Part shown: positions 1 through 64,000 of the stretch, one piece after another | Numbering within the stretch: the first letter of the stretch is position 1 | How the letters are laid out: each line of letters starts with the position of its first letter | Source of the DNA: Clostridiales bacterium | GTDB taxonomy: Bacteria > Bacillota > Clostridia > Saccharofermentanales > Saccharofermentanaceae | Length of the DNA stretch: 64,000 nucleotides | Direction of reading: 5' to 3' | Assembly (NCBI GenBank): GCA_017513085.1 | Contig: JAFWDK010000027.1 | Location: forward strand, 160,564 to 224,563 | Made by a program: the position numbers and the translations under genes | The notes under the pieces: model-generated | Databases searched by the model: none | The model's input: the letters and a program-made list of their open reading frames with translations, nothing else | Told to the model about the DNA's origin: nothing

Positions 1-2
1 TG

Positions 3-185
3 CTGATCAACGGGCTTTTCCCAGGTGTTTTGCTGGTGATGAGCGGAATCAACCATGATGACCGGATCTTGCGCAAAGCCGAGCAGGCTGCGATTCCGGA
101 GCTTCTGAGATTCAGAATTATCGAGCCTGATGTGCGTCACGACGTTTGGGATGATGAATATAGTATGGATCTTTCTCAGCAGTAA
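3..185 (+). CDS. Possible 3' end of a gene entering from the left edge
   Basis: Stop-free frame ...LINGLFPGVLLVMSG...MDLSQQ ending TAA at 183-185, convergent with hydF; the opposite strand is also open, so uncertain. Confidence 0.35.
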   Translation: MINGLFPGVLLVMSGINHDDRILRKAEQAAIPELLRFRIIEPDVRHDVWDDEYSMDLSQQ

Positions 186-188
186 GTT

Positions 189-1397
189 TCATTTCTTCCC
201 GAGAAGCGGTGCAGAGACGCGTGGGAGGATGCCTTGCATGTGAGCGAGGATGACGCCGTAATTAGTGATCGGCACGCCGGCGCTCTGGCAGATGCGGATG
301 CGGTGCATCATCTCTCTGGGATTGAGCATGCAGCCGCCGCAGTGGATCACGAGATCAAACTCGGAAAGATTGTCCGGGAAAGAATCGCCGGAAGACCACT
401 CAAAGTGGAAGTTTTTACCGGTTGTCCTGGTAATCATCTTCGGAAGCTTCACGGTTCCGATATCGTTGCACTGACGATGGTGTGTGCACCCCTCCGAAAT
501 CAGGATATGAGCACCATCTTCAAGAGAATCCAGTGTTTTGGCAGAAAGGATCGCTTCACCAAGATCTCCTTTGTATCTAGCAAACAGCATGGAGAATGAG
601 GTCAACGGAATCTCCTGCGGGACAATCTCATTAACTTCCTTGAAGGCCTGACTGTCTGTAACGACCAACTTCGGCGGTTTGCCAAGAGACTCCAGAACCT
701 TAGAGAGCTCAGGGACCTGCGTAACTACCGCGATGGCGCTGCTGTCCAGGACATCTCGAAGTGTCTGCTGCTGCGGAAGGATCAGGCGTCCTTTTGGCGC
801 GGATTCATCGATCGGCGTAACCAGAACTACAATATCGCCTTCGGATATCAGATCCGCGATGATCTTTCGGCCGTTTGTCGGATCGACCACCAGATGGCCG
901 ACCATTTCTTTCAGATCGTTAATGTTGATCTTGTCGGAAGCGGACACCCAGATACTATCTTGCGCCACCTCTTTCGTGCGGCCTTTTCCTATACGCTGCT
1001 GGACAAGGTCGAGTTTGTTATATACCGTGATGTACGGAAGATTTCTGTCTTTGAACATTTTCATCAGCATGCGGTCGCCATCAGTAAGACCGATCGTGCC
1101 GTCTACCACGTGGATCGCGATGTCGACTTTCGCCATGACCTCTTTGCACTTGGTCACACGAAGGGCACCCAATTCACCCTCATCGTCGATACCGGGCGTG
1201 TCCACGATCATGACCGGGCCCAGAGGGAGGAGTTCCATTGCCTTATAGACCGGATCTGTCGTTGTCCCTTTTACATCTGAAACGATCGCGATCTCCTGGT
1301 TGGTAAAAGCATTTACAACACTGGATTTTCCGGCATTACGCATACCAAAGAATCCGATATAGATACGCTCTCCGCGTGGTGTTGATGAAAGGCTCAT
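189..1397 (-). CDS. hydF: [FeFe]-hydrogenase H-cluster maturation GTPase
   Basis: GMRNAGKSS P-loop, GTTTD, DTPG, NKLD, and Fe-S ligand motifs EGCTHH and HCGGC. Confidence 0.96.
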   Translation of the reverse strand: MSLSSTPRGERIYIGFFGMRNAGKSSVVNAFTNQEIAIVSDVKGTTTDPVYKAMELLPLGPVMIVDTPGIDDEGELGALRVTKCKEVMAKVDIAIHVVDGTIGLTDGDRMLMKMFKDRNLPYITVYNKLDLVQQRIGKGRTKEVAQDSIWVSASDKININDLKEMVGHLVVDPTNGRKIIADLISEGDIVVLVTPIDESAPKGRLILPQQQTLRDVLDSSAIAVVTQVPELSKVLESLGKPPKLVVTDSQAFKEVNEIVPQEIPLTSFSMLFARYKGDLGEAILSAKTLDSLEDGAHILISEGCTHHRQCNDIGTVKLPKMITRTTGKNFHFEWSSGDSFPDNLSEFDLVIHCGGCMLNPREMMHRIRICQSAGVPITNYGVILAHMQGILPRVSAPLLGKK

Positions 1398-1483
1398 AAG
1401 CGTATTTCCCCTCTTCTCAAGATATGTTTATTGTACTAGAAGAGTAACATCTTTCTCAAGTAGTGAAAGTCTCCTCTTATTGC

Positions 1484-2770
1484 TTAAGAAGCGGAATACT
1501 GAAGTTTATACAATTCTAACAAAGCGTACAAATACATATCTTCTTGTGTTTCAATTAAGCATTCTGAATCACCCAAACTGATGTCCGTGATATCCTCTTC
1601 ATAGGGTTTCGATAAATCAATAACTCTATCGTACAGATATTTGCATGTAGTAATTATCATCATTGAAACCCAAAATGTAACATCATACTCCATCGTATCT
1701 ACATGAGAACAATAAGCCCATACCTCATCAAGCGGTGGATTGATTTCTCCCTTAGGAGTCTCCATTTCTAAATAATCACGAATAGTGGTATCGAGACTGC
1801 ATTTTTCATCATTTGAAACGATTATTGAAACCTGCTTATTCAGTCTAGTAAAAACCAGCGGATCAAATTCAACTCGGTAGTTCGAATATTCATTAAATCC
1901 CCTGTGAAAATACTTTGCTCCATCATAGAGGAAGCTGACAGAACATAACTGTTTTTCATGTGTTTTTTCGTCAAACATCTTTATACTTTTGTTGATCCAA
2001 TCAGAATCTGAGAAAGACATGACAGAGAATTTCTTTAACTCAAGTATTTTCTTCCTTATAGTTTTATTGCATTTACAAAAAGCCGTATACATTGGTCGAA
2101 CAAAGTTATGCAACGGATCTATAAATGAAGCTATCTGGCACAATGGAAGAAGCCCTATTTCTTTCTCATATGTAATACAAAATTCCTGCGCTTCTCTATA
2201 TATAGAGTCTTTATTCTTCGATGGCACGAGTCCTGCATTTTTACGTGATTTGCCCATTCGTTTTTCTATTTGAGAAAAGAATTTCTCATTAAGCTCATGA
2301 ACATTCTTTTCAGCGTTAGAATTATCATTAGATTTTAAAACATACAAAAATACTCCAGCCAAAAATACATCCTCAGCTACACTTTTTTCTCGAATATCTT
2401 TCTTAGTGATTGGGGTTATAACATCAACTTTACATTCGTCATTTGTTTCATCATCGTTCTCTATTAGCTTATATAAAGCCTCCATCAAAACTGGCATTTT
2501 GTTCTGATCAATTAACGGGATTACTTCTTCTGTAAAATGAGATATCAACTTAGGATAATTATTCGAAGTATAACTTAAACCATCTTCAACAACATAGTCC
2601 GGGGGATTCTTCCTACCAGCAACTAAATTAGATATAAGGCTATCGTCAGTCTCATCAAATTGATTGGAGTGAAAATGCATAATCGTTCCAACCAGACGCT
2701 TTTGTGTACAAGATTTTGATTTGTAACGAACCAGAATTGTCAAATATGTTCCCAAACACAATTTGCTCAT
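1484..2770 (-). CDS. Hypothetical protein, divergent from the DUF4417 operon, possibly a regulator
   Basis: 428-aa AT-rich ORF with RBS; no catalytic motif recognised. Confidence 0.75.
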   Translation of the reverse strand: MSKLCLGTYLTILVRYKSKSCTQKRLVGTIMHFHSNQFDETDDSLISNLVAGRKNPPDYVVEDGLSYTSNNYPKLISHFTEEVIPLIDQNKMPVLMEALYKLIENDDETNDECKVDVITPITKKDIREKSVAEDVFLAGVFLYVLKSNDNSNAEKNVHELNEKFFSQIEKRMGKSRKNAGLVPSKNKDSIYREAQEFCITYEKEIGLLPLCQIASFIDPLHNFVRPMYTAFCKCNKTIRKKILELKKFSVMSFSDSDWINKSIKMFDEKTHEKQLCSVSFLYDGAKYFHRGFNEYSNYRVEFDPLVFTRLNKQVSIIVSNDEKCSLDTTIRDYLEMETPKGEINPPLDEVWAYCSHVDTMEYDVTFWVSMMIITTCKYLYDRVIDLSKPYEEDITDISLGDSECLIETQEDMYLYALLELYKLQYSAS

Positions 2771-2928
2771 ATCCTTTCCCCCTGTCTACCCTAGATTATA
2801 CGGCTTTTCACGAAACAAGTCTCGGGAAAGTTTCAGTCATGTTTTTCAATTCAGACACAATTTAAAATGTTGGCAATAACACCAGGATCCTTGTGTTTAT
2901 ATTTCTTTTTTCAGGAGGATAAACACAC

Positions 2929-3651
2929 ATGAAAAGTGTTAATAATCGGCCGCCTCGAAAAGGCTGCAAAGACATTTGGAATGCATTTATGGTTAAAGAT
3001 GCGTCATTCGATGTTGGTACAGATATGCCAATTTGTATTTCAACTGACATTATACCTGTATCGCTCATTTCGTTCGAGGATGCAAAAACCATTTATAAAA
3101 AGGAGATGAAACTTAAGCATAATAATTTCTTTATCAATACCTTCATACATTTCTACATCGATGATCAGAAATTTGATGGGAAACGCACAAGCATTTGGAC
3201 GTATCCAAATCAGGCACTTAAGATCATACGCCATTTTGCCGGCATAATAACACCTGATTTTTCAACATATGCAGATTTCCCCAAACCCGTCAAATACTTT
3301 AACACTTATCGCATGCGAGCATTTGGATGCTGGATGAACGTGTTAGAAATCCCTGCTATTAACAATGTTCGTTGGGGAACATATGAAACCTGGGAATATT
3401 GCTTTGCTGGTATTCCAAAAGGAAGCACTGTTGCAATCGGTTCAGTGGCAAGCGGTATCAGAAAACTAAACAATCGCCCGCTTTTTGAAGAAGGGCTAAA
3501 GAAAATGGTATCCGTCATATCTCCAAAACGCATAATCGTCTATGGCTCTTCAAATTACCCCTGTCTTCAGAATCTTCGAAAAACCGGCATAGAGATAGTT
3601 TCCATTCCGAGCAAGACAAGTCTGGCGTATAAGGAGGTGTCTAATGAGTAA
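2929..3651 (+). CDS. DUF4417 family protein
   Basis: Motifs HFYIDDQKF, ITPDFSTYAD, NTYR, NVRWG...FAG; AGGAGG RBS. Confidence 0.85.
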   Translation: MKSVNNRPPRKGCKDIWNAFMVKDASFDVGTDMPICISTDIIPVSLISFEDAKTIYKKEMKLKHNNFFINTFIHFYIDDQKFDGKRTSIWTYPNQALKIIRHFAGIITPDFSTYADFPKPVKYFNTYRMRAFGCWMNVLEIPAINNVRWGTYETWEYCFAGIPKGSTVAIGSVASGIRKLNNRPLFEEGLKKMVSVISPKRIIVYGSSNYPCLQNLRKTGIEIVSIPSKTSLAYKEVSNE

Positions 3652-4219
3652 ATCTAACAGTGGGCTTTTCTCTGGTACGAACGGAGACAAACTGACACGT
3701 TATACTCGCACTGTAGGAAATCTCAGGCAAAAGATTCCGGAAAGTGATATTATAGCAAGTAGAGTAGCGGGCCTTGATCTTCATGAGCATCCTTTGAAAT
3801 ATAAGCAGTTATCTTCCAAAAAGATGAAACAGTTAAGCAAGAAAGTTGCTACACGCACGTTGACACAGCACGAGTATAAATCATATGATTCGAATATGCG
3901 ATTATTGAAAAGACGTGAAAAAGGTGTGGATTCCTTTTGGAAGCAAGAGACACAACGAATCATTGCAGGCGCTCCCACCACAAGAAACTGGAGTCCGGAG
4001 CAAAGAAATGACATAATTCATAATCGTCGGCCGAAAGAGAATGGAAAAACTCTGCAAGGTCACCATACCTATAGTGTCGCTAAGTATCCGCACTTGGCAA
4101 ATCGTGGAGAAGTAGTATTTCCTGCAACTTTTAATGAACACTTATATGGATGGCACGGAGGTAATATCAAGAAGTCATTGCCGGGTCAACCAATAAACCC
4201 TAGTAAACTTCGTAGATAG
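3644..4219 (+). CDS. Tox-GHH (HNH/EndoVII-fold) nuclease toxin with a short Gly/Ser-rich N-terminal leader
   Basis: FWKQE...TRNWSPEQ...LQGHHTYSVAKYPHLA...EH...HGGN matches the GHH-signature toxin pattern; 8-nt overlap with DUF4417; AAGGAGG RBS. Confidence 0.8.
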   Translation: MSKSNSGLFSGTNGDKLTRYTRTVGNLRQKIPESDIIASRVAGLDLHEHPLKYKQLSSKKMKQLSKKVATRTLTQHEYKSYDSNMRLLKRREKGVDSFWKQETQRIIAGAPTTRNWSPEQRNDIIHNRRPKENGKTLQGHHTYSVAKYPHLANRGEVVFPATFNEHLYGWHGGNIKKSLPGQPINPSKLRR

Positions 4220-4232
4220 TAGGAGGAAAAAA

Positions 4233-4592
4233 ATGCAAAACATAGATGTTATGGATAACATAGGAATTAAGATTACTCATTTTACTTCCCTCTCAAAAAC
4301 CATCGGGATTTTAAGAAAGTATCGAAATGACTCTATGAGTACTATCAAATCTGATATCGAGTCAAGTGATTTTGTCTTTGCATGTGATTATACCGATGAT
4401 GAAGGACTTGTAAAACTCATCAATTGTTATGATGAGCTTGTAGCATGTGGTTGTAATGTAGTCATATATGATCTTGGTCGTATTGGCTCTAGAGAATTAC
4501 TTTGCAATCTGCATGAGTCTCACGAAATAACACATATGGAAACATTAGCAGAGATAGATGCTGAGTTAAATGATGCTGAAAATGACGAATGA
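4233..4592 (+). CDS. Putative cognate immunity protein
   Basis: Small acidic ORF 13 nt after the toxin stop, with AGGAGG RBS; assignment is positional. Confidence 0.6.
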   Translation: MQNIDVMDNIGIKITHFTSLSKTIGILRKYRNDSMSTIKSDIESSDFVFACDYTDDEGLVKLINCYDELVACGCNVVIYDLGRIGSRELLCNLHESHEITHMETLAEIDAELNDAENDE

Positions 4593-4618
4593 CAGCATAT
4601 CGGGAAGATTACCTTGGC

Positions 4619-4660
4619 AAAGGGTGTATAGGCGTTATAGATACCTATACACCCTTTCTT
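4619..4660 (+). terminator. Hairpin closing the toxin island
   Basis: AAAGGGTGTATAGG / CCTATACACCCTTT perfect 14-bp inverted repeat. Confidence 0.6.
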
Positions 4661-4704
4661 GAAAATGTGGTACATTAAATGTAGTTTTCGAGGGTTCCCA
4701 GGGG

Positions 4705-5850
4705 GTGGGTATGAAGATACGTTTTGACGGGTTGACGAAGCGTTTTCCCAATCGTAATAAGAAGATCAAGTCCGAGGTCGTGGCAGTAGATAATTTCTGC
4801 TTTGAGATCCCGGATGGTAAGCTGGTGGGCCTTCTCGGTCCTTCCGGTTGTGGTAAGAGTACAGCGCTGAACCTGATCTGCGGCCTGGAGACACCGACGG
4901 AGGGAAAGATCTTTTTCGACGATGACGATGTCACCGATCTTCCTGCAGAGAACCGTGGTGTCGGTATGGTCTTTCAGAGTTACGCCCTCTACCCTCACCT
5001 GACCGTGAAGAAAAATATCATGTTCCCTCTTCAGAACTTGAAGGGCGAACAGAAAATGACAAAAGAGCAGATGGAGGCCAAGGCTCTGGAAGCAGCGAAG
5101 ATCGTACAGATTGAAGAACTGATGGACAGAAAGCCAAGTGAAATGAGCGGAGGTCAGCAGCAGCGTGTAGCTATAGCCCGTGCTCTGGTCAAGATGCCTC
5201 GCGTGTTGCTTCTGGACGAACCTCTTTCCAACCTGGACGCACGTCTCCGTATCCAGACAAGAGAAGAGATCAAGCGCATCCAAAACACCACAAAGATCAC
5301 GACCGTATTTGTTACGCATGACCAGGAAGAAGCTATGAGCATTTCCGACCTGATCGTGGTCATGAAGGACGGCGCCGTGCACCAGATCGGCAAGCCCCAG
5401 GAAGTATATGACGCGCCGGTCAATCTGTTCGTGGCAAAATTCCTTGGCACGCCGCCGATCAACGTCTTTACCGGGAAAATCAAGGACGGAAAGCTTATTC
5501 TTGGAGAGGATACCATCCTGGGGAAAGACTATGTGAAGGATACAAAGGATCAGGAAGTCTTCATCGGCATCCGTCCGGAAGGCTTCATTCTCCGCGAGAA
5601 TAAAGAGAAAAAAGATAATCTGGACGGAAAAAACGGCGTATTCCATGCCGATCTTCTGGCTATCGAAGTCATGGGCAGAGATACCAGCGTTGTCTTCTCT
5701 CACTGTTCTTCCGAAATTGAAGGAACAAGACTTCGTGCTATCGTATCTTCTGACAACCAGATCGATCCGGAAAGCAAGAAAGTCGCCTTTGATGTGAATC
5801 CGAAGAAAGTCTTTGTTTTCTCAAAAGAAACGCAGGAGCGTCTGCTATGA
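4705..5850 (+). CDS. Carbohydrate-type ABC transporter ATP-binding protein (MalK/UgpC family)
   Basis: [28 protein letters not shown]. Confidence 0.95.
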   Translation: MGMKIRFDGLTKRFPNRNKKIKSEVVAVDNFCFEIPDGKLVGLLGPSGCGKSTALNLICGLETPTEGKIFFDDDDVTDLPAENRGVGMVFQSYALYPHLTVKKNIMFPLQNLKGEQKMTKEQMEAKALEAAKIVQIEELMDRKPSEMSGGQQQRVAIARALVKMPRVLLLDEPLSNLDARLRIQTREEIKRIQNTTKITTVFVTHDQEEAMSISDLIVVMKDGAVHQIGKPQEVYDAPVNLFVAKFLGTPPINVFTGKIKDGKLILGEDTILGKDYVKDTKDQEVFIGIRPEGFILRENKEKKDNLDGKNGVFHADLLAIEVMGRDTSVVFSHCSSEIEGTRLRAIVSSDNQIDPESKKVAFDVNPKKVFVFSKETQERLL

Positions 5851-6800
5851 GCGTGCAGCAGGATACAAAACTACAACCGGCCAAAGCCAGGAGCAACGCG
5901 AAGTTACTGAAGAAACTGAACGCTTTCAAAGCATGGCTGTACCTTCTCCCCGCGCTGGTCTTCCTCGGCATCTTTATGGTCTACCCTCTGATCGACGTTC
6001 TGGTCTATTCTTTTGAAGAGGGATACAATTCCGCGTCCCAGACCTCTTTCGGCACAGGATGGTTCAATTATGCCTATGTCCTGCACGACCCGTATTTTCT
6101 ACAGGCCGTGAAGAATACGTTCATCATCGTAATCATCACAGTGCCGCTTTCGACACTTCTGGCACTTCTCATTTCCTTGGCACTGAATTCCATCAAGAAA
6201 CTCAAGGAAGTCTTCCAGACGATCTTCTTTCTTCCCTACGTGACCAATACGCTGGCTGTAGGTCTTGTCTTTATGATCATGTTCAAAAAGACCCCGTACA
6301 CGGATGGCCTCATCAACATGATCCTCGCCATCTTTAAGCGCGGTCCTGTCGACTTTATCGATGGTCCGTACTGGGCCAAGATGTTCGTCATGTGCTTCTA
6401 TACGATCTGGGTCGTACTTCCCTTTAAAGTCCTGATCCTGACGTCGGCTCTTGCTTCCGTTGACGAGGTCTACTACAAAGCCGCCAAGATCGACGGCACT
6501 TCCCGCTTCCGTATGTTTACACATATCACGCTTCCGATGATCTCCCCCATGATCTTCTATCTTGTGATCACCGGCTTCATCGGTGCTTTTAAAGCATATA
6601 GTGACGAGGTGGCCATCTTCGGTACGAACCTCAATTCTGCCGGCATGAATACCATCGTCGGATACGTTTATGACATGCTCTACGGTGACTCAGGCGGATA
6701 CCCGTCTTACGCCGCCGCAGCTGCGCTGATCCTCTTTGCCATCGTCTTTACGATCACGGTGGTCAACCTTCTGATCAGCAAAAAAACTTCCATACGGTGA
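5847..6800 (+). CDS. Carbohydrate ABC permease
   Basis: Multiple TM segments; EAA-type loop KAAKIDG. Confidence 0.93.
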   Translation: MSVQQDTKLQPAKARSNAKLLKKLNAFKAWLYLLPALVFLGIFMVYPLIDVLVYSFEEGYNSASQTSFGTGWFNYAYVLHDPYFLQAVKNTFIIVIITVPLSTLLALLISLALNSIKKLKEVFQTIFFLPYVTNTLAVGLVFMIMFKKTPYTDGLINMILAIFKRGPVDFIDGPYWAKMFVMCFYTIWVVLPFKVLILTSALASVDEVYYKAAKIDGTSRFRMFTHITLPMISPMIFYLVITGFIGAFKAYSDEVAIFGTNLNSAGMNTIVGYVYDMLYGDSGGYPSYAAAAALILFAIVFTITVVNLLISKKTSIR

Positions 6801-6816
6801 AAGGGGGGCGTGATGT

Positions 6817-7683
6817 ATGAGTGATTATGATCAGATCAGCAAACAGGCCCGCACCGCAAGGATCGTGCGCAAGACCGTCACCTATGCCCTCCTGACCTTG
6901 TGGGGGATCATAGTGCTTTTCCCGTTCTACTGGATGATCCTTTCTTCCATTAAGAGTTACGGCAGCTATAATGCGGAGTTTACGCCGAAGTTCATCACGA
7001 CCGAACCGACGATGCAGAACTACATCGATGCGTTTACGAAGGTGAACCTGGGAAGATATTTTTTCAATACCATCGTCTTCACAGTCGTCACCACGGCTCT
7101 CATGATGCTTGTCATCGTATTCGCCGCTTTCGCGTTCTCGAGGCTTCAGTTCCGTGGAAAGAACCTGGTGTTTACTCTTTTTCTTTCTCTCATGATGATC
7201 CCGTCGGAACTGGTGATCATCACTAACTTTGTCACGATTACGAACTGGGGACTTCGGAATACTTTTACAGGTCTGATCCTGCCGTCCGTCACTTCAGTCT
7301 TTTATATTTATCTTTTGAAAGAAAACTTTGAGCAGATCCCAGACGATCTTTATAAAGCCGCGAAAGTAGATGGCACATCGGACATGAAGTACCTTTTCAA
7401 AGTCATGGTGCCGATCTGCTCGCCAACGATCGTGACCGTTGTGATCCTCAAGGTCATCGAGTGCTGGAACGCTTATGTATGGCCGCGTCTCATCACGGAC
7501 AACCCCAAGTACTTCCTGGTCAGTAATGGTATCTCGGAGATCCGTGAGAACGGCTTTGGCCGTGAAAACATTCCCGCCATGATGGCCGCCGTTGTGGTCA
7601 TCTCGATCCCGTTGATCGTATTGTTCCTGATCTTCCATAAGAAGATCATGGCCGGCGTAAGCAGAGGAGGTACGAAAGGATGA
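6817..7683 (+). CDS. Carbohydrate ABC permease
   Basis: TM segments; IPDDLYKAAKVDG; WNAYVWP. Confidence 0.93.
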   Translation: MSDYDQISKQARTARIVRKTVTYALLTLWGIIVLFPFYWMILSSIKSYGSYNAEFTPKFITTEPTMQNYIDAFTKVNLGRYFFNTIVFTVVTTALMMLVIVFAAFAFSRLQFRGKNLVFTLFLSLMMIPSELVIITNFVTITNWGLRNTFTGLILPSVTSVFYIYLLKENFEQIPDDLYKAAKVDGTSDMKYLFKVMVPICSPTIVTVVILKVIECWNAYVWPRLITDNPKYFLVSNGISEIRENGFGRENIPAMMAAVVVISIPLIVLFLIFHKKIMAGVSRGGTKG

Positions 7684-9290
7684 AACGTCTTATGTCACGC
7701 ATTCTCTCCTCTGTGCTTCTTGCAGTCATCCTGATAGCCTGCGCCCTACCGCTCGCATCGTGCCACGGCTCGACCGCCCTCGCCGCTTTTGACGTACCGG
7801 ACGATTTCGACATGAACAAGCAGTATGAGATCACCTTCTGGGCAAAAAACGATACTAATGTCACGCAGACAAAAGTCTACAGCAAGGCCGTCGAAGACTT
7901 TCAGAAACTTTACCCGAATATCCATGTCAACCTGCGCTTCTACACGGATTATAACAAGATCTATAACGACGTCATCACGAACATCGCAACGAAGACGACA
8001 CCGAATATCTGCATCACGTACCCGGACCATATCGCGACCTACATGACCGGCGATAACGTGGTGGTACCGCTGGATGCGCTTTTTAAGGATAAGAAATACG
8101 GACTCGGTGGAAGCGAGGTGCGCTTTGACAGTCCGAAATTAAACGAAGTGGTTCCGCAATTTCTGGAAGAGTGCCGGATCGGCAATGAACACTACGCGAT
8201 CCCCTTCATGCGTTCGACTGAAGCCTGCTATGTGAATAAGGATTTTGTGGAGAAACTGGGTTACACTCTTCCGGAAGTTTTGACCTGGGATTTCGTGTGG
8301 GAAGTCTCGGAAGCGGCAACGAAGAAGAATCCGGACGGGACTTTTGCCATCAATGGCCAAAAGACCATGATTCCTTTCATCTACAAATCGTCTGACAACA
8401 TGATGATCCATATGCTTTTCCAGAAAGATGCCGGTTACTCCACACCTTCCGGTGAGATCAACATCTTTAACGACACCACACAGGAACTCCTCGAGGAAAT
8501 CGCAGGACACGCCGGGACAGGTGCTTTTTCCACATTCAAGATCAGCAGCTATCCGGCAAATTTTCTGAATGCAGGACAATGCATTTTCGCCATCGACTCT
8601 ACTGCGGGTTCCACCTGGATGGGTACCAAAGCTCCGAATATCGATATCAGCAAAGACAAGCTCGTGGATTTTGAAACCGTGGTCTACCCGGTTCCGCAAT
8701 ACGATCCGTCCGAACCGAAGATGATCTCCCAGGGGCCGTCGATCTGTTTGTTTAACAAAGAAGATAAAGGCGAGGTCCTGGCCAGTTGGCTATTCGCATC
8801 GTATCTTCTGACAAACGATGTGCAGATCGCTTATTCGGAAACGGAAGGATATGTTCCGGTCACGACCAAAGCACAGACTTCAAAAGCCTATCAGGAATAC
8901 CTTTCAGGCAGGAATATCGGCGACGACTTGCATTACAGCGTAAAACTGGATGCTTGCGAACTGCTGATCTCACACGTTTCCGACACCTTTGTCACGCCGG
9001 TTTTTAACGGGTCCACTTCTCTACGAAACGCCGCCGGTGAACTGATCGAGAACGTGACCAAATCTGCCAGAAGAAAGCAGACTATCGACAAAGCCTACTA
9101 CGAGAAGCTTTACGCGGACACAACGTCCCTCTACCGTTTGGACCAGATCGTCAAAACTGACGCCGTAAATATAAAAGATCTTGGCAAATTGCCGAATACT
9201 GCCGTGATTTTGCTGGTAAGTCTGGCTGTTTCTTGGGTTTTGATTGGTACATATGTAGTTTCTCGTCAAATCCGCAAGAAAAAAACGTGA
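7680..9290 (+). CDS. ABC solute-binding lipoprotein with an additional C-terminal TM anchor
   Basis: Lipobox LASC; last gene of the operon; C-terminal hydrophobic helix followed by RKKK. Confidence 0.88.
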   Translation: MKRLMSRILSSVLLAVILIACALPLASCHGSTALAAFDVPDDFDMNKQYEITFWAKNDTNVTQTKVYSKAVEDFQKLYPNIHVNLRFYTDYNKIYNDVITNIATKTTPNICITYPDHIATYMTGDNVVVPLDALFKDKKYGLGGSEVRFDSPKLNEVVPQFLEECRIGNEHYAIPFMRSTEACYVNKDFVEKLGYTLPEVLTWDFVWEVSEAATKKNPDGTFAINGQKTMIPFIYKSSDNMMIHMLFQKDAGYSTPSGEINIFNDTTQELLEEIAGHAGTGAFSTFKISSYPANFLNAGQCIFAIDSTAGSTWMGTKAPNIDISKDKLVDFETVVYPVPQYDPSEPKMISQGPSICLFNKEDKGEVLASWLFASYLLTNDVQIAYSETEGYVPVTTKAQTSKAYQEYLSGRNIGDDLHYSVKLDACELLISHVSDTFVTPVFNGSTSLRNAAGELIENVTKSARRKQTIDKAYYEKLYADTTSLYRLDQIVKTDAVNIKDLGKLPNTAVILLVSLAVSWVLIGTYVVSRQIRKKKT

Positions 9291-9316
9291 ATCTTGCAAA
9301 AAATGACTTATAATAT

Positions 9317-9358
9317 GGACTGACCAAAGCGAAAGCTGCTGGTCAGTCCTTTTTATTT
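9317..9358 (+). terminator. Rho-independent terminator
   Basis: GGACTGACCA / TGGTCAGTCC stem followed by a T tract. Confidence 0.7.
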
Positions 9359-9385
9359 TGAATGAAAAGAATAGGAGAGAACATT

Positions 9386-10318
9386 ATGAAGAAAAGTATA
9401 GCATGCATCGCGGCTCTTTCTTTGATCCTGGCTATGGCCGGCTGCAACAGCAAGAAAGAGACTGAAAAGAGATGGACACCACCGTCCGGTACAGGAGAGG
9501 AATCTGCTCCTTCTGAAGAAACAACCACTACAGAAGAGACAACAGAGGAGACAACAACAGCTGAAGAGACAACGACAGCGGCTGAATCTTCCAAGGAGAC
9601 ATCTGCTGATGCTTCCGAAACATCTGCTGACGCTTCCGAGACTTCTGCTGACGCTTCCGAGACTTCTGCCGAGTCCGGAAAAGTTATGTCTTACAAGGAG
9701 TACAAGGACGCAGCTCTTGATTCCGAGGTAACGATCGAGGCTTATGTACAGGCTAAGCAGTCCTGGTGGGATAACAAAGCTACCGTATATCTTCAGGACG
9801 AAGATGGTGCTTATTTCGCCTACAACATGGCTTGCACCGAAGAAGATTATGCGAAGCTCACAGATGGCCAGAAGATCCGCGTGAAGGGCTTCAAGTCCGA
9901 GTGGTCCGGCGAAGTGGAGATCGTTGACGCAACTTTCGAAGTGATTGAAGGCACATGGACAGCTACTCCGGTAGATGTAACAGCTGAGCTGGGTACAGAT
10001 GCTCTGATCGACAAGCAGAACCAGAAAGTTTCTTTCACCGGTATGAAGGTAGAAGCTTCCAAGGACGCAGACGGCAAGGAAGTTGCTTTCCTTTACAAGT
10101 ATGACGGATCCGGTGCTGAGGGCGATGACCTCTACTTCCAGGTTTCCGCTAACGACAAGACCTACACATTCACAGTTGAGTCCTACCTCTGCGATAAGGA
10201 TTCCGAAGTGTACAAGGCTGTAAAAGAACTGAAGGTCGGCGACACAGTAGATATGGAAGGTTTCCTCTACTGGTATGAGGGTGCTAACCCGCACATCACA
10301 AAGGTAACCGTTAAGTAA
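9386..10318 (+). CDS. Lipoprotein with Ser/Thr/Glu linker and probable tandem OB-fold domains
   Basis: AGGAG RBS before ATG 9386; lipobox MAGC; beta-rich segments such as LTDGQKIRVKG and LKVGDTVDMEG. Confidence 0.8.
   Translation: MKKSIACIAALSLILAMAGCNSKKETEKRWTPPSGTGEESAPSEETTTTEETTEETTTAEETTTAAESSKETSADASETSADASETSADASETSAESGKVMSYKEYKDAALDSEVTIEAYVQAKQSWWDNKATVYLQDEDGAYFAYNMACTEEDYAKLTDGQKIRVKGFKSEWSGEVEIVDATFEVIEGTWTATPVDVTAELGTDALIDKQNQKVSFTGMKVEASKDADGKEVAFLYKYDGSGAEGDDLYFQVSANDKTYTFTVESYLCDKDSEVYKAVKELKVGDTVDMEGFLYWYEGANPHITKVTVK
9596..9670 (+). repeat. 21-bp tandem repeat, about 3.5 copies, encoding ETSADAS
   Basis: GAGACATCTGCTGATGCTTCC-like units read directly. Confidence 0.9.
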
Positions 10319-10379
10319 TAACAGTTACCGCCCGGATCCGTACGGCGGCGCCGGTGGGATCTGACCGAATAAGTTGATA

Positions 10380-10416
10380 AAAAGAGGGAAGTCTCAAGTG
10401 AGGCCTCCCTCTTTTC
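10380..10416. terminator. Bidirectional terminator
   Basis: AAAAGAGGGA...TCCCTCTTTT between convergent genes. Confidence 0.7.
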
Positions 10417-10490
10417 AGTTCGGAAAAAACGCAAGAAAAGGCGCACCCGGGAAGATCCCGAATACGCCTTTAAATGAGGAGTCAATGACT

Positions 10491-10802
10491 TCAGCCGTCT
10501 TCTCTGTATTCAAAGTCGAAGGTGTCGATGCGCTCTGACGGGTCGGAAAGATCCGATCCGAAGTGCTGGAACTGGAAAAGGAATTTTTGTCTTTTCGCAC
10601 GTGGAACGACCATGGCAACTTGTGCTGTCAGAAGAGCGGAAAAAAGAATATCCAATCCGATGACAAGAAGTCCTGCGTAAAGCAACGGGTGGAAAAAGAT
10701 ACATCCGATAAACAGAAGGACCGCCATCACCAACAAATATCGGAAATACCCGAAAAACGTAAGCAAGAAACAAGCACAAGCACTTCTCATTCCTTTTTTC
10801 AT
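10491..10802 (-). CDS. Small membrane protein
   Basis: GGAGG RBS; two hydrophobic segments. Confidence 0.6.
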   Translation of the reverse strand: MKKGMRSACACFLLTFFGYFRYLLVMAVLLFIGCIFFHPLLYAGLLVIGLDILFSALLTAQVAMVVPRAKRQKFLFQFQHFGSDLSDPSERIDTFDFEYREDG

Positions 10803-11145
10803 GACACCCTCCTACTCCTCTTTTCCCATCGTTTTTAGACCAGGATTCGAAAATATCGGCTTTGATTTTTTAATTTTTTGGTCAGGAACTCAGGTAAAGC
10901 AAATGATGATCTATTAGATCAATATATTGTATGCCTCGTAATTGAAAACCCCTATATATTCATCTTAACACTCTTTTTTGAAAATAACGCAAGTGTTTTT
11001 CACACTTTGCAAAAAATTTTTGCATTTTTCTTTTTTTGCAGATAAGTCGAGTGGTTTTTTGTCGCGGGAAATGACTTCTCCGGCAAGGAAAAAGCGTAAA
11101 AAAGAGGGCCGCTAAGCCCTCTTCAGATTGTTTCCGATCAGCCGG

Positions 11146-13638
11146 TCAACCGCCCGGAATCATCGGTCCGCCATGATCCGTCGGTGGCGGTGGCGGAGCC
11201 GGCGTCGGTGTCGCCTTATGGAACTGACACTCTGTCTGCGGATTCAAGTAGGAATCCGCGATAAAGTAATCTTCCACCACAGAACCTGCCTCCTGACAGA
11301 ACTGTGTGGCCTTTTGGCCGGACGACGAACATACCGAAGCGCGTACAATATTATCCGGCACCTCAAATTTCGCGCCGGGAAGATCCTTATGGATCCTCTG
11401 CATGACTTCATTCCAGATACGCTGCGCATTGTTTCTGTCGCCTTTCGGGATCTCCGTGGTACGAAGGCGGTTAACGTATCCATACCAGACGGCCGCCGAG
11501 TAGTAAGGCGTGAATCCGCAGAACCACTTATCGACGTTATCGTCTGTTGTACCGGTCTTACCGGCTACAGCGATCGATTCGCCATCTGCATTCTCGATCG
11601 GCAATACTTTATTCTTCGCCGTACCATAAGTAATTACATCCTGAAGCATGCTGGTCATCAGGAACGAAGTATCCTCGCGATAGACACGATGAGAGGTTAC
11701 CTCGTGCGTCAGGATCTCGTTGTTATCACTGTCTAATACCTTTGTGTACGCATAAGGTTCGGTGTAGATTCCTCCGGTTGCGAATGTGTTATAAGCGGCA
11801 GCCATCTCCAACGGTGACATACCCAGGTTAAAACCACCGACCGCCGTTGACGGATACTGCTCCGTCAATCGGTTGATGCCTACTTCATTGAGAAACCAGA
11901 GCGCCATTTCCGCGCCAACATCAAACCAGACCATAACTGCGATCGTATTTCTTGATGACGCCACAGCCTGCCGGATCGTGATCGGGCCTTTGTATGCGTT
12001 ATCCGAGTTTTTCGGCCATACTGCATTAGGATTAGACGGATCAAGATGTGATTCTTTATCGTCATAGACCATGGACGGCGTGATCAGACGCAGTTCCAAT
12101 GCCGGACCGTATGCGATCAACGGCTTGATCGAAGAACCCGGCTGACGATGCGCATCTACTGCAAGGTTGGTACCCAGGTTAATGGTCTTTTCGCCGTAAC
12201 CTCCCTGCATACCGGCAATAGCTCCGGTATCCACGTTTATGACCACCATGCCGGCCTGCGGTTTTTCCGGATAATCCTCAAGCGCTTCAGGATCCGTCTG
12301 GAATAGATCTCTATTCTTAAAGGCATCATCCATAACCGCCTGAACATCGGATTCCATTGTGGTATAGATATGATAACCCCGGTTATATACTGTTGTAGCC
12401 GCCAGAGAACGGCTGATCTTTCTCTTCTGCTGAAGATCCGAGATAACCTCGGAAACAGCATACTCTACAAAATACGAGTTGATCTTGGTAGCCGAAGATG
12501 TATTTGCCGTTCTGAATACCAGTTCCGTATTCAGAGCATTGTCATACTCTTCCTGCGTAATGAAGCCAAGTTCCAGCATCTTACTTAATACGATACGCAT
12601 ACGGCGCATCGCATTTCTTCTACCGGATTCACGAAGCGGGTTATAGTAAGACGGGCTCTTCGGAAGTCCTGCCAGAAAAGCACACTCCGCCAGGGAAAGT
12701 TCTTTTGCATTCTTACCGAAATAGTTCTGCGCGCCGGCTTCTACACCTACATAGTTATTTCCCATCGGAGCAAGGTTGATGTAAAGCTGCATGATCTCAT
12801 CTTTGCTGGCCTGCTGCTCGAGCGTCATAGCGGAAAACCACTCCTGAACTTTTCTCTGTGTGGAGCGCTGGTCCTGACCGGAGATAAGCTTGACCGTCTG
12901 CTGGGTAATCGTCGAACCGCCATGGGAGGCAGTACCGCCATTAGCCAATGCGGAAAGAACGGCGCTTCCGATTCTCTGGACGTCGATACCGGAGTGTTCC
13001 AGAAAACGTTCATCTTCGATTGCCATGATGGCTTCGTCAATATATGTATCTTTAACTTCCGTAAATGCCACGTAAATGCGGTCCACGTTCTCACTACCGG
13101 TCAGCTTGGCTAACACCGTGCCGTTGGAGTCGTAGACAAAAGACGTCTCTACCGAGTCTGTCATGGTGATATCCGTCACGGAAAGCGGTGTAGTGGTGGA
13201 AATATAGCCGATGAGCATACCTCCGCCAAAACCTCCGGCCATAAAGCATACACAAAGCAGGATAACCAGTGCGGTCTTCAGGATGTCCATGACTCCGTGG
13301 AAAACCTCCATATACCAGTGACGCTCGTGTGCAGCACGTGTCGGTTTACCACTCAGGCGGGAACGGAGTTCGTCTGCAAGCGCACTGTTTTCCGGCGCAA
13401 TCGGTCTTGTCGAGCGCTGTTGTGGATCTCTGACTTCGTTATCCTTCTCATACGCCTGAGACCTGGAATAGCTTCCTTGCGCCGTCATGCCGGATACAGT
13501 CTGACCGTGCGGCTTCGTGGACTGGTCAATGGTAGCATCCGTCACCACACGCTTCTTCTTCGGCTTCGCGGCAGAACCGTTTTCTTTATTATTCTTACCG
13601 GAAGGCCGAAAAGAGCCTCCCTGGTTTTGATTTGACAT
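11146..13638 (-). CDS. Class A penicillin-binding protein (PBP1A family)
   Basis: Transglycosylase motifs EDERF and GGSTITQQ; transpeptidase motifs SSIK, SRN and KTG. Confidence 0.96.
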   Translation of the reverse strand: MSNQNQGGSFRPSGKNNKENGSAAKPKKKRVVTDATIDQSTKPHGQTVSGMTAQGSYSRSQAYEKDNEVRDPQQRSTRPIAPENSALADELRSRLSGKPTRAAHERHWYMEVFHGVMDILKTALVILLCVCFMAGGFGGGMLIGYISTTTPLSVTDITMTDSVETSFVYDSNGTVLAKLTGSENVDRIYVAFTEVKDTYIDEAIMAIEDERFLEHSGIDVQRIGSAVLSALANGGTASHGGSTITQQTVKLISGQDQRSTQRKVQEWFSAMTLEQQASKDEIMQLYINLAPMGNNYVGVEAGAQNYFGKNAKELSLAECAFLAGLPKSPSYYNPLRESGRRNAMRRMRIVLSKMLELGFITQEEYDNALNTELVFRTANTSSATKINSYFVEYAVSEVISDLQQKRKISRSLAATTVYNRGYHIYTTMESDVQAVMDDAFKNRDLFQTDPEALEDYPEKPQAGMVVINVDTGAIAGMQGGYGEKTINLGTNLAVDAHRQPGSSIKPLIAYGPALELRLITPSMVYDDKESHLDPSNPNAVWPKNSDNAYKGPITIRQAVASSRNTIAVMVWFDVGAEMALWFLNEVGINRLTEQYPSTAVGGFNLGMSPLEMAAAYNTFATGGIYTEPYAYTKVLDSDNNEILTHEVTSHRVYREDTSFLMTSMLQDVITYGTAKNKVLPIENADGESIAVAGKTGTTDDNVDKWFCGFTPYYSAAVWYGYVNRLRTTEIPKGDRNNAQRIWNEVMQRIHKDLPGAKFEVPDNIVRASVCSSSGQKATQFCQEAGSVVEDYFIADSYLNPQTECQFHKATPTPAPPPPPTDHGGPMIPGG

Positions 13639-13765
13639 AGTTTACACCTTCAGAATCACTTGTCGGGGACTTATAAAAATCCACGATAATAATACCAGTA
13701 TTCGGAAGAATTGGAAAGAGAGCCACAAGTGCGCTATAATGTTGCTGAATATTTAGGGGCGGTAA

Positions 13766-15457
13766 ATGGGCATTTTCGAAGAAAAAACATATCAGGTCAA
13801 GTGTAGCGGTCTTTCCAACGAAGGACAGGGTGTCGCGCGTATTGAGAGCGACCGTGAAAAAGATAACGGACTAAAGGTATTTGTGGACGATCTCTTACCC
13901 GGAGAGGTCGCTAAGATCCGTATTACTTCGCGTGAGAAGAACCTGGCTCACGGAGAAAAGATCGAAACCGTATCCGAATCGCCCAACCGTGTTGTGCCTG
14001 TCTGCTCCGAGTTCACCAAGTGTGGTGGATGTCAGATTCAGCATGCCGACTATGCCTGCCAGCTCAAAATGAAGGAAGACATGGTCCGCTCTTGCCTGCA
14101 CCGTATCGGGCATATTTCCCTTTCCGACCTTCACTCGGTCAGCGAGCCCATCTTAGGCGCCCCGGACCAGTTCTTTTACCGCAATAACGTTCAGTATCCG
14201 ATCGAATACAGTCATGCCAAGAAGAGCGTGAATATCGGTCTTTACGAGAAGAAGAGCCACAAGATCGTGGAACATGAGAAGTGTTACCTCGTTCATCCGT
14301 CAGCCGAAGTGATCCGTGGTGTGGCGCAGATCTATTTCAGCGACCACTCCCGTGCCAATATTGCTAAATATCTCCGGCAACTCATTGTTCGTGTGGGTTT
14401 TTTCAGCAAGGAAATGATGGTCGTTCTCGTCTGCACACGTCCTATCAAGCTCGATGCGGAAGAATTCGTCCAGACTTGCGAGAGAGCCATGTCACAGGCA
14501 CAGATCGGTATGCACATCTCCAGTATCTGGACACAGGAAACCAAGGACCGTGCCAAGAAGGGGGCTTCCGATTGTTGGACCAATGTCTGGGGGAAACCCT
14601 ATATTCATGAATTCCTGGAACACCGGGTATTCCGCATCTCGCCGGATGCTTTTTTCCAGGTCAACAGTAAACAGACGATCCATCTGTATTCCAAAGTTAA
14701 AGAATATCTCCGCTACGACGGAGCGCTTCCCCGTCTTCTTGTGGATCTTTACTGTGGCACCGGCAGTATCGGCATCTTCTGCTCCAGTGTCTGCCATCAC
14801 CTGGTCGGTATCGAGTCAGTCGAGTCTGCCGTAATCGATGCGCGCGCCAATGCTACAGCTAATTATCTTGAAAACGCCGAGTTTTTCTGTGGTAAAGCAG
14901 AGGACTACGATTTCGGCGCAATGATGCCGGACGCGGTCGTCATCGATCCTCCTCGCAAAGGCTGCGACGAAAAACTGCTCCGCGAACTACTGCATCTGGC
15001 CCCTACCCGGATCGTTTACGTTTCCTGTAACCCTTCCACATTAGCGCGGGACCTTCACCGTCTCTTCCAGATCCAGGAAGAGGGCGACACACGCTACGGC
15101 ATCAGCCGTATCTGCCCGGTGGATATGTTCCCGAATACGTCTCATGTCGAGACTGTTGTCTTGCTTTCCAAGGAAAACATATCGACAAAACATGTTCGGG
15201 TTGAGTTTAATCTTGAAGAGATGGATATGTCAGGATTCAAGGTCGGTGCTACTTATGAAGAGATAATCGCATGGGTTCAGGAGAAATACGGTTTCCATGT
15301 TACTCATCTTAATATTGCTCAGGTCAAGCGCAAGTGCGGGATCGTTGAAAGAGAGAACTACAATCTTCCAAAATCACCGGACTCAAGACAACCGAATACT
15401 CCTAAGGAAAAAGAGGATGCGATCAAGGATGCGTTCAAGCATTTTAATATGATCTGA
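13766..15457 (+). CDS. rlmD: 23S rRNA (uracil-5)-methyltransferase; the last 101 aa derive from the integrated element
   Basis: TRAM domain, CxxxxxCGGC, AFFQVN, DLYCGTG, DPPRKG, YVSCNP, DMFP..HVE; continues 101 aa past the Glu of HVE. Confidence 0.95.
   Translation: MGIFEEKTYQVKCSGLSNEGQGVARIESDREKDNGLKVFVDDLLPGEVAKIRITSREKNLAHGEKIETVSESPNRVVPVCSEFTKCGGCQIQHADYACQLKMKEDMVRSCLHRIGHISLSDLHSVSEPILGAPDQFFYRNNVQYPIEYSHAKKSVNIGLYEKKSHKIVEHEKCYLVHPSAEVIRGVAQIYFSDHSRANIAKYLRQLIVRVGFFSKEMMVVLVCTRPIKLDAEEFVQTCERAMSQAQIGMHISSIWTQETKDRAKKGASDCWTNVWGKPYIHEFLEHRVFRISPDAFFQVNSKQTIHLYSKVKEYLRYDGALPRLLVDLYCGTGSIGIFCSSVCHHLVGIESVESAVIDARANATANYLENAEFFCGKAEDYDFGAMMPDAVVIDPPRKGCDEKLLRELLHLAPTRIVYVSCNPSTLARDLHRLFQIQEEGDTRYGISRICPVDMFPNTSHVETVVLLSKENISTKHVRVEFNLEEMDMSGFKVGATYEEIIAWVQEKYGFHVTHLNIAQVKRKCGIVERENYNLPKSPDSRQPNTPKEKEDAIKDAFKHFNMI
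15126..15173 (+). other. attL
   Basis: ...CATGTC-GA-GACTGTTGTCTTGCTTTCCAAGG; the P' arm ends in TTCCAAGG, 23 nt from the GA core. Confidence 0.88.
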
Positions 15458-15590
15458 TTGAAGATACTTTAGTTAATCACGCCGTGGGTAGTTGGAGCAA
15501 TCCAATGTCCTGCGGCGGTTTTATTATGCCTGAAGGTATTGTGTCCGATGGTATAATTGAAGCAGATGGATTCAATAGGCAACGGGAGGT

Positions 15591-16172
15591 GTGGCAATGA
15601 ACATAAGAAAAATAACATCTCTGGTACTTGTCTTTGTATTTGTGTTCTCATTTACCGCCTGCAAGAAAACTGATGTCCCCGAGCTGGATAGAATCTTGAA
15701 TTATTCAGTTGAACAGTTTGATGATCTGGCAAGCAGCGTTGATGAGAAGGATTTGATCAAAGCATGGGGTGAACCGCAAGCATTAGGCAGCCGCAGATTC
15801 TGGAGAATCAGTGTTGAGGGCGAGACGACAAAGTTTGTTGTGGCATGGGTTGAGAACGGAAACGTAACATCTATTCACGTTTCCAAGCCTCTGTTTATCA
15901 ATGTTGCAGCTATAGAAAACGGCGTAGCTTACTGCGTATTTGGTTGGAATTACTATTCTACTGATGCAGCTAATCTTGCATTTATGCCAACACAGGACTG
16001 TTTTGGCAATGAGATTGCATGTGAGGTTGGTGATCAATTCATATTCCAATTTGACGGTATGATCATGGAGTCTTATCCGGCACAGATCAACGCTCCATAC
16101 TCGGCTGTTCGGATGGGACACCTGTCTGACGAAGAAATCTCCGAGATGGCAAGTAACATTGTATTACCGTAG
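15591..16172 (+). CDS. Hypothetical lipoprotein (cargo)
   Basis: GGAGG RBS; lipobox FTAC. Confidence 0.8.
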   Translation: MAMNIRKITSLVLVFVFVFSFTACKKTDVPELDRILNYSVEQFDDLASSVDEKDLIKAWGEPQALGSRRFWRISVEGETTKFVVAWVENGNVTSIHVSKPLFINVAAIENGVAYCVFGWNYYSTDAANLAFMPTQDCFGNEIACEVGDQFIFQFDGMIMESYPAQINAPYSAVRMGHLSDEEISEMASNIVLP

Positions 16173-16201
16173 CGATTATCTTTGATCGTTATTTCGACGG
16201 A

Positions 16202-17119
16202 TCAATACACAAGCAGTCCGTTTTCCATTTTGAGTAATCGATCATCTACAAAGACAATTGGTACTATCTCGGAGTCGTTATTTTCTGCACAGTTGAAATC
16301 CACAATATATTTTAAAGCCTGCTCTTCGCCGGGAAATATAATCAATTGATATGGAAAGTTATAATCCAGCTTTTCTAATAACATAACACCTTCGGATTTT
16401 GTATGAATCAGGACAGCCGCGTGACCGCAATGCAAAATGTACTGATCACTATCATCATAAATATCAGATCCGTTAAACCATATAGAAATCAAGCTGATGT
16501 TATTGTTTCCCTGGAAACTAATGCCGGTCTGTCTCCAATACTCATTTATTTGCTCCGCCTGTTCAGACACACTGATGTTTTCGGACGATTCTATACCGTT
16601 GAATAATAATGTGAATTGTCTGATATCTGAATCAGACTGAAAAACGGATGAATCGTTGATTTCAACAAGCATCATCGGCTCTGTCACTTGGGAAGCTGTG
16701 TCGTATGAAATAAGCGAACCCATAGCTTCAAATGCAGTTAATCGGCAGTTTCTTCTGCCGGTTAGATTCCCATATTTACTCTTCCATTTTCTTTCTAGCT
16801 TTGTTGAATCATATGCGGATGCAGCGTTTTCAGTAAAAACCGCAAATCCGCTTTGTACTGGTAAAATATCTCCTGTAGCAGCATTGTACTGAATGATGTT
16901 TTCGAGCAAGGCATCTATATAAGGCTTTTGAACGCCTGCTTCTTCCAAAGCTGTCCTTAGAACATCCTGCGATTCCAGATCAACAAGGTTACTGTATACT
17001 GCATCATACGGAGAACCCTGTGACTCTGTCTTGCTGTTTTGCGTTCCACAGCCTGTAACAAGTAGTATTAAACATAATGTTGTTACGAAGGTTAATACGC
17101 TATTTAATGATTTATTCAC
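16202..17119 (-). CDS. DUF4300-like lipoprotein
   Basis: Lipobox VTGC; YSNLVD, NCRLTAF, GHAAVL, LLEKL..PYQ motifs. Confidence 0.75.
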   Translation of the reverse strand: MNKSLNSVLTFVTTLCLILLVTGCGTQNSKTESQGSPYDAVYSNLVDLESQDVLRTALEEAGVQKPYIDALLENIIQYNAATGDILPVQSGFAVFTENAASAYDSTKLERKWKSKYGNLTGRRNCRLTAFEAMGSLISYDTASQVTEPMMLVEINDSSVFQSDSDIRQFTLLFNGIESSENISVSEQAEQINEYWRQTGISFQGNNNISLISIWFNGSDIYDDSDQYILHCGHAAVLIHTKSEGVMLLEKLDYNFPYQLIIFPGEEQALKYIVDFNCAENNDSEIVPIVFVDDRLLKMENGLLVY

Positions 17120-17137
17120 TCTTTATAATCCTTTCCA

Positions 17138-17953
17138 TCAATTCGGAATATATGTATTAGTTTCCTGATTGAAGAAGGAATAATAATCGAACCCATCAAC
17201 TAAACCTTCAAACTCGGCAAAATCCATAAATCGATAGATTTTGTTATCAGGTGTAACTATAGCTTCCATATCTCCATAATATAAGTATACCAGCTGTTGT
17301 CCAGCATGCTGTTGTAGAAAACTGTTGTACTGGGAATACCATGATCCACCGAAAGCAATGCCATACCAAAGGCCATTCTCATCTTTTGATACGGATATAA
17401 CGGATATAAGATCTTCGTCGTTATAGACTAGAAAATCTCTCCAATTGACAGCTACAGAATTATCATTTGTTCTGTAATGTCCATACCCCGTTTCGCTGAT
17501 GACCATATTCTGAGCATTAACACCAGATGCCTCAAGACTGTTTTTGATGCCTGCATAGTTTTCCATTAGAAATGCATAGGCTTCTTCATTTGTTAACCAA
17601 TAATCTACACCCGTTAAATGAACACAAGCTCTATCCGTGATAATTACGCCTTCTTCTCCGCATCCGTCAGGAACTGTTTCGTTAGTTGATCCATGAGATG
17701 TCTGAAGCGTTTCCTCTGTAGCCGTAGAACTTATAGATTCTGAAATCAAGGTATTCTCAGTTGTGAACGTATCCTTCCTAGGTAATAACTTTATAACCAT
17801 AACTGCAATACCTGCTACTATCAAGACTGATGCAGCGATCCCAATGTATCGAACCCAAGCCGCATTTTTCTTTGCCTTTTGAAATGTCTTCGCTTCCTCA
17901 ATAAATCTATCGTCTATGATTTCGAATGTATCCAATATGAATTCTCTTCTCAT
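17138..17953 (-). CDS. Putative membrane anti-sigma factor
   Basis: IDDRFIEEA N-terminal motif plus one TM; overlaps the ECF sigma stop. Confidence 0.75.
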   Translation of the reverse strand: MRREFILDTFEIIDDRFIEEAKTFQKAKKNAAWVRYIGIAASVLIVAGIAVMVIKLLPRKDTFTTENTLISESISSTATEETLQTSHGSTNETVPDGCGEEGVIITDRACVHLTGVDYWLTNEEAYAFLMENYAGIKNSLEASGVNAQNMVISETGYGHYRTNDNSVAVNWRDFLVYNDEDLISVISVSKDENGLWYGIAFGGSWYSQYNSFLQQHAGQQLVYLYYGDMEAIVTPDNKIYRFMDFAEFEGLVDGFDYYSFFNQETNTYIPN

Positions 17954-18510
17954 AATTCGAACCCCCTTGCTAACAGATAATCGCGGAGTTTGATCCTGAT
18001 GCGACGAATTGATGTGGATATATTATTCTCACTTGTTCCTAGTCTTAAGGCAATTGACTTGATATCATCAGCGTACCAATACCGACGTACTATCATTACT
18101 CTTTTCTCCAACGGGAGATCATAAAGAAAATCGTTAATTGCCTTTGCCAGATCATTGCGGACAACATCATCTTCGGGACTGGGATTATCTGACGCAATTT
18201 CACCGATTTCATCCAGTAGAGCCGGAATCACATTGCCGCCGCGCTTTTCTGCTAAGTTCTTACGATATCGATCCAAGGAAATGTTTCGAACGATGCGTCC
18301 GATAAAAGCAGAGAAGACGGATGGTTTCTGTGGCGGAATGGTATTCCATACCCTGGAATATGTATCATTCACACATTCTTCTGAATCCTCATTGTTATAG
18401 AGGATGTTGTAGGCAATGGAAAAGCAGTAGTTGCCGTACTTTCGCGAAGTCTCAGTAATTGCCGATTCGTCGCGATTCCAATATAAGCGAATTATTGCAT
18501 CATCATTCAT
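17950..18510 (-). CDS. ECF RNA polymerase sigma factor
   Basis: DSEECVNDTY (region 2); RRYWYADDIKSIA (region 4); AAGGAGG RBS. Confidence 0.92.
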   Translation of the reverse strand: MNDDAIIRLYWNRDESAITETSRKYGNYCFSIAYNILYNNEDSEECVNDTYSRVWNTIPPQKPSVFSAFIGRIVRNISLDRYRKNLAEKRGGNVIPALLDEIGEIASDNPSPEDDVVRNDLAKAINDFLYDLPLEKRVMIVRRYWYADDIKSIALRLGTSENNISTSIRRIRIKLRDYLLARGFEL

Positions 18511-18533
18511 CAAGATGACCTCCTTCACTTATA

Positions 18534-18561
18534 TAGACGTATTCCTCACATGAATCTGACA
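18534..18561 (-). promoter_or_regulatory. Probable autoregulated ECF promoter
   Basis: TGTCAG-N16-CGTCTA directly upstream of the ECF RBS. Confidence 0.6.
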
Positions 18562-18581
18562 GTTATTATTCTACCATTTTG

Positions 18582-20306
18582 TCAATCATCAGTTTCATCT
18601 ATCCTTCTAAATACAGCAACTACATCTGGTTCGTAATACAAGGTCTCATAATCATCGTTTAAGTAATCATCAACACTGTACTTGTCGTTTTCCTGTCGAA
18701 GATCTACGACATAATACTCAGTCTTGTTGTCCGTTCGTTCCAGTTCATAAACAACATCGTGATCCGAGAAGTCGGCTACAAAGAAAGCTGTAGCCGTAAC
18801 AGATGCATCTTCAGGCACAAGGGAGACAGCGTAGTTTATCTTTGCACGTTTTTCCGCCGAACGGTTAAAGAAATCTATGTACCCCAGGTGGTCATAATTG
18901 ATGCTTGAACATAATACTATCGTACAGCACGCACCATATAGAAGCAGTTTATCTCGATGTTTTTCTTTAAGGTCGGCATAGTTGAGTACTGCCAGATATA
19001 CGAGAATAGCACATGTACCAAAGCAGTATTGATATCTCATATCATATTGGTAATGGTAATTCGGCATCAGGTTAATCAATATCCATGGGAGCATAAGAAT
19101 AGCTCTTTTAAAATCCTTTGTTATTATTGGCAGGAATCCCATCGGCATCAGAGTCAGGAACATAAACTTCAGTTTATCTGCCACTGAAATCTGACTTATA
19201 ACGTAGACAGGATCTGAGATTGCGGTTGATAGGATCGACAATGTTCCTTCTCCGTCCTGCAAATAATTGTTATAACGATACAACATTACCCCGTCGCCGT
19301 ATGTGGACAGATAGCGCGTGATACCCACGAAGTATGCAATAGATACTATAAAAATGCATAAATTACATTTGTAGTTTTTATGGGTAAATAAAAAGTACAA
19401 AGCAATAACAGCAACATATACGGCCGCATCTTCTTTGACTGCAAGCAATAATATAGAGAAAAGCGCCTGACCATACCATAATTCTTTTTCACAGAAATAT
19501 ATAAGCCACAAAACAAGCGGTGCAAGGAAACAGTTCTCATGAAGATGGTAGAAACAACCACCGACAAATCCCGGAAAGAATAGATATATCAGTGAGAAGA
19601 TGATCATTGAGGCTTTCCCTAACGAGTGCTTTCTCATGATCAACGCCAAGGGTATTATTCCGGACATTACGATCAAACTTTGCATAAGTTCCAGAGTTAT
19701 AGGACTTGGGAAAAGATAATAGAATGGAAGAATAAGATAGTAGATGGGTGACATATGAACAGAGAAATGTGACATTAAAACATCTCTTTCACAAGTCGTA
19801 AATGGTATGCCTGTCTCTTTCATATAATGAAACATTTGAGAAAATATCCCAAAGTCATAACAGGCAGTCCAATGGTTTATATAGATCAGGCAACAGTTCC
19901 CTCCAACCAGTACGACAAAAAGGAGACATAGGAATAGAATAGAACGTCGGAATGTTTTATTCCCTATTCGCGGTCGGATATCCTTGATATCGGTACTCAG
20001 AATAATAATCCCAAGAACTACACACAGTCCTATTGCGAAATACTGTTCACGATTGATTACTGCCGCAGCTGTAAAGTAGAGGGTCGAAAAGACAATCATG
20101 GCAAGTTTGACAACTCTCTGATCTTTCAATCTGTTGATCAGTAACCAGATCGAGAATACTGCAACTATGAAGAGAATGATCGCCAAGTATTTCACTGAGT
20201 GTAAATTGACCAGATCCATTTGTTTATTGGCAAAATATAATACAGAGACGAGAATCCAGCTTAGTGCAAGATTATATGCTTTGTTAGAATCTAGTTTAGC
20301 GAACAT
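18582..20306 (-). CDS. DUF2079 family polytopic membrane protein (probable GT-C glycosyltransferase)
   Basis: YDFGIFSQ, SHFSVHMSPI, YHLHEN, VKED, YQY motifs; many TM segments. Confidence 0.8.
   Translation of the reverse strand: MFAKLDSNKAYNLALSWILVSVLYFANKQMDLVNLHSVKYLAIILFIVAVFSIWLLINRLKDQRVVKLAMIVFSTLYFTAAAVINREQYFAIGLCVVLGIIILSTDIKDIRPRIGNKTFRRSILFLCLLFVVLVGGNCCLIYINHWTACYDFGIFSQMFHYMKETGIPFTTCERDVLMSHFSVHMSPIYYLILPFYYLFPSPITLELMQSLIVMSGIIPLALIMRKHSLGKASMIIFSLIYLFFPGFVGGCFYHLHENCFLAPLVLWLIYFCEKELWYGQALFSILLLAVKEDAAVYVAVIALYFLFTHKNYKCNLCIFIVSIAYFVGITRYLSTYGDGVMLYRYNNYLQDGEGTLSILSTAISDPVYVISQISVADKLKFMFLTLMPMGFLPIITKDFKRAILMLPWILINLMPNYHYQYDMRYQYCFGTCAILVYLAVLNYADLKEKHRDKLLLYGACCTIVLCSSINYDHLGYIDFFNRSAEKRAKINYAVSLVPEDASVTATAFFVADFSDHDVVYELERTDNKTEYYVVDLRQENDKYSVDDYLNDDYETLYYEPDVVAVFRRIDETDD
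19364..19373. promoter_or_regulatory. Intragenic BlaI-type operator
   Basis: TACATTTGTA inside a 21-bp exact copy of the operator upstream of the repressor gene. Confidence 0.55.
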
Positions 20307-20332
20307 GACAAGAAGAATCCTTTCAAGAATCT

Positions 20333-20346
20333 ACTACAAATGTAGT
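20333..20346. promoter_or_regulatory. BlaI/MecI/CopY-type operator upstream of DUF2079
   Basis: ACTACA-AA-TGTAGT palindrome. Confidence 0.8.
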
Positions 20347-20364
20347 TTATTGGGGTAAAAAAAT

Positions 20365-21579
20365 TTATTCGCTTGGATAAGCGGTCATAGAGGTTGTTGT
20401 TTCTGTAATAGCAGTGGTAGTCGTTGGGATTGTTTCATCGCCGAAATACTGCACATACGAAGTTTCTTCCACTTCCATGTTGTCAATATCCATATAATAC
20501 GTCGTGACTTCAGTCATATCTTCTTCACCTATCCAATATGTTGTCTCCGCACTAGATTCGGGAGTGTTCATGATGGTCGTAGTTACAGACGGGTAGGAGT
20601 CATTGTATGAAGAATCCTGAGAAGAGATATCTTTAGATGCAATAGCAAATCCCGATATGCACGTAAGAAGAATAATCGCAATCAATGTACCTATAAATAG
20701 TCTACGAGATCCTGATAGGATCAATTGAAGTCTGTGCTTAAGGCTTTGTTTAGGAGAATAAAAGTTGGTCGTTATAGCTGGTGTGGGGCTAACTGAAAAC
20801 GTAGATCTGGTTGCTGAGACTGTATTAAGGATCGACTCACAATATACTTTTCGCATTTGTGCATCCTCATCAGAGGTGACGGCCATATCACAATAATATT
20901 CGCATTCCTGTTCGAGTTTCCTGCTTATCACTATCATCAAGGGATTGAACCAGTGCATGGTGCGACATACCGTGATGAAAAGCTTAATCCAAAGGTCATG
21001 ATGTTTATAATGTGTAAGCTCGTGCTTAATGATTAATCTCAGTTCGTTATAACCATAACTTCTGCAGGGGATAAGGATTATCGGATTGATAAGCCCGGTC
21101 ATCATTGGTGACGAGATGCATTCGGATGTATACACCTCTATTGGTCTTTTTATCTTGAGTGCTTTAGATACTTCACTTGTCAATTCCTGTATATCAGAAG
21201 GCGCCGATTTTGCAAATCGCATAACTGTTTTATTCCATGCAGTACTACGTATAATGTAGAAAAGAATAAATGATACCGCTCCGATAAGATAAATGGCAGT
21301 TACAACAGACATAGGATTAATCAGTGATGTCGTACTAGTATGGACTGTATTTGTAGCAACAACAGGATTTGCTGGTGCTGTATTCTCTAAAGTAACCAAT
21401 GCACTTCCCCAATGGGGTCTGATTGGAATGAGAAATCCGATAATAACGACAAGCCAAGAATAGTATCTGATCGATGGAGACTGTTTATTGCTAAGAACGC
21501 GTGAGACTATCAGATAGATTACTGCGACTATGGACATGTTCATTGAGCAAATGAGAATATTAAGCATTGCACACCTCAC
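20365..21579 (-). CDS. M56 family (BlaR1-like) metallopeptidase signal transducer
   Basis: HELTH zinc motif, HWFNP, ECEYYCD; Thr/Ser-rich C-terminal tail in place of a penicillin-binding domain. Confidence 0.9.
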   Translation of the reverse strand: MRCAMLNILICSMNMSIVAVIYLIVSRVLSNKQSPSIRYYSWLVVIIGFLIPIRPHWGSALVTLENTAPANPVVATNTVHTSTTSLINPMSVVTAIYLIGAVSFILFYIIRSTAWNKTVMRFAKSAPSDIQELTSEVSKALKIKRPIEVYTSECISSPMMTGLINPIILIPCRSYGYNELRLIIKHELTHYKHHDLWIKLFITVCRTMHWFNPLMIVISRKLEQECEYYCDMAVTSDEDAQMRKVYCESILNTVSATRSTFSVSPTPAITTNFYSPKQSLKHRLQLILSGSRRLFIGTLIAIILLTCISGFAIASKDISSQDSSYNDSYPSVTTTIMNTPESSAETTYWIGEEDMTEVTTYYMDIDNMEVEETSYVQYFGDETIPTTTTAITETTTSMTAYPSE

Positions 21580-21947
21580 ATATCATTAAGCCAGTTCTTG
21601 AGTTCACTAATATCTTCGTCAGATATCTCGCCATCACTATATAAGGCCTTCACAAAACCTGACATCTTATTTGCACCGAATCTACTTTTCAGTGATTCTG
21701 CCTCAATGTTCATATATTGTGACTCGCTGATAACAGCATAATATCCACGCTCTTTGCCATTCTTTTCGGAATGCAGAAAGCCTTTCTTTTCCAACCTGAC
21801 AAGCATAGTCATGACGGTTTGCTGTTTCCAATCACGATCATGAAGATCCCTGCTTAAGATTACCGTGAGGGCTGGAGAAGTTACAGGCTGCTCGATATGC
21901 CAAATAGCCTTCATTATTTCAAATTCTGCATCCGGTAGTTTTTTCAT
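21576..21947 (-). CDS. BlaI/MecI/CopY family repressor
   Basis: LPDAEFEIMKAIW, W..QTVMTMLVRLEKKG; overlaps the M56 start. Confidence 0.93.
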   Translation of the reverse strand: MKKLPDAEFEIMKAIWHIEQPVTSPALTVILSRDLHDRDWKQQTVMTMLVRLEKKGFLHSEKNGKERGYYAVISESQYMNIEAESLKSRFGANKMSGFVKALYSDGEISDEDISELKNWLNDM

Positions 21948-21970
21948 TGCACGAATAATCTTTCATAAAT

Positions 21971-21980
21971 TACATTTGTA
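21971..21980. promoter_or_regulatory. Autoregulatory BlaI-type operator
   Basis: TACATTTGTA about 24 nt upstream of the repressor start. Confidence 0.8.
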
Positions 21981-22076
21981 GTTTATCTAATGATAAGTCA
22001 ATAATTCCGTGTTGTCAATTTGAAATATGAGAAAACGGCAGTCATCGATAAACAAGACTATATCCCTTAGGTTACT

Positions 22077-22120
22077 AAGGGCGCACTTCTATACATACCC
22101 TACGGGATGTATCAGTGCGC
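22077..22120. other. oriT (MOBQ-type nic region)
   Basis: AAGGGCGCACTT is the reverse complement of the AAGTGCGCCCT nic consensus; nested inverted repeats GCGCACT/AGTGCGC and ATACAT/ATGTAT. Confidence 0.8.
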
Positions 22121-22220
22121 TCTCCGAGGGCAGGTAATGCAACTTCGCTTCAGATGCATTAATCTTCGTCACGTTCGTTCCGGACAAGAGGCTCAGCCTC
22201 TTGCGCCACTATGGTGGCTA

Positions 22221-23582
22221 TCACCAATCCCGCCACTTCAGGCGGTCGTATTCATGGAACCTTATATGAGGATATTGAGCCGCATACCGCTCACAGTAAT
22301 CAGCGGGTCTGCATCTGACATAGATGTTGATGATCGACTCATATAACGGGGCAAACTTCTTCGCGGCATATTCGATCTTTTCAAGATCGTTCCGATCAAA
22401 GCGTCGATCCGTATCTCGGACTATTTTGACGAAAAGCATTTTGCCATCGTATGGAATTACGCTTTCAAAGTGATAAACAAAACCTTTCTCGATAACATCA
22501 GATGGTCTTATGCTGCAAAGCGGATTCCCCGTATACAAGTCATCCAGCCCGAAATCAATGTTCAGTGCGTGAAGGTGACATGCCTTTTCGTATTCCTGTT
22601 CAGATAATCTTGTAACCGCTTTAATGTAGTCATCGGTAATTTCCGGAAATTGCTGAGGTCGAGCCAATCGCATTTTTTCTTTGATCAGGAAGGAATAGTA
22701 TAGCTCCATATATATGTTTCGGAAGTAATAGCATTTCCCGGAATGTTTAAGTATCCGAACATCAACAAGGGAGCGAAGATACTTCTCACATTTATTATAT
22801 GCATATCCTGTTACGGAACCGATCTCGCTTATACGAGTATTATCCTCTGCAATGACAGTAAGTAGTTCATTATATATCTCCGGTTTGCGGAAATAATGAT
22901 CCATCAGATGCGGCATATAATTCATCAACGGCGAATCAATGCGGGTCAGGTTCCAAGCCGCATCTTTGAAATTTTCATATTCAGAAAAAAGCCGGACAAG
23001 TTCCGGTATTCCTCCGGTTGCCGTGCTTACCAGGAGAGAATTCTGCGCATCCATCTTCGGAAGCATCTTATGAACGTCGGAAAGTGCCAGATGATTCACA
23101 GTGCAAGGGAATATGTTTTTGCCCATCCCCGTGGGAAGCCGTTCTCCGACAAGACAGATAAAAATGTTATTGCGATCCGGATCGAACCTAAACTTTTCGA
23201 AAGCATCGATAAACCCAATATAATCTTCTGTTTTCTGGATATCGTCAAGGATAAAGATCTTATAATGCCAGCCTGACAGATGCTTCATCGTTTCAAAGAT
23301 ATCACTCCAATTATCACTTGCCGCTTTGATGCCGGTGTACCTTTCAACACGCTCGGCTAACAGCTTCTGTGCGCAATTCTCCGACTGACCTTTAAATGAA
23401 AAATAGCACAGATCGGCTCGGTTCTCATAAGCCTTTAAAACAAGAGATGTCTTGCCGCAGTGAGGCTCTCCCAAAACGGCAAGTATCTCCCGCGGTTCAC
23501 CCCAACCGTTCTTGTCATGGAGGTTTTCCTTGAACAGCCCTTTTAACTCATTAACGTAAATCGTTCTCGGCGCGAATAACAT
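22221..23582 (-). CDS. P-loop ATPase (archaeal-ATPase/DUF234-like) with a winged helix
   Basis: Walker A GEPHCGKT, Walker B IFILDD, TGGIP motif. Confidence 0.75.
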   Translation of the reverse strand: MLFAPRTIYVNELKGLFKENLHDKNGWGEPREILAVLGEPHCGKTSLVLKAYENRADLCYFSFKGQSENCAQKLLAERVERYTGIKAASDNWSDIFETMKHLSGWHYKIFILDDIQKTEDYIGFIDAFEKFRFDPDRNNIFICLVGERLPTGMGKNIFPCTVNHLALSDVHKMLPKMDAQNSLLVSTATGGIPELVRLFSEYENFKDAAWNLTRIDSPLMNYMPHLMDHYFRKPEIYNELLTVIAEDNTRISEIGSVTGYAYNKCEKYLRSLVDVRILKHSGKCYYFRNIYMELYYSFLIKEKMRLARPQQFPEITDDYIKAVTRLSEQEYEKACHLHALNIDFGLDDLYTGNPLCSIRPSDVIEKGFVYHFESVIPYDGKMLFVKIVRDTDRRFDRNDLEKIEYAAKKFAPLYESIINIYVRCRPADYCERYAAQYPHIRFHEYDRLKWRDW

Positions 23583-23845
23583 ATTTCACCTTCTCAGTAA
23601 ATAATCAACTTATAAGTTGATAAAAGTGCTTTCATTATACATCAAACGGCATTTTGATTCATTGTTGACAATTTTCGTTCTGAACAAAATGCCCATAAAA
23701 TAAGGCTCTTTAAAAAGTTTACAAAATAATTTCGATCATTTGTCTACCAACTGCCCGGAAAACCACTAACAAAAAGTAGAAGCACCTGAAAGGGCAAGAA
23801 TGTCTTTTTCGAAGGTTTCAATAATCAAATTTGCAGGAGGTAAGA

Positions 23846-24172
23846 ATGAAAAAACAAACAGTCGAAGACATCAGGAAGGAGATCATATCCACAGAAAAGG
23901 ACAAGGTGATCATCGTACATCAGATCAAAAGGCTGGAGAACCGGGCAAACTATTACACCAAAGCTGAGAAGCGAAAAAGAACGCATCACCTGTGTAATAT
24001 CGGCGGTGCAATCGAGGCTCTTTTCCCTATTTCGAAGACACTTTCAAAGACAGAATTCTTCGAATTTATGGAGAAGATTTCAGCATTGCCGGATGTTGTT
24101 TCCTTGGTAAAAGAGACAGAGAACAGAATTATGATAAACACCGCTGACGATCACGGGAAGGATGTGGTCTGA
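23846..24172 (+). CDS. DUF3847-like mobilization accessory protein
   Basis: Coiled coil plus RKRTHHLCNIGGAIE; coupled to the relaxase by TGATG. Confidence 0.75.
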   Translation: MKKQTVEDIRKEIISTEKDKVIIVHQIKRLENRANYYTKAEKRKRTHHLCNIGGAIEALFPISKTLSKTEFFEFMEKISALPDVVSLVKETENRIMINTADDHGKDVV

Positions 24173-25611
24173 TGGCGCTCTATCATTTTTCCGTAACACA
24201 GGTTAAGCGAAGTGCAGGACAAAGCGCGATTGCCTGCGCATCGTATCGTGCAGGGGAACGTCTTTACAGTCAATATTACGATGAGGTCAGTGATTACTCC
24301 AAGAAAGGGGGCGTGATCTATAGTGAGATCATGCTTCCAGAGAATGCACCTAAGGAATATGCGGATCGGGAAACACTCTGGAACGCTGTCGAAGATGTGG
24401 AGAAACACCCCAAGGCACAGCTGGCATATAGCTTTGATATTGCTCTTCAGAACGAATTATCCCAAGAAGAAAATATCGATCTGGCTAGAAGATTTGTGAA
24501 GGAATATCTTGTGGCAGATGGTATGATCGCTGATCTTGCCGTTCACAATCCTGAACGTGACGGGAACCCCAATCCTCATATTCATATCCTTACAACGATG
24601 CGGCCTCTTAATCCTGACGGAAGCTGGGGATCTAAGCAGCATCGTGAATATCTTTTTGATGATCAGGGGAATCCCGTAAAGGATGAGAAAGGTAATCAGA
24701 AATATAAAGCGGTACCGAATACCGATTGGGGAACACCCGAGAAACTTCAGCAATGGCGCGAGGATTGGGCAAACCTCGTTAATTCCAAATTCGAAGAGAA
24801 AGGTCTTCCCTGTCGAATAGACCACAGATCTTATGAGAATCAGGGCATTCATGAACTTCCGACAGTTCACGAAGGTCCGACTGTCCGTGCGATGGAACTG
24901 AAAGGCATTCCAACGGAAAAGGGCGAGTATAACCGATGGATACGAAAGACAAATGCGATGATCAGGGGTCTTCTCTCTAAGATTAAAGAAATGGTCGCCG
25001 CTATCAAAGACATGCGCGAAGAAATCAAGAGAATCGAGGAAGAACCTTCTCTCGCAGATCTGTTGATGGCAGGTCGAACCCCAGCAAAATCATCGTTACA
25101 GGATCTGAAATTCCTCTCGGCGGATATTCTCTTCCTTCAGAAACATTCTATCTATCGAATCGATGATCTTGAGAACTATCTTGAAAAGATGGAGTCTCTT
25201 AAGCAGTCGCAGAAAGATCGTCTGGATAAATGCAATGCCCGGAGAAAAGAAGTGAAAGAACTTATCTCCTTGCTTGATATCTATCACGAGACCAAGCCGA
25301 TCTACGAAGAAGGCATGAAGAAATTCTTCGGCAAAGAGAAGTATATGCAAGAAAACGAAGGCAGGATCAAACAATATCAGATGGCAAAGAGAAAACTCGC
25401 CAAAGCATCAAAGTCTCGCGGCGGAAAACTCACAAAGAAAATGCTCGAAAAGGAACTTGCAGCATTGGATTCGGAGTATTCCGCTATCCGCGATGAATTC
25501 GTCAAGAGTCGAGACGAAGTCCAAACGGTAAGCAGGATCCAGTATTCGATACAGCGCGGGCTCGAAGCAAAACATCCTCATAAAACCAGAGCTACAGATC
25601 TATCACTTTAA
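24172..25611 (+). CDS. MobA/MobL (MOBQ) relaxase
   Basis: MALYHFS, SAIACASYRAGE, NPHIHIL, RIDHRSY. Confidence 0.95.
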   Translation: MALYHFSVTQVKRSAGQSAIACASYRAGERLYSQYYDEVSDYSKKGGVIYSEIMLPENAPKEYADRETLWNAVEDVEKHPKAQLAYSFDIALQNELSQEENIDLARRFVKEYLVADGMIADLAVHNPERDGNPNPHIHILTTMRPLNPDGSWGSKQHREYLFDDQGNPVKDEKGNQKYKAVPNTDWGTPEKLQQWREDWANLVNSKFEEKGLPCRIDHRSYENQGIHELPTVHEGPTVRAMELKGIPTEKGEYNRWIRKTNAMIRGLLSKIKEMVAAIKDMREEIKRIEEEPSLADLLMAGRTPAKSSLQDLKFLSADILFLQKHSIYRIDDLENYLEKMESLKQSQKDRLDKCNARRKEVKELISLLDIYHETKPIYEEGMKKFFGKEKYMQENEGRIKQYQMAKRKLAKASKSRGGKLTKKMLEKELAALDSEYSAIRDEFVKSRDEVQTVSRIQYSIQRGLEAKHPHKTRATDLSL

Positions 25612-25633
25612 AAATACGGAGGTATATAAATAT

Positions 25634-25888
25634 ATGAAAAAGTATTATAACAATCCCAAATATGATGCGGCATTTGATCGTTGCGTCAATATATTGGCAA
25701 CCCTTATGGTGAAGTACGGCCCGAGAGTGCTTCTGAAGCAGGCCGTTGAAAGAATACTTGGTAAGGGACGCCTGAGTATCTACAATCCTGAAAGTCCTAA
25801 GATCAAGAAAGAACGTCTTATCGCGTATCAGAAAGAGTACGGCAAGATCAGTTCTTCCGCTAAGGATGTAAAAGATAAAGCCGCATAA
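25634..25888 (+). CDS. Small element-encoded protein
   Basis: GGAGG RBS; lies between the relaxase and recombinase modules. Confidence 0.7.
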   Translation: MKKYYNNPKYDAAFDRCVNILATLMVKYGPRVLLKQAVERILGKGRLSIYNPESPKIKKERLIAYQKEYGKISSSAKDVKDKAA

Positions 25889-25907
25889 GACACAAATCTA
25901 CAATTTG

Positions 25908-25952
25908 TGCGTTGCACATGATATGATTATTAGTTATTATTAGTGCAACGCA
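25908..25952 (+). promoter_or_regulatory. SigA promoter bracketed by a 10-bp inverted repeat
   Basis: TTGCAC-N17-TATTAT; TGCGTTGCAC (25908-25917) / GTGCAACGCA (25943-25952). Confidence 0.7.
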
Positions 25953-25966
25953 TAGATAAGGAGATT

Positions 25967-26179
25967 ATGATCATGGACTGCAAGACAAAGATAAAAGAAC
26001 TTCGTGAGATGACAGGAATGAACAGAACGGAGTTTTGTGAGTACTTCCAGATTCCATACGGAACAGTTACCGATTGGGAACGTGATTACCGTCATGCACC
26101 GGAATATGTTCTCCGCCTTCTGGAATACTACATCCGTATGGAGAATCTCATAAAAGACAATAAGGACGAAACGAAGTAA
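25967..26179 (+). CDS. XRE-family HTH regulator
   Basis: IKELREMTGMNRTEFCEYFQIPYGTVTDWE; AAGGAG RBS. Confidence 0.88.
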   Translation: MIMDCKTKIKELREMTGMNRTEFCEYFQIPYGTVTDWERDYRHAPEYVLRLLEYYIRMENLIKDNKDETK

Positions 26180-26218
26180 CCGCATCGAATTACATACGGT
26201 TAGAAAGGAAAAGATAAT

Positions 26219-27079
26219 ATGGCTAACAAACCCATTAAAGATACTATTCATGCTAAAGGATTTGATATCGGTATATATACCACCGATTACGAGAATGAAT
26301 TTATATCATTGACGGATATCGCAAGATATAAGAGCGATATGCCTCATGATGTGGTCAAAAACTGGATGAGGAGCCGAGAAACAATAGAGTTTCTTGGAAT
26401 CTGGGAGAGTCTGCACAATCCGAATTTTAAACAGGTCGAATTCGACCTGTTTAGAAAGGAAGCAGGATTGAACGCATTCACAATGTCACCTACAAAGTGG
26501 ATCGAAAGTACAAATGCTATCGGCATCGTTACAAAAGCCGGACGTTATGGCGGAACTTATGCGCATTCCGATATTGCACTCGAGTTTGCATCTTGGGTAT
26601 CTGCCGAATTCAAACTTTATATCATGAAGGACTATCAGAGACTAAGGCGTGATGAAAGTAGCAGGCTGTCTCTTGCATGGAACCTTCACCGCGAGATTGC
26701 CAAGCTTAATTACCGTGTTCATACCGATGCGATCAAGGATAATCTGATTCCACCGGAACTGACATCAACGCAGATCTCATATAAGTATGCAAGTGAAGCA
26801 GATATGCTTAATGTCGCACTTTTCGGTAAGACTGCTAAAGAATGGCGGGATGAGAATCCTGATAAAAACGGCAATATGAGAGATTATGCTACTCTGAATC
26901 AACTCCTTGTTCTGGCTAACATGGAAAGCTATAACGCAATTCTTATTGAACAAGGAAAGCGGATGTCAGAACGTCTTGTTCTCATTAGAAAGCAAGCTAT
27001 TAAACAACTTCAGACACTTGATCTGGTAAGTCTGGACAATCTGCCCAAGCTCCCGGGAGGAGATAATAATGAAGAATAA
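26219..27079 (+). CDS. KilA-N domain DNA-binding protein
   Basis: FISLTDIA, WMRSRETIEFLG, GRYGGTYAHSDIALEFASW. Confidence 0.9.
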   Translation: MANKPIKDTIHAKGFDIGIYTTDYENEFISLTDIARYKSDMPHDVVKNWMRSRETIEFLGIWESLHNPNFKQVEFDLFRKEAGLNAFTMSPTKWIESTNAIGIVTKAGRYGGTYAHSDIALEFASWVSAEFKLYIMKDYQRLRRDESSRLSLAWNLHREIAKLNYRVHTDAIKDNLIPPELTSTQISYKYASEADMLNVALFGKTAKEWRDENPDKNGNMRDYATLNQLLVLANMESYNAILIEQGKRMSERLVLIRKQAIKQLQTLDLVSLDNLPKLPGGDNNEE

Positions 27080-28757
27080 TAAAAAGAAATGTTATATCTA
27101 TACCCGTGTCTCCACGATGATGCAAGTCGATGGATTCAGCCTTGATGCCCAGAAAGATAAACTCCGCAAGTATGCTGATTATCAAGATTGGGAGGTCGCT
27201 GCTGAGTATTCCGACGAAGGATGCTCCGGTAAGAATATCCAAGGCAGACCTGAGTTCTCGCGCATGATGTCAGATATTGAGGATTGCAAAGATGGAGTCA
27301 GTTATGTTCTCGTCTTTAAGCTTTCACGTTTCGGTCGTAATGCCGCAGATGTTCTGAATTCCTTGCAGATCATGCAGGATTTCGGGGTGAATCTCATCTG
27401 TGTGGAAGATGGTATCGACAGTTCCAAGGATGCAGGTAAGCTCATGATATCCGTCCTTTCCGCTGTTGCTGAGATTGAGAGGGAGAATATCCGTACTCAG
27501 ACCATGGCAGGACGTGAGCAGAAAGCTCGCGAAGGCAAATGGAACGGAGGCTTTGCTCCTTATGGTTATAAGCTTGAAAATGGAGAACTCCTTATTGCCG
27601 ATGATGAAGTTGAGATCATCAATATCATATTTGATCGCTATATACATACGAAGGACGGGATTAACGGCGTAGCAAGCTACCTGAATTCGCATGGCTATAC
27701 AAAGAAGTTACGTCAGAATAATACTATTCCGGGGTTTTCCTCTTCATTTGTTAAGGCAGTAATAGATAATCCGATATATATGGGGAAGATAGCATACGGG
27801 CGTCGAAAGACAGAAAAGAAGATCGGTACCCGTAATGAAATGCACGTTGTGGAGCAATCTGTATTCCCTGTTTATGAAGGTGCACATGAGGCGATAATCT
27901 CTGAAGTGGACTGGAATCTTGCGCAGGAGAAGAGAAAACTTAATGCTTACAAACGCCAGAAGGTTCATGATATCGATCACGCACATATACTTTCGGGAAT
28001 CCTTAAGTGTCCTTGTTGTGGGAAGAGTCTATACGGAAATATCGCCAAGGCACACAGCAAGGATAACAAGACGCGATTCTACTACTATTGCAAGAACACC
28101 TTAGGGGCGACCGGACATCGTTGCACATTTAGACATAATATAGAACAGACAGAGATCAACCAGATGGTTGCATCTATAATATCTGCAATGGTTACAAGAC
28201 CGGACTTCAAGGAAGCGATCACCGAAAAGATAGGATCCGCTGTTGATACCAAGGATATGGAAAAACAGAAGGAAGCCTTGCAGGATAAACTCAGGCAGAC
28301 TCTGGGAACCAAATCCAAGCTTGAGCATCAGATGGACAGTCTAGATGTCCTTGATCCGCACTATGACAGGAAGATGCTGGATCTTCAAAGAAGATATGAT
28401 CAGCAGTACGACATCCTTGCCGATATAGAGAATCAAATCGAGGACCTGAAAGAACAGATTCGTCATATTCAACATGAAAATATAACCGGTAATAATATCT
28501 ATCAGTTGCTTCTAACTTTCGATGAATTGTATGATGAATTCAACGAAGCAGAGAAAAAGGATTTCATGAGATCATTCGTAGAGCGTATCGACATATATCC
28601 CGAAAAGCCTGAAAACGGCTGCTGGATAAAGAATATCGTGTTTAACTTCCCCATTCCGATGAATGGGGAAGACATCACGGAATTGCCCTTGGAATCTCAA
28701 AAGACCGCTGAGACGGTAGTTCTTCTGTCCAAACTATCCAGCACAGCCAGGCTGTAA
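27069..28757 (+). CDS. Large serine recombinase; the last 14 aa are the displaced native rlmD tail
   Basis: YTRVST catalytic Ser, LSRFGRN, APYGY, zinc ribbon CPCCG...YYYC...C, coiled coil; reads through attR. Confidence 0.96.
   Translation: MKNNKKKCYIYTRVSTMMQVDGFSLDAQKDKLRKYADYQDWEVAAEYSDEGCSGKNIQGRPEFSRMMSDIEDCKDGVSYVLVFKLSRFGRNAADVLNSLQIMQDFGVNLICVEDGIDSSKDAGKLMISVLSAVAEIERENIRTQTMAGREQKAREGKWNGGFAPYGYKLENGELLIADDEVEIINIIFDRYIHTKDGINGVASYLNSHGYTKKLRQNNTIPGFSSSFVKAVIDNPIYMGKIAYGRRKTEKKIGTRNEMHVVEQSVFPVYEGAHEAIISEVDWNLAQEKRKLNAYKRQKVHDIDHAHILSGILKCPCCGKSLYGNIAKAHSKDNKTRFYYYCKNTLGATGHRCTFRHNIEQTEINQMVASIISAMVTRPDFKEAITEKIGSAVDTKDMEKQKEALQDKLRQTLGTKSKLEHQMDSLDVLDPHYDRKMLDLQRRYDQQYDILADIENQIEDLKEQIRHIQHENITGNNIYQLLLTFDELYDEFNEAEKKDFMRSFVERIDIYPEKPENGCWIKNIVFNFPIPMNGEDITELPLESQKTAETVVLLSKLSSTARL
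28687..28734 (+). other. attR
   Basis: CCTTGGAATCTCAAAAGACCGCT-GA-GACGGTAGTT...; the P arm starts 23 nt from the GA core. Confidence 0.88.
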
Positions 28758-28765
28758 ATACGTAT

Positions 28766-31747
28766 TCAGAACTGAACCTTAACTTCGTGCACGGCGCCGT
28801 CGGTAAAGATCGGCACGGCCGCGCCCTCGATCGGCGAACCATCAACCGTGATCGTAACACCATCCTTCGTTCTGGCAAATCCCTCCGGCTTAGAGACCGT
28901 TATGTGATACTGCGCTTTACCGGATGTCACAATGATGTCTTCCGACGTATCTTCCGGACGAAGGATCGGTTCCACGATCAGAGCATCGCTGGTAAAGTCG
29001 ACGCCAAAACTCGTGAAGAGGCACAGCAGGAGCCATGTGGATGTACCGGACAAAGTCGGTCCGATATTCTCGCCTGTTTCGGAGTTGTTATACTGCGTGC
29101 AAAGTCTCGGATTGCCGCAAACGGTAAAAGGCGAAGTCAACGTACGATACGGCAGGATACGGTCGATGACCCAGAATGCCGTCTTCGCCAGACGCTCAGC
29201 CAACGCCTTGTCGTTTACCGCCTTGCTGGCCTTCAGCATCGCAGCAGCCGCCATCATGTTGGCGTGCTTAAATACCGCACCATTCTCACGGTCGCCGGCA
29301 TAATACAGCGCTACGTCGATCTTCGGCGCGATCTGCGGATAATCCACACCTGTGCAAAGGCGGAAACCGAATGGTGTCTTCAGGTTCTTGTCCAGGCTAT
29401 CAAGCATCGTGCTGATCTGTTCTTCAGAAGCACAATCCGCCAATACAGCCCAGCTGAAAGAATTGAGGAAGTAAGTACCGACCTTACCCTCTTCGATCAC
29501 GAGCCCGTCGCCCTTAGCGCCCAGATAAGAAAGGTTCGGCTTATCCTTCCGATTAAAAAGCACTCGTGCGAAGTAGTCTTCTTTCCAGGCATACTCGTTG
29601 ATGCGCTTTTTCAGGTCAACGGAAGCACCTTCCAGATAGGAAGCATACTCTTCATCTCCAAAGTGTCTGTACATACCGATCGCAGCGTCCACGGCAACCT
29701 TCAGCAGGCATGCATTCATGACAGATTCACTGTATTCCGACTCATACGGAACTTCACCGTACTTTTTGCCGGAAGATGCCAACTGCTCCTTGTAGTTTTC
29801 GATCTTCGTCGGACCATTTACGCAATCCGGGTCGACACGCAGGCAATCATTCCAGTCCGCACGGTCAATAAGCGGAAGTCCGTGACCACCGACGGAAATC
29901 TTATAAGAATACGTGAACACTGCCTTGATGGTCTCCAGAACAGAACGCTTCTGTCCTTCTGTCCCGGCGATCGGGAGCTCTTCCTTCAGGAAATCATAGT
30001 CACCGGTCAGGCTGATAAAGCGATCCAGCGCCTGAAGCAGCCACAGTGCATCGTCCGACCACCAGCCCGGCTCCTTGCCCTTCCAGTAGAAGTTATGGTT
30101 CGCGTAGCCTTCCTCGTAGATGTTGGAGATCCATTCGCGGAGAAGTTTCTTTACAAACTCGACTTCACCCATTCCGGCAAAGTAATACATCGATGCAAAG
30201 ATATCCTGGATCTCACGGAAGCCGATCTCACGGTATCCCTTCTGCGTCCAGTCAAGAGAACGGGATACGAAAGTCTGATAGAATACCTGGAACGGCAAGT
30301 TGTTATTCACATATGCTTCGAAGTTTTTGTCTTCGTGCTTGATCTGCATGTAAGAGGCATACTTCTTGGTAAAAGAGATTACCTTATCCAGACAGGATGG
30401 CAAAGCGGCCGCGTCGGTGAAACGCTCGATCAAAGCCTCCAGTTCTTGTTTCATGGTGATGTCTTCCTTGTAGTCCGGATTGACGCAATCGGAAGACAAG
30501 CAAGTAAAGTTATCGATCTGAACTTTTGCACCGGATGCCACGGAGAACGGAGCGGAAACAGCAAAGAATCCAGGACCTTTTCTGGAATGGGCATTCGACA
30601 GCACAGAGACAAACTGCGGATCCTCCAGTGTGCCAGCACCGACGAAATCAGCATATCTGGCGCAGAACTGGTCCGGGAAGACGACCTTGTCGCCCTCGTG
30701 AACCATCAATGTGTTGTAACGGATATTACCCTTTGTCCACTTCGGATTCGGGTTAAATGAGATCGCTCGGATCTCGTCATTGTCGCCATAGAAAACTTCG
30801 GACTGGGCAACGACAGTCGAGAAGATAACATCCTCACGAAGCGCGTGCACTTCCTGCGTACCGAACATTCCTGTATATACGATGCGGAGATGGCGGTTGC
30901 GGTTTCCGGAGTTCGTGATCTCGATCAACTGGGCTTCTGTTGCAACAGGAAGTCCTTGCTCCTGCGGAACGATAAAGATCGTACGGCGGACAGCAAGTCC
31001 GTCCTTAAGTGTATATTCGATCACTGTACGGTTCTGGGCATGACGGCACTCTGCTTTTTCCACCGAATCCTGCTTGGCTGATCCGGAATAGAAAATGACT
31101 TTTCCGTTCTCGACGAGATAGAACTGACGGTTTGCCGGGAAACCATTCTGCTCAGGCAGATAGTCCCAACGTGTCGCCAGGACCTGCGTGTCCGCATGGG
31201 AACGGAAGCATCCGCCGCCCAGACGGTCGATCGCGCTCTTCGGCGTGCTCTGAAGCGGGTGATCGAAACCGATGCGGTTACCGATCAGAAGGTTTGTATA
31301 GTAGTGCGGTCCAGGAGCCGGAGAAGCGAGATCACAGATCAGCTCGCCGCCTTCATCAAGTTTTCCGCCCCACTCGGAAGCATAGTCTATGATCGGAGCT
31401 GCTGCAGAAAGTATCTTCTTTCCTTCCTCTTCTTCAGAAAGATCGCCCACACCGCCGTTATCTTCCACAAAAAGACTGTATTTACCGTCTTTCTTGGCAA
31501 TCAGGACCGAATATTTCGATTCCGCGCAGGCAGAAACATATTCGCAGATCGACTCTTCAGCAAGGAGCGCTGCACAGACCGGTGCCGGGAAAGGAAGCCC
31601 GGCAACTCCAAATACCACGCCACCATTCAGCATGGACACATACTGGGCCGCCACTTCACCGGAAGCAGCTGCCTCTTTAAATCTCTGCTTTAAAACTTCC
31701 GAAGCCGGAGCTGCAACTCCTCTTGCTCTCTCATTTCGCAATGACAT
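28766..31747 (-). CDS. GH94 cellodextrin phosphorylase
   Basis: PGPHYYTNLLIGNR, QVLATRWD, GFREIQD, WWSDD, ADWND, ENGAVFKH; about 993 aa with the extra N-terminal arm; GGAGG RBS. Confidence 0.9.
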   Translation of the reverse strand: MSLRNERARGVAAPASEVLKQRFKEAAASGEVAAQYVSMLNGGVVFGVAGLPFPAPVCAALLAEESICEYVSACAESKYSVLIAKKDGKYSLFVEDNGGVGDLSEEEEGKKILSAAAPIIDYASEWGGKLDEGGELICDLASPAPGPHYYTNLLIGNRIGFDHPLQSTPKSAIDRLGGGCFRSHADTQVLATRWDYLPEQNGFPANRQFYLVENGKVIFYSGSAKQDSVEKAECRHAQNRTVIEYTLKDGLAVRRTIFIVPQEQGLPVATEAQLIEITNSGNRNRHLRIVYTGMFGTQEVHALREDVIFSTVVAQSEVFYGDNDEIRAISFNPNPKWTKGNIRYNTLMVHEGDKVVFPDQFCARYADFVGAGTLEDPQFVSVLSNAHSRKGPGFFAVSAPFSVASGAKVQIDNFTCLSSDCVNPDYKEDITMKQELEALIERFTDAAALPSCLDKVISFTKKYASYMQIKHEDKNFEAYVNNNLPFQVFYQTFVSRSLDWTQKGYREIGFREIQDIFASMYYFAGMGEVEFVKKLLREWISNIYEEGYANHNFYWKGKEPGWWSDDALWLLQALDRFISLTGDYDFLKEELPIAGTEGQKRSVLETIKAVFTYSYKISVGGHGLPLIDRADWNDCLRVDPDCVNGPTKIENYKEQLASSGKKYGEVPYESEYSESVMNACLLKVAVDAAIGMYRHFGDEEYASYLEGASVDLKKRINEYAWKEDYFARVLFNRKDKPNLSYLGAKGDGLVIEEGKVGTYFLNSFSWAVLADCASEEQISTMLDSLDKNLKTPFGFRLCTGVDYPQIAPKIDVALYYAGDRENGAVFKHANMMAAAAMLKASKAVNDKALAERLAKTAFWVIDRILPYRTLTSPFTVCGNPRLCTQYNNSETGENIGPTLSGTSTWLLLCLFTSFGVDFTSDALIVEPILRPEDTSEDIIVTSGKAQYHITVSKPEGFARTKDGVTITVDGSPIEGAAVPIFTDGAVHEVKVQF

Positions 31748-32493
31748 AGAAACCTCCCATCCGCCGCCAAACGAAGCAGCGGCAAACAAATCTCTGTATT
31801 TTTAATCTTACCATGAAACCAAGTGCTTTTACTATAAAAAAACAGAAAGCCTGTCCGAGCAAAAAGCACGAACAGGTCCGTCAGAAGCACTATGAGCGCA
31901 CACCCCCGTGTATTAACCTAAACGACGCTCATATGCGAAAGAGCTTCCCCTTTCGCCGTACGATTGTGTAACCGGTTCAGATCCCGGATGCTTGCCTTGC
32001 ATCTCCCCCTCCGGACTTAAGAAATCACCAACCCCAACAGGTGATTTTGAAAGCATATCCACAATCGTATCATGCGAACCGTCCTGAACAAAGAATATAA
32101 CCTGCCGTTCCGCCTTTTCCGTTACCGGCATCGCATTTGCACACAGTCTTTCGTGTCATGGAAAAGCACTGCTTCGACCAAGCCCCTTCTTCTTGCGCTC
32201 CGGTCTTTCGGTCAGGCACCCGCTGCATATATACGGGCGCCATTCCTTGTGCAAATAGTAGATGCCGGCATCGTCCCGGTACTTCCCTGAGAATTCTCTC
32301 TGTTGCCACACGATCAAATCCGGTAACGTTCTGTCTCCTCAAACAGACGCTCGATTTTTTCGCGCCAGTATCCGAGAGTACTCGGGTCAGCTTCCCGCCA
32401 AGACATATGTCTTTGTTTTCGGATCCGTCTCATGCGATGCTTCTAAATTCCTCACAACGCATGCATGAGACGGGGATTCTCCTTATTTTTCTA

Positions 32494-34929
32494 TCAGCCC
32501 ATCACGATCTCAACTTTATGTGTCGAACCCGCCGGGAATACAGGAACGAGGTTGCCCTCAACCTTCTCACCATCGATGGTCATAGAGGCTACGCCCTTTT
32601 CCACCTTATTCGGATTCTTCACAGAGATCTCGATCGTCGCTCCGCGGAATACACGTGTTACCTTGTACTCATCCCAGTCAGACGGGATACACGGATCGAT
32701 CCGCAGGCCGTCGAAATCCGGCTTTACGCCGAGGATAGCCTGCGAAATGGCTACGAAGTTCCAAGCTGCAGTACCTGTCAGCCAGGAGTTCTTCGCCTCA
32801 CCCATACGGCTCGCATCTTTACCCGCAATCATCTGCGAATAAACGTACGGCTCGTTTCTATGGATCTCACTGATAGCTTCTCTATAAGCCGGGCAGATCT
32901 TCTTATACAGGCTGAAAGCTCTGTTACCACGTCCGATCACGGTCTCTGCAATCATGATCCACGGATTGTTGTGGCAGAAGATACCGGCATTTTCCTTATA
33001 TCCCGGCGGGTACGAAGAGCACTCACCAAGATTGGGATAGTATATCTGGAAAGCAGGCTGCTGGATCACGATACCATGCTCGCACTCGAGGATATCGCGA
33101 ACGGAGTTCAAAGCTTTCTCCGCGCGGCCGTCTTCCACACCGATTCCGGCCATTACGCAATAGCCCTGGGACTCGATGAAGATCTTGCCTTCCTTGCATT
33201 CTTTGGAACCGACTTTGTTACCGAAAGCATCGTAAGCTCGGAGGAACCACTCACCGTCATAGCCGTTCTCCAGAACAGCCTTACGCATGTCGTCGATCTC
33301 TTTCTGTGCTTTTGCCGCATCATCCTCCATGCCCTTGCGCTTGTAGATCTCAACAAGGTCTGGTCCGATGGCTACGAACATACCGGCGATCAGTACGGAT
33401 TCTGCCACACGTCCGTCTGCTGTGCCGAAGGTCTGGAAAGACTCACCCGGTGTAGTGGAGTGGCAGTTCAGGTTCAAGCAGTCGTTCCAGTCTGCGCGGC
33501 CGATCAGCGGCAGATTGTGCGGACCCTTGTTATTTACTACGTGGTAGAAAGAAGCAGTCAGGTGCTCAAGAAGCGTTCCTGTGTCATCCCAGTTGCAGTC
33601 ATAAGCTGTAGGCTCATCGAGGATCGAGAAATCACCTGTCTCCTTGAGGTAAGCAGCAGTACCTGCGATCAGCCAGAGCGGGTCATCGTTGAAACCGCCG
33701 CCGATGTCGTTGTTACCCTTCTTGGTAAGCGGCTGATACTGGTGATAGCATCCGCCATCACGGAACTGTGTGGCAGCGATGTCGAGGATTCTCTCACGGG
33801 CACGCTCCGGGATCTGATGTACGAATCCGAGGAGGTCCTGGGAAGAATCACGGAAACCGAGTCCACGGCCGACGCCGGACTCAAAATAGGAAGCCGAACG
33901 GCTCATGTTGAATGTAACCATGCACTGGTAAGGATTCCAGATGTTGACCATACGAGCGGTCTTCTCATCCTTCATATCAACAGTATAGAGAGACAACAGG
34001 CGATCCCAGTTCGCAGCAAGTGCCTGCATCGCTGCATCTACCTGCTCATCGGAAGCAAACTGAGCCATCATGGCCTCTGCCGGCTTCTTGTTGATCACAT
34101 GCGGAGCTTCCCACTTCTCTTCGACCGGAAGTTCACAATAGCCGAGGATAAAGATGAAAGACTTCTTCTCACCCGGAGCAAGGGTTACGTTGATCTGATG
34201 GCTTGCGCAAGGCTGCCAGCCGTCAGCCACGGAATTGTTTGCCTGACCTGCTTCAACGACCTGCGGTGCGTCAAAGCCGTTATACATACCCAGGAAAGAT
34301 TCCAGACTGGAATCGAAACCGTCAACTTCCGTATTAACGGAGAAGAAAGCATAGTGATTTCTTCTTTCACGGTATTCGGTCTTGTGGTAGATCGCGGAAC
34401 CCTTGATCTCAACTTGACCTGTGGAATAGTTACGCTGGAAGTTCAGCATATCGTCGGAAGCATCCCAGAGGCACCACTCTCTCAAAGAGAAAAGCTTGAG
34501 GTCCTTGGTCTCCGAAGAATTGTTGGTAAGGATCACACGGTTGATCTCACCCTTGTATCCAAGAGGCACGAACATAAGGAGTTCAGCAGAAACGCCGTTC
34601 TTCTCACCGGTGATGCGGGAATAGCCGAGACCATGACGGCACTCGTACTTATCCAGCTTTGTCTTGCAAGGCTTGAATCCCGGGTTCCAGATGGTATCGC
34701 CGTCCTTGATATAGTAGTAACGTCCGCCATCATCCACAGGAATGTTATTGTAACGGTAACGTGTAATTCTTCTTAATCTTGCATCCTTATAGAAGTTATA
34801 GCCGCCGGCTGTGTTGGAAACGAGTCCGAAGAAATCTTCCGATCCCAGATAGTTGATCCACGGGTATGGTGTCTTCGGGGTTTCGATAACATATTCGCGT
34901 GTCGCATCATCAAAATGTCCGAATTGCAT
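32494..34929 (-). CDS. GH94 cellobiose phosphorylase
   Basis: [45 protein letters not shown]; 811 aa. Confidence 0.95.
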
Positions 34930-35118
34930 AGTATGGTGCCTCCTTAAAGTAAAATCAGGTATCATTATCATACACTAAAAGCACTTGAAAAAGAACGTTT
35001 CGCTCTCATGTTTTTTCTGAAAAAACCTATATTTTTCAGTGCATTCGGGCAAAAAGCAACCGTTTCCGAACTCGAAAACGGTTTCGCTTGTTTCGAAACA
35101 GAAAAACTTTCTGATGGG

Positions 35119-36633
35119 TTATTGCGTCAGACCAAAGAGTTCCTCCAGACCGATGGTAAACTGTTGCTTGACTTCATCCATCGTGGCGATCTGTCCGGAC
35201 AGATATGCCTGGAGCAAAGTCTCGATCTCTTTAAAAGCATACGTGCTCTCTTCCGTATCCGCAGAGACCTGGATCCGTTCGGCTACCGGAACCAGTACCG
35301 CATAAGGATTCTGGCCGCCGAGAAAATCACTGGTAAAGAACGGGTCTGCGGCGCACTTTTTCATGACCGTCTGACTGTTTACGAATATGCCTGTCAGTGC
35401 CATCTGCTCCATCGTATTCTCGTTCATTGTCAACGTACGCAGGATCTTCGCCGCCGTTGCTTTCATATCGCAAGTGGAGGCAGCCATCAGCCAGATCCCG
35501 CCGTCATAAGAAGCTTCCGGCGCAGGAAGGATCGCCCAGCCTGTTACCTCCGGGGGAATGGTCTCACTGGTTCCGCTTGTGCTTTCGGACTCGGAAGTCT
35601 CATTTCCTTTCTGGCCTTCCTTCTTGTTCTCGTCCGTAATGGAATTGGTTCCGTTCTCACCGTTTCCGCTCTCTTCCCTGTGTCCCGGAGTATATCCGAT
35701 CACTTCCGCTGCGCGAAGAAGGGAACCGAAAAACATGATCACATTCCCGCTGGTAATGTAGTCCTCCCAGTCCACAGATCCATATTCCGCCTCGAATGTC
35801 AGGCTTTCTGCCATCAGAACTTCTTCCAGATGGAAGTATTTATTGAAATCTTTATCGATCACAACTTTGTTATCCTTGATCCACCGGCCGGAATGAGATG
35901 CCCAGAATGTATCACGGATATCGGAAATACCGGCAAGCAGTTTGACACGGCCTTCCGAATTCAAATTGACATCCTGCGCGGTTTCCAGAATATTGTCCCA
36001 GCTTTCGACACGACGCATCACATCGCCCGGGTCATCGCTTCCGAACGCCTGGTAAGCCAGCGCCCTGTTATACAGGATCGCCGACGGCGCAAGAGAATAG
36101 CTGAGTGCTTTTACCTCGTGAGAAGAATCCGAAGCCGCTTCATATGTGTAGGCGAACTGGTCGCTCAAATCTGACGGTTCGATCCCGAGTTCTTTGAGAT
36201 CGATCGAACGATTGCTGTAGGAATAGTCCTGAAGGTGTTCTTTATCACACATGAAAAGATCCGGAGTCTTCTCCTCTTCTTTCATCGCGGATTCGAGTTT
36301 CTTGAAATATTCATCCTTAGGAAGCTGGACATACTCGAACTCGACTTCGGGCAGGTAGGTCTTCATCAGCTCGCCAAAATCGGATTCATAACCATAAATA
36401 ACGATCGGGTCGTCCGATTCATCTTCCACCTTAGCAATGAATTTGGTCTCAGAAGTAGCCTGGGTTTCAGAAGTGGTCTCGGTCGTTTCCCGCGTAGTCT
36501 CTGTTGCGGAAGTCGGAGCCGGCGTATTGGTTTCGGTCGTCTTGGACTCACTCTCAGGGGTTTTCTTGCATGCGCAACAAGAACCTACGACGGAAACAGT
36601 CAGCATCAAGCTTACGATCTTCCTCATCTTCAT
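35119..36633 (-). CDS. Orphan ABC solute-binding lipoprotein
   Basis: Signal peptide ending CACKK; Thr-rich linker; PDLFM, LYNRALA, DFLGGQNPY; start uncertain. Confidence 0.8.
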   Translation of the reverse strand: MKMRKIVSLMLTVSVVGSCCACKKTPESESKTTETNTPAPTSATETTRETTETTSETQATSETKFIAKVEDESDDPIVIYGYESDFGELMKTYLPEVEFEYVQLPKDEYFKKLESAMKEEEKTPDLFMCDKEHLQDYSYSNRSIDLKELGIEPSDLSDQFAYTYEAASDSSHEVKALSYSLAPSAILYNRALAYQAFGSDDPGDVMRRVESWDNILETAQDVNLNSEGRVKLLAGISDIRDTFWASHSGRWIKDNKVVIDKDFNKYFHLEEVLMAESLTFEAEYGSVDWEDYITSGNVIMFFGSLLRAAEVIGYTPGHREESGNGENGTNSITDENKKEGQKGNETSESESTSGTSETIPPEVTGWAILPAPEASYDGGIWLMAASTCDMKATAAKILRTLTMNENTMEQMALTGIFVNSQTVMKKCAADPFFTSDFLGGQNPYAVLVPVAERIQVSADTEESTYAFKEIETLLQAYLSGQIATMDEVKQQFTIGLEELFGLTQ

Positions 36634-36755
36634 GTTCTTATTACGCCTCCCCAAATATGTCACTATGGATAAAGTTTATCGCAATCGCCTTTTTCTTTCA
36701 ACCAAAGTGACCATACGCTTAGCAATATCTGCCGAAAAGCGCCGGCAACGAATAA

Positions 36756-36784
36756 TTGACAAAGGGTGCTTTTCATAATAAAAT
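36756..36784 (+). promoter_or_regulatory. SigA promoter of the tRNA
   Basis: TTGACA-N17-TAAAAT. Confidence 0.8.
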
Positions 36785-36812
36785 TCCTTTGTGTCTGATA
36801 TCAGATCCACCT

Positions 36813-36888
36813 GGGGCATTAGCGCAGTTGGGAGCGCATCACACTGGCAGTGTGGGGGTCAGGGGTTCAAGTCCCCTATGCTCCACCA
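36813..36888 (+). tRNA. tRNA-Ala(GGC)
   Basis: 76-nt cloverleaf, G3:U70 pair, GGC anticodon, GTTCAA T-loop, encoded CCA. Confidence 0.97.
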
Positions 36889-36923
36889 AAAGGAAGCTGT
36901 CTCTTTCGAGACAGCTTCCTTTT
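36888..36923. terminator. Bidirectional terminator
   Basis: AAAAGGAAGCTGTCTC-TTTC-GAGACAGCTTCCTTTT. Confidence 0.9.
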
Positions 36924-36982
36924 ATTTTTTCATATTCATTATCTGCGATCTACGCACACGGTGAGCATCCGGCCTCAGCATC

Positions 36983-37837
36983 TCACGCCTCAGGGGCCTT
37001 CGTCTCGTCCGGCCGGTCTTTCGGCTCCGGAATCGGTCCAAGCACCATATCCGCAAAGTTGATGGGAAGTCCGATGGTCGGCACGCGCACCTGTCCGGCC
37101 TTATTCTTGCCGGGAGCAATCGTGATCCCGTATTTCGGGAGAATAAATGAAAGCGTCATATCCGCCGAGACTGCGCCCGGATCGACTTCACCGGTATTGC
37201 AGTCTACACCTGTCGGAATATCGATCGAGATCACGCGCGCACCACGGATATGTCCTTCTTCGATCTTGGATGTGATCGCGCAAAGACCCGGTGGAAGAGG
37301 TCTGGAAAACTCATATCCGGTACCGATGATACCATCTACGATCACGCATGGCATGCCCGGTTCCTGTTCATGGATCATGCGGGAGATCCCGGCCTGCCAG
37401 ATCGCCGGATCAAACTCCGAAGCCGGACGGATCGGTACATCGAAACTCTCGGCCACGGCACGGTTCACTTTTACGGCAGCGGTATGGGCATCATTCGGGA
37501 AACAGTCCCAGATCGTAACCTTGTAGCCCCAGGCCTTCAAGATCCTGGCCGCCACATAAGAATCACCGCCGTTCATGCCTTTTCCGGCGAAAATATGGAT
37601 CGGAGTCGTTGTCGCGCCTGCCATGACGACACAAGCATTCGCCACCGCCAGCCCGGCATGCTCCATCAGGATCGCCACCGGCAACTGATGCTTCGTTGCC
37701 GCCACACGATCCACTTCCCGCTGCTCTTCCCGTGTCAGCGTCTTTCTCACACGGCGCACCGGCTCATACGGCACCCTCGGAGGAGGCGGGTTCAATATGC
37801 TCTTTTGCGGCCAAAACGGACTTTCATTCTTTCTCAT
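36983..37837 (-). CDS. nnrE: NAD(P)H-hydrate epimerase (stand-alone YjeF_N)
   Basis: LMEHAG, GKGMNGGD, VDGIIGTG, SIDIPTG. Confidence 0.88.
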   Translation of the reverse strand: MRKNESPFWPQKSILNPPPPRVPYEPVRRVRKTLTREEQREVDRVAATKHQLPVAILMEHAGLAVANACVVMAGATTTPIHIFAGKGMNGGDSYVAARILKAWGYKVTIWDCFPNDAHTAAVKVNRAVAESFDVPIRPASEFDPAIWQAGISRMIHEQEPGMPCVIVDGIIGTGYEFSRPLPPGLCAITSKIEEGHIRGARVISIDIPTGVDCNTGEVDPGAVSADMTLSFILPKYGITIAPGKNKAGQVRVPTIGLPINFADMVLGPIPEPKDRPDETKAPEA

Positions 37838-37865
37838 AACCCTATTTCCGCCCTTACTGTTTTTT

Positions 37866-38417
37866 TCATTGTATCATTTCATTTCCGAAATGGTCGAGTG
37901 CTTTTACCACGGGAACCGACAAAAATGCGATCACTCCTCCGGCAAAAGAACTGGCCACCATCAGCCATGGCAAATATGTCACGATGTAGATCGTGCGCGT
38001 CACAAACAGCGCGACCAGGATCTGCCCCAGAGCATGCATCGCCGCCCCGCCTATAGAAACGCCGAATACTGATACCAGGCGAAGCTGACTCAGAAGGCAC
38101 ATCGTGCTCCAGGCCGCCACGCCGCCGATCAGCGAGAAGGAAAATCCGACGACATTCCCGCCGAACGCCAGAAGCAGCAGGGACCGAAGGACCGCCACGG
38201 CCAGCGCTTCTCTCTTGCCGACAGAATACATCGTCACCAGGATCGCGATGTTGGCAAGGCCCAGTTTCCAGCCCGGGATCGGAAGGATCCCCTGCGGAAG
38301 GAGCCATGCCTCCAGCACGCTCAGGACAAGTGCCAGCGACAGCATCATGGCCGTCTTGGTCAGACGGACAGTCGTGCGTGTATGCAGTATTTTCGAAGTT
38401 TCACCCGACTTACTCAT
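37866..38417 (-). CDS. Gx transporter family protein (often annotated heptaprenyl diphosphate synthase component I)
   Basis: IPGWKLGLANI, VSIGGAAMHALGQ. Confidence 0.88.
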   Translation of the reverse strand: MSKSGETSKILHTRTTVRLTKTAMMLSLALVLSVLEAWLLPQGILPIPGWKLGLANIAILVTMYSVGKREALAVAVLRSLLLLAFGGNVVGFSFSLIGGVAAWSTMCLLSQLRLVSVFGVSIGGAAMHALGQILVALFVTRTIYIVTYLPWLMVASSFAGGVIAFLSVPVVKALDHFGNEMIQ

Positions 38418-38869
38418 ATCGACACCGCATCCGGTTCCCCGGTCTCTTCGCTTCCGCCGACGATCTGCACCACCAGCCGGTTAGGAAGGCACACCGCGCC
38501 ATCGCCGGTATGTTTGAGTGATCCGGTCTTCACGCAGATCTGATCCTCGCAGGAACTCTCTTTCACATAGACCTCTTCGGAAGAAAGATAGATCACGACC
38601 GTGCCGTGCTCACCTACGACAGAATACTCGACCGGCTCGGCAAACCTCGTCAGCGCACTTTCCAGAATGACCTGTCCATCCAGCGTGATCCGCACATATT
38701 TCGCCTTTTTATCGGTCATTTTTCCCTGGAAAAAGAACCCGAGCCAGAAAACGACGCAAAAGACCAGGATCACGAGAATGATCAACAGGTCGCCCGGCAA
38801 AAACCGGAAACGTCTTTGGACATCTGTTTTCCGGTCAGAAGCTTCTAACCGTCCATCCTTCTTCGGCAT
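38414..38869 (-). CDS. NusG domain II-containing membrane protein
   Basis: GDLLII..TM; SSCEDQICVKTG...AVCLPNR. Confidence 0.9.
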   Translation of the reverse strand: MPKKDGRLEASDRKTDVQRRFRFLPGDLLIILVILVFCVVFWLGFFFQGKMTDKKAKYVRITLDGQVILESALTRFAEPVEYSVVGEHGTVVIYLSSEEVYVKESSCEDQICVKTGSLKHTGDGAVCLPNRLVVQIVGGSEETGEPDAVSI

Positions 38870-39905
38870 GCACGCTCTCCTTCCATTCTTCGTTTACCCA
38901 CGCGGTGCCATCCTCAGAAAGCAGGATGCACCCGATACCTTTCGTCTTTGCATATTCTTTTGCTTTTTCCGTTCCCATCGCAAAAAGCACTGTCGACAGG
39001 ATATCTCCTTCTGCGCCGTTTGTTGTGATGACCGTGGCCGAAAGAAGGTCCGTCTCCACCGGCCGTCCTGTCGTCGTGTCCATGATGTGCCCGTAGCGCA
39101 CGCCGTCTACTTCGATGTAGCGCTCGTACGCGCCACTCGTGATCACGCTCATCGGTGCGGATGCTTCCTTTTTCGGAAGATCCACCTTCACCGCCAGAAC
39201 CGAAAGCTCCCTCGGCGAAACCACGCCGATGACGAGTGCTTTTTCCGCATCAAAAGCACAGATATTTCCGCCGAGATCGAGTATCGCGCGGCGGACTTTG
39301 TACTTCGCGATCTCCTGCATCAGGGCATCGCCGATATAGCCCTTGGCCGCGCCGCCGAGGTCCACGACCGTGCCCTCTTCCACATACGCGCGGTTGTCCG
39401 GAAGGAGATGGATGCGGCTGTGATCCACGCGGGACAGGGTCTCTTCGATCCTGGCATCCTCCGGTATTTTTCTTTCATCCTTCCCGAAGCCCCAGGCGTC
39501 CATGAGCGGGCCGACCGTGGGATCGAAGATGCCGTCCGTGTCTTTTGCAAACCAGAGCGTCGTCGAAAGAAGTTTGTACGTCTCTTCCGAAAGCGTCACG
39601 GGTTCTTCTTCCGTGGCGTGGTTCAATCGGTCGATCTCGCTGCCTTCTTTGGTCCTGGAAAACTTGTCTTCCAGTTCCGTAAGACGTCTCGCCGCGGCCG
39701 TAAATGCTTCTTCGGATTGCTGCCCGGTGACCGTGATCGAGACAAACGTATCCAGCGCCAGGATTGTCCCGGTCTTGGTCGTTTCTTTCTTTTTGCAGGC
39801 AGTAAGAAAAGTGGATGCGAAAACAAGCACCGCCAGCGCAAAAGCTGTCCGTGCACAAAGGGTGCTTTTTCGAAGTCCGTGGGGGGACCCCTGCTTATGT
39901 CTCAT
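38835..39905 (-). CDS. apbE: FAD:protein FMN transferase (lipoprotein)
   Basis: LTAC lipobox, FDPTVGPL, DLGGAAKGY, TSGAYERY, HIMD. Confidence 0.95.
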   Translation of the reverse strand: MRHKQGSPHGLRKSTLCARTAFALAVLVFASTFLTACKKKETTKTGTILALDTFVSITVTGQQSEEAFTAAARRLTELEDKFSRTKEGSEIDRLNHATEEEPVTLSEETYKLLSTTLWFAKDTDGIFDPTVGPLMDAWGFGKDERKIPEDARIEETLSRVDHSRIHLLPDNRAYVEEGTVVDLGGAAKGYIGDALMQEIAKYKVRRAILDLGGNICAFDAEKALVIGVVSPRELSVLAVKVDLPKKEASAPMSVITSGAYERYIEVDGVRYGHIMDTTTGRPVETDLLSATVITTNGAEGDILSTVLFAMGTEKAKEYAKTKGIGCILLSEDGTAWVNEEWKESVHAEEGWTVRSF

Positions 39906-40115
39906 CTGTCCACCTCTTCATTGCTTTTCCATGCTACAACCGATTATAGCAGACTTGCACGCCCTGCGCGGTATCGATTGTTCGTGTCGTCGCGTGCACA
40001 ATAGTAGCAGGGATACAGTAAGGCAGTGGTAATATTTTTGCCACAGGTTGTAATGTTTTCCTTTCGTTGTGGTTTATATATGTAGAAGGCCTTAACAAAC
40101 GAGGAGGTGCTCTAT

Positions 40116-40973
40116 ATGAAAAGAAATACTTTGATCTATCGGATCGCCGCAGCCGCCATGTCGCTTACACTGATGCTCGGCGCCGCCGCTTGTAAAAAGA
40201 AAAATCCGTTCAAAGATAAGTCTACGGTGTCTCTTACCGATCCTCAATCCGTAAAGTTCGATATGTCTGTCGAGATGCTGGGCAGCCGTAAGGTCCTGGT
40301 CACGTTGGAAAACAAAAGTGATTCCACCTATATCACCGGAGAGCCGTATTACCTTGAATACCAAGACGGGAAAGACTGGTATCAGGTCCCCGCAACAGGA
40401 ATCTTCACGATGCAGGCATACGTTATCGCGCCGGAAGGAGATCCGCAGTTGAGCCACGTCTGGTCGCAGAAGATCTTTCTTTCCGATTACAATAAGGATA
40501 TTGATCTCCCTGCCGGTCATTATCGCCTGATCAAGAACGTCATCCTTGATGAAGACAACGAGTCTAAAACCGATAAAGTATGTCTGGCCGCTGAATTTGA
40601 CCTGAAGAAGGAAGTTGCCGATTCTCCTGAAAAATCCAAGATCACCGATGATCAGATCATCTCGGCTGATGAGTATAAACTTCCGGTTTCCGGCGTGGAA
40701 CTAACTTCTGAAAAAGAAATGAGAGTCACCATCGGAACAGCAAGATTGGCAATGGGCGGCAGATCGTTCGTTCTCCAGTTCAAGCAGGATGATGTGTGGT
40801 ACACCAAGGAGATCAAGGGGCTCGGCGAAGATAGCGATATCTCAGCGGAATACGGCACTTTGTACATTTACCCGGCAGAGCCCTTCGCGAAGGGTACGTA
40901 CCGTCTCCTGCAGGAGCAGAGCAGAGACTCTTACGGGAAAACGATCTACGCCGGCTATGAGTTCACCGTCTAA
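40116..40973 (+). CDS. Lipoprotein with two Ig-like domains
   Basis: AAAC lipobox; repeated motifs LPAGHYRLIK and FAKGTYRLL. Confidence 0.8.
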   Translation: MKRNTLIYRIAAAAMSLTLMLGAAACKKKNPFKDKSTVSLTDPQSVKFDMSVEMLGSRKVLVTLENKSDSTYITGEPYYLEYQDGKDWYQVPATGIFTMQAYVIAPEGDPQLSHVWSQKIFLSDYNKDIDLPAGHYRLIKNVILDEDNESKTDKVCLAAEFDLKKEVADSPEKSKITDDQIISADEYKLPVSGVELTSEKEMRVTIGTARLAMGGRSFVLQFKQDDVWYTKEIKGLGEDSDISAEYGTLYIYPAEPFAKGTYRLLQEQSRDSYGKTIYAGYEFTV

Positions 40974-41022
40974 GTTCGCCATCTGAGTTCATCATCTGAT
41001 ACTGACGATCCGACATAACCTC

Positions 41023-41062
41023 GGGCGCGCTCTGTTTTTCACGATAAAAACAGGGCGCGTTC
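41023..41062. terminator. Hairpin between convergent genes
   Basis: GGGCGCGCTCTGTTTTT / AAAAACAGGGCGCGTTC. Confidence 0.65.
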
Positions 41063-41083
41063 TTGTTATCCCGAAGGATCGGA

Positions 41084-42184
41084 TCAGGGCATGTTCTGGT
41101 ATTCCGAAAGAAGAGCTTCCACTTCCGGGACCGTGTTGGCCGTCATCAGGCGGTTCTTGATCTCGGCGGTGCCGCGTCCGCCCTTCAGATAAAAGGCGAT
41201 CTGCGCGCGCATTTCCTTGACACCGGTGGTCTCGCCAAGCTGGCCGCAAAGGCCGAGCAGATGCCGGCGGATCACTTCTACGCGTGTTTTCCTGTCCGGG
41301 GCCAAATGGGCCGAATGGGTCGAAGAGGCCGAAGCGCTCGTCCGCGTAGAGACATTCGCTTCCGCTGCTGTTGCGGCCGGAGCCGGGTCCGTTTCCGCAG
41401 CTAGTGCCGCGCGAATCTCGGCAAACACCCACGGGTTTCCCTGTGCGGCACGCCCGACCATGACACCGTCCGCGCCGGTCTGCTCCAGCATGTTGATTGC
41501 CGAAGCGCCATCCTTAACATCACCGTTTCCCCATAGCGGAATGCCGGTATCGGCGATCGCTGCCTTCGTTTTGGTGATCACTTCCCAGTCCGCCTGCCCA
41601 TGGTACATCTGGGTCTGCGTTCTGGCATGGAGCGCCAATCCCGCGGCGCCGGCCTGGACGCACATCTTCGCAAACTCGGGGGCAGTGATATGTTCTTCGT
41701 CCCAGCCGGAACGGAATTTGACGGTAACGGGTTTCGCGTACGGGGCGGCGGCGCGCACACAGGCGCGAATGATCTTTTCCGCCTGCACGGGATCCTTCAT
41801 GAGCGCCGATCCGGAGCCGGTCTTGACGACCTTCGACACCGGGCAGCCCATGTTGATATCAATTATATCGACGCAGGAAAGCCTCGGATCTTCAAGCAGA
41901 AACGGAATAGCATACGCGAAATCTTCCGGATCAAAACCGAAGAGCTGGATCGCGGTTTTTCCTTCGTGTTCCGGATCTATCTCAAGATAGCGCATACTGT
42001 GCTCCAAAGACTCCTTGAACCGGATGCCTCTGGCAGAGACCAGCTCGGTCACACCCAGCGCTGAACCGCACTCATGTGCGATCGTGCGGAAGATACATGT
42101 ACTCGTCCCGGCCATCGGCGCAAGCGCGATATTCCAAGGGATCACAACATTTCCTATAGAGATTGGGTGTAAGTGCTTTTTCAT
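41084..42184 (-). CDS. dusB: tRNA-dihydrouridine synthase
   Basis: LAPMAG, DINMGCP, HART, GNGDV, VMVGRAAQGNPW. Confidence 0.93.
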   Translation of the reverse strand: MKKHLHPISIGNVVIPWNIALAPMAGTSTCIFRTIAHECGSALGVTELVSARGIRFKESLEHSMRYLEIDPEHEGKTAIQLFGFDPEDFAYAIPFLLEDPRLSCVDIIDINMGCPVSKVVKTGSGSALMKDPVQAEKIIRACVRAAAPYAKPVTVKFRSGWDEEHITAPEFAKMCVQAGAAGLALHARTQTQMYHGQADWEVITKTKAAIADTGIPLWGNGDVKDGASAINMLEQTGADGVMVGRAAQGNPWVFAEIRAALAAETDPAPAATAAEANVSTRTSASASSTHSAHLAPDRKTRVEVIRRHLLGLCGQLGETTGVKEMRAQIAFYLKGGRGTAEIKNRLMTANTVPEVEALLSEYQNMP

Positions 42185-42330
42185 AAGAGAATAATACCAT
42201 AAAACGTTACGCCGAAATTCACGGAATTTTAACCGAATCACAAGCGAATTTAATTGAATTTATCGTTCAGAAATTGTAATATCTAACATAGCAATTGAGA
42301 TGGTGAGGAGCTATCGGAAAGGAGAGGAAT

Positions 42331-42870
42331 ATGCCATCACGTATTTCACGTCGCGAATTAAAAGTTTTAGACTGGATCTATATGCATATGCGCTGTAAGA
42401 CATTTGACAAGATCATGCCGTTTCTCTCTTTGACAGGAAACTTCGGCATCATCTGGTTTGCCGCAGCGGCTACATTCTATTTTACCAACCTCAATCCTGA
42501 GGCCGGTGTTTGTATCCTGCTGGCTCTGGCGTGCAGCCTTCTGTTCGTTAATCTTTTCCTGAAGAGGGTCACGAAGCGTCCGCGTCCGTACGAGGTCCGT
42601 GGAGAAGACCGCAAGATCCTGATCAAGCAGCCGAAGGATTTTTCCTTTCCGTCGGGACACACATTCTCTTCTTTCGCCGCGGCCACAGCAATCGCCCACT
42701 TCTCTCCGAAGCTCGGTATCGCCGCTCTGCTCTATGCCGCCGGTATCGCATTTTCGAGACTGTACCTGTATGTACATTACATCTCCGACGTACTGACCAG
42801 CGCGATCTTCGGTGTTGTAACAGGCATCCTCGTCAGCTATCTGTACACGAACGGAATTATCATTTTCTAA
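42331..42870 (+). CDS. PAP2 family phosphatase
   Basis: KRVTKRPRP, SFPSGH, SRLYLYVHYISD. Confidence 0.93.
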   Translation: MPSRISRRELKVLDWIYMHMRCKTFDKIMPFLSLTGNFGIIWFAAAATFYFTNLNPEAGVCILLALACSLLFVNLFLKRVTKRPRPYEVRGEDRKILIKQPKDFSFPSGHTFSSFAAATAIAHFSPKLGIAALLYAAGIAFSRLYLYVHYISDVLTSAIFGVVTGILVSYLYTNGIIIF

Positions 42871-42910
42871 CGATTGCCGGTGATTCGATCCACCTCTAAA
42901 CAAGTTTAAA

Positions 42911-43361
42911 AGGGGCTGTCTCAAAACTACGAGAGGGTCCCTTTTCTTGTGGGCGAAAACCAGGTGGTATGGGTTTACCGGATAGATGATGGTATTTCAT
43001 TTTTTGATCACGAGTTCTTTTCCCGCATAAATATCTGATCCGTTTTTCTACATACCCCCAGGGGGTATGTAGACATTTTTGAAGATGTGAATTCATACCA
43101 AATTCAATTCTTTTCAGAAAAAGTATGCATTTCTTTCCGCTCTGTTGTTAAATTGATGGCCTGAAGTAACAGATCCAAGTGCTTTTCGTACGGGATGAAA
43201 GCAGTATTGGTCTTTCCACTCTCTGATATGTGCCGATATGGGGGAGGGGGCATAGGAAAAATGCATACTTTTACACGTTTTTTTCTAAAAAAGTATGCAG
43301 AGCTTCCGGCTCCACCTGACTGATCGTTATAACCCGGCAGTATGGGTTTGAGACAGCACCT
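42911..43361. mobile_element. MITE-like non-coding element, about 450 bp
   Basis: Terminal inverted repeats AGGGGCTGTCTCAAA / TTTGAGACAGCACCT (14/15 match); no credible internal ORF. Confidence 0.55.
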
Positions 43362-43428
43362 GTTTTTCGTACCTTGGTGCCACATCTTAACGCGATATCT
43401 TGAAATTGGCGTGGTCAGCCAAGCTTGC

Positions 43429-43866
43429 TCAGCGCTCCATCTTCCCTCTGCAGTCCTTGCAGTATCCGAAGACCTCGACTTTGTGGCCCACGACCATGAA
43501 ATCGGAATCCTTCGTGTGCAGTGCGTGCTCATCGGCAAAAGGACACGCCTCGAGTTCCGTTCGCTTTTTGCAGTTGATGCAGATCGCGTAGTGGTGGTGT
43601 CCCGTTGACGCCGGCGCATAGATGCTCTCGGCATTGTTCGCAAGTAACGACTTTGTGACGAGATGTTCTTTTTCAAAAGCATCCAGTGCACGATATACGC
43701 TGGACAGCCAGACGGTCTTTTCCTTTTTCTCTTCCGAAGGCGCCAACGCCAGTTCCGCCGCCCTTTGCGCGATTTCTCTCGCGGTCAGGGGCGCATCCGA
43801 CTCGTGCAGGATCTTCCAGACGATTTCTCTCGATTTGGTTTTCCGGATCGAAGATGGAAATTCCAT
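43429..43866 (-). CDS. Fur family regulator, probably Zur
   Basis: SSVYRAL, HHHYAICINC, GYCKDC; last gene of the znu operon. Confidence 0.88.
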   Translation of the reverse strand: MEFPSSIRKTKSREIVWKILHESDAPLTAREIAQRAAELALAPSEEKKEKTVWLSSVYRALDAFEKEHLVTKSLLANNAESIYAPASTGHHHYAICINCKKRTELEACPFADEHALHTKDSDFMVVGHKVEVFGYCKDCRGKMER

Positions 43867-43868
43867 GA

Positions 43869-44747
43869 TCAGACACCTCCTTCTTTTCCGCTTTGTGCGT
43901 TCTTGCCGCCGGCCGTCCGGGAAGCACTTTCTTCTCCGATTCCACGTCGTCCCCGCAGGTACCCGATACCCCGAAATACAAGGAAGAAGCCTACCGAAAT
44001 CAGAACGATCGTGCCGCCCGGTTTCAATCCGAGATAGAAAGAAAGAACGAGTCCGCCGACCGTGGATGTAATCGCCACAAAAGCCGCCCACAGAACTGTC
44101 GTCTTGTAGCTTCGGGCGATCCCCATCGCTGCGGCAACCGGAACGACCATCAAAGAGGAAATGATCAGCGCGCCCACCGTTCTGGCGGCAATCGAGATCG
44201 TCACCGCAGTCAGGATCGTAAAGATCGCGTTGACCGCACCCACCGGAACACCGGCGATCGCTGCAGCCTGTTCATCAAAAGAAATGAAAAACAGTTCTTT
44301 GTAAAGAAGGATAAAAGCCAGAAGCACCACAGCCGAAAGGATCACCACCAGCTTGGTCTCCCAGGAGCTGATTGCCACGATGGATCCGAAGAGAAAACTG
44401 TTGAAGTCCGCGGAGCTTTTCACAAATCCCGCCAGTACACCGGCCAGTCCGATACCTGTTGAAAGGACGATCGCCACCGCCAGCTCAGAATGGTTTCCGA
44501 GTTTTTTGCGGATCGCTTCGATGGCAAAAGCAGCCACCACGCATGTTGCCATTGCGCCGACGATCGGATTGAATCCTCCCAGAAGGCCCAGAGCCACGCC
44601 GGCCAGCGAAGAGTGGGACAACGCGTCACCGATCAGGGACAGACGCTTGTGGACCATTACCGTACCCAGACAAGCCACCAGCACCGCCAGCAGCACGCCT
44701 ACCAGAAGTGCTCTCTGCATATACGCATATTGCAAGATATCCGGCAT
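43869..44747 (-). CDS. Zn/Mn ABC permease (ZnuB)
   Basis: GDALSHSSLAG, FLFGSI, VGALIISSL. Confidence 0.92.
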   Translation of the reverse strand: MPDILQYAYMQRALLVGVLLAVLVACLGTVMVHKRLSLIGDALSHSSLAGVALGLLGGFNPIVGAMATCVVAAFAIEAIRKKLGNHSELAVAIVLSTGIGLAGVLAGFVKSSADFNSFLFGSIVAISSWETKLVVILSAVVLLAFILLYKELFFISFDEQAAAIAGVPVGAVNAIFTILTAVTISIAARTVGALIISSLMVVPVAAAMGIARSYKTTVLWAAFVAITSTVGGLVLSFYLGLKPGGTIVLISVGFFLVFRGIGYLRGRRGIGEESASRTAGGKNAQSGKEGGV

Positions 44748-44748
44748 A

Positions 44749-45639
44749 TCACTCCACCTCCTTCTCTTTATTCTTAACAGAAGGCGCATGCGCATGAATA
44801 TGCCCTCCGTGCACATGAAAATCCGTACAATGACTGCATTCCGCGCAGTGTTGCGCATCATGCGCAAAAGATCCTTTTTTATCCGCATGTTCACAGTTCG
44901 CGCAGTGAATGTGCTCGGCATTTCCGTGTGCATGACTGTGCGCATGGGCATGTACGATCGTCGCGTCCGGCAGTGCCTCCTCGCGGCAGGCGCCCTCCGA
45001 GAGACAAAGTACACGGTTTGCATACGGGCCTACTTTTTCGATATCATGTGTCACCATCACGATGGTAACATTTTTCTCAATATTCAAGTGATGCAGGATG
45101 TGCAGCAGCCGGTCCACCGACTCCGCATCCACTCCGACCGTCGGCTCGTCAAGGATCAGCACCTCCGGATCCCCCGCCAGCACCCGCGCAAGCATGACAC
45201 GCTGCTGCTGTCCACCCGAAAGCTCTCCGATCAGCGCCCGGCGCTTATCCTGCATATCAACGGCAGTCAGAGCCTCCAGGACCTTGGCGCGATGTGCTTT
45301 TCCGGGGAAACGCGCAAAGCCGATCTTTCTATACAAACTGCTCATAACGATCTCTTCACATGTCGCCGGAAAAGCAGCCGCGCGGCTTCCTCCGTTCTGC
45401 GGCAAATATCCGATATTCGTCTTTGAGATCGACACCAGTTTCTTGCCGCCTACCCGGATCTCGCCGGATGTCGGCTTCAGGACACCGAGCAAAAGTTTGA
45501 CCATCGTGCTCTTGCCCACGCCATTGTCGCCGATGATAACCGCGAAATCCCCCTTCTCCACAAAGAACGAGACGTGCTCCAGCACGTTATTCTGTGTGTA
45601 GCCGAAAGACAGATCATTTACTTCGATGACTTTCTCCAT
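44749..45639 (-). CDS. Zn/Mn ABC ATPase (ZnuC) with a His/Cys-rich tail
   Basis: GDNGVGKST, LSGGQQQR, LDEPT. Confidence 0.93.
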   Translation of the reverse strand: MEKVIEVNDLSFGYTQNNVLEHVSFFVEKGDFAVIIGDNGVGKSTMVKLLLGVLKPTSGEIRVGGKKLVSISKTNIGYLPQNGGSRAAAFPATCEEIVMSSLYRKIGFARFPGKAHRAKVLEALTAVDMQDKRRALIGELSGGQQQRVMLARVLAGDPEVLILDEPTVGVDAESVDRLLHILHHLNIEKNVTIVMVTHDIEKVGPYANRVLCLSEGACREEALPDATIVHAHAHSHAHGNAEHIHCANCEHADKKGSFAHDAQHCAECSHCTDFHVHGGHIHAHAPSVKNKEKEVE

Positions 45640-45658
45640 TCGCGTTCTCCTTCCCGCG

Positions 45659-46660
45659 TCAGCCCAGCGCCTTCTTGATCGCCGCAAGATTGTCCTGCAT
45701 GACAGAAAAATAATCTCGTCCCGCATCAATGTCTGCCTGTGTCAGCCCGTCAAGCGGCGAAAGCGCTTGCGTGCTGCATCCTGCTTCCTCCGCGATGGTC
45801 TGCGCCACCTTCGGGTTCACCAGCTCCTCGAAAAAGATGCATTTGACGCCATACTGCGCCACCAGATCGATGATCTCGCGCATTCTCGCCGCATCCGGTT
45901 CCTGGTCCGCCGACACGCCTTCGATGCCCAGCTGTTTCAGTCCGTACTCCCGGCAAAGATACCCGTACGCCTCGTGGGCTACCACGATATACTTGCCCTC
46001 CGCGCCCGCGAGCGCCGTGGCAAATTCACCGTCCAGCTTGTCGCATTCGTCCTTCGCCGCCTGGTAATTCTTGTCATAGTCGGAGGCATGCGCCGGATCG
46101 ATCTTCTTCAGCGCCTCCGCAATATTCTTCATCTCGATGGCCGCATTCTTCGGTGACAGCCACACGTGCGGGTCGTACTCGCCATGGTAGTGCCCGGCGC
46201 CCTCGTGTTCGTGCTCCTCATGCTCATCGTGGTCGTCATGATCGCCCTCCCAGAGCTTGATCAGTTCCACGCCGGAACTCGCCTCGAGCACCGTCAGGTT
46301 CTTATTCTGGACACCCTTGAGGACATCCTCCGCCCAGGTCTCCATGCCCGCGCCGCTATATACGAAAAGGTCCGCCTCCTCAAGCTGCATCATGTCCCTT
46401 GTGGACGGCTCCCAGGCATGCGGCTCCGTTCCCGCCGGCACCATCATAGACACCGACACGAGATCCCCGCCGATCCGCTTTACAAAATCGTACATCGGGT
46501 AGATCGATGCCAGAACCTTCACCTTTCCTTGCGCATCTTTTCCAAAGCCTTTTGCCTTACACCCTGGCAGAAGCACTCCTCCTGCAAGGATCATCGCGCC
46601 GCTCAAGAGCGCTGCGGCACACGACTTTATCTTTCCGAATATGCTCGTATTGTTTTTCAT
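45659..46660 (-). CDS. Zn-binding lipoprotein (ZnuA/AdcA)
   Basis: EPHAWEP, His-rich loop, DPHVWLSP, HEAYGY. Confidence 0.94.
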   Translation of the reverse strand: MKNNTSIFGKIKSCAAALLSGAMILAGGVLLPGCKAKGFGKDAQGKVKVLASIYPMYDFVKRIGGDLVSVSMMVPAGTEPHAWEPSTRDMMQLEEADLFVYSGAGMETWAEDVLKGVQNKNLTVLEASSGVELIKLWEGDHDDHDEHEEHEHEGAGHYHGEYDPHVWLSPKNAAIEMKNIAEALKKIDPAHASDYDKNYQAAKDECDKLDGEFATALAGAEGKYIVVAHEAYGYLCREYGLKQLGIEGVSADQEPDAARMREIIDLVAQYGVKCIFFEELVNPKVAQTIAEEAGCSTQALSPLDGLTQADIDAGRDYFSVMQDNLAAIKKALG

Positions 46661-46685
46661 ATGTTCCTCATGTTTAACTCATATT

Positions 46686-46706
46686 AATTGCGAATGATTC
46701 GCAATT
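46686..46706. promoter_or_regulatory. Zur/Fur-type operator
   Basis: Perfect 10-1-10 palindrome AATTGCGAAT-G-ATTCGCAATT about 26 nt upstream of znuA. Confidence 0.85.
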
Positions 46707-46927
46707 GCAGAAAGAAGTATAGACGAAAAGCATACACAGTGCAAGTTCTTTTGGAAAAGAATTCCGGATAGTGAGTAAATATAGAATTATAGGATGTTCA
46801 AGCACCTGTAAAGATGGTAAAATAATTTTAGGTTTTTGGGGTAACGCAGATTTCAATTTTGGCTAATTTATTTTTCCATTTCAGATCTCTCGGGTATCCT
46901 TTTACAATTTTTTAAGGAGGATTCATT

Positions 46928-49900
46928 ATGAAGAAACGATGGCTGGTAACACTTTGCGCAGCAGCGCTCGCCGTTCCCGTCTCACTCAGTTTGCTCGGAA
47001 AACCCGTGCAGGCGGGGTATAATGACGACGGATCGGTCAACATCGATGAAACAAACTTTCCGGATCAGGCCTTTCGCGCATATCTTACGCAATTCGATAC
47101 GGACGACGATGACGTCTTCAGTAGCGCGGAGCTCAATACCGTTATGAATATATATGTCGGCGGCTCCCCGAAGGTACCCGGACAGATCAAGTCCTTACAG
47201 GGTATCGAATATTTCAAGGCACTCGAAGACCTGAATTGCTCGTACAACAGTATTACGGAACTGGACGTCAGCAAGAATGTCAATTTGCGGACCTTGAACT
47301 GCAGCTATAACAAGCTGACCGCGCTGGACGTCAGCAAGAATGTCAATTTGCAGACCTTGAATTGCGATAGCAATGCCATTTCTTCCCTCAATGTTTCTAT
47401 GCTAAAAGAACTGAAGGATTTTATCTGCAACAATAACAAGCTGACAAGCATCGACGTCAGCAAGAATACGAAGCTGGATTATTTCAGTATAAGCGGGAAT
47501 GCCCTTACCTCGCTCAACACACTCAAGAATACATCGCTCGGTGTACTCGTTTGCGGAGAGAACAAACTGTCTTCTCTGGATCTTTCCAAAAACACCGGCT
47601 TGTACGCCCTGTTCTGTAACGACAACAATCTCACGGAACTGGACGTATCCCCGTGCCCCGGCCTTTTCAAATTCCATTGCGAAAGGAACAAGCTCACTTC
47701 GCTGGATGTAAGCATGCAAAAAGACCTGGTCTACTTCGATTGTAGCGAAAACCTCATTGAAGGTACGATCAATCTCAAAAATACGCCTAACCTGGAAGAA
47801 GTCGTTTGTTTTAAGAACAAACTTGAGGGCCTGGATGTTTCCGGATGTAAAAACCTCAAGGAAGTCAGCTGCTACGAAAATCAGATCACGAATCTGAACA
47901 TTTCCGGCTGTAAATCCCTTGAGAATCTGTTCTGCCAGAAAAACCAGATCAAGTCTCTCGATCTTTCGAAATGCGAAGCTATGAAAGAGCTTCAGTGCCA
48001 CGAGAACCAGCTGACCGCGCTCGACGTCAGCGCATGCGAATCTTTGACCTCCCTCTATTGCTCCGACAACAAGTTAACTTCACTGGATGTCTCCGAGTGC
48101 CTGAGTCTCTTGACTGTTAGCTGTGGGGGAAATGAGCTTACTTCGTTGAAGCTTACCGAAGATAACGGCACGATCTATAGTCTCAAGATGGTCAGTTGCG
48201 AAAAGAACAAACTGACTTCTTTGCAATTCGATGGCTGCTATTTCCTTTCTGCCCTGGATTGTTCGACCAACCAGATCAGCCAGCTGGAATTCACGCCATG
48301 TATCTGCCTGCAAGGACTCTGGTGCTCTAACAATTCACTGACCTCGCTGGATCTGAGTAATAATGAAGAGCTTCTATTGCTGGAATGCTACAGCAATGCA
48401 CTGACTTCGCTGAACGTAAAAGGATGTGACAAACTGAAAGATCTGAAATGTTATGAGAACCAGATCAAGAAGCTGGATCTTACGACCAATCCTGCTCTGA
48501 CCCAGGTCGATTGCTCCAACAATCTTTTAACTGACATTTCATTTGGTTCATGCGATCAGCTGCAGATTCTGGAATGTTCAAAGAACAAATTGAGTGCGAT
48601 CCATACAGGAAACCTTCCTAATCTGGAAAAGCTCTATTGTGAAGATAACCAGATCTACGCCATGGATATCTCCATGAACGAACATCTGACAACACTGTAC
48701 TGTGGAAAGAATCAATTATCCGATCTTGATTTCTCTTTGAAAAATGATGAATACTCCCCCTTAAAGAACTGGAGATGCGAGGAAAACCTGTTCACATCTC
48801 TTGATGTTAGTAAGCTTAAGAATCTGGAGTCTCTGTATTGTCAAGGAAATCAGCTTACCTCTCTCAAGCTGAATGGTTATCTGAAAGAATTGGATTGTTC
48901 GAATAACAAGCTGACCACTCTGAATGTCTCCGGTACCCCGTATCTTTATGAACTGATCTGCTATGGAAACCAGATCAAAAATCTGGATATCTCCAAGTGC
49001 AACGTTCTTCTGAAAAACATCAAGAAATTCGGTCTGAAACACGATGCGGAAAATGATCACTACTATTGCCTCGCTCCGTCCGGCCAGCTGATCACAAGCG
49101 AGATCGATGCATTGGGTACGGATAAGGATTTCATACTGTTCGAAATCGATGTTTCCACCAAACTGAAGCCTTCTTCAATTGCTCCGACCACAACACCGAC
49201 GCCAACAGCAACTCCTACACCTACAGCAACACCTACAGTGACCCCTGTTCCCGACAACCCGACCGTAACACCAAAACCAGGTGATCCGACGCCTACGACT
49301 GCACCAGGCCAGCCAACACCTAAGCCGGGCGATCCGACACCAACGACCGCACCAGGTCAGCCGACACCTAAGCCGGGCGATCCGACACCAACGACCGCAC
49401 CAGGTCAGCCGACACCTAAGCCGGGTGATCCGACTCCGACACCGGTCCCGGAGAAGGAACCGTCTATCGCGGATTTCGTAGAGCGTCTCTACACGATCGC
49501 GTTGAACCGTGAATCCGAGCCGGAAGGAAAAGCTTTCTGGGTCAAGGAGATTGAAGATGGTAACCGTACCGGCGGTGACTGTGCTTACTTCTTCCTGATC
49601 GAAGCGCCGGAGTTCCAGAACCGTGGATTGAGTGACGAAGATTTCGTTGAGACACTTTATAAGACATTCTTCGACCGTGCTTCCGAAGCAAATGGTAAAG
49701 CATTCTGGGTAGGTCAGCTGAAGAATAAGACAATGACAAGAAATCAGGTCATCATGGGCTTCATCGACTCGAAGGAATGGTGCAATGTCTGCGCGACATA
49801 CGGAGTGAAATCCGGTGCGCCGACCGCGAAAGCGGAATTTGCTTCTAAGAATGCGATCAACTTCGCTACACGTCTTTACACCTGCTGCCTCGGAAGAAGC

Positions 49901-50209
49901 CCGGAAGAAGGCGGCCTGAAGTACTGGAGTTTGGCACTAACCAACCTCGAACAGACAGGCTGCTCGGCTGCAAAGTTGTTCTTTACCAGTGAAGAGTTCG
50001 TAAACTTCAAGCTCAAAGACGATGAGTATGTGAAGAGACTTTATACGACCTTTATGGACAGAGAGCCGGAAGCAGGCGAAGTTGCTTACTGGACAGGCGA
50101 GATCGCCAAGGGCACGCAAACACGAGATAGCGTACTTGCTTTCTTCGGACAGAGTGAAGAGTTCACGAACATCTGTAAGAAGTACGGTATCGATCGTGGC
50201 ACGATGTGA
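46928..50209 (+). CDS. Secreted Cys-containing LRR surface protein with a Pro/Thr linker and C-terminal DUF4214-type repeats
   Basis: Signal peptide, NFPD cap, many ~21-aa LxCxxNxLTxLD repeats, FVERLY...R..E..G..FW repeats. Confidence 0.92.
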   Translation: MKKRWLVTLCAAALAVPVSLSLLGKPVQAGYNDDGSVNIDETNFPDQAFRAYLTQFDTDDDDVFSSAELNTVMNIYVGGSPKVPGQIKSLQGIEYFKALEDLNCSYNSITELDVSKNVNLRTLNCSYNKLTALDVSKNVNLQTLNCDSNAISSLNVSMLKELKDFICNNNKLTSIDVSKNTKLDYFSISGNALTSLNTLKNTSLGVLVCGENKLSSLDLSKNTGLYALFCNDNNLTELDVSPCPGLFKFHCERNKLTSLDVSMQKDLVYFDCSENLIEGTINLKNTPNLEEVVCFKNKLEGLDVSGCKNLKEVSCYENQITNLNISGCKSLENLFCQKNQIKSLDLSKCEAMKELQCHENQLTALDVSACESLTSLYCSDNKLTSLDVSECLSLLTVSCGGNELTSLKLTEDNGTIYSLKMVSCEKNKLTSLQFDGCYFLSALDCSTNQISQLEFTPCICLQGLWCSNNSLTSLDLSNNEELLLLECYSNALTSLNVKGCDKLKDLKCYENQIKKLDLTTNPALTQVDCSNNLLTDISFGSCDQLQILECSKNKLSAIHTGNLPNLEKLYCEDNQIYAMDISMNEHLTTLYCGKNQLSDLDFSLKNDEYSPLKNWRCEENLFTSLDVSKLKNLESLYCQGNQLTSLKLNGYLKELDCSNNKLTTLNVSGTPYLYELICYGNQIKNLDISKCNVLLKNIKKFGLKHDAENDHYYCLAPSGQLITSEIDALGTDKDFILFEIDVSTKLKPSSIAPTTTPTPTATPTPTATPTVTPVPDNPTVTPKPGDPTPTTAPGQPTPKPGDPTPTTAPGQPTPKPGDPTPTTAPGQPTPKPGDPTPTPVPEKEPSIADFVERLYTIALNRESEPEGKAFWVKEIEDGNRTGGDCAYFFLIEAPEFQNRGLSDEDFVETLYKTFFDRASEANGKAFWVGQLKNKTMTRNQVIMGFIDSKEWCNVCATYGVKSGAPTAKAEFASKNAINFATRLYTCCLGRSPEEGGLKYWSLALTNLEQTGCSAAKLFFTSEEFVNFKLKDDEYVKRLYTTFMDREPEAGEVAYWTGEIAKGTQTRDSVLAFFGQSEEFTNICKKYGIDRGTM
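49280..49440 (+). repeat. 48-bp tandem repeat, about 3.3 copies, encoding GDPTPTTAPGQPTPKP
   Basis: Units read directly. Confidence 0.9.
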
Positions 50210-50370
50210 GCCGCAGAACTGATTCTTCGTCGCTGGTCCTCGGTGCTGCGCACCTGCGGAATCGCTTCTCAGAAAGCAGTTCTGCTTCGCGGAGAGGGGA
50301 GTGCAGGATTGCGGCTGTGATCAGATGGGATACAAGATAAGGGTATCCGATAAATAGATAAACAAAGTGA

Positions 50371-50406
50371 AGGGCGGGTTCCGGGTGACCGGAGCCCGCT
50401 CTTTTT
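50371..50406 (+). terminator. Rho-independent terminator
   Basis: AGGGCGGGTTCCGG / CCGGAGCCCGCTCT followed by a T tract. Confidence 0.8.
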
Positions 50407-50653
50407 CGCTTTGAGTGAGGGGTGTTCCCTTCTATTGGGATAAGATTGCCATTTCATCAGCAAACCGGACAGCAAGTCGCAACGATCTGCCGCGACCAGC
50501 CATCCCCGTCTACTCTCTTCCCGCAGATTCCCGGAGATTTCTCCGCCCGCAAACAAGAAGATATATGGCAAAAAGCAAAAGAGAGATGCCTCAAAATGGA
50601 GACATCCCTCTCATTGGTATTCATGTATCAGTAAAAAAGCTTAAAGATCCGGA

Positions 50654-51823
50654 TCAGTTGTACACAACGTTATAATCGCCGCTCTCGATTGCTGCCGTCA
50701 GTTGATCCGACATGCTGGTAAGCGCGATGTTTTTCTTCTGCTCATCCGATGCTTCCTTCTTGCCGACATAATACATAACGTGGTAACCGAACTTTGTCTT
50801 CACGATACCTGTGTCGCCTTCTTTATGATCAGCGAAACACCAGTCTTCAAACTCCTGCACCATTTCTCCACGCTGAACAGTATACTCCGCCACTTCCTTT
50901 GCCTCGCCGGCTGTTTTGGCTGCCTCAGCCTTTGTCTTCAGGTCATCATAAGACGTGATCGACGCAAGAAGAGTTTCCGCCTTCTTCTTCATCTCCGCCT
51001 GCTGGTCTTCCGGAATATCCGCACCGGTTGCATTGTCCATCGTCATATAGAGCACATGGTAAACCGTCGGGAGCTTATCCTCATCATTCTTGAATTGATA
51101 ATTCTCCACGAAATGCTTCTGAGCCAGGTTCGCCAGCTCGTAACGCTGAAGCGCCGTACGGAGAGCTTCTTGACTCGCTGTCGGACCATAGTAGGCCTTC
51201 AGCCAGTCTTCCAGGTTCATGTCATATTTCTTCGCGCTCTCTTCTGCCTGCTTGATCTCTTCATCGATCTGCTTGGTAAGCTCGTCAGTAAGCGTCAGGT
51301 TATGCTCCGCAGCATAAGCCGTCAGAAAAGCCTCGCCCTGAAGATCCGTCTCAACTGTCTGTCTGAGATAATCACGGATCGTCATATTATCAGAGATCTT
51401 GTAGTCCAGATTAATGAAATTGGCCTGCGTCATCATTTCCGGATTGGCCATAACAGAACTCGTCACACCGATATACTCGTTGGCATAGTAGAAGTTAAAA
51501 TCAAACTCCTTGTAAGAGATGCCGTGCACAGTACACTTCTTGCTCATCTCGTTGATAGCCGCCTGATCGTAGTTATCTTCAAACGTCATTCTGAGATTGA
51601 GGCTGCTCTCCGCAGTTCCCGCATTAGCAGAAGTCTCACCGGCACCTGTTGTGGTACTCGGATCCACAGCAGAACTGGACGTCACGTTCGGATCGATAGA
51701 AAGGCTGATCCCCGTGTCAGAAGTACTGCTCTCCGACTCATTTTTCTTCTTGCATCCTGCTCCAAAAGCACTGGCCATAACCATGCAAGCGAGCAAAACG
51801 GCACATATCTTCTTTGTTTTCAT
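50654..51823 (-). CDS. PrsA-like parvulin PPIase lipoprotein
   Basis: GAGC lipobox; HVL, GEMVQEFEDWCF, VKTKFGYHVM. Confidence 0.88.
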   Translation of the reverse strand: MKTKKICAVLLACMVMASAFGAGCKKKNESESSTSDTGISLSIDPNVTSSSAVDPSTTTGAGETSANAGTAESSLNLRMTFEDNYDQAAINEMSKKCTVHGISYKEFDFNFYYANEYIGVTSSVMANPEMMTQANFINLDYKISDNMTIRDYLRQTVETDLQGEAFLTAYAAEHNLTLTDELTKQIDEEIKQAEESAKKYDMNLEDWLKAYYGPTASQEALRTALQRYELANLAQKHFVENYQFKNDEDKLPTVYHVLYMTMDNATGADIPEDQQAEMKKKAETLLASITSYDDLKTKAEAAKTAGEAKEVAEYTVQRGEMVQEFEDWCFADHKEGDTGIVKTKFGYHVMYYVGKKEASDEQKKNIALTSMSDQLTAAIESGDYNVVYN

Positions 51824-51960
51824 GTTCTAGTTCCTTTCGTCAAGTGACCGTCCTTCGCGAAAATCCCATCAGAAGCCCGAAGCGCAAAAAACAGTCTGCT
51901 TCTTCATAACAGGGGAATTATAACACAGAAACTCTTAGGAAACACTATTTTTTCCGTCAC

Positions 51961-52725
51961 TTAAGCAAGATCGATATAAATCGGGCAGTGATCAGAGCCC
52001 ATAATATCCGAAAGCATCTCCGACTCTGCGATCCTGTCCTTGTGTGCCTCGTCTACGAAGAAATAGTCGATACGCCAGCCGACATTCCTGTCCCGGGCAA
52101 AAGTTTTGTACGACCACCAGGAATATTTCTCCGTGGCATCCGGGTAAAGCATACGGAAAGTATCGATCAGACCGGCTTCCCGGAAATGGTCCATATAGAC
52201 CCGCTCCTCCGGGAGAAAACCGGAGATCTTACTGTTCGCCTTCGGATTAGAAAGATCTATCTCCTTATGCGCCGTATTCACATCCCCGCAGACCAGGACC
52301 ATCCGCCCCTGTGCCATCTGCTTTTTCACCTTTTCCAGGAAACAGTCATAGAAACGAAGCTTAAAGTCCACTCTTTCCGGACCCTGCCCGCCATTCGGAA
52401 AATATATGTTGTAAAGGATAAAATCCCCGAAATCAAGTTCGATGGTCCGCCCCTCGTGGTCGAACTCATCCGTACCCAATCCATAAGAAACGGAAACGGG
52501 CTCTCTCTTGGAATAGACGGCCGTACCGGAATACCCCTTACGCTCTGCCGAGGAAAAATAGCTGCTGTATCCCGGAATATGGATCAAACTGTCATCCAGC
52601 TGGTCAACAGTCGCCTTCGTTTCCTGAATACATAAAACATCCGCATCCAATTGCGCCACCGTGTCCAGAAAACCCTTCTTCGCTACTGCCCGAAGACCGT
52701 TCACATTCCAACTAATTAACCGCAT
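51961..52725 (-). CDS. xth: Exodeoxyribonuclease III
   Basis: SWNVNGLRA, QETK, GDVN, GWRIDY, SDHCP. Confidence 0.96.
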   Translation of the reverse strand: MRLISWNVNGLRAVAKKGFLDTVAQLDADVLCIQETKATVDQLDDSLIHIPGYSSYFSSAERKGYSGTAVYSKREPVSVSYGLGTDEFDHEGRTIELDFGDFILYNIYFPNGGQGPERVDFKLRFYDCFLEKVKKQMAQGRMVLVCGDVNTAHKEIDLSNPKANSKISGFLPEERVYMDHFREAGLIDTFRMLYPDATEKYSWWSYKTFARDRNVGWRIDYFFVDEAHKDRIAESEMLSDIMGSDHCPIYIDLA

Positions 52726-52838
52726 GTTAACATTTCCTCGCTATTTCGTTTATCTTTCATGTGTATTATATCAAATAAACAGGAGAATTATGCCTTATAA
52801 TAGAATTAAGAATACTTTTGAGAACTGGGAGGTATTAG

Positions 52839-53834
52839 TTGATGGATAAGAAAAAGGTCCTTATGGTTTTCACGGGAGGTAGCATCTCTACCCGTCTTTC
52901 GAAAAAAGCACTGGAACTGGGCACCGCGCCGTATGCTGTGCTGGATGCGGCCGGGAAATTTGGAAAAGATTTCACGATCATCGAACCGGTGGACGTATGC
53001 TCCGAAAACTTCACACCTCCAATGTATAAAGTGCTTTTCGATGAGATCAAGAAAGCCTTGGACAAGGGTGATTATGGTTGTGTCCTGATCGCGCATGGCG
53101 CCAACACGATGGCGTATACCGCACAATTGGCAGAACTGCTTCTGTCCGGTTACAACATTCCGATCATTTTCTTCGGAAGCAAGATCGCGCCGACAGAGGA
53201 GGATTCGGACGCCGTCGCAAACCTCAAGGCCGCGTACACATTGGCTATGGAGATCGACAAAGGAGTCTATGTTGTCGGCAAGGCCGCTGACGGCAAGATC
53301 TACGTGCACTATGCCGCCTACATCATGAGCGCCAACAGAAAAACCGATGATTATGCCAGCTACAAGAACCGCGTTGCCGGTAAGATCACAGGCAAGAAGT
53401 TCGTGCCTTCCGAAGGTGTGGAAGCACCGGCTCCTGCCGCCAATGCCATGAAGAATCTTCGTGCGCTCAGCAAGCTCATGAGTTTACCGAAAGAGGATAC
53501 GATCCTGACGATCGATGCGCCGCTTTGCGTGAATTACGCAAACTTCAGCATTGCACGTTCCGACTTTAAGTATGTGCTTCAGAAACTCCATTATGATGGC
53601 ACGGTCAATACTCTTTCCGAAGACAATCCGTACTCTATCCTTTATCTGAAGAACGCATGCTCACATTACGACAAGCAAGTCTTTGTCGCACCGATCGACA
53701 GTAAGCTGGTCCCGAATCCGTCCACCAAGGCGATCCTTGACGCGAAGATCAAGCCATTATACGACATGCCGTTTGAAGCGGCCTGGGCGTATCTGATGCT
53801 CAGCACTTGGATCGGGAAGCTGATCAAAAAGTAA
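52839..53834 (+). CDS. Asparaginase-fold protein with altered catalytic motifs
   Basis: FTGGSI and HGANTMAYTA in place of TGGTI and HGTDT; SDAVANL. Confidence 0.8.
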   Translation: MMDKKKVLMVFTGGSISTRLSKKALELGTAPYAVLDAAGKFGKDFTIIEPVDVCSENFTPPMYKVLFDEIKKALDKGDYGCVLIAHGANTMAYTAQLAELLLSGYNIPIIFFGSKIAPTEEDSDAVANLKAAYTLAMEIDKGVYVVGKAADGKIYVHYAAYIMSANRKTDDYASYKNRVAGKITGKKFVPSEGVEAPAPAANAMKNLRALSKLMSLPKEDTILTIDAPLCVNYANFSIARSDFKYVLQKLHYDGTVNTLSEDNPYSILYLKNACSHYDKQVFVAPIDSKLVPNPSTKAILDAKIKPLYDMPFEAAWAYLMLSTWIGKLIKK

Positions 53835-53926
53835 TCTTTCTTCGTCTGAACTGTAAGATTATCCTTCCGGTTTTGTTATATACTGTGAAAGAATTATCAG
53901 TATTTGATAAGATCGGAAGGTTTTTT

Positions 53927-55570
53927 ATGTCAAAGTCAACGTTCAGAAATCTCATCACTATTCTTCTCGTTCCGGAACTTCTTTTCTCCGCCGGCACGCT
54001 TTGCGCCTGCAAGAAAAGCGAGCCTACGCCACCATTAACATCCATTGCACATATCGAGTATCCTGACACCGTGATCACATCCGTGATCTACCTGGCGGAC
54101 GACCCCTCCGAGAGTTCATCCGAAAATACCACGGCCACCGACCCTGAATGGCTCCCTTATAACACAAAACTGGTATCCTTCAACGCATCAAGAAGCTACG
54201 TTTTCGATAAAGGAGATCTGGTGGACGAAGACACAGAATGTCTTCTTCGCTTCATTCGCGATCCGAAGAATAAAGAAACGAATTACTTTTCCGTGAAGAT
54301 CACTTCCGAGACCGCTGCGAAATACCGTGAGTGGCTCAGGTGCTACGTCTCCCTGGAAGATTATTCAGAAGGGAAACTTGAAACTGTTTCCATCGGCGGA
54401 TTGGATTTCATTTCTTTTCAGAAAACAGCCTTTACCTCTTATGGAAATCTGGAAAAGATTATCTATTTTCACAGAGACGAACGATCCGGAATGAGTATTG
54501 TAATCAATTTGGGACCGCAAACTCCGGCGATCAAGGAGATCCTGTCCGATATCACTTTCACGCTTCCCGACTCCGGCCTGTCTGATCCGCCTTTTCCCTG
54601 GCAGCACGATACACCGGATATCGCTTCGACCGAAAACACGATTTCAGATTATAAGATTGCGTGTACACACCTTCCCTTTGATCCGCGCGTCTATACCAGC
54701 GGATCTTCCGACGGCATCGTCCCGATCTCCTATACTGCCGCCCAAGCCGGAGTCTCCGCTTCCTATCTGTACACGATCGACCTGAAGACCGACTCGCTTT
54801 TGATCTACCATATCGGTGAACAAGGACTGGAACTTGTCAGAACCACGCCACTTCCGGACAAGGGTGCTTTTGGTCCGGAAACAATAACCGGAACCGGAGA
54901 AGCCACGATCGAAAGAAAAATGGTCTCTAACAATTCAAACTACACTTTTCTGATTGAAAAAGGAGAAACAACAGATCTTATCCAGATATACAGCGATGTT
55001 GCCATAAGTCCGGATGACAGCATGCTGATCAAGTATGACTACAATGCGATCGATATTCAGAAACTCACCTACGAAGCTTCAACAGACGATATCTCCTCTG
55101 TTCCTTTCACCTTCGGGTTCCCTATTGAAGAGGCCAAGATCCTGGATATGAACATTTCGGAAAACTATATTCTGGTCATGGCCGCCGAGAAAACAAGCTC
55201 CTCGTACCATCAATATGTCTTCGACCACGACGGACGTTATCTGATGGAATTGAAAGACGAAAAAGGAGAAGCCGGCTCGATGGAAGATATCTATGAAGTC
55301 AGTGGCGGCTTCCTTGCACTGGACACGTTCCCGCTTCAGATCCGTATGTGGAAAGAAGACGGCACTTACCTTGGTTCGCTTAGTGAACAGGACCTGACCG
55401 GGCTTGAAGATTTAAACGATGATATCTTTCAGACGGCGTCTCTGAACCAGATCCGGAAGGTGAAAGACGAGAACGGCGAAAATACTGATCTCCTACTGGT
55501 CATGAGTCATTTTGATGAAGGCGTGCAAGAAGATCTCGCATTTAAGATCACCGTAAAAGCGCAAGCGTAA
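53927..55570 (+). CDS. Hypothetical lipoprotein
   Basis: GGAAGG RBS; LCAC lipobox; beta-rich C-terminal half. Confidence 0.75.
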   Translation: MSKSTFRNLITILLVPELLFSAGTLCACKKSEPTPPLTSIAHIEYPDTVITSVIYLADDPSESSSENTTATDPEWLPYNTKLVSFNASRSYVFDKGDLVDEDTECLLRFIRDPKNKETNYFSVKITSETAAKYREWLRCYVSLEDYSEGKLETVSIGGLDFISFQKTAFTSYGNLEKIIYFHRDERSGMSIVINLGPQTPAIKEILSDITFTLPDSGLSDPPFPWQHDTPDIASTENTISDYKIACTHLPFDPRVYTSGSSDGIVPISYTAAQAGVSASYLYTIDLKTDSLLIYHIGEQGLELVRTTPLPDKGAFGPETITGTGEATIERKMVSNNSNYTFLIEKGETTDLIQIYSDVAISPDDSMLIKYDYNAIDIQKLTYEASTDDISSVPFTFGFPIEEAKILDMNISENYILVMAAEKTSSSYHQYVFDHDGRYLMELKDEKGEAGSMEDIYEVSGGFLALDTFPLQIRMWKEDGTYLGSLSEQDLTGLEDLNDDIFQTASLNQIRKVKDENGENTDLLLVMSHFDEGVQEDLAFKITVKAQA

Positions 55571-55584
55571 AGAATGGATAAAGC

Positions 55585-55617
55585 ACGGGGCTGCCAGTTT
55601 ATGACAGCCCCGTTTTT
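55585..55617 (+). terminator. Rho-independent terminator
   Basis: ACGGGGCTGCCA / TGACAGCCCCGT followed by a T tract. Confidence 0.8.
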
Positions 55618-55633
55618 CATTTTTCGGACAAGG

Positions 55634-55772
55634 AAAAAGCTACCTTCCCGGTAGCTTCGTACTTATTATGAATGAACTGTGCAAATGGACGGTAAGCTAA
55701 AAAACCTCAAATAACAAACTCAATATTGGTTCCCCCGATTAGCTTTCCATAAAGAAGCAACTCCGTGCTTCT
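55634..55772 (-). ncRNA. Candidate stand-alone small RNA, about 140 nt
   Basis: TATAAT -10, two stems and its own terminator; no ORF. Confidence 0.45.
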
Positions 55773-55977
55773 GAAATCATTATATCTTTCTTGGCTTCAA
55801 AAGAAATAATAAATATGTAAACGCTAATCTAATAAAAGTGAAGACCGCTTCATATTTGCACACATTTTTGTCACAATTCCCAGAAATCTAGCAATTATGG
55901 CACTTTTCAAACACATTCTTCATTTTTCATATGAAAACGAATTCAAAAAACAGAAACAACCTCACCTCAAAATGAAG

Positions 55978-56012
55978 AAAAAGGACTTGCCAAATCTTTG
56001 GCAAGTCCTTCT
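55978..56012 (-). terminator. proB terminator
   Basis: AAGGACTTGCCAAA / TTTGGCAAGTCCTT with an upstream A tract. Confidence 0.85.
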
Positions 56013-56056
56013 ATCCAATCTGATTATTCCTTTTTGTTAACAAACCGGATCCCGGT

Positions 56057-56890
56057 TCACTTCTTCTGCCCATGCGGTACGAAAAGTGTGCCGAAATCCG
56101 CGCCTTCAAGGATGTCCTCCAGGATCTGCGGCTCCGAACCTTCCGCGATGACACCGCCGATTCCGTGGTCCATGAGCATATTCATTGCCAGGACCTTGGT
56201 CTGCATGCCGCCCGTGCCCAGTGCCGAACCCGCGCCACCTGCGCCGCCGATGAGATCATCGGTAACTTCGGTCACGACAGAAATGCGCTTGGCGTCAGGA
56301 TTCTCCTTCGGGTTGGAATCATAAAGACCGTCAATGTCGGAGAGGATGATCAGCAGATCCGCATTCACGACACGCGCAACCAGCGCAGACAATGTGTCAT
56401 TGTCTCCAAAAGTACCTGCGTGCGGCATCTCGGCTGTGGACACGGTGTCGTTCTCGTTTACGATCGGGAGGATACCCATGCCGATCAAAGATTCCATTGT
56501 GTTCGAAATATTGGCACGTGTAACCGGATCATCGATGCCATCCTTTGTCAGCAGGATCTGCGCCACTACTCGCGAATACTCCGCAAAGCAACGGCTATAC
56601 ACGTTCATGAGCTCGCACTGTCCAACCGCTGCAACAGCCTGCTTGTCAGCCATCTCACTCGGTCGTTCCGGCAGATCCAGACATCCCACGCCTACGCCGA
56701 TAGCACCGGAAGTGACCAGAATGACTTCGCGTCCGGAATTCATCAGATCGGTAATTGCGCGCGCAAGATGGTCAATGTTGCGGAGTTTCATACGTCCGTT
56801 GGGGTATGTGATCGAAGATGTACCTACCTTCACCACCACTCGCTTGGCCTTCGCAACAAGGCTTCTACCCTGCTTCTCTTCTTCGCTCAT
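56057..56890 (-). CDS. proB: Glutamate 5-kinase (no PUA domain)
   Basis: VVKVGTS, AAVGQ, NENDTV, FGDND, GTGGMQTK. Confidence 0.96.
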   Translation of the reverse strand: MSEEEKQGRSLVAKAKRVVVKVGTSSITYPNGRMKLRNIDHLARAITDLMNSGREVILVTSGAIGVGVGCLDLPERPSEMADKQAVAAVGQCELMNVYSRCFAEYSRVVAQILLTKDGIDDPVTRANISNTMESLIGMGILPIVNENDTVSTAEMPHAGTFGDNDTLSALVARVVNADLLIILSDIDGLYDSNPKENPDAKRISVVTEVTDDLIGGAGGAGSALGTGGMQTKVLAMNMLMDHGIGGVIAEGSEPQILEDILEGADFGTLFVPHGQKK

Positions 56891-57079
56891 CTCAATAATC
56901 CTCTTTCAAAAGCACTTTTGCCTGATTTTCAGTAACAATTAGAATAATCCCTTCGAAAAGAAAAAGCAAGGACAATGTAATCGGGGAGCATGTCGCAAAT
57001 CTTGATTTTGCACTTGGAATATCGCAAAATGATGATATTGTATTGTAATAGTATATAAAAGATACAAGGGGGTAGAGAA

Positions 57080-58267
57080 ATGGCAGCTGTCGAAGGGAAA
57101 GAAGCATCGAACCGGAACAAGGCAAAACTTGAAGATAAAACCGGACGTGCACACATCATCGAGATCATGCACATCAACAAAAGTTATGGTGAAAACCATG
57201 TCTTGAAAGATATCACATTCTATATCCGGAATAATGAATTTGTTACACTTCTTGGACCTTCGGGTTGCGGTAAATCCACGACGCTTCGTATTCTGGCAGG
57301 CTTTGAGACTGCCGATTCCGGCGAGGTGGAATTTGAAGGAGAAGATCTCCTTTCCGTCCCTGCCCACAAACGTCATATCAACACGGTATTCCAGCGCTAT
57401 GCGCTTTTTCCGCATCTCAATGTATTCGACAACGTTGCTTTCGGCCTGAAGTTGAAGAAGCGTCCGAAAGATGAGATCCGGACACGCGTTTCCGAGGCGC
57501 TCAAGACAGTCGGTCTTTCCGGCTATGAGAATCGTTGGGTCGACCAGCTTTCCGGCGGTCAGATGCAGCGTGTCGCGATTGCCCGCGCCATCATCAACCA
57601 GCCACGTGTCCTTCTTCTTGACGAGCCGCTCGGCGCTCTCGACCTCAAGATGCGCAAAGAGATGCAGATCGAGCTTAAAGAGATGCAGCGCGAGCTGGGC
57701 ATTACGTTCGTTTACGTCACCCACGATCAGGAAGAAGCTCTGACCATGTCAGACACGATCATCGTCATGAAAGACGGCGTCATCCAGCAGATCGGCACGC
57801 CGATCGATATCTATAACGAACCTAAGAATGCTTATGTAGCGGACTTCATCGGCGAGTCCAATATCATCCCGGGCACTATGAAGAAGAGTGAGGAAGTCAC
57901 GATCCTCGGAAAGACCTTCCCTTGTGTCGACCCTCTCTTCCCTGAATTCACGGAAGGACAGGATAACCCTGTCGACGTCGTCATCCGTCCGGAAGACATT
58001 TATGTAAAAGAAGAAGGACCGGATTATGTCAACGGCACAGTCACTTCTATCGTCTTCAAGGGCGTACACTACGAGATCCTCGTTGAGGACGATACCGGAA
58101 GTGAATGGATGATCCACGACGTCGATCCTGTTAAGGAAGGACAGCGGATCGGCATGACGGTCGATCCTGACGATATCCATATCATGCGAAAATCCGAGTT
58201 TTCCCCGGACGCGCCCGGATCCTCCGGCAAGAACGCCGATACCAACGATCCCGGAACTGAAGAGTAA
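57080..58267 (+). CDS. potA: Spermidine/putrescine ABC ATPase
   Basis: [33 protein letters not shown]. Confidence 0.93.
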
Positions 58268-58285
58268 GGAGGTACGAGCATTTCC

Positions 58286-59809
58286 ATGTCCCGATCACTG
58301 AAACCTGAATCTTCTGTTTCGAGCCAAGCCGCCGGCGCAGAAAACAAACCTGACGGAAACTCCTACGATCCTTCTGTCCTGAAGGATAAGGCAGAGCGTA
58401 ACGCCTTACCTGCTACATTCTGGATCACAAGTCTGATGTTTCTCCTGTCTTCCATCCTCGTTTTCGTACCGTCTTTGATCCTGACGGTACAGTATGCGGA
58501 GCATGGCACGTATTCCTATCTGACTTTACTGACCGACACGACGTTCTCTCTGAAGACACGCTCCCATCAGGTAGCGCTGGATTTCAGTCCGGCCCGTGTC
58601 TTTCTGATCCTATCGATCGTATTACCGATCGTCGGCTTTCTCCTCAGCGCGCTCTCTCCTCTTCTGAAGAAGCGCCTGGGCAAGCGTCTCCCGTCTCTTT
58701 TGACGGCGATCGTTGCGCTGTCCGCGCTCGCTTGCTGCGTGATCTCCCAGTCACGGCTTATTTCGGATGCTGAGAGATCTGCTGCCAATATGAATTCCCA
58801 GAGCCTGCATTTTTCGCAGAATATCGTCGGTAATCTCCTGTTTGTTGCTTTTCTCATCGCAATCGCTTCTTCCGTCGTGGATATGATCGGAATCCGGGCG
58901 CATCTTCGCACCCTGGCCTATCCGTACTTTATGTGGCTCATCGTCTTCACGATCCTTCCGCTTGGACTGATCTTCTTCCGCGCGTTCTTCGCTAAAGTGG
59001 ACGGAAGTTATCACTTTACCCTCGACGGATTCCGGGTCCTCACCGTCAACCGTACGGTGTCATCCCGCTTTTACGGTCAGACGCTGCACCTTCAGGAATA
59101 CTTCTCCGTGTTCCTCCGAAGCCTCGATTATGCTCTTTGGACCACCATCGGATGTCTTTTGCTCGGTTACCCGCTGGCCTATATCCTCGCCAACCGGACC
59201 AAGCGTAAGCACCTGAAGTCTTCGATGCTTCTTTTCTTCTTCGTGCTCCCGATGTGGATCAACACGATGCTCCGCACCTACGCCTGGCGTGCTTTTTTCA
59301 GCCAGAACGGCGTACTCAACAGTTTCCTCATGAGCACAGGCCTCATCTCGGATCCGGTGCTTTTCCTGAAGAACGAGTGGATCTCGGACATCATTATCAA
59401 ACTGGTATTGATCAACGACTTCCTGCCCTTCATGCTTCTTCCGGTCTACTCCGTGCTCGTGAAGCTGGACGACAATATCGCCCAGGCAGCCCACGATCTT
59501 GGCGCAAACGGCAGACAGGCTTTCTGGAAAGTCATTTTCCCGTTGTCCATGCCCGGCGTGGTCTCCGGTATTCAGATGGTCTTCATGCCGGCCCTTACTT
59601 TCTATATGATCCCCGATATCATCAGTGAAGGCAGCGTGACCACGATTGGAAACACGGTACAGTCATTCATCCTGAATGAGAGTTCTTCCTACCAGCAGGC
59701 CGGCAATGTGCTGTCATTACTGCTTCTGGTATTTGTCCTGATCACCATGGGGCTTCTCCGGAATCAAGACAAAGATTTCGGTGACAACGGAGGAGGTATG
59801 GTACTATGA
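58286..59809 (+). CDS. potB: PotB permease with an extra N-terminal membrane domain
   Basis: PMWINTMLRTYAW, QAAHDLGA in the C-terminal ~300 aa. Confidence 0.88.
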   Translation: MSRSLKPESSVSSQAAGAENKPDGNSYDPSVLKDKAERNALPATFWITSLMFLLSSILVFVPSLILTVQYAEHGTYSYLTLLTDTTFSLKTRSHQVALDFSPARVFLILSIVLPIVGFLLSALSPLLKKRLGKRLPSLLTAIVALSALACCVISQSRLISDAERSAANMNSQSLHFSQNIVGNLLFVAFLIAIASSVVDMIGIRAHLRTLAYPYFMWLIVFTILPLGLIFFRAFFAKVDGSYHFTLDGFRVLTVNRTVSSRFYGQTLHLQEYFSVFLRSLDYALWTTIGCLLLGYPLAYILANRTKRKHLKSSMLLFFFVLPMWINTMLRTYAWRAFFSQNGVLNSFLMSTGLISDPVLFLKNEWISDIIIKLVLINDFLPFMLLPVYSVLVKLDDNIAQAAHDLGANGRQAFWKVIFPLSMPGVVSGIQMVFMPALTFYMIPDIISEGSVTTIGNTVQSFILNESSSYQQAGNVLSLLLLVFVLITMGLLRNQDKDFGDNGGGMVL

Positions 59810-60636
59810 ATCAACGCAAATTCGGCCGCACCCTTCGCGGCATCTTCCCGAATATTTACATCGGACTGGTATTCTTTTTCCTGTATCTGCCGATCATTGT
59901 CCTGATCGTCTTTTCGTTCAACAAGATACCGAAGTCCTTCGTATGGGGCGGTTTTTCCGTCGAACACTACGCATCGCTCTTTAAGGGAACGGATGGTGGC
60001 GAGCTGCTCTCTTCGCTTCTGACCACGTTGAAGATCGCTGCGATCGCGTCCGTCGCATCGACTCTGATCGCCGTCCTCGCCTGCCTGGGTCTCAGTTACT
60101 TCAGCAAGAAGATCCAGTCCCTGACCATGAATGTGACCTATATCCCGAACGTTATGCCGGAGCTTGTCACTGGTATTTCCTTCATGCTCCTCTTCGCGTT
60201 TCTGGGGATCCAGAAAGGCCAGTTCACGCTGATTTTGGCACATATCGCGTTCTGCGTGCCTTTTGCCGTGCTCTCCATCTCTCCTAAACTGAAGCAGCTC
60301 GACAAAAACATTGCCGAAGCCGCGCAGGATCTTGGCGCGACACAATTTCAGACCATAACACTGGTCATTATTCCGGAGCTTCTGCCCGGCATTTTGTCTT
60401 CTCTGCTTCTGACCTTTACCCTCTCTGTCGATGACTATCTGGTCAGCAATTTCAACGTGGACAGCACCATCCAGACTCTGCCCATGAAAATCTACTCCAT
60501 GGCCAAGTTCGGCGTCAATCCGAAGATGAATGCACTGACCGCCATCATGTTCGTGACGATCTTCATTCTTCTTCTTCTGGCAAACATTCGCCAGATCCGT
60601 GAATCCAGAGAATCCAAGAAAAACAGCAAGAAGTGA
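59806..60636 (+). CDS. potC: Spermidine/putrescine permease
   Basis: FLYLPI..SFN, EAAQDLGA, FTLSVDD. Confidence 0.93.
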   Translation: MNQRKFGRTLRGIFPNIYIGLVFFFLYLPIIVLIVFSFNKIPKSFVWGGFSVEHYASLFKGTDGGELLSSLLTTLKIAAIASVASTLIAVLACLGLSYFSKKIQSLTMNVTYIPNVMPELVTGISFMLLFAFLGIQKGQFTLILAHIAFCVPFAVLSISPKLKQLDKNIAEAAQDLGATQFQTITLVIIPELLPGILSSLLLTFTLSVDDYLVSNFNVDSTIQTLPMKIYSMAKFGVNPKMNALTAIMFVTIFILLLLANIRQIRESRESKKNSKK

Positions 60637-60680
60637 CTCCTGTCCGGAATTGCTCATCCTTCGGCAAAAGCACTTCTGCC

Positions 60681-61763
60681 TTAAAGCAGTTTCCGTACGA
60701 TCGGGAGCAATCGTAGCAGATAGGTGATAAGAAGAGAGATCAGGAATATACCCACTGCGACGACGAAGACAAACCACACACCGACATCAAAGGGATTGAA
60801 TAGTTTCTTCACAGCCAGGATCTTCAGCGGGACCATGTGGATCAGATAAATGCCGAAAGCATGCTTATCTATGAATTCCAGAACCTTATTGTGCCCGCCG
60901 AGCGATTCGGTCAGACCGAAGACGCCGACAGCTCCAAGTACAATGATCGGAAAAGAATAATCCGTCACCATTTCGCGAAGCATCGCATTATCCTTATGCA
61001 GATAGATAAGCGTGCAAATACTTATGCCGATGGCAAAAGCCACTATCAGGCAGGAAAACAGGCCTGTTCTGCGGCCACGGCCCTTCTGCTTCTCTCCGGA
61101 AGTTTCTTCAGTTTGTAGCCCGTCTGTGACCAGGAAGCGTCCGAGGACCAGATATAACGGGTAGATCGTAATGACCGGAATATAAATTCCAAAAGGAAGA
61201 TCCGTGACTGTCGAAAGGATCGGTACAACCGAAAGGAAAATAAAAAAGATCAGCGTCAGGGCGCCAAGTGCTTTTCGGTCTGAAACGCGGACAAAAGCAT
61301 GCAGTACCGGCATGATCAAATAAAGGCCGATCATGGTATACAAATACCACATATGGCTCCACTGCCCTTGCCCGGTAAGGAGTGATTTAAAAAACTCCGG
61401 GACCGTATCCCGGCTCCACGAGGTAAAGCCGAAGCCGATATCCACCAGGAGGAAAAGCGCGGAGAAAACCACCAGCGCGGCGAGCATGCGTGGAATATAC
61501 TTTCCGAATACTTTCTTGTAGCTGATATTCCGAGAAGGGTCAAGAAGCAGCGCACCGGTCACCATGACAAAACACGGCACCGACCAGAACATGAGATTAC
61601 GGATCAGGACGGCTGAGCGGTATTGGATAGTATCTTTTCCCACGAAAGAAAAGCAGGCGAAAAATGTATGCAGGATCACCACTGCTATGCAAGAGATCGC
61701 GCGAACATGGCTTAGTCCGGTATTCCTCCGGATGGTCGGGTTCGCGTTCTGCTTAGTCTCCAT
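60681..61763 (-). CDS. Acyltransferase-3 family membrane protein
   Basis: RAISCIAVVILH, VPCFVMVTG, HMWYL, FGIYLIH. Confidence 0.88.
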   Translation of the reverse strand: METKQNANPTIRRNTGLSHVRAISCIAVVILHTFFACFSFVGKDTIQYRSAVLIRNLMFWSVPCFVMVTGALLLDPSRNISYKKVFGKYIPRMLAALVVFSALFLLVDIGFGFTSWSRDTVPEFFKSLLTGQGQWSHMWYLYTMIGLYLIMPVLHAFVRVSDRKALGALTLIFFIFLSVVPILSTVTDLPFGIYIPVITIYPLYLVLGRFLVTDGLQTEETSGEKQKGRGRRTGLFSCLIVAFAIGISICTLIYLHKDNAMLREMVTDYSFPIIVLGAVGVFGLTESLGGHNKVLEFIDKHAFGIYLIHMVPLKILAVKKLFNPFDVGVWFVFVVAVGIFLISLLITYLLRLLPIVRKLL

Positions 61764-61820
61764 AAACGATTCCGCCTCTTCTTTACGTTCTTCTCACTTC
61801 ACGTCACTTCGGAGAGAAGA

Positions 61821-63104
61821 TCAGTTAAACCGGTAATAATCAGCATACATCCATGTGCCGGACTTGCCGTAATGGAACTTCCATCCGTCTCTTCCCGGCT
61901 TGGTCTGCTCGAATTCCGGATCGAACACATATGTCGTCCCTTCCATGTCGATCTCCACCCAGGAATGTGGCGAAAGTCCGCCGTTCCGGTTCTTCACATA
62001 ACCCACGATCTGATGGGAATCGTAACCCAGAGCCTGCGTCATCTCATAGAAGGTCGCCGCATACACATAGCAGTTTCCCTTACGTGTCGAGAATCCGAGA
62101 TGCGCAAGATACCGCGTCCCGTAATCCTGATTCAGACTGCTTCGTACATAGGTGATCCCCACCGACCAGTTATATGCCTTTCGGATATCCCAGCCTACCT
62201 GATCAAGGATCGCGCAGGCCTCCGGATACATATTCCGTACATACGTCATTGAATAGAAGATCCCGAAACTGTCACACAGCGCACGGAACTCCGGCAATAC
62301 GCAGAACTGCTCCATAACCTGAAGCCGGCTCATCTCACTTCTTCTGAGCTTTCCGACCCAGAACATCAGGCCATCGATATCCGGTTCACGATCCAGAAGC
62401 GTACGGTAACAGATCGTCACAAACTCCTCATCGATCATCTTCCTGGCTTTGAATTCATCACTGTCAAAGAAGCATGCAGCAACTTCAAGGCCGCCCTTGT
62501 TCTTGTTCAGAAGCTCGCCCAGCCAGTAATTCAGGCCGGCTCTCTCGTACCGTCTGTCCAGGCAATGGGAATACAATCTTGCTATAAAAGCACTGATCTT
62601 CGGGTATTTATCTCCCAGCTGGGAGGAGGCATGTGTGCCCTGCTCAATACCACAGGAAGCGCAGATGTTGCCAAACTCCTTCGAATTAAGGATACCGGAG
62701 ATCACAAAAGATCTCGACGCGCCATTACCGATCACGCCATCCCAGTAGTTGACCTCACCTTCCGTGGCTTGCCGGCCGAGTGCGCCGGAATATAAAGCAC
62801 GGATAAAATCCGCATCTCCCAGGTTTCTCTTGGAGAATTCTTCTCCGGTCAGAAAAGTTACGACGAGCTGAACGCCATTGAAATCACCTTTTTTAGCAGC
62901 TCCACACCAGAATGCGATCTCCTCCGGAGAACCCTCTCTGGCCAGGATCCCATTGTAAAGACCAATCACCAATTGCTCGATCGGTTCTTGCGGTTTGGAA
63001 GGAACTTCCGGATCATCTTGCGCCAGCACGGTCCCCCACATACCGAATAGCATCACCAAAGTGGTCAATAAACTGATAACTCGTCTCGAAATCTGTCTTT
63101 TCAT
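61821..63104 (-). CDS. Surface protein with DUF4214-type repeats and a C-terminal transglutaminase-like domain
   Basis: Signal peptide; LY...L.R....G..YW repeats; GNCYVYA, HSWVE, FDPE triad motifs. Confidence 0.85.
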   Translation of the reverse strand: MKRQISRRVISLLTTLVMLFGMWGTVLAQDDPEVPSKPQEPIEQLVIGLYNGILAREGSPEEIAFWCGAAKKGDFNGVQLVVTFLTGEEFSKRNLGDADFIRALYSGALGRQATEGEVNYWDGVIGNGASRSFVISGILNSKEFGNICASCGIEQGTHASSQLGDKYPKISAFIARLYSHCLDRRYERAGLNYWLGELLNKNKGGLEVAACFFDSDEFKARKMIDEEFVTICYRTLLDREPDIDGLMFWVGKLRRSEMSRLQVMEQFCVLPEFRALCDSFGIFYSMTYVRNMYPEACAILDQVGWDIRKAYNWSVGITYVRSSLNQDYGTRYLAHLGFSTRKGNCYVYAATFYEMTQALGYDSHQIVGYVKNRNGGLSPHSWVEIDMEGTTYVFDPEFEQTKPGRDGWKFHYGKSGTWMYADYYRFN

Positions 63105-63124
63105 AACTCTTCTCCCCGCAAAAG

Positions 63125-63808
63125 CTAATAGAAAAGTCCGTCGTCTCCTATACACCCGTCATTCGGATCACTCGTCGCCTTAGTCGGCTTCTTCTTCGTA
63201 GTCGTCGGCTCCGGCGTAGGCGTAACGTCGTCCTGTCCATTCATCAGGATGATCGTTTTCCCGTCTTTATAGATCACCTCTGCCTCCGAAATATTCCGCA
63301 TGTCAAAATGTGTGATCTCATCGACCGTTCCGTTCTCATAGTTGATACGGATATCATATTCCTTATTCTCATCGACATTAAAAAACGCATCACGGACTTC
63401 ACCGTCCGGGAAAGGCTCGTCCACGAGATTCTCCGGTCCGAAGTCCGCTTCCCCGTTTTCCTTGATATAAATGCCTATAATAGTGAGTCCTGTCGAATTT
63501 TTAACCGGATACGAAATGTTATGGTTCGCCTCATCTCCCAAAACCTGACTTGCCGCAGTGGTTGCCTCTGTCGTGGACTCCTCAAACAGATTCATCTCGT
63601 GTCCATCACCAAAAGAACCTTCCTCTGCGCTCGGATCTCTGGCTTTATCTTTTCCTGCTTCATCAGAAGTTTCCGCTTCTTTCGTGGTTTCAGCAGTTGC
63701 CTGTTGCGTCGTTGAAGAAGAGGCCGCTCCCGTCTCCTTGTCCTTTGGACCACATCCGGAAGCTAACGCTAACGCCAGCACCAGAAGAGCAATATTTGCT
63801 CTCTTCAT
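63125..63808 (-). CDS. Hypothetical lipoprotein
   Basis: LASGC lipobox; Thr/Glu-rich linker. Confidence 0.8.
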   Translation of the reverse strand: MKRANIALLVLALALASGCGPKDKETGAASSSTTQQATAETTKEAETSDEAGKDKARDPSAEEGSFGDGHEMNLFEESTTEATTAASQVLGDEANHNISYPVKNSTGLTIIGIYIKENGEADFGPENLVDEPFPDGEVRDAFFNVDENKEYDIRINYENGTVDEITHFDMRNISEAEVIYKDGKTIILMNGQDDVTPTPEPTTTKKKPTKATSDPNDGCIGDDGLFY

Positions 63809-63897
63809 AAATCTCCCCCTAAAGCAAAAATGTGTGTCATAAACTTTTAAATAATTATATAAAGCTTTCCCAATCTGCCGTACTATATGACGGCAGA

Positions 63898-63999
63898 TCA
63901 GGAGTTTTTCCTCGGACGTCCACGTGGACGCTTTGGGTTTTGTACCTGCGGTTCCTTCTTTGGTCGGCCACGTTTTTTCGGTTCGGGCTTTGGAACCGG
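63898..63999 (-). CDS. 3' end of a gene entering from the right edge, with two AT-hook motifs
   Basis: Translation PVPKPEPKKRGRPKKEPQVQNPKRPRGRPRKNS-stop. Confidence 0.65.
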   Translation of the reverse strand, partial: PVPKPEPKKRGRPKKEPQVQNPKRPRGRPRKNS

Positions 64000-64000
64000 T

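Follow-up and report, generated by a model that had tools for sequence, protein, structure and literature searches.

The current understanding of polymorphic toxins is built on the delivery domains at their N-termini. In the systems described in the available part of the survey by Zhang, de Souza, Anantharaman, Iyer, and Aravind (2012; PMC3482391), a constant N-terminal part carries swappable C-terminal toxins, including Tox-GHH, AHH, EndoU, Ntox50, and YwqJ deaminase domains; an immunity gene lies immediately downstream, and some loci carry extra cassettes. The table entries for Tox-GHH in that survey name T2SS, T6SS, T7SS (LXG), and TcdB/TcaC, and the same part of the paper contains no DUF4417-like arrangement. 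The cassette analyzed here comes from a 64,000-nucleotide stretch of DNA of a gut bacterium (this whole stretch is referred to as the window) and consists of a DUF4417 gene, a tagged toxin gene, and a downstream gene for a 119-aa protein. With its relatives, it shares all of these traits: variable C-terminal toxins on a common N-terminus, a co-varying immunity gene directly downstream, and, at some loci, extra cassettes. However, the constant part is merely 14 residues long, there is no signal peptide, Pfam detects no LXG/WXG, RHS, MuF, or other trafficking domain, and the constant partner is a separate DUF4417 protein, to which the toxin appears to be translationally coupled. As a short tag of 14 residues and an enzyme-like protein encoded separately take the place of the delivery domain, the whole route by which the toxin is handled is unaccounted for. 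A constant tag on a freely swapped toxin beside DUF4417 thus suggests that bacterial toxins can be handled or deployed in a manner not yet described.

The second relevant system is type IV CBASS, in which Cap10, a member of the TGT family, forms a stable complex with the modified Gly-rich N-terminus of CdnD (Wassarman et al., 10.1101/2025.04.06.647259; accessible part of the report). The two systems have in common a transglycosylase fold without the zinc subdomain (predicted, in the case of DUF4417), a conserved Gly/Ser-rich N-terminal extension on the partner protein that serves (putatively, in our cassette) as the site of interaction, and a defense context; the CdnD peptide GGSGGSFGSGF is also loosely similar to the tag pattern SxSGxFxGTxG. 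On the other hand, DUF4417 has approximately 240 residues, whereas Cap10 is a 37-kDa protein, and there is no sequence-level similarity between them. Furthermore, the partner in our cassette is a toxin with an immunity protein, and modification of its tag is putative. Neither a QueC-like Cap9 nor a CD-NTase with an M(G/S)G(G/S)GG tail is encoded in the island, and the lone PF06508 match in the genome is weak (26 bits) and lies outside the cassette; therefore, Cap9/Cap10-type chemistry is not simply transferable to this locus.

Phages provide the third comparison. DUF4417 and ParB-DUF4417 genes of phages, such as gp22 of Streptococcus phage A25 and gene 1 of Mycobacterium phage SheaKeira, belong to the same Pfam family (27–32% identity) and are likewise overlapped by a next gene that starts with a glycine-rich tag. 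In contrast to the cassette in the window, this tag is of the MGGRG type rather than MSKxxSGxFxGTxG, the genes adjoin terminase genes, and the cargo includes a metalloprotease and basic proteins. DUF4417 relatives were found in 491 of 50,697 phage records, and phage homologs are often fused to ParB-type DNA-binding domains. The sole functional remark that we found in print, in the accessible part of the source, is that ParB-DUF4417 fusions are enriched in prophages (10.1101/2025.10.10.680097). The particular DUF4417 clade seen in the window had no relative among IMG/VR viral contigs, and a plasmid scan for it returned just seven distant matches. We found no description of DUF4417 paired with a tagged toxin and immunity gene in the literature searched, subscription papers and bioRxiv supplements being outside its reach.

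The cassette lies in a low-GC island at approximately positions 1250–4750, where the GC content is 0.33–0.42 compared with about 0.50 on either side. A preliminary description of this DNA, made from the sequence alone, had reported three tightly coupled genes in an AT-rich island, one of them for a 191-aa nuclease said to have an intact GHH signature and neither a signal peptide nor a delivery domain. The base composition, the reading frames, and the domain content of the nuclease all agree with that report. Its portrayal of the genes as a tightly coupled trio stands with respect to coupling, as the DUF4417 and toxin genes overlap by 8 nt, but not with respect to gene number: the trio is incomplete because the island contains four genes, at 1484–2770 (minus strand; overlooked previously) and at 2929–3651, 3644–4219, and 4233–4592 (all plus strand).

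The toxin gene (3644–4219) encodes a tagged, putative Tox-GHH (HNH/EndoVII) nuclease toxin of 191 aa, in which residues 87–156 (nucleotides 3902–4111) match PF15636 (E 4.5e-11; 43 bits against a cut-off of 25). The signature motifs of Tox-GHH listed in the available part of PMC3482391 are WxxE, W, G[HQ]H, NIxF, and [DE]H. The translation contains WxxE (as WKQE), W, GHH, and EH; NIxF is not literally present, and VVFP is found instead. Both the score and the motifs, NIxF excepted, place the protein in this family. Residues 1–86 have no match in Pfam, which leaves Tox-GHH as the sole domain. The same GHH module forms the C-terminal end of two larger proteins (339 and 515 aa), with 56–63% identity over 95–96% of residues 40–191. 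An LXG-like N-terminus was suspected in the 515-aa protein and then dropped; Pfam had no N-terminal match. The gene at 4233–4592 encodes an acidic 119-aa protein, the presumed cognate immunity protein (cluster I1), which has no family match in Pfam, PADLOC, NCBIfam, or PHROGs; the last three libraries also added nothing for the toxin. The ATG codon of the toxin gene at 3644 sits 8 nt inside the DUF4417 gene, the TAA codon of which is at 3649–3651, and a ribosome-binding site, AAGGAGGTG (3631–3639, plus strand), lies within the last DUF4417 codons. As read from the sequence, this embedded site is indicative of translational coupling of the toxin to DUF4417. Such overlap is the rule: 74 of 79 tagged genes overlap the 3' end of DUF4417, the overlap being 8 nt in 46 and 4 nt in 18.

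The protein encoded at 2929–3651 (240 aa), the constant partner of the tagged toxin, matches PF14386 with an E value of 2.5e-40 and 138.4 bits against a curated cut-off of 28.9, over model positions 8–169 of 183, and is thus a member of the DUF4417 family, which comprises 3,043 clusters at 50% identity (E ≤ 0.001). In PHROGs, it matches phrog_8680 and the C-terminal half of phrog_940, labeled "nuclease." Its AlphaFold2 model (pLDDT 84.3) is a reduced TIM-like barrel. In structural comparison with VIA-align, the top four of 48,161 chains belong to the TGT family (Z 8.1–9.4, rmsd 3.5–3.8, 181–186 aligned positions), as do all of the best 39 of 1,000 matches in a second listing (Z 7.8–9.3); generic TIM barrels reach Z ≤ 7.6, a small gap to the 8.1–9.4 of the TGT family. 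A Foldseek search of the PDB returned nothing at E ≤ 0.001, and an ESM Atlas search gave only matches at or below 0.83. Nor was sequence-profile homology to the TGT superfamily found: hhalign comparison of the DUF4417 profile (A1) with 17 TGTs gave a nonsignificant probability of 0.3%, and a profile search of PDB sequences retrieved nothing, TGTs included. As judged from the predicted model, DUF4417 is closest to the tRNA/DNA-guanine transglycosylases at the level of fold only. The alignment extends to TGT residue ~292, and the zinc subdomain is apparently absent because the protein stops where the TGT barrel stops. Read by eye, the DUF4417 consensus has no visible Asp at the putative position of the strand expected to carry the TGT nucleophile. 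The conserved motifs HFYIDDxKFDG, DFST..DFP, RWG, YGS, and PSKTS directly follow predicted strands, at their C-terminal ends, on the side of a barrel where ligands usually bind.

The most consistent property of these loci is the tag itself. In the window, it is the 14-residue N-terminus MSKSNSGLFSGTNG (3644–3685, plus strand; tag peptide SKSNSGLFSGTNG), and all 83 loci of this DUF4417 clade (80 from other genomes, 3 from the genome to which the window belongs) have, at the DUF4417 stop codon, a small gene that starts with MSKxxSGxFxGTxG. Tag positions outside the detection pattern are also conserved (G7 in 54 of 78 sequences, G11 in 63, T12 in 70, and G14 in 71). Elsewhere in the 80 loci, the pattern was matched only six times in 1.39 million six-frame residues: by two extra tagged toxin genes (loci L065 and L073), a contig-end fragment at a DUF4417 stop codon, a 61-aa remnant, and two short non-toxin open reading frames, so that four of the six matches (L065, L070, L073, and L074) are either tagged genes or what is left of such genes. 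The bacterium's own genome, with 6.1 million six-frame residues, has the pattern only at the three DUF4417-adjacent sites. The pairing of DUF4417 with the tag is far beyond chance. Moreover, the tag varies with the DUF4417 clade. The third copy in the same genome, which is 26% identical, bears MGTSKSGRYLNTKGSG on an EndoU toxin; other clades have MGGRG tags, and one clade has the hybrid MGGGYSNKFTGTRGS.

The preliminary description stated that small proteins with a Gly-rich N-terminus are often encoded directly after DUF4417, and it proposed to examine the genes that follow DUF4417 homologs for a shared leader, differing toxins, and immunity genes that match them. The statement proved correct, also for other clades and for phages with their MGGRG-type tags, and all three features were found. 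When the tag is stripped, 76 proteins fall into 14 unrelated clusters (GHH, AHH, EndoU, Ntox50, YwqJ deaminase, PBECR-like, JAB, and unknowns). Family calls for 73 downstream proteins gave 23 Tox-GHH, 11 PBECR1-like (below the cut-off), and 7 YwqJ deaminase domains (2 at or above the cut-off), one each of EndoU, AHH, Ntox50, and Prok-JAB, 3 weak others, and 25 proteins with no family. Each toxin cluster has its own co-varying downstream gene: the GHH-type cluster T1 is followed by I1, the type seen in the window, in 24 of 25 loci, and the remaining pairs are T2-I2 (14/17), T3-I3/I7 (8/8), T4-I4 (5/7), T5-I5 (5/6), and T6-I6 (4/4). Toxin type changes 21 times on the DUF4417 tree, where the minimum is 12 and the five shuffles listed gave 40–44 changes; thus, the cargo has been swapped repeatedly. 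In effect, nature has tried no fewer than 14 cargo types on one chassis of DUF4417 and tag. The clade is also the cleanest entry to the function of a sizeable orphan family, as it offers a candidate substrate of 14 residues and a simple toxicity and rescue read-out.

The fourth gene of the island (1484–2770, minus strand), divergent from the DUF4417 gene, encodes a 428-aa all-helical two-domain protein. Its N-terminal ~165 aa are common to Thoeris-like and ABC-3C/Lamassu-like effector subunits. Against the PADLOC HamA1 model (490 positions), the match is confined to model positions 1–166 (E 6.5e-19). The C-terminal domain has no match, and the libraries searched contain no described effector domain for the shared N-terminal domain. 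The AlphaFold2 model (pLDDT 86) had no match in the PDB by Foldseek at E ≤ 0.001, and the best hit of a wide VIA search (Z 4.1) was uninformative. An XRE-like HTH was suspected in the N-terminal domain of this family and then dropped: the hhalign match to the XRE neighbors of other loci covered exactly the HTH region, but its probability was 1.2%. Members of the upstream family are present in 43 of the 83 loci, directly upstream and divergent in 42 of these 43, and the remaining loci have XRE or XRE plus ImmA regulators instead. Among 39 members scanned, ThsA_Macro was detected in 8, ABC-3C CTD11 in 6, and CTD6 and CTD10 in 1 each. The Macro-bearing genes adjoin ThsB_TIR in eight loci, as in type II Thoeris, and in five loci ABC-3C middle-component or ATPase genes are found, and upstream genes with CTD11, CTD6, or CTD10 stand beside such genes as in ABC-3C/Lamassu systems. 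Restriction-modification, Fic, Schlafen, AbiEii-like, and MazF genes are found near related cassettes. In contrast, the 428-aa protein of the window matches no Macro or CTD model, and neither a TIR nor an ABC gene is found beside it. The combination of ThsB TIR and Macro ThsA that defines type II Thoeris is not present in the window; neither is Hachiman, as Pfam finds no DUF1837 in the 428-aa protein and no HamB helicase gene is adjacent. The N-terminal domain of the upstream family was found in 17 of 401 sampled genomes, and it was rejected as a dedicated DUF4417 partner because 16 of these 17 genomes lack DUF4417; its adjacency to DUF4417 may reflect clustering in islands. The Thoeris-like, ABC-3C-like, and XRE/ImmA genes beside the cassette lend indirect support to an anti-phage module, an alternative raised in the preliminary description. 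If the link to Thoeris-like and Lamassu-like genes is functional, defense systems are able to leave killing to plug-in cassettes of toxin and immunity genes.

On the strength of the observed gene order, coupling, tag conservation, cargo swapping, immunity co-variation, fold resemblance, and neighborhood, we see about an even chance that the island is a DUF4417-dependent, tag-directed polymorphic toxin/immunity module, one that is likely to serve as an inducible effector in defense islands. In such a module, DUF4417, a small barrel with a predicted transglycosylase-like fold, would be co-translated with the short toxin, and the first 14 residues of the toxin would be a dedicated handle for DUF4417. 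We infer that DUF4417 contacts this handle directly and either holds it or chemically modifies it; by analogy with Cap10-CdnD of type IV CBASS, removal of Met1 would expose a small second residue. DUF4417 would thereby control when or where the putative toxin acts, while the product of the downstream gene would neutralize it in the producer cell. The toxin domain and the immunity gene would together form exchangeable cargo on a constant chassis. Phage or mobile elements are the most likely targets of such an effector, which would be controlled by the divergent upstream gene, i.e., the 428-aa protein here and Thoeris-like, ABC-3C-like, XRE, or XRE plus ImmA proteins elsewhere. Co-induction of the toxin and immunity genes is insufficient on its own to explain killing.

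Classic interbacterial toxin families and a GHH module that ends longer proteins fit a role in competition equally well. The tag and DUF4417 would then constitute a new export, loading, or maturation route, the downstream gene would confer self-immunity, and the defense-type neighbors would be mere island company. Indeed, GHH, AHH, Ntox50, EndoU, and YwqJ deaminase domains with co-varying immunity genes are a hallmark of polymorphic toxins in the accessible part of PMC3482391; extra tagged cargo cassettes at some loci and the frequent occurrence of the upstream N-terminal domain without DUF4417 point the same way. However, the 83 loci have no conserved gene for a secretion system, a transporter, or lysis beside the cassette, the tag is not hydrophobic, there is no signal peptide, and the conserved neighbors are regulators and defense-type genes, so competition is a real but less probable function. 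An addiction module of the toxin-antitoxin kind that stabilizes a small mobile island, with DUF4417 assisting the toxin as a regulator or chaperone, would be in keeping with the adjacency of toxin and neutralizer, with the compactness and low GC content of the island, with its absence between hydF and an ABC gene in one genome of the same genus, and with a paralogous copy, likewise of four genes, elsewhere in the same genome. We find this improbable: it does not account for a 240-aa barrel and a 14-residue tag that are maintained in every locus while the toxins change, and our reading of the open reading frames revealed no integrase, transposase, or plasmid genes in the island of the window.

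Two further readings take the fold of DUF4417 as their point of departure, as its nearest neighbors are enzymes that exchange bases in tRNA or DNA, such as TGT and DpdA. If DUF4417 acted on nucleic acid, for example by marking self DNA or RNA, then the tagged proteins would merely be co-transcribed and their shared N-terminus would be a translation-initiation sequence. The frequent ParB-type fusions of phage homologs, noted in the available part of 10.1101/2025.10.10.680097, are compatible with this. Yet it is the protein sequence of the tag that is conserved, along 14 codons and despite synonymous differences, the tag changes in step with the DUF4417 clade, and it is hard to see how a single invariant modifier could guard against DNases, RNases, and deaminases at once; we regard this reading as highly improbable. 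A more specific proposal, which we consider rather unlikely, is that DUF4417, while related to the base-exchange enzymes, is directed at protein and covalently couples its cargo, via the exposed N-terminus of the tag, to a nucleobase or nucleic acid. Phages, with their ParB fusions and terminase neighbors, would then load cargo onto or alongside packaged DNA, and bacterial defense islands would arm swappable toxins or aim them at invading nucleic acid. If true, both this class of protein-nucleic acid conjugation and the logic by which polymorphic toxins are deployed would be new. Lastly, the notion that an ordinary orphan toxin/immunity pair happens to follow a DUF4417 gene has a negligible chance of being correct; it is refuted by the survey, in which all 83 loci were paired and the tag in the bacterium's own genome was restricted to three DUF4417 genes.

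The borders of the cassette have several features of possible regulatory relevance. The divergent intergenic region (2771–2928) is a candidate operator/promoter of the DUF4417 operon on the basis of consensus matches only: it contains a weak promoter-like site (2876–2903), an overlapping palindrome (2878–2897), and repeated ACACAA/TTGTGT motifs, and promoter-like sites are not enriched over shuffled sequences (9 found versus 13.2 expected). A perfect 14-bp inverted repeat with an 11-nt loop, located 3' of the last gene (4619–4657), is possibly a terminator or the right-hand boundary of the island; the terminator scan left it uncalled because it has no T run. Neither flanking direct repeats nor an integrase was found to mark the island. 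In RNA-labeled libraries, 14 short contigs from four runs map to the island (e.g., 2795–3025 and 3837–4033), which, given that DNA carry-over is possible, is a weak indication that the island is transcribed.

The three coupled ORFs of the preliminary description were found where it had placed them, all on the + strand. The first (2929-3651) encodes a DUF4417 protein (PF14386, E 2.5e-40), the second (3644-4219) a 191-aa protein in which Tox-GHH is the sole domain detected (PF15636, residues 87-156, E 4.5e-11), and the third (4233-4592) a 119-aa acidic protein, the presumed immunity protein, that matched no family in Pfam, PADLOC, NCBIfam or PHROGs. The ATG start codon of the toxin gene lies 8 nt within the DUF4417 gene, and its ribosome-binding site, AAGGAGGTG, is built from the final DUF4417 codons. 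A fourth gene (1484-2770, - strand), encoding a 428-aa protein, is divergent from DUF4417. Together these genes form a low-GC island (0.33-0.42 across ~1250-4750 vs ~0.50 around it) flanked by hydF (189-1397) on one side and an ABC ATPase gene (4705-5850) on the other, with a perfect 14-bp inverted repeat (4619-4657) between the immunity and ATPase genes at the island's right edge. None of the four was detected by tblastn in the loci of 7 relatives examined; in one same-genus genome, hydF and the ABC ATPase gene are ~0.8 kb apart. The intergenic region upstream of DUF4417 contains a palindrome overlapping a promoter-like site and repeated ACACAA/TTGTGT motifs, which as putative regulatory signals are suggestive only. 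A second GC dip (0.40-0.42 vs ~0.50) occurs at 10500-11250, outside the cassette.

A search with a DUF4417 alignment against one genome per species gave 189 relatives, the best 80 of which were studied with their flanks, together with three loci from the window's own genome. Most of the 80 loci are from rumen/gut Lachnospiraceae or other Clostridia; the labels Coriobacteriia, Selenomonadaceae and others appear on a few records. In 79 of the 83 loci, an ORF beginning M[S/C/A]K..S..[F/Y/L], or with the variant from contig 11 of the window's genome, lies a few bases from the DUF4417 stop. In L035 the tag is preceded by a CTG codon with a strong ribosome-binding site, and in the last three loci the sequence stops 12-16 nt past the DUF4417 stop with MAKPSSGH or MSKGS still readable; thus, we count the tag at the DUF4417 stop in 83/83 loci. 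The tagged gene overlaps DUF4417 in 74 of the 79 (by 8 nt in 46 and 4 nt in 18). Positions of the 14-residue consensus, MSKxxSGxFxGTxG, that lie outside the detection pattern are conserved as well (n=78: G7 in 54, G11 in 63, T12 in 70, G14 in 71). At other places the 80 loci gave 6 matches to the pattern in 1.39 million six-frame residues. Two are extra tagged toxin genes, one in L065 for an AHH toxin accompanied by a DUF4274 gene and one in L073 for a second toxin; the others are a contig-end fragment of a tagged gene at a DUF4417 stop (L070), a 61-aa tagged remnant (L074) and two short non-toxin ORFs.

There are three DUF4417 and two Tox-GHH genes in the window's genome, and the three tag matches in its six frames (6.1 million residues) are all at DUF4417 genes. 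On contig 14 (L006 6214-9401), a paralogous cassette has four genes: DUF4417 with a 466-aa gene upstream of it, followed by a GHH toxin with the N-terminus MSKPCSGHFSGTTG and a 119-aa gene. On contig 11 (L007 8285-10901), XRE and ImmA/IrrE-like genes precede a divergent DUF4417 (26% identical), which is overlapped by a 168-aa EndoU_bacteria protein starting MGTSKSGRYLNTKGSG; a 111-aa acidic protein follows.

The suggestion that genes downstream of DUF4417 homologues would combine a conserved leader with variable toxins and matched immunity genes is borne out by the 83-locus survey. Pfam assigned 73 complete downstream proteins to Tox-GHH (23), PBECR1-like (11, below cut-off), YwqJ deaminase (7, 2 of these at or above cut-off), EndoU, AHH, Ntox50 and Prok-JAB (1 each) and, by weak matches, other families (3); 25 had no family. 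Stripped of their first 20 residues, 76 tagged proteins fell into 14 BLAST clusters, and the genes next after the toxin into 20 clusters that track them: toxin cluster T1 pairs with downstream-gene cluster I1 in 24/25 cases, T2 with I2 in 14/17, T3 with I3/I7 in 8/8, T4 with I4 in 5/7, T5 with I5 in 5/6, T6 with I6 in 4/4 and T7 with I8 in 2/2. Some partners belong to known families, among them DUF4274 (after AHH) and a pentapeptide-repeat protein. In L084, the gene after a T5 toxin of no known family contains a Tpt1/KptA domain, which hints that the T5-type toxin may act on RNA ends or NAD-linked chemistry. Flank ORF clustering placed Tpt1/KptA (RNA 2'-phosphotransferase) genes near cassettes in 7 loci, including L014, L058 and L084. 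A quickly built maximum-likelihood tree of 78 DUF4417 proteins (toxin type labelled on 71 rows) requires 21 changes of toxin type, against a minimum of 12 (13 states) and 40-44 in five shuffles; thus, the cargo partly follows phylogeny, yet it has been replaced repeatedly. At the sequence level, these patterns establish a constant chassis, DUF4417 and a translationally coupled 14-residue tag, that bears interchangeable predicted toxin/immunity cargo.

DUF4417 is a large family (3043 clusters at 50% identity with E <= 0.001; 1931 with E <= 1e-10) with a sparse distribution (present in 10 of the 401 genomes sampled from the phylum). We checked eight DUF4417 genes of other clades in the phylum sample, seven that passed the Pfam cut-off and L095, a divergent Cys-rich variant. 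The statement that small proteins with Gly-rich starts often follow DUF4417 held: a downstream gene starts MGGRG in five of the eight (the next gene in four, the third downstream in one) and in two phages. One further locus has a hybrid tag, MGGGYSNKFTGTRGS, holding the SxxFxGTxG core, one has a downstream start MGTTYKGN, and no tag was seen downstream of L095. The MSK-tag clade has no match in IMG/VR; DUF4417 relatives with identity <=32% occur in 491 of 50,697 phage records, chiefly those of mycobacteriophages and Streptococcus phages. The DUF4417 gene of phage SheaKeira is gene 1; the overlapping gene 2 ('metalloprotease') starts MGGRGSGGG. In Streptococcus phage A25, gp22 is the DUF4417 gene, and the next gene (L156 3552-3962) reads MGGRGASSG from an unannotated in-frame ATG nine codons upstream of the annotated gp23 start (3579), so the tag is hidden in the public annotation. 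Terminase genes come just after the pair in both phages. All tag types have a small residue (S, C, A or G) at position 2. Methionine aminopeptidase usually removes Met1 when the second residue is small; its removal is therefore predicted here and should expose a free N-terminus of the tag.

An AlphaFold model of DUF4417 from 20 sequences (pLDDT 84.3, pTM 0.83) is a barrel of alternating strands and helices. Foldseek returned weak TIM-barrel rows only; against 48,161 representative chains, VIA-align ranked four tRNA/DNA-guanine transglycosylase (TGT) family chains 1-4, namely QTRT2 (Z 9.4), archaeosine TGT (9.1), DpdA (8.4) and bacterial TGT (8.1), with rmsd 3.5-3.8 and 181-186 residues aligned, generic TIM barrels reaching Z <=7.6. 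When the 1000 best Foldseek chains were re-examined, TGT-family chains filled all of the top 39 places (Z 7.8-9.3). Comparison with 17 TGTs by hhalign gave a probability of 0.3%, and a profile search of the PDB gave no match; because sequence-level support is absent, we call the predicted structure TGT-like at fold level only. The (near-)invariant residues (H74, D78, D79, K81, D83; D110, S112, D116; R148, W149, G150; Y205, G206, S207; S228, T230, S231) all directly follow predicted strands, where barrels bind ligands.

The most economical reading of the constant pairing is that DUF4417 would recognise the tag. The one characterised precedent is Cap10 of type IV CBASS, a TGT-family protein without a zinc site. 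It forms a stable 2:2 complex with its partner CdnD by binding the conserved Gly/Ser-rich, NDG-modified CdnD N-terminus, and its proposed role is to transfer CdnD to an unknown target (10.1101/2025.04.06.647259). However, a QueC-like gene is present in that system and none accompanies DUF4417, and the two proteins have no detectable sequence relationship; the window's genome has a normal tgt gene and a weak QueC-family match only. Because these differences are substantial, we commit only to DUF4417 binding and probably modifying or tethering the tag, which we consider fairly likely.

In an all-against-all clustering of flank ORFs, 43 of the 83 loci contained a member of the 428-aa protein's family, which was immediately upstream and divergent in 42. 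Among 39 members scanned, the C-terminal half matches ThsA_Macro in 8 and ABC-3C CTD11 in 6, CTD6 in 1 and CTD10 in 1; it is unmatched in the others, including the window's protein. A ThsB_TIR gene lies beyond Macro-bearing upstream genes in 8 loci, and ABC-3C middle-component and/or DUF2326/AAA_23 ATPase genes beyond CTD versions in 5 (among the 150 scanned of 169 upstream ORFs). Among loci without this family, 12 have a divergent upstream XRE HTH family with a conserved C-terminal extension and others a co-directional XRE and/or ImmA/IrrE-like gene. Further neighbours are type I and MmeI restriction-modification, Fic, Schlafen/AlbA_2, AbiEii-like ATPase, MazF and Tpt1/KptA genes.

For the cassette as a whole, we tentatively rank first a role as a defence-island effector. 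A role in interbacterial competition appears unlikely, although modules 56-63% identical to the GHH module of the window (residues 40-191) form the C-terminal end of 339- and 515-aa proteins with unrelated N-terminal parts, as is typical of toxin cassettes in polymorphic toxin systems. That the cassette is an addiction module is improbable, and slightly more so that DUF4417 modifies nucleic acids and has nothing to do with the tag. The cassette belongs with polymorphic toxin/immunity systems but has an undescribed constant module, whose chemistry could well be of a new category. We found no description of DUF4417 paired with a tagged toxin in the DUF4417/PF14386, Tox-GHH or ABC-3C literature, supplements aside, nor in the accessible portions of PMC3482391 and 10.1101/2025.10.10.680097, the latter containing the sole functional remark found on DUF4417, an enrichment of ParB-DUF4417 fusions among prophages. 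To the DUF4417-plus-tag pairing of phages, the present loci add a predicted toxin/immunity form with Thoeris/ABC-3C neighbours.

Members of the 428-aa family have ~165 N-terminal residues in common, and 22 of 39 match positions 1-166 of the PADLOC HamA1 model. The 428-aa protein is modelled as all-helical with two domains (pLDDT 86), and Foldseek and VIA gave no informative structural neighbour. An HTH suspected in the N-terminal domain was dropped, as hhalign against XRE neighbours gave no adequate support. The domain occurs in 17 of the 401 sampled genomes, and DUF4417 is absent from 16 of these. In L098-L102, L106 and L110, from other genomes of the phylum, it heads compact operons that run from a small HTH gene through the gene with the domain to an ~85-aa ORF and a P-loop ORF, and that by appearance look like ABC-3C/Lamassu-type operons with an undescribed all-helical effector domain. 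Since it is found mostly without DUF4417 and heads ABC-3C-like operons there, the N-terminal domain is an independent effector-type domain.

Follow-up and report, generated by a model that had tools for sequence, protein, structure and literature searches.

Many integrative elements bring a replacement 3' end for the gene that they target, and in mycobacteriophage BPs attP reportedly lies inside a coding gene, integration altering the C-terminus of a regulatory protein. In the streptococcal elements that occupy rumA, the integrase gene contains attR and exchanges its 3' end reciprocally with that of rumA, and the published account suggests that the two resulting forms of the integrase differ in function (Ambroset et al. 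2016, PMC4701971). According to this account and a later one, the ICEs, IMEs and prophages found in streptococcal rumA each have a single serine integrase, of the 'Ser_4' integrases (PMC4701971; Coluzzi et al. 2017, PMC5357655). Phage Mx8, as summarised in PMC4701971, carries attP within its integrase gene; integration swaps a C-terminus of ~110 residues for a short one (intP to intX) and leaves a less active enzyme. In engineered serine integrase-RDF fusions, a small protein tethered to the C-terminus alters the direction of recombination, as described by Olorunniji et al. (2017, PMC5737554).

The window, meaning the whole 64,000-nucleotide stretch of DNA that was analysed, contains a 13,561-bp integrative mobilizable element (bases 15149-28709, a single core copy counted), inserted at a GAGAC core in the last codons of rlmD. 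The host part of this gene (13766..15148, + strand) encodes RlmD residues 1-461 with TRAM and U5-methyltransferase domains (TIGR00479 rumA, E 2.5e-97; PF05958; PF01938). In the RlmD fusion ORF (13766..15457, 563 aa) codon 462 (GAG) begins at 15149, and the TIGR00479 match spans residues 16-462 of the fusion, which places the element in the 3' part of rumA/rlmD. At the opposite end lies the ORF of a large serine recombinase (LSR; 27069..28757, 562 aa), whose codon 548 (GAG) begins at 28710. The attL and attR cores are both GAGAC in the sequence (15149..15153 and 28710..28714, + strand), and the crossover probably falls within the GA at 15149-15150. What used to be the end of host rlmD (ETVVLLSKLSSTARL and the stop codon) now forms the C-terminus of the LSR (28710..28757, +); the rlmD 3' end at the empty site of a relative, G013, matches its first ~21 nt.

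The sequence-only reading had held that rlmD and the LSR gene both cross GAGAC in the same frame and continue as ETVVLLSK with different codons, and that attP lies inside the LSR ORF. Translation of the two ORFs bears this out, all nucleotide differences between the two copies being synonymous, and the left arm of attP, now the left half of attR (28687..28709, +), is located within the LSR ORF. Comparing the attP arms one against the other, unjoined, revealed an outer inverted repeat of 8 bp without mismatch (CCTTGGAA) common to the element-derived arms 28687-28709 and 15151-15173, its right-hand copy occupying 15166-15173; when 200,000 pairs of 26-mers were drawn at random from the window, 0.03% had inverted-repeat runs of at least 8. 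For a natural attP-like/attL pair in a relative (L117/L114), identity begins at GTTGAGAC. Because attP is situated ~100 codons before the stop of the element's own LSR gene, insertion makes rlmD and the LSR gene trade 3' ends. The sizes given earlier, 563 and 562 aa in the integrated state against 476 and 649 aa in the excised one, follow by arithmetic, since RlmD without the element comprises 461 + 15 residues and the LSR with an intact attP 547 + 102. RlmD thus keeps its last conserved motif, ETVVLLSK, resupplied by the element with synonymous codons, and gains a linker and a three-helix domain; the integrated LSR retains all its canonical domains and has this tail replaced by a terminal 15 residues of host origin.

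An empty site was found in the closest genome of the same genus (G013, locus L004), with synteny on both flanks. Its RlmD has 471 aa, ends in HVETVVLLSRGK and shows 93% identity to the host part of the window RlmD. At this site GAGAC leads into the bases that also follow it in attR, and the right half of attR is therefore of host origin. Contigs of a sequencing run (X7) belonging to a study other than that of the likely source runs have 0 differences to the element, identity extending from 15146 to 28712, at which positions they pass into unlike flanking sequence; in a further run (X6), position 28712 shows G>A. The presence of an identical copy in other flanks argues, at the sequence level, for recent movement of the element. 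Neither an excision nor a circle joint occurred among the contigs listed from the sequencing runs, where contigs alone were covered.

Annotation of the element identified its own LSR and a MobA/MobL relaxase (24172..25611, +; PF03389, E 9.2e-85), and no VirB4, coupling-protein or T4SS families in the 15 element ORFs scanned (ORFs of at least 75 aa), the gene content expected of an integrative mobilizable element. Immediately 5' of the relaxase gene is a gene for a DUF3847 protein (23831..24172, +; PF12958, E 2.2e-18), and an AAA-type ATPase is encoded at 22221..23582 (-; PF13401, E 1.6e-5, under the Pfam cut-off). Two genes precede the LSR, one for a small HTH protein (25943..26179, +; PF01381, E 1.3e-4, slightly under the cut-off) and one for a KilA-N domain protein (26219..27079, +; PF04383, E 5e-19), the latter overlapping the LSR start by 11 nt. 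The cargo includes BlaI/MecI-type repressor (21576..21947, -; PF03965, E 9.9e-25) and BlaR1-type M56 peptidase sensor (20365..21579, -; PF05569, E 1.3e-46) genes, as well as genes for a DUF2079 membrane protein (18582..20306, -; PF09852, E 1.4e-50), an ECF-type sigma factor (17950..18528, -; PF04542, PF07638, PF08281) and a DUF4300 protein (16202..17119, -; PF14133, E 4e-44). Two further cargo genes, taken from the ORF list, have no Pfam family: one encodes 271 aa (17138..17953, -), overlaps the end of the sigma-factor gene and, to judge from position alone, possibly specifies an anti-sigma factor, and the other encodes 193 aa (15591..16172, +) with an apparently lipoprotein-like N-terminus.

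The element-encoded part of the LSR, residues 1-547 (27069..28709, +), matches the integrase family phrog_95 (E 2.3e-115) and contains, in the order typical of LSRs, a resolvase catalytic domain (PF00239 at 9-158), a recombinase domain (PF07508 at 179-290) and a zinc ribbon (PF13408 at 307-368); structure matches were obtained to PDB 3guv (E 7.4e-71) and the SPbeta integrase (9dxh). The motif YTRVST occupies residues 11-16; across 45 aligned homologues, conservation is 90% or higher at R13, V14, S15 and T16, and S15 is presumably the catalytic nucleophile. In the model of a 76%-identical long-form homologue (P0285), a canonical LSR with a zinc-ribbon coiled coil (helices 394-422 and 431-468) is followed by residues 543-578 with pLDDT below 50 and then by a helical domain with pLDDT 80-88. 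The domain order is that of the large serine recombinases CcrB and CcrC of SCCmec and of XisF, and among the NCBIfam matches that to CcrB ranks first (E 2.1e-60); the scores for CcrB, CcrC and XisF (204.9 vs 900, 169.9 vs 900 and 140.1 vs 375 bits) are far below the curated cut-offs, so the LSR is not a member of these families.

The element-encoded tail on RlmD (102 aa; 15149..15457, +) consists of ETVVLLSK, a low-confidence linker of ~35-40 residues and a domain of three helices (36-47, 53-62 and 86-98 in the AlphaFold2 model), after which comes the stop. No Pfam or NCBIfam family matched it, and no similarity to solved structures or families was detected. The tail was present (E <= 1e-3) in 7978 of 8000 protein candidates scored, its matches at E <= 1e-3 number 1836 cluster representatives, and contigs of one genome per species hold at least 571 relatives. 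It always lies immediately right of the crossover. Its dN/dS has a median of 0.044 and a maximum of 0.47 (326 pairs, pS 0.05-0.6, synonymous sites near saturation), and by these sequence measures purifying selection maintains the tail as a conserved module. Among 120 small tail matches there was no stand-alone tail gene: 60 had ETVxLLS near the start, 13 had an internal Met start, and many of the remaining 47 start in the linker just past the junction. The identity of LSR cores and that of tails are nearly uncorrelated (Spearman 0.10, 496 pairs), and tail identity ranges over 33-100% among pairs whose cores are at least 85% identical, which argues against tight co-adaptation.

The sequence-only reading had further expected that relatives without the element would lack the tail on RlmD and that the frame across attP would be conserved, and both expectations held. 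The survey of the genus covered 18 genomes, 17 of them with a listed orthologue match (G008 gave a weak paralogue-like match only); RlmD ends at query residue 469-493 in 14 of the 17, and the tail is reached in 3. An RlmD-like E-[TCSA]-x motif stands in frame at the junction in 118 of the closest 120 LSR homologues, of which 30 are long forms with the tail (646-698 aa); 34 rows classed as 'other' were split by hand count. A single long-form cluster, P0372, comprises 4939 members. Long forms with the frame intact are also present among LSRs that share only 39-50% identity with that of the window (P0076, P0081, P0089, L036, L046, L084 and the one at the end of contig C1 of the same genome), and prophages of S. 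suis and S. constellatus likewise encode LSRs that end in frame on HVECVALL or VECVVLM. There are exceptions: in the Anaerococcus plasmid pAPRE01 the tail ORF and the LSR are in different frames, and in one gut lineage the tail has decayed by a stop and a frameshift, beside an LSR and beside rlmD alike.

The explanation favoured here, with a probability of roughly 0.45, is by analogy with known systems that the tail is an accessory domain of the LSR and that recombination toggles the enzyme between long and short isoforms. The tail would be carried on a flexible tether and joined to the LSR solely in states with an intact attP or, in tandem arrays, an intact attP-like junction; recombination would therefore switch the enzyme from one isoform to the other, and these may differ in activity or direction in the manner of the tyrosine integrase forms IntP and IntX of phage Mx8. 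The tail on RlmD would then be the cost of restoring RlmD in frame. In favour of this explanation are the element boundaries, the purifying selection on the tail, the long forms with their conserved frame, the P0285 model and the similar suggestion already made in PMC4701971. The predicted disorder of the junction peptide in the LSR speaks against an accessory domain, as do, on sequence grounds, the out-of-frame tail of pAPRE01, the broken tail of the gut lineage, the near lack of correlation between core and tail identity and the failure to detect any solved structure or family similar to the tail, and the conservation of the frame could partly be due to a ban on indels inside attP and not to selection for a long protein. 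It seems unlikely that the two forms constitute a true state switch, in which they prefer opposite directions, the tail on RlmD could act in trans and the position of the att site encodes directionality.

The tail may instead belong functionally to the methyltransferase, as part of a replacement rlmD 3' end bearing a RumA-family-derived extension, the LSR::tail form arising incidentally because attP overlaps the region of the LSR stop. It is in frame behind RlmD at 59 of 79 genome loci, PF05958 is present on 93 of the best 120 'longer' tail matches (hand count), and the second RumA-family gene of the genome (C16) naturally ends ETVCLLSNRKPD...DLEDYYRIKD, resembling the linker of several tail subfamilies; the disordered linker in the LSR model and the shuffling of tails and LSR cores point the same way. 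However, the natural C16 extension corresponds to the linker alone, with no helices, and element-free RlmD of the genus stops 5-20 residues past ETVVLLS, so host RlmD has no need of the three-helix domain. The retention of the LSR frame over deep divergence and the existence of other fusion partners of the tail, for example PF02384 methylase fragments, also make this origin rather doubtful. There is likewise a small chance that the tail acts alone, as a DNA-, RNA- or protein-binding regulator or directionality factor, expressed from the host promoter via rlmD and acting in trans, with the short LSR or something else as its target. Strong purifying selection on a tail that lacks its own start codon is consistent with such a role, as is its translation only as an RlmD fusion in the integrated state, which makes its expression dependent on rlmD. 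Its carriers are IMEs, ICE-like elements and prophages alike, its exchange does not follow that of the LSR core, and it has a weak match (E 5e-4) to phrog_27283, a family of 69-aa phage proteins with no assigned function; against this stand the lack of a stand-alone gene among the small matches and of any family or fold assigned to the tail. That the open frame past the core is functionless read-through, and the common ETVVLLSK a coincidence, is scarcely credible: the tail matches no Pfam family and some lineages have lost it, but its thousands of conserved copies and low dN/dS refute this idea for practical purposes, and its helical domain is confidently predicted.

The element clade is very common in gut Firmicutes, and every integration or excision alters the C-terminus of the LSR together with that of host RlmD. 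The direction of a serine integrase is normally set by a separate directionality factor, and large serine integrases are valued for genome engineering because their direction is tightly controlled. If the isoforms differ, accessory tails would represent a natural, self-rewriting control of recombination direction; if the state switch were true, thousands of Firmicute elements would have directionality set by the position of their own att site, with no separate gene for a directionality factor. Even if the isoforms do not differ, thousands of 'RlmD' and 'recombinase' entries in databases are chimeras made by elements, which is relevant to annotation and to the finding of att sites. The arrangement is real and widespread, yet for streptococcal elements it has been in print since 2016 (PMC4701971), and what is new is therefore limited to the selected tail domain, the conserved frame and the shuffling of modules through tandem arrays.

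As in the streptococcal rumA elements, as far as their published description goes, insertion is into the 3' part of rumA/rlmD, with attR within the integrase gene and a reciprocal exchange of C-termini. The RlmD frame runs through the core in both ORFs, here as well as in the streptococcal records examined, the LSRs of '_rum' prophages of S. suis and S. constellatus are 46-50% identical to the window LSR (tblastn), and S. suis phage YS162 has an RlmD::tail fusion whose tail is 49% identical. Unlike those systems, the window element is a small MobA/MobL element, and its host is an uncultured gut bacterium of the Clostridia, known from animal gut runs. The conserved tail domain is not named in the portions consulted of the streptococcal rumA-element accounts (PMC4701971, PMC5357655). 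Integrase-RDF fusions are artificial, and the likeness of the window tail to them is in the tethered C-terminal arrangement. Mx8 employs a tyrosine recombinase and the window element a serine recombinase, so the likeness is in logic only; the displaced 3' end of the Mx8 integrase gene is not known to be fused to a host protein. In BPs, which uses a tyrosine integrase, it is the repressor that is rewritten, whereas in the window element it is the recombinase itself.

The element occupies 15149-28709, with 13,561 bp between cores, and is inserted at the 3' end of the host rlmD gene. The host is a gut-dwelling member of the Clostridia, and a close RlmD carries the source label Saccharofermentanaceae. 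Its genes for mobility and maintenance encode a DUF3847 protein, a MobA/MobL relaxase, a small HTH protein, a KilA-N protein and a large serine recombinase (LSR), the end of the KilA-N gene overlapping the LSR start. The cargo comprises an AAA ATPase, a BlaI/BlaR1-type repressor and sensor pair, a DUF2079 membrane protein, an ECF sigma factor and a DUF4300 protein. No conjugative pore genes were seen in the element, and it was therefore classed as an integrative mobilizable element. Matches to the LSR, which contains all three canonical domains, include phrog_95 among the phage integrase families (E 2e-115), the 3guv structure of an N-terminal domain (E 7e-71) and the SPbeta integrase; assignment as a Ccr or XisF equivalog in NCBIfam was rejected.

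The rlmD ORF (13766..15457, 563 aa) and the LSR ORF (27069..28757, 562 aa) each contain a GAGAC pentamer, beginning at 15149 and 28710, respectively, in which GAG is codon 462 in rlmD and codon 548 in the LSR gene. As the sequence-only reading had described, both ORFs cross this shared core and continue ETVVLLSK, and the differences between the two copies are all synonymous. Since the RlmD family profiles stop at ETVVLLS (TIGR00479 ends at residue 462 and PF05958 at residue 469), the conserved part of the methyltransferase closes with this peptide. For the 94 residues past ETVVLLSK in RlmD there is no match to a Pfam model (E <= 10 for the tail, the module of about 100 residues to the right of the core) or to an NCBIfam model. 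Comparison of both element-derived arms also recovered the inverted repeat proposed for the att site, with a common outer run of 8 bp (chance of a run of at least 8, 0.03%). In natural attP-like junctions of relatives, a TTGGRA-like motif lies at equal distance on both arms. The core itself varies: metagenomic run X6 carries G>A at 28712, the third core base, only at attR (the LSR/host junction), and two LSRs of the long, tail-bearing form, P0276 and P0334, have KTV instead of ETV at the junction.

An empty site was found in G013, the closest of the 18 same-genus genomes searched. Its RlmD is 93% identical, 471 aa long and ends in HVETVVLLSRGK. The locus aligns with window positions 12277-15177 and resumes only at 28766 (up to 29927), so that the 13.6 kb is missing from G013. 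In this genome GAGAC is followed by the same bases as those behind the attR core in the window; therefore, the right half of attR is of host origin and the right half of attL (the rlmD/element junction at 15149) belongs to the element. Integration exchanges the C-terminal parts of RlmD and the LSR reciprocally. The expectation that element-free relatives lack the tail agrees with the same-genus set, in which 14 of the 17 listed orthologue matches end at query residue 469-493 and three (G001, G003 and G005) reach the tail; G008 gave only a weak paralogue-like match. Behind the empty rlmD of G013 (locus L004, 2990-3190), about three tandem copies of a ~60-bp unit with CACGTGGGTG...GCGCCCACGTCAAAATTGAAAA were seen by eye in the intergenic region, whereas in the window just 8 bp separate the rlmD stop from the next gene.

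The same ends are found in another setting. In run X7, which like the other runs is an animal gut metagenome and comes from a different study than the likely source runs, two contigs match the element at 15146-26266 and 26426-28712 with 0 differences each, and both extend beyond it, by 22 nt and 3220 nt, into sequence that does not resemble the window. Depth was 0.4-0.8 over the window flanks versus 14 over the element, and the contigs and depth together therefore place the same element in another context, with its ends no more than 3 nt from the core. A relative's natural pair of loci, L117 and L114, is unrelated upstream and identical from GTTGAGAC on. A crossover in the GA of GAG, the exact dinucleotide that we infer, fits the X7, X6 and L117/L114 data. 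Among the contigs of four runs, neither a joint of 15149 to 28710 nor the back-joint was listed; because contigs drop rare variants, this result is silent on excision. Terminal direct repeats were present in 0 of 26 metagenome loci matched by the tail of the long-form cluster P0372, and these loci therefore give no evidence for free circular forms; terminal repeats were also absent from two virome scaffolds inspected over their full length.

The tail is a real domain. In a search for longer proteins it was recognised at E <= 1e-3 in 7978 of 8000 scored candidates, and a hand count of the best 120 longer matches gave 93 with the U5-methyltransferase family, 13 with recombinase families plus 1 coiled-coil fragment, 6 N6-methylase fragments and 7 without a family. 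An exhaustive search recovered the tail in 1836 cluster representatives at E <= 1e-3, of which 927 pass the stricter E <= 1e-10; for most of the 150 representatives listed, the match runs to the last residue of the protein. An AlphaFold2 model based on 41 tail sequences predicts helices at residues 36-47, 53-62 and 86-98 (pLDDT 78-91), preceded by residues 1-35 at low confidence. In the model of P0285, a complete long-form LSR of 648 aa, the canonical domains finish in beta strands at 503-539, the junction-spanning residues 543-578 have pLDDT <50, and a helical domain with pLDDT 80-88 follows. These two models suggest a small, flexibly tethered domain, and an ETVVLLS peptide with a structural part in RlmD rather than in the LSR. 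A Foldseek search of the tail model against the PDB returned nothing usable (best E 3.7), and the clusters returned by a protein atlas search were all unnamed 'RNA methyltransferase' entries that represent these same fusions. The sole hint at identity comes from weak similarity to a 69-aa phage family without known function. A profile match to the BacSp222 bacteriocin in the PDB (E 0.004) covers 19 residues only and was taken as a short helix motif, not homology. Translation of the tail from internal Met codons M25 or M27 was dropped as a reading, since these codons are missing from several tail subfamilies.

Both forms of the LSR occur in nature. Among its 120 closest homologues (69-94% identical), 30 are long forms with the tail (646-698 aa) and 56 are short forms stopping a few residues past a strict ETVxLLS-type motif; of the 34 classed as 'other', reading by hand assigned 32 an E-[TCSA]-x start and an RlmD-like end, leaving 2 exceptions. 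The in-frame junction anticipated by the sequence-only reading is thereby seen in the 30, 56 and 32 proteins of these three kinds. Long forms make up large clusters (P0372 with 4939 members, P0291 with 825), and in-frame examples were also found among LSRs just 39-50% identical and once in a virome scaffold. Four LSRs of the set continue into a CHAP-domain protein, an FtsX-family protein, an acetyltransferase and a GDSL lipase (read-through ORFs P0359, P0365, P0368/P0382 and P0380). An N6 DNA methylase fragment precedes the tail in P0029 and five similar proteins. The LSRs running into other host genes and the tails behind the methylase fragment suggest secondary target sites. Streptococcus suis phage YS162 carries an RlmD::tail fusion; no integrase was seen at its right end as read.

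There are exceptions to the in-frame arrangement. In pAPRE01, a conjugative plasmid of Anaerococcus prevotii with a second tail match elsewhere, the end of the ORF for a 606-aa LSR is overlapped by a 131-aa tail ORF (L001, 3911..4306) that is read in a different frame. At L035, rlmD and the tail are in different frames. In a human-gut lineage (L113-L118) the tail is decayed by a stop and a frameshift, the stop following ETVCLLSRNDM and the helices lying in another frame with an internal stop. Five of these loci (L113-L116 and L118) share a common right-hand sequence behind rlmD, which in L117 stands behind an LSR instead (for example 9900-10210 in both L114 and L117).

A scan of one genome per species revealed at least 571 tail relatives. 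In the best 79 of these loci, the tail is joined in frame to RlmD in 59 and to an LSR in 3, is out of frame with RlmD in 1, lies at a contig edge in 2 and has neither partner in 14. At least some chromosomal long forms are junctions inside tandem arrays. The genome of a Lachnospiraceae isolate (G031, contig C1; loci L123, L125 and L046) has rlmD::tail at 163-165 kb (163446-165134) and an LSR::tail junction 14 kb further on (179284-179610). The array starts with rlmD::tail, and its first element, of ~14 kb, has an LSR whose frame continues into the tail of a second, McrBC-carrying element. L041 and L029 are alike in having a tail and then a downstream LSR fused in frame to another tail, the first tail of L029 lacking a preceding rlmD. 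Tandem arrays would explain why LSR core and tail identities are almost uncorrelated (Spearman 0.10, 496 pairs), tails being 33-100% identical where cores are at least 85% identical. The window's own genome holds a second copy in the last 430 bases of contig C1 (L015, 17230..17661, minus strand), where a diverged tail (44% identical) continues the frame of an LSR C-terminus and the contig end truncates the fusion; next to it stands a KilA-N fragment. At L015 12608..12877 (minus strand), an 89-aa LSR C-terminus ending in VETVVCLYRSSLT looks like the leftover attR of a lost element.

The sequence-only reading had proposed that the exchange of C-termini may set directionality. Our tentative main reading, with a probability of about 0.45, is that the tail is an accessory LSR domain, present only with an intact attP-type junction, which lies inside the LSR ORF; integration would remove it from the LSR, and the loss would change activity or direction. 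A tail without function is highly improbable, being contradicted by selection. Synonymous differences approach saturation among 69 ungapped 306-nt tail copies, taken from 68 loci and the window (median pS 0.74 versus median pN 0.26), and in the 326 pairs with pS 0.05-0.6 the median dN/dS was 0.044 (maximum 0.47).

It is unlikely, at similar odds in each case, that the tail serves on the methyltransferase side as a captured 3' end of the target gene, or that it acts autonomously, possibly in trans, with expression borrowed from rlmD. The former touches on the origin of the linker. Some short LSRs have another host tail type, ...NRKPD..V.IDV.LEDYYRIKD, and the same end occurs in a second RumA-family methyltransferase of the window's genome (contig C16, 21855-23081), whose natural C-terminal extension reads ..NRKPDARVKIDVDLEDYYRIKDEQKK... 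This LEDYYRIKD-type end resembles the linker of several tail subfamilies, and the linker may descend from such a natural extension of a target gene; the C16 extension showed none of the three helices. Because that contig ends 24 nt past the stop, another element may follow the gene. Scans for promoters and terminators near the end of the tail and around the LSR operon found no excess over shuffled sequence. Complex prediction for the short LSR (300-562) with the tail (9-102) scored 0.00 against a mark of 0.32, a result that speaks neither for nor against binding.

Searches of openly accessible main texts turned up no other paper that regards the exchanged tail as a domain or that compares both forms by experiment. 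The reciprocal exchange has a counterpart in streptococcal ICEs integrated in rumA. For these elements, Ambroset et al. (2016, PMC4701971) described one repeat within rumA and its partner within the gene for the serine integrase, exchange of the 3' parts of both genes on integration, and an integrase of different length and C-terminus in the excised ICE, the two forms probably differing in function by analogy with Mx8. Coluzzi et al. (2017, PMC5357655) added two IMEs in rumA. Ambroset et al. (PMC4701971) also stated that the replacement alters the frame of both proteins, whereas the streptococcal records used here show no such change; the '_rum' and Javan prophage LSRs have the in-frame ends HVECVALL and VECVVLM.

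Follow-up and report, generated by a model that had tools for sequence, protein, structure and literature searches.

The window, by which we mean the whole 64,000-nucleotide stretch of DNA analyzed here, carries on its + strand a chimeric rlmD ORF of 563 aa (13766 to 15457). The host part of this gene (13766 to 15151, + strand; 462 codons) encodes the TRAM and U5-methyltransferase domains and ends in H-V-E, after which 101 further codons continue in frame as a tail (15152 to 15454, + strand, with the stop at 15455 to 15457). An earlier note on this DNA had described such an extra segment, and the last 101 residues of the ORF are exactly as it quoted them. TIGR00479 matches the 563-aa product at 326.4 bits (cut-off, 183.55 bits) over residues 16 to 462 and profile positions 1 to 432 of 432, and the Pfam PF05958 match reaches residue 469; the RlmD family models stop at the tail junction. 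The last residues of the aligned solved RlmCD and RumA chains lie 9 to 11 positions past the Glu, and the alignment of the chimera reaches those ends. The protein is a member of the RlmD/RumA family, with a full-length family-model match that includes the C-terminal H-V-E...strand.

The junction falls within the Glu codon of H-V-E, which consists of GA, either host or shared sequence, and a G contributed by the inserted element. The terminal host strand ETVVLLSK, which had been proposed to be restored by the tail, is indeed rebuilt from both sides: HV and the GA are of host origin, and the element adds the final G of that codon together with TVVLLSK. The proposed product sizes are also right. 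The original RlmD has 476 aa, made up of the 462 host residues and 14 codons that now lie at 28713 to 28754 (TVVLLSKLSSTARL), compared with 563 aa for the chimera. Empty rlmD genes in three genomes of the same genus end in HVETVVLLSRGK, HVETVALLEKH, and HVETVVLLSRLTGGV, with the stop 9 to 14 residues after the Glu. The tail itself is patchily distributed, being present in 6 of 23 other same-genus genomes and in 45 of 142 genomes of the family.

An integrative mobilizable element (IME) of 13,561 bp begins at the junction (about 15151 to 28711, with a 2-bp GA boundary ambiguity; no strand assigned), and its GC content is 0.38 to 0.46, versus about 0.50 outside. It encodes a MobA/MobL relaxase (24172 to 25611, + strand; PF03389, E = 9.2e-85), a KilA-N domain protein (26219 to 27079, + strand; PF04383), and a large serine recombinase (LSR), and a Pfam scan identified its cargo as DUF4300, an ECF-type sigma factor, DUF2079, a BlaR1/BlaI-like pair, and an AAA ATPase. 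No match to T4SS genes (VirB4, VirD4, and other families) was found among the 12 element ORFs scanned, all of at least 150 aa. We classify the element as an IME on the combination of an LSR, a MobA/MobL relaxase, and no secretion or coupling-protein match among those 12 ORFs. The 3' end of the KilA-N gene overlaps the LSR start, and the gene is a conserved partner of the LSR: a KilA-N or ORF6N gene lies immediately 5' of the LSR in 8 of the 11 elements inspected. A 15-nt repeat, GATGCGATCAAGGAT, shared by the tail and the KilA-N gene was dropped, as we estimate that about 0.1 such matches are expected by chance.

An identical element is present in sequencing runs X7 and X8, where its match starts at 15146, ends at 28712, and is bordered by foreign sequence; the contigs hold 15146 to 26266 and 26426 to 28712 with no differing letters and another flank. 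These copies confirm the element ends and point to recent mobility. They also bear on whether the tail could be a native C-terminal extension of RlmD in this lineage, with no swap, as would be suggested by public records that annotate it as part of RlmD. Such an extension is refuted for all practical purposes by the short same-genus proteins and the patchy occurrence of the tail, by the displaced rlmD end 13.5 kb downstream that is fused to the LSR, by the GC drop across the element, and by the identical element in another flank in other samples. The tail is not native to RlmD, and the RlmD of the source genome is a chimera.

The LSR ORF (27069 to 28757, + strand) encodes 562 aa with Resolvase, Recombinase, and Zn_ribbon_recom domains and includes the displaced rlmD end. 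The resolvase catalytic domain (PF00239, E = 8.1e-39) covers residues 9 to 158, PF07508 covers residues 179 to 290, and the zinc ribbon (PF13408) covers residues 307 to 368. The AF2 model of P0310, a 53%-identical LSR homologue, has long helices at residues 400 to 428 and 437 to 487, and alignment to it places a probable coiled coil in the window LSR. Both features of a large serine recombinase are found: the resolvase domain and the Recombinase and zinc-ribbon domains with the probable inserted coiled coil. The element encodes 547 codons of this protein (27069 to 28709, + strand) with no stop of its own, and the gene reads on into the displaced rlmD 3' end (28712 to 28757, + strand), which contributes the Glu-codon G, the 14 rlmD codons, and their stop as the LSR C-terminus. 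The product consequently ends in AETVVLLSKLSSTARL. Seven further right ends are built likewise, with an LSR that has no stop of its own and reads in frame into the 3' codons of rumA.

The GA crossover dinucleotide occupies 15149 to 15150 in attL (+ strand), where it forms the first two bases of the HVE Glu codon, and 28710 to 28711 in attR (+ strand). The reading frame around it is identical at both ends (GTC GAG ACT GTT in attL and GCT GAG ACG GTA in attR), and the two genes have swapped their 3' ends. Since the LSR and rlmD frames both cross the GA in phase, the tail is the C-terminus of the LSR when the element is excised or in tandem, and the circle junction is predicted to read AETVVLLSKENIST in the LSR frame. 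The att arms agree at 18 of 30 positions for B' versus P' and at 5 of 30 for B versus P, and attP contains a dyad, CCTTGGAA/TTCCAAGG, at about +/-15 to 22. No attB or attP joint was seen among the contigs of four sequencing runs aligned to 13700 to 29300, contigs being assemblies that drop rare forms. The authors of PMC4120198 report that they could not detect their elements as circles.

Both the reciprocal exchange of 3' ends and a left-end segment of 101 codons have been published before (PMC4120198, PMC4701971). Srinivasan et al. (2014; PMC4120198) describe, in the sections drawn on here, ICE-r and vanG elements with a left-end segment of 101 or 115 codons that lacks a start and is in frame with rumA, a recombinase gene without a stop codon, and a GA target for the rumA elements. 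In the corresponding parts of the streptococcal ICE/IME survey of Ambroset et al. (2016; PMC4701971), the reciprocal exchange is stated and two functionally different integrase forms are proposed, citing phage Mx8. The same sections of both papers call the significance of the left-end segment unknown, and our literature search, with subscription journals and supplements outside its coverage, returned no paper that gives the function or fold of this segment. As characterized in the relevant passages of PMC4120198, PMC4701971, and PMC5704250 (an IME review), rumA/rlmD elements are ICEs, IMEs, and prophages that have a single serine integrase and share a target codon about 11 to 14 codons from the rumA 3' end with GA at both junctions, a right-end recombinase gene without its own stop that is fused to the last rumA codons, and a startless left-end segment of about 101 codons that is in frame with rumA and homologous between elements. 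The window element has all three (the insertion site with GA, the stopless LSR, and the left-end segment); the third of these rests on the 101 codons and on 55 of 84 genome tails and was compared with the published streptococcal segments by description. It differs in residing in another gut Bacillota lineage and in being not an ICE but a small IME of the MobA/MobL type, whose cargo is BlaR1/BlaI-like, ECF-sigma, and DUF2079. What our analysis adds is the division of the tail into an att arm, a disordered linker, and a folded core, the analysis of selection, the extent of the family, and the LSR-tail forms that occur in frame in tandem arrays.

In a phmmer search of 1.84 billion representatives, 1735 tail homologues passed a threshold of E <= 1e-3 and 893 passed E <= 1e-10, far above what chance would give. 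Longer proteins bearing the domain number 3443 at E <= 1e-3. The best 120 of these longer matches comprise 86 RlmD fusions, 14 LSR fusions, 6 HsdM-type fragments, and 14 proteins without a Pfam family. One candidate, P0023 (2612 aa, 18 matching stretches), proved to be a repeat protein with VVWVEDxYGNHVT repeats, and its summed match is spurious. At the genome level, we found 84 tails in 80 loci, with 55 located after rlmD in frame, 6 after an LSR in frame, 12 after other sequence, and 11 preceded by a short upstream frame. A blastx search upstream of the 23 tails in the last two groups found no out-of-frame recombinase, and rlmD pieces, in this or another frame, were present in three. Across 149 representatives, 91 have unrelated sequence upstream of the tail junction. 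Further homologues include a Streptococcus suis record with 54.7% identity, which carries mef(A), and streptococcal "phage" records with the same rlmD-tail fusion. The prediction that the tail would be mis-annotated as methyltransferase is borne out by public records, in which such proteins, whether fused or fragmentary, go under the names RlmD, "23S rRNA methyltransferase," and "SAM-dependent methyltransferase."

The recombinase side of the family shows the reciprocal arrangement. Thirteen of 14 LSR C-termini read in frame through an E-T/V-x-x-L-L motif, the remaining one being an ambiguous minus-strand fragment; 8 of the 13 end shortly after the motif, and 5 carry the full tail. Chromosomal LSR-tail genes occur in four genomes (G001, G002, G003, and G065) because the elements there form tandem arrays at an occupied rlmD. 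Alignment to the window LSR extends beyond 400 residues in 90 collected proteins, of which 85 have lengths in the bins of 640 to 669 aa; this set is biased toward tail-bearing forms because the query included the tail. Some 90%-identity clusters of LSR-tail proteins have up to 1106 members. Cis fusion of LSR and tail is not universal, since on Anaerococcus prevotii plasmid pAPRE01 the tail ORF and an overlapping LSR gene of a different clade are in separate frames.

These distributions bear directly on the earlier note's proposal that the tail is expressed from host rlmD signals only while the element is integrated and acts within the RlmD fusion as an occupancy signal, a trans-acting directionality factor, or an exclusion factor. 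The RlmD fusion is the commonest context, both among the 84 genome tails and among the best 120 longer matches, and it is in frame, with a flexible linker that would leave the domain free to act. Serine-integrase directionality factors are small, diverse proteins, which we also count in favor of this proposal. Nevertheless, the claim of expression only in the integrated state fails, since the same ORF is equally the LSR 3' end in the attP form and in tandem arrays and LSR-tail proteins of about 650 aa are abundant. The tail is also kept, with no RlmD fusion, at the many non-rlmD junctions (the 91 of 149 representatives noted above). Because occupied rlmD sites accumulate further elements in tandem in the four genomes examined, an exclusion role is argued against in particular. 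We consider a function of the tail within the RlmD fusion decidedly unlikely.

The tail itself divides into three parts. Codons 1 to 7 (TVVLLSK; 15152 to 15172, + strand) form the P' arm of the element, copy the rlmD 3' end, and restore the last methyltransferase strand; T1, V2, L5, S6, and K7 are conserved in 76 to 77 of 77 copies. Codons 8 to 29 (15173 to 15238, + strand) encode a flexible linker with in-frame ATG codons at 24 and 26 and are weakly constrained (dN/dS of about 0.71 in 77 copies). Codons 30 to 101 with the stop (15239 to 15457, + strand) encode a three-helix core of 72 aa, with helices at residues 35 to 46, 52 to 61, and 85 to 97 and an invariant E-R-x-N-Y-N-x-P-K loop. The earlier note had named dN/dS of the tail and structure prediction of the tail alone as checks, and both yield a positive result for the core. 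Its dN/dS is about 0.13 (pN of 0.20, 77 copies; synonymous sites saturated), which indicates purifying selection, and the residues invariant in 77 of 77 copies include A33, V50, I55, K59, G63, I64, E66, N71, and K87. AF2 models the isolated tail as three helices, with block-mean pLDDT values of 82 to 91 over helices 1 and 2 and about 86 over helix 3. The same core fold is predicted in P0310, a natural 651-aa LSR-tail protein, with core block means of 75 to 85. The linker has pLDDT values below 50 both in the isolated tail and in this natural protein, where it corresponds to residues 547 to 581. The proposal of a folded, non-low-complexity domain accordingly stands for residues 30 to 101, whereas residues 1 to 29 are the att arm and a disordered linker.

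Alternatively, the tail could be functionless read-through, serving just to close the restored rlmD frame and conserved only as att-site DNA. Indeed, the P' arm extends over the first 7 to 9 codons, where synonymous divergence is reduced (pS of 0.57 in codons 1 to 7, lower than the 0.77 in the core), and 5 of 77 copies contain stop codons. Yet the core lies 90 to 300 bp past the crossover, outside any 40- to 50-bp serine-integrase site, and the saturated synonymous divergence alongside a low pN brings this alternative close to refutation. The invariant residues and the confident AF2 fold also stand against it, and we regard it as very improbable.

The earlier note further took the tail to be nucleic-acid-binding. 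VIA superposition of the core gave a best Z of 5.4, and LacI-type headpieces scored 5.1, 5.0, 4.1, and 4.0 over 45 to 46 residues (CelR and CcpA, 5.0 to 5.1), although Z values below 8 may reflect only a common arrangement of helices. The core has a pI of 8.78, conserved N54, Q57, K59, R60, and K61 on helix 2, and an HTH-like Gly47/Leu53 pattern. Over about 45 residues, its three short helices can be superposed (rmsd, 2.0 to 2.6 A) on the N-terminal headpieces of LacI/GalR proteins (CelR, CcpA, LacI, FruR, and CytR), which consist of an HTH and a third helix, and the last helix is similar (K-E-K-E-x-A-I-x-D-A-x-x-H-F). Z is just 2.7 to 5.1 across these headpieces, and no sequence-family match was found; helices 2 and 3 of the tail are joined by a conserved 23-residue loop (E-R-x-N-Y-N-x-P-K...) that is absent from the headpieces. 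A Pfam and NCBIfam scan of the tail found no family at E <= 0.01, and the tail belongs to no curated HTH family in either collection. Foldseek searches of PDB and BFVD returned no match to the fold at E <= 0.001, and a PDB sequence profile search returned nothing below an E value of 0.08, that best match being a 20-residue stretch of bacteriocin BacSp222 that we take as chance. ESM Atlas returned only clusters of the tail's own family, auto-named "23S rRNA methyltransferase." The superposition, the pI, and the Gly47/Leu53 pattern weakly suggest nucleic-acid binding, and we infer that the core is an HTH-like module that probably binds DNA or regulates the LSR. A complex prediction for LSR residues 160 to 547 with the tail, for which controls were not folded, gave a score of 0.00 and a mark of 0.32 and counts neither for nor against an interaction.

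The core could also be a free protein of about 76 to 81 aa, translated from an internal Met start at codon 21, 24, or 26 and acting in trans as a Xis- or RDF-like factor or as a regulator, with the fusions incidental. An in-frame ATG at one of these codons in 76 of 77 copies fits separate translation, and the Met shifts position between tail subfamilies and is not lost. In PHROGs, a weak match links the core alone to phrog_27283, a phage family of 69 positions with no function assigned (E = 4.9e-4), Enterococcus plasmids have an annotated 83-aa ORF of the core type, and a free core would be independent of insertion site and reading frame. On the other hand, a ribosome-binding site is not enriched overall before the internal ATG: the median duplex energy is -3.7 kcal/mol, versus -3.5 kcal/mol in control windows, and just 17 of 76 copies reach -8 kcal/mol or lower, versus 5.8% of controls. 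Since Met and Leu interchange at hydrophobic positions, the Met may have a structural role, and with two subfamilies its retention amounts to few independent events. In 72 of 77 copies, moreover, the frame runs without interruption from the junction across the linker, a weakly constrained part. A free, trans-acting core seems to us quite unlikely.

The best explanation, in our view, is that the 101 codons constitute the left end of the 13.56-kb IME, inserted by its LSR, and that the integrase has exchanged its C-terminus with the host gene; we assign this reading as a whole, function included, a probability of about 0.6. On this reading, the LSR inserted the element at the Glu codon of the rlmD HVE motif. 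The attP core lies inside the LSR gene, in the disordered linker between the LSR body and the C-terminal three-helix domain, and because of this location the 3' ends are exchanged upon recombination. RlmD keeps its last strand, the element-supplied ETVVLLSK, and gains the linker and the domain; the LSR sheds the domain and ends in the last 14 codons of RlmD. The tail is thus natively a tethered C-terminal domain of the LSR, with the RlmD-tail fusion as the reciprocal product. The swap, the common reading frame, conservation across the family, purifying selection on the core, and the predicted fold come directly from the present data. We consider this genetic and structural part, taken jointly, very probable, and hold the functional part tentatively.

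As for function, we would guess that the integrase switches between two forms depending on integration state, by analogy with Myxococcus phage Mx8. The domain would be attached in the excised circle and in internal tandem copies and detached in the last integrated copy. Since the crossover lies in the tether of the domain, integration would move the domain to RlmD, and excision or a tandem neighbor would re-attach it. Two integrase forms of different activity would constitute the switch, as reported for Mx8 IntP/IntX. According to the text quoted in PMC4701971, the Mx8 attP lies inside intP, integration swaps a 112-residue C-terminus for 13 residues, and the integrated-form integrase is less active. 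The two systems share, as far as that text goes, an att site within the element's own integrase gene and excised and integrated forms that differ in their C-terminus. They differ in that Mx8 Int is a tyrosine recombinase and that the quoted text has no conserved domain handed to a host protein. Engineered serine integrase-RDF fusions, in which fusion switches the preferred direction of recombination, offer a second comparison (Olorunniji et al. 2017; PMC5737554). The passages of that paper drawn on here describe a small domain on a flexible linker at the integrase C-terminus, as in the LSR-tail form, with linker length and sequence mattering little. Those fusions are synthetic and use known RDFs, and the window tail is likened to them by architecture alone.

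Co-variation between the tail core and the LSR body is loose, with Spearman coefficients of 0.40 (15 cognate pairs) and 0.56 (780 fused pairs) computed on pairs that are not independent, and we gave it no weight as a test of cis function. TnpX and TndX, from Tn4451/Tn5397-type clostridial elements, use a GA crossover dinucleotide. They resemble the window LSR in being large serine recombinases that belong to elements of the mobilizable or conjugative kind, and many tail junctions lie at secondary sites; the primary site of the window LSR, in contrast, is rlmD. Both carry out integration and excision without an RDF (PMC5704250). That the tail is a natural, recombination-operated switch whose three-helix domain controls the direction or activity of recombination is, by our own estimate, rather unlikely. 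If true, the build of the integrase would tell the element whether it is integrated, as a natural counterpart of the engineered integrase-RDF fusions, and the domain would also be shuffled among the elements that share the rlmD site.

Serine-integrase elements at rumA/rlmD are very common in gut and streptococcal Bacillota, and such elements carry resistance genes in pathogens, as in the vanG elements and the S. suis record with mef(A). In these elements, the att site lies within the integrase gene and divides it, and a detachable domain of about 70 aa represents a large family that has no curated family and that annotation routinely assigns to a methyltransferase. Should the domain tune how actively or in which direction recombination proceeds, it would explain how excision is controlled without a known directionality factor and would provide a compact, natural blueprint for recombinases that respond to state. 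If it does neither, the finding is a correct re-annotation, with RlmD as a chimera.

The rlmD open reading frame (ORF) of the window (13766..15457, plus strand) encodes 563 residues, and RlmD family models span it only as far as the junction. TIGR00479 covers residues 16-462 (326 bits; cut-off, 183.55), a Pfam scan places a TRAM domain at residues 7-65 and extends the PF05958 match to residue 469, and the last 101 residues (the tail, 15152-15454) match no family in Pfam or NCBIfam. In the solved homologs, pneumococcal RlmCD and E. coli RumA, the chain ends directly after the aligned ETV(A/V)LLSK. We take the Glu at the junction to be the catalytic base of RlmD, in agreement with one deposited RlmCD variant in which Gln replaces the aligned Glu. 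The rlmD stop falls 9 to 14 residues past this Glu in three genomes of the same genus, and the tail is present in just 6 of 23 other same-genus genomes, 45/142 genomes of the family and 29/84 of its high-quality genomes. The tail is foreign to RlmD. The earlier note's observation on it is correct, as is its calculation of 476 residues for the intact host RlmD; the final 14 codons of the large serine recombinase (LSR) ORF, which ends ...AETVVLLSKLSSTARL*, are the displaced rlmD 3' end. Some recombinase-fused host rlmD 3' ends are longer (…LRSAKDHIEITIDAEDYYRIKD…; loci L084, 16863-18659, and L009, 2-1240) and resemble the tail linker, being either a native linker-like extension of some RlmD proteins or relics of older insertions.

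GC content is ~0.50 outside the inserted element and 0.38-0.46 between 15 and 29 kb, where a Pfam scan identified DUF4300, an ECF-type sigma factor, DUF2079, a BlaR1/BlaI-like pair, a MobA/MobL relaxase (24172-25611), a KilA-N protein (26219-27079) and the LSR with its Resolvase, Recombinase and zinc-ribbon domains (27069-28757). The left and right junctions, attL (GTC GAG ACT GTT) and attR (GCT GAG ACG GTA), share a GA (15149-15150 and 28710-28711) through which one frame runs in both genes. Right of the crossover, the P' arm of the element is identical to the host B' arm at 18/30 positions, versus 5/30 for the left arms, and the joined site, attP, carries a dyad (CCTTGGAA/TTCCAAGG) ~15-22 bp either side of the crossover; the first 7-9 tail codons therefore belong to the att site. 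Two gut metagenome runs of separate studies, X7 and X8, also contain the whole element (15146-28712). Their contigs match 15146-26266 and 26426-28712 at every letter before passing into flanks that do not resemble the window, which sets the element ends at the GA; depth is nil over 13700-14220, the first 0.5 kb compared, and only ~0.4 over the next stretch. The identical 13.56-kb element has moved recently, indicating a very recent transfer or transposition. Within the element, a palindrome-like 18-nt motif (ATAAATTACATTTGTAGT and its complement; 94% complementary) occurs at 19358-19375, 20333-20350 and 21965-21982, flanking the genes for the DUF2079 membrane protein and the BlaR1-like and BlaI-like proteins. 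These motifs resemble BlaI/MecI-type operators (TACA/TGTA), suggesting that the DUF2079 gene may be under BlaI-like control.

Integration thus swaps 3' ends between rlmD and the LSR gene. With the 94 residues downstream of TVVLLSK as query, phmmer returned 1735 cluster representatives at E<=1e-3, and we classified the upstream context for 149 of the best 150: RlmD in 19, an LSR C-terminus in 14, unrelated sequence in 91 and fewer than 25 residues in 25. The junction is x-E-T-V-V-L-L-S-K or a near variant in every example listed among them. Longer proteins with the tail numbered 3443 at E<=1e-3, and the best 120 comprise 86 RlmD-type proteins, 14 LSR-type proteins (including full-length forms of 651-666 aa named "recombinase family protein" by NCBI), 6 HsdM-type fragments and 14 without a Pfam family; the earlier note's expectation that the tail is prone to misannotation is upheld. 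Querying with the C-terminal half of one LSR::tail protein yielded mainly LSR::tail proteins of 650-652 aa, with as many as 1106 members in one cluster; this proportion is skewed to tail-bearing forms because the query included the tail. Several tails (P0077, P0160, P0175-P0177, P0192, P0010, P0056 and P0144) are fused through that junction motif to non-rlmD fragments, either of type I restriction-modification proteins (HsdM-type PF02384, HsdR-like N-terminus) or relaxase-looking and ending ...TTHVE; these joins appear to be secondary insertion sites resembling the H-V-E target.

The 80 genome loci taken from species representatives contain 84 tails: 55 are in frame with an upstream rlmD and 6 with an upstream LSR, 12 come after other sequence, and 11 are preceded by a short frame; a search 5' of the latter 23 detected no out-of-frame LSR. 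Conversely, 13 of 14 LSR C-termini examined stay in frame through the motif, the remaining one being an ambiguous minus-strand fragment; 8 of the 13 stop after a few host-like residues, and the other 5 bear a full tail. One exception is the Anaerococcus prevotii plasmid pAPRE01 (L003, 2209-4267), where an LSR of another clade (606 aa, ending 60 nt beyond the GAGAC core) overlaps the tail ORF (THVETVALLSK...) in a different frame; decay of the site, a frameshift from sequencing or a nonfused arrangement could account for this. The tail is natively the LSR's own C-terminal domain. Tail matches also occur in 97 plasmid records, 90 of them from Enterococcus; on an Enterococcus faecium plasmid (L004, 3959-4210), a diverged 83-aa remnant (…SVLLSHK…ITYRLIQEYIEEKYGFKV…) without the NYN loop adjoins an IS3 transposase within an ant(6)-spw-lsa(E)-lnu(B) resistance cluster.

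Tandem arrays of elements at rlmD account for the chromosomal LSR::tail genes; such an array runs tail, element A, LSR_A::tail_B, element B, LSR_B. Such two-element arrays occur at L064 (genome G001), L024 (G002), L043 (G003) and L110 (G065); in G001 and G002, size alone was the basis for calling the upstream ORF an rlmD fusion. The inner recombinase bears its neighbor's tail in frame. One array pairs an element A carrying phosphate-transport and two-component genes with an element B carrying McrBC and AbiU2 defense genes. A second LSR-C-terminus::tail lies in the same genome as the window (L002, G000:C1:71732-73660; minus strand 1498-1929) and is cut by the contig end, the remainder of its recombinase being absent from the assembly; its tail is diverged (VETCVLLGLK..., 43-52% identity), and another KilA-N-like gene comes next. 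The excised element and internal array members encode LSR, tether and domain, and the last integrated copy encodes a truncated LSR, with the host making RlmD, tether and domain. The earlier note had proposed that the tail is expressed only while the element is integrated, which fails given the LSR::tail forms, and that it may be an exclusion factor, which is hard to reconcile with tandem arrays.

Selection across 77 full-length tail copies, 5 of which contain stop codons, divides the tail into three parts: codons 1-7 are near-invariant, codons 8-29 are almost neutral (median dN/dS, 0.71) and codons 30-101, the core, are under purifying selection (median dN/dS, 0.13; pN, 0.20; pS, 0.77, i.e., synonymous saturation). 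AF2 modeling of the tail alone (27 aligned sequences; mean pLDDT, 67.8) gave values below 50 for residues 1-29 and helices at 35-46, 52-61 and 85-97, with block means of 82-91 for the first two and ~86 for the third. P0310 is a natural LSR::tail protein of 651 aa that shares 53% identity with the window LSR. In its model the LSR body has the expected fold, a disordered stretch spans 547-581, and the three helices seen in the tail alone reappear at 585-647 (block means, 75-85). The crossover therefore falls in a flexible tether, with the integrase on one side and a domain of ~70 residues that folds independently on the other. The interpretation in the earlier note is partly right, in that the folded domain it had claimed is borne out for the core.

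Foldseek found no match to the tail fold in PDB or BFVD. The best hit in a wide VIA structure search scored Z 5.4, a level at which the tool warns of common arrangements, followed by LacI-family headpieces (Z 5.1 to 2.7; 45-47 residues; rmsd, 2.0-2.6 Å). The core is mildly basic (pI 8.78), and helix 2 bears conserved polar/basic residues, with G47 and L53 where a helix-turn-helix turn would require them, which we infer to be a helix-turn-helix pattern. The nearly invariant loop E-R-x-N-Y-N-x-P-K has no equivalent in LacI-family headpieces. A helix-turn-helix-like DNA-binding role for the core is plausible, and the nucleic-acid binding proposed in the earlier note is a candidate function.

The LSR forms with and without the domain may differ in activity or direction, and the target of the domain would be DNA close to the att site or the LSR. 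Ambroset et al. (PMC4701971), with Mx8 as their analogy, proposed the same two-form idea for ICEs of streptococci, and engineered integrase-RDF fusions (PMC5737554) show that direction can be set by a small domain attached through a flexible C-terminal linker. Three findings speak against a simple role in cis: codon 21, 24 or 26 is an in-frame ATG in 76/77 copies, the core weakly matches a phage family of standalone proteins, and LSR body and tail covary only loosely. Overall, ribosome-binding sites are not enriched ahead of these ATG codons, and loose covariation is expected if array excision shuffles tails between elements. Separately, in 8 of the 11 elements compared (the window, 26219-27079, and L023, L091, L092, L101, L110, L064 and L024), the gene immediately 5' of the serine recombinase gene encodes a KilA-N or ORF6N domain and in many cases overlaps the recombinase start, making it a conserved LSR partner and a candidate accessory or directionality factor.

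The phenomenon is already published in kind, and the present element is a further case. In Srinivasan et al. 2014 (PMC4120198), the vanG and ICE-r elements of streptococci, enterococci and Roseburia are described as having a GA target, a serine recombinase gene of 547-549 codons running across the right end without a stop, and a left-end segment, homologous between elements and 101 or 115 codons long, that is fused in frame to rumA without a start of its own. There, the similarity of this segment is termed "of unknown significance," and the authors failed to detect a circular form. Ambroset et al. 2016 make the reciprocal exchange explicit and place attR inside the integrase gene, and an IME review (PMC5704250) lists rumA IMEs and states that no RDF is known for serine-integrase IMEs. 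A literature search, with subscription journals and supplementary files outside it, found no fold or function for the left-end segment. The modest interest of the finding lies in the function of a very widespread domain without a curated family, which leaves and rejoins a serine integrase at every recombination.
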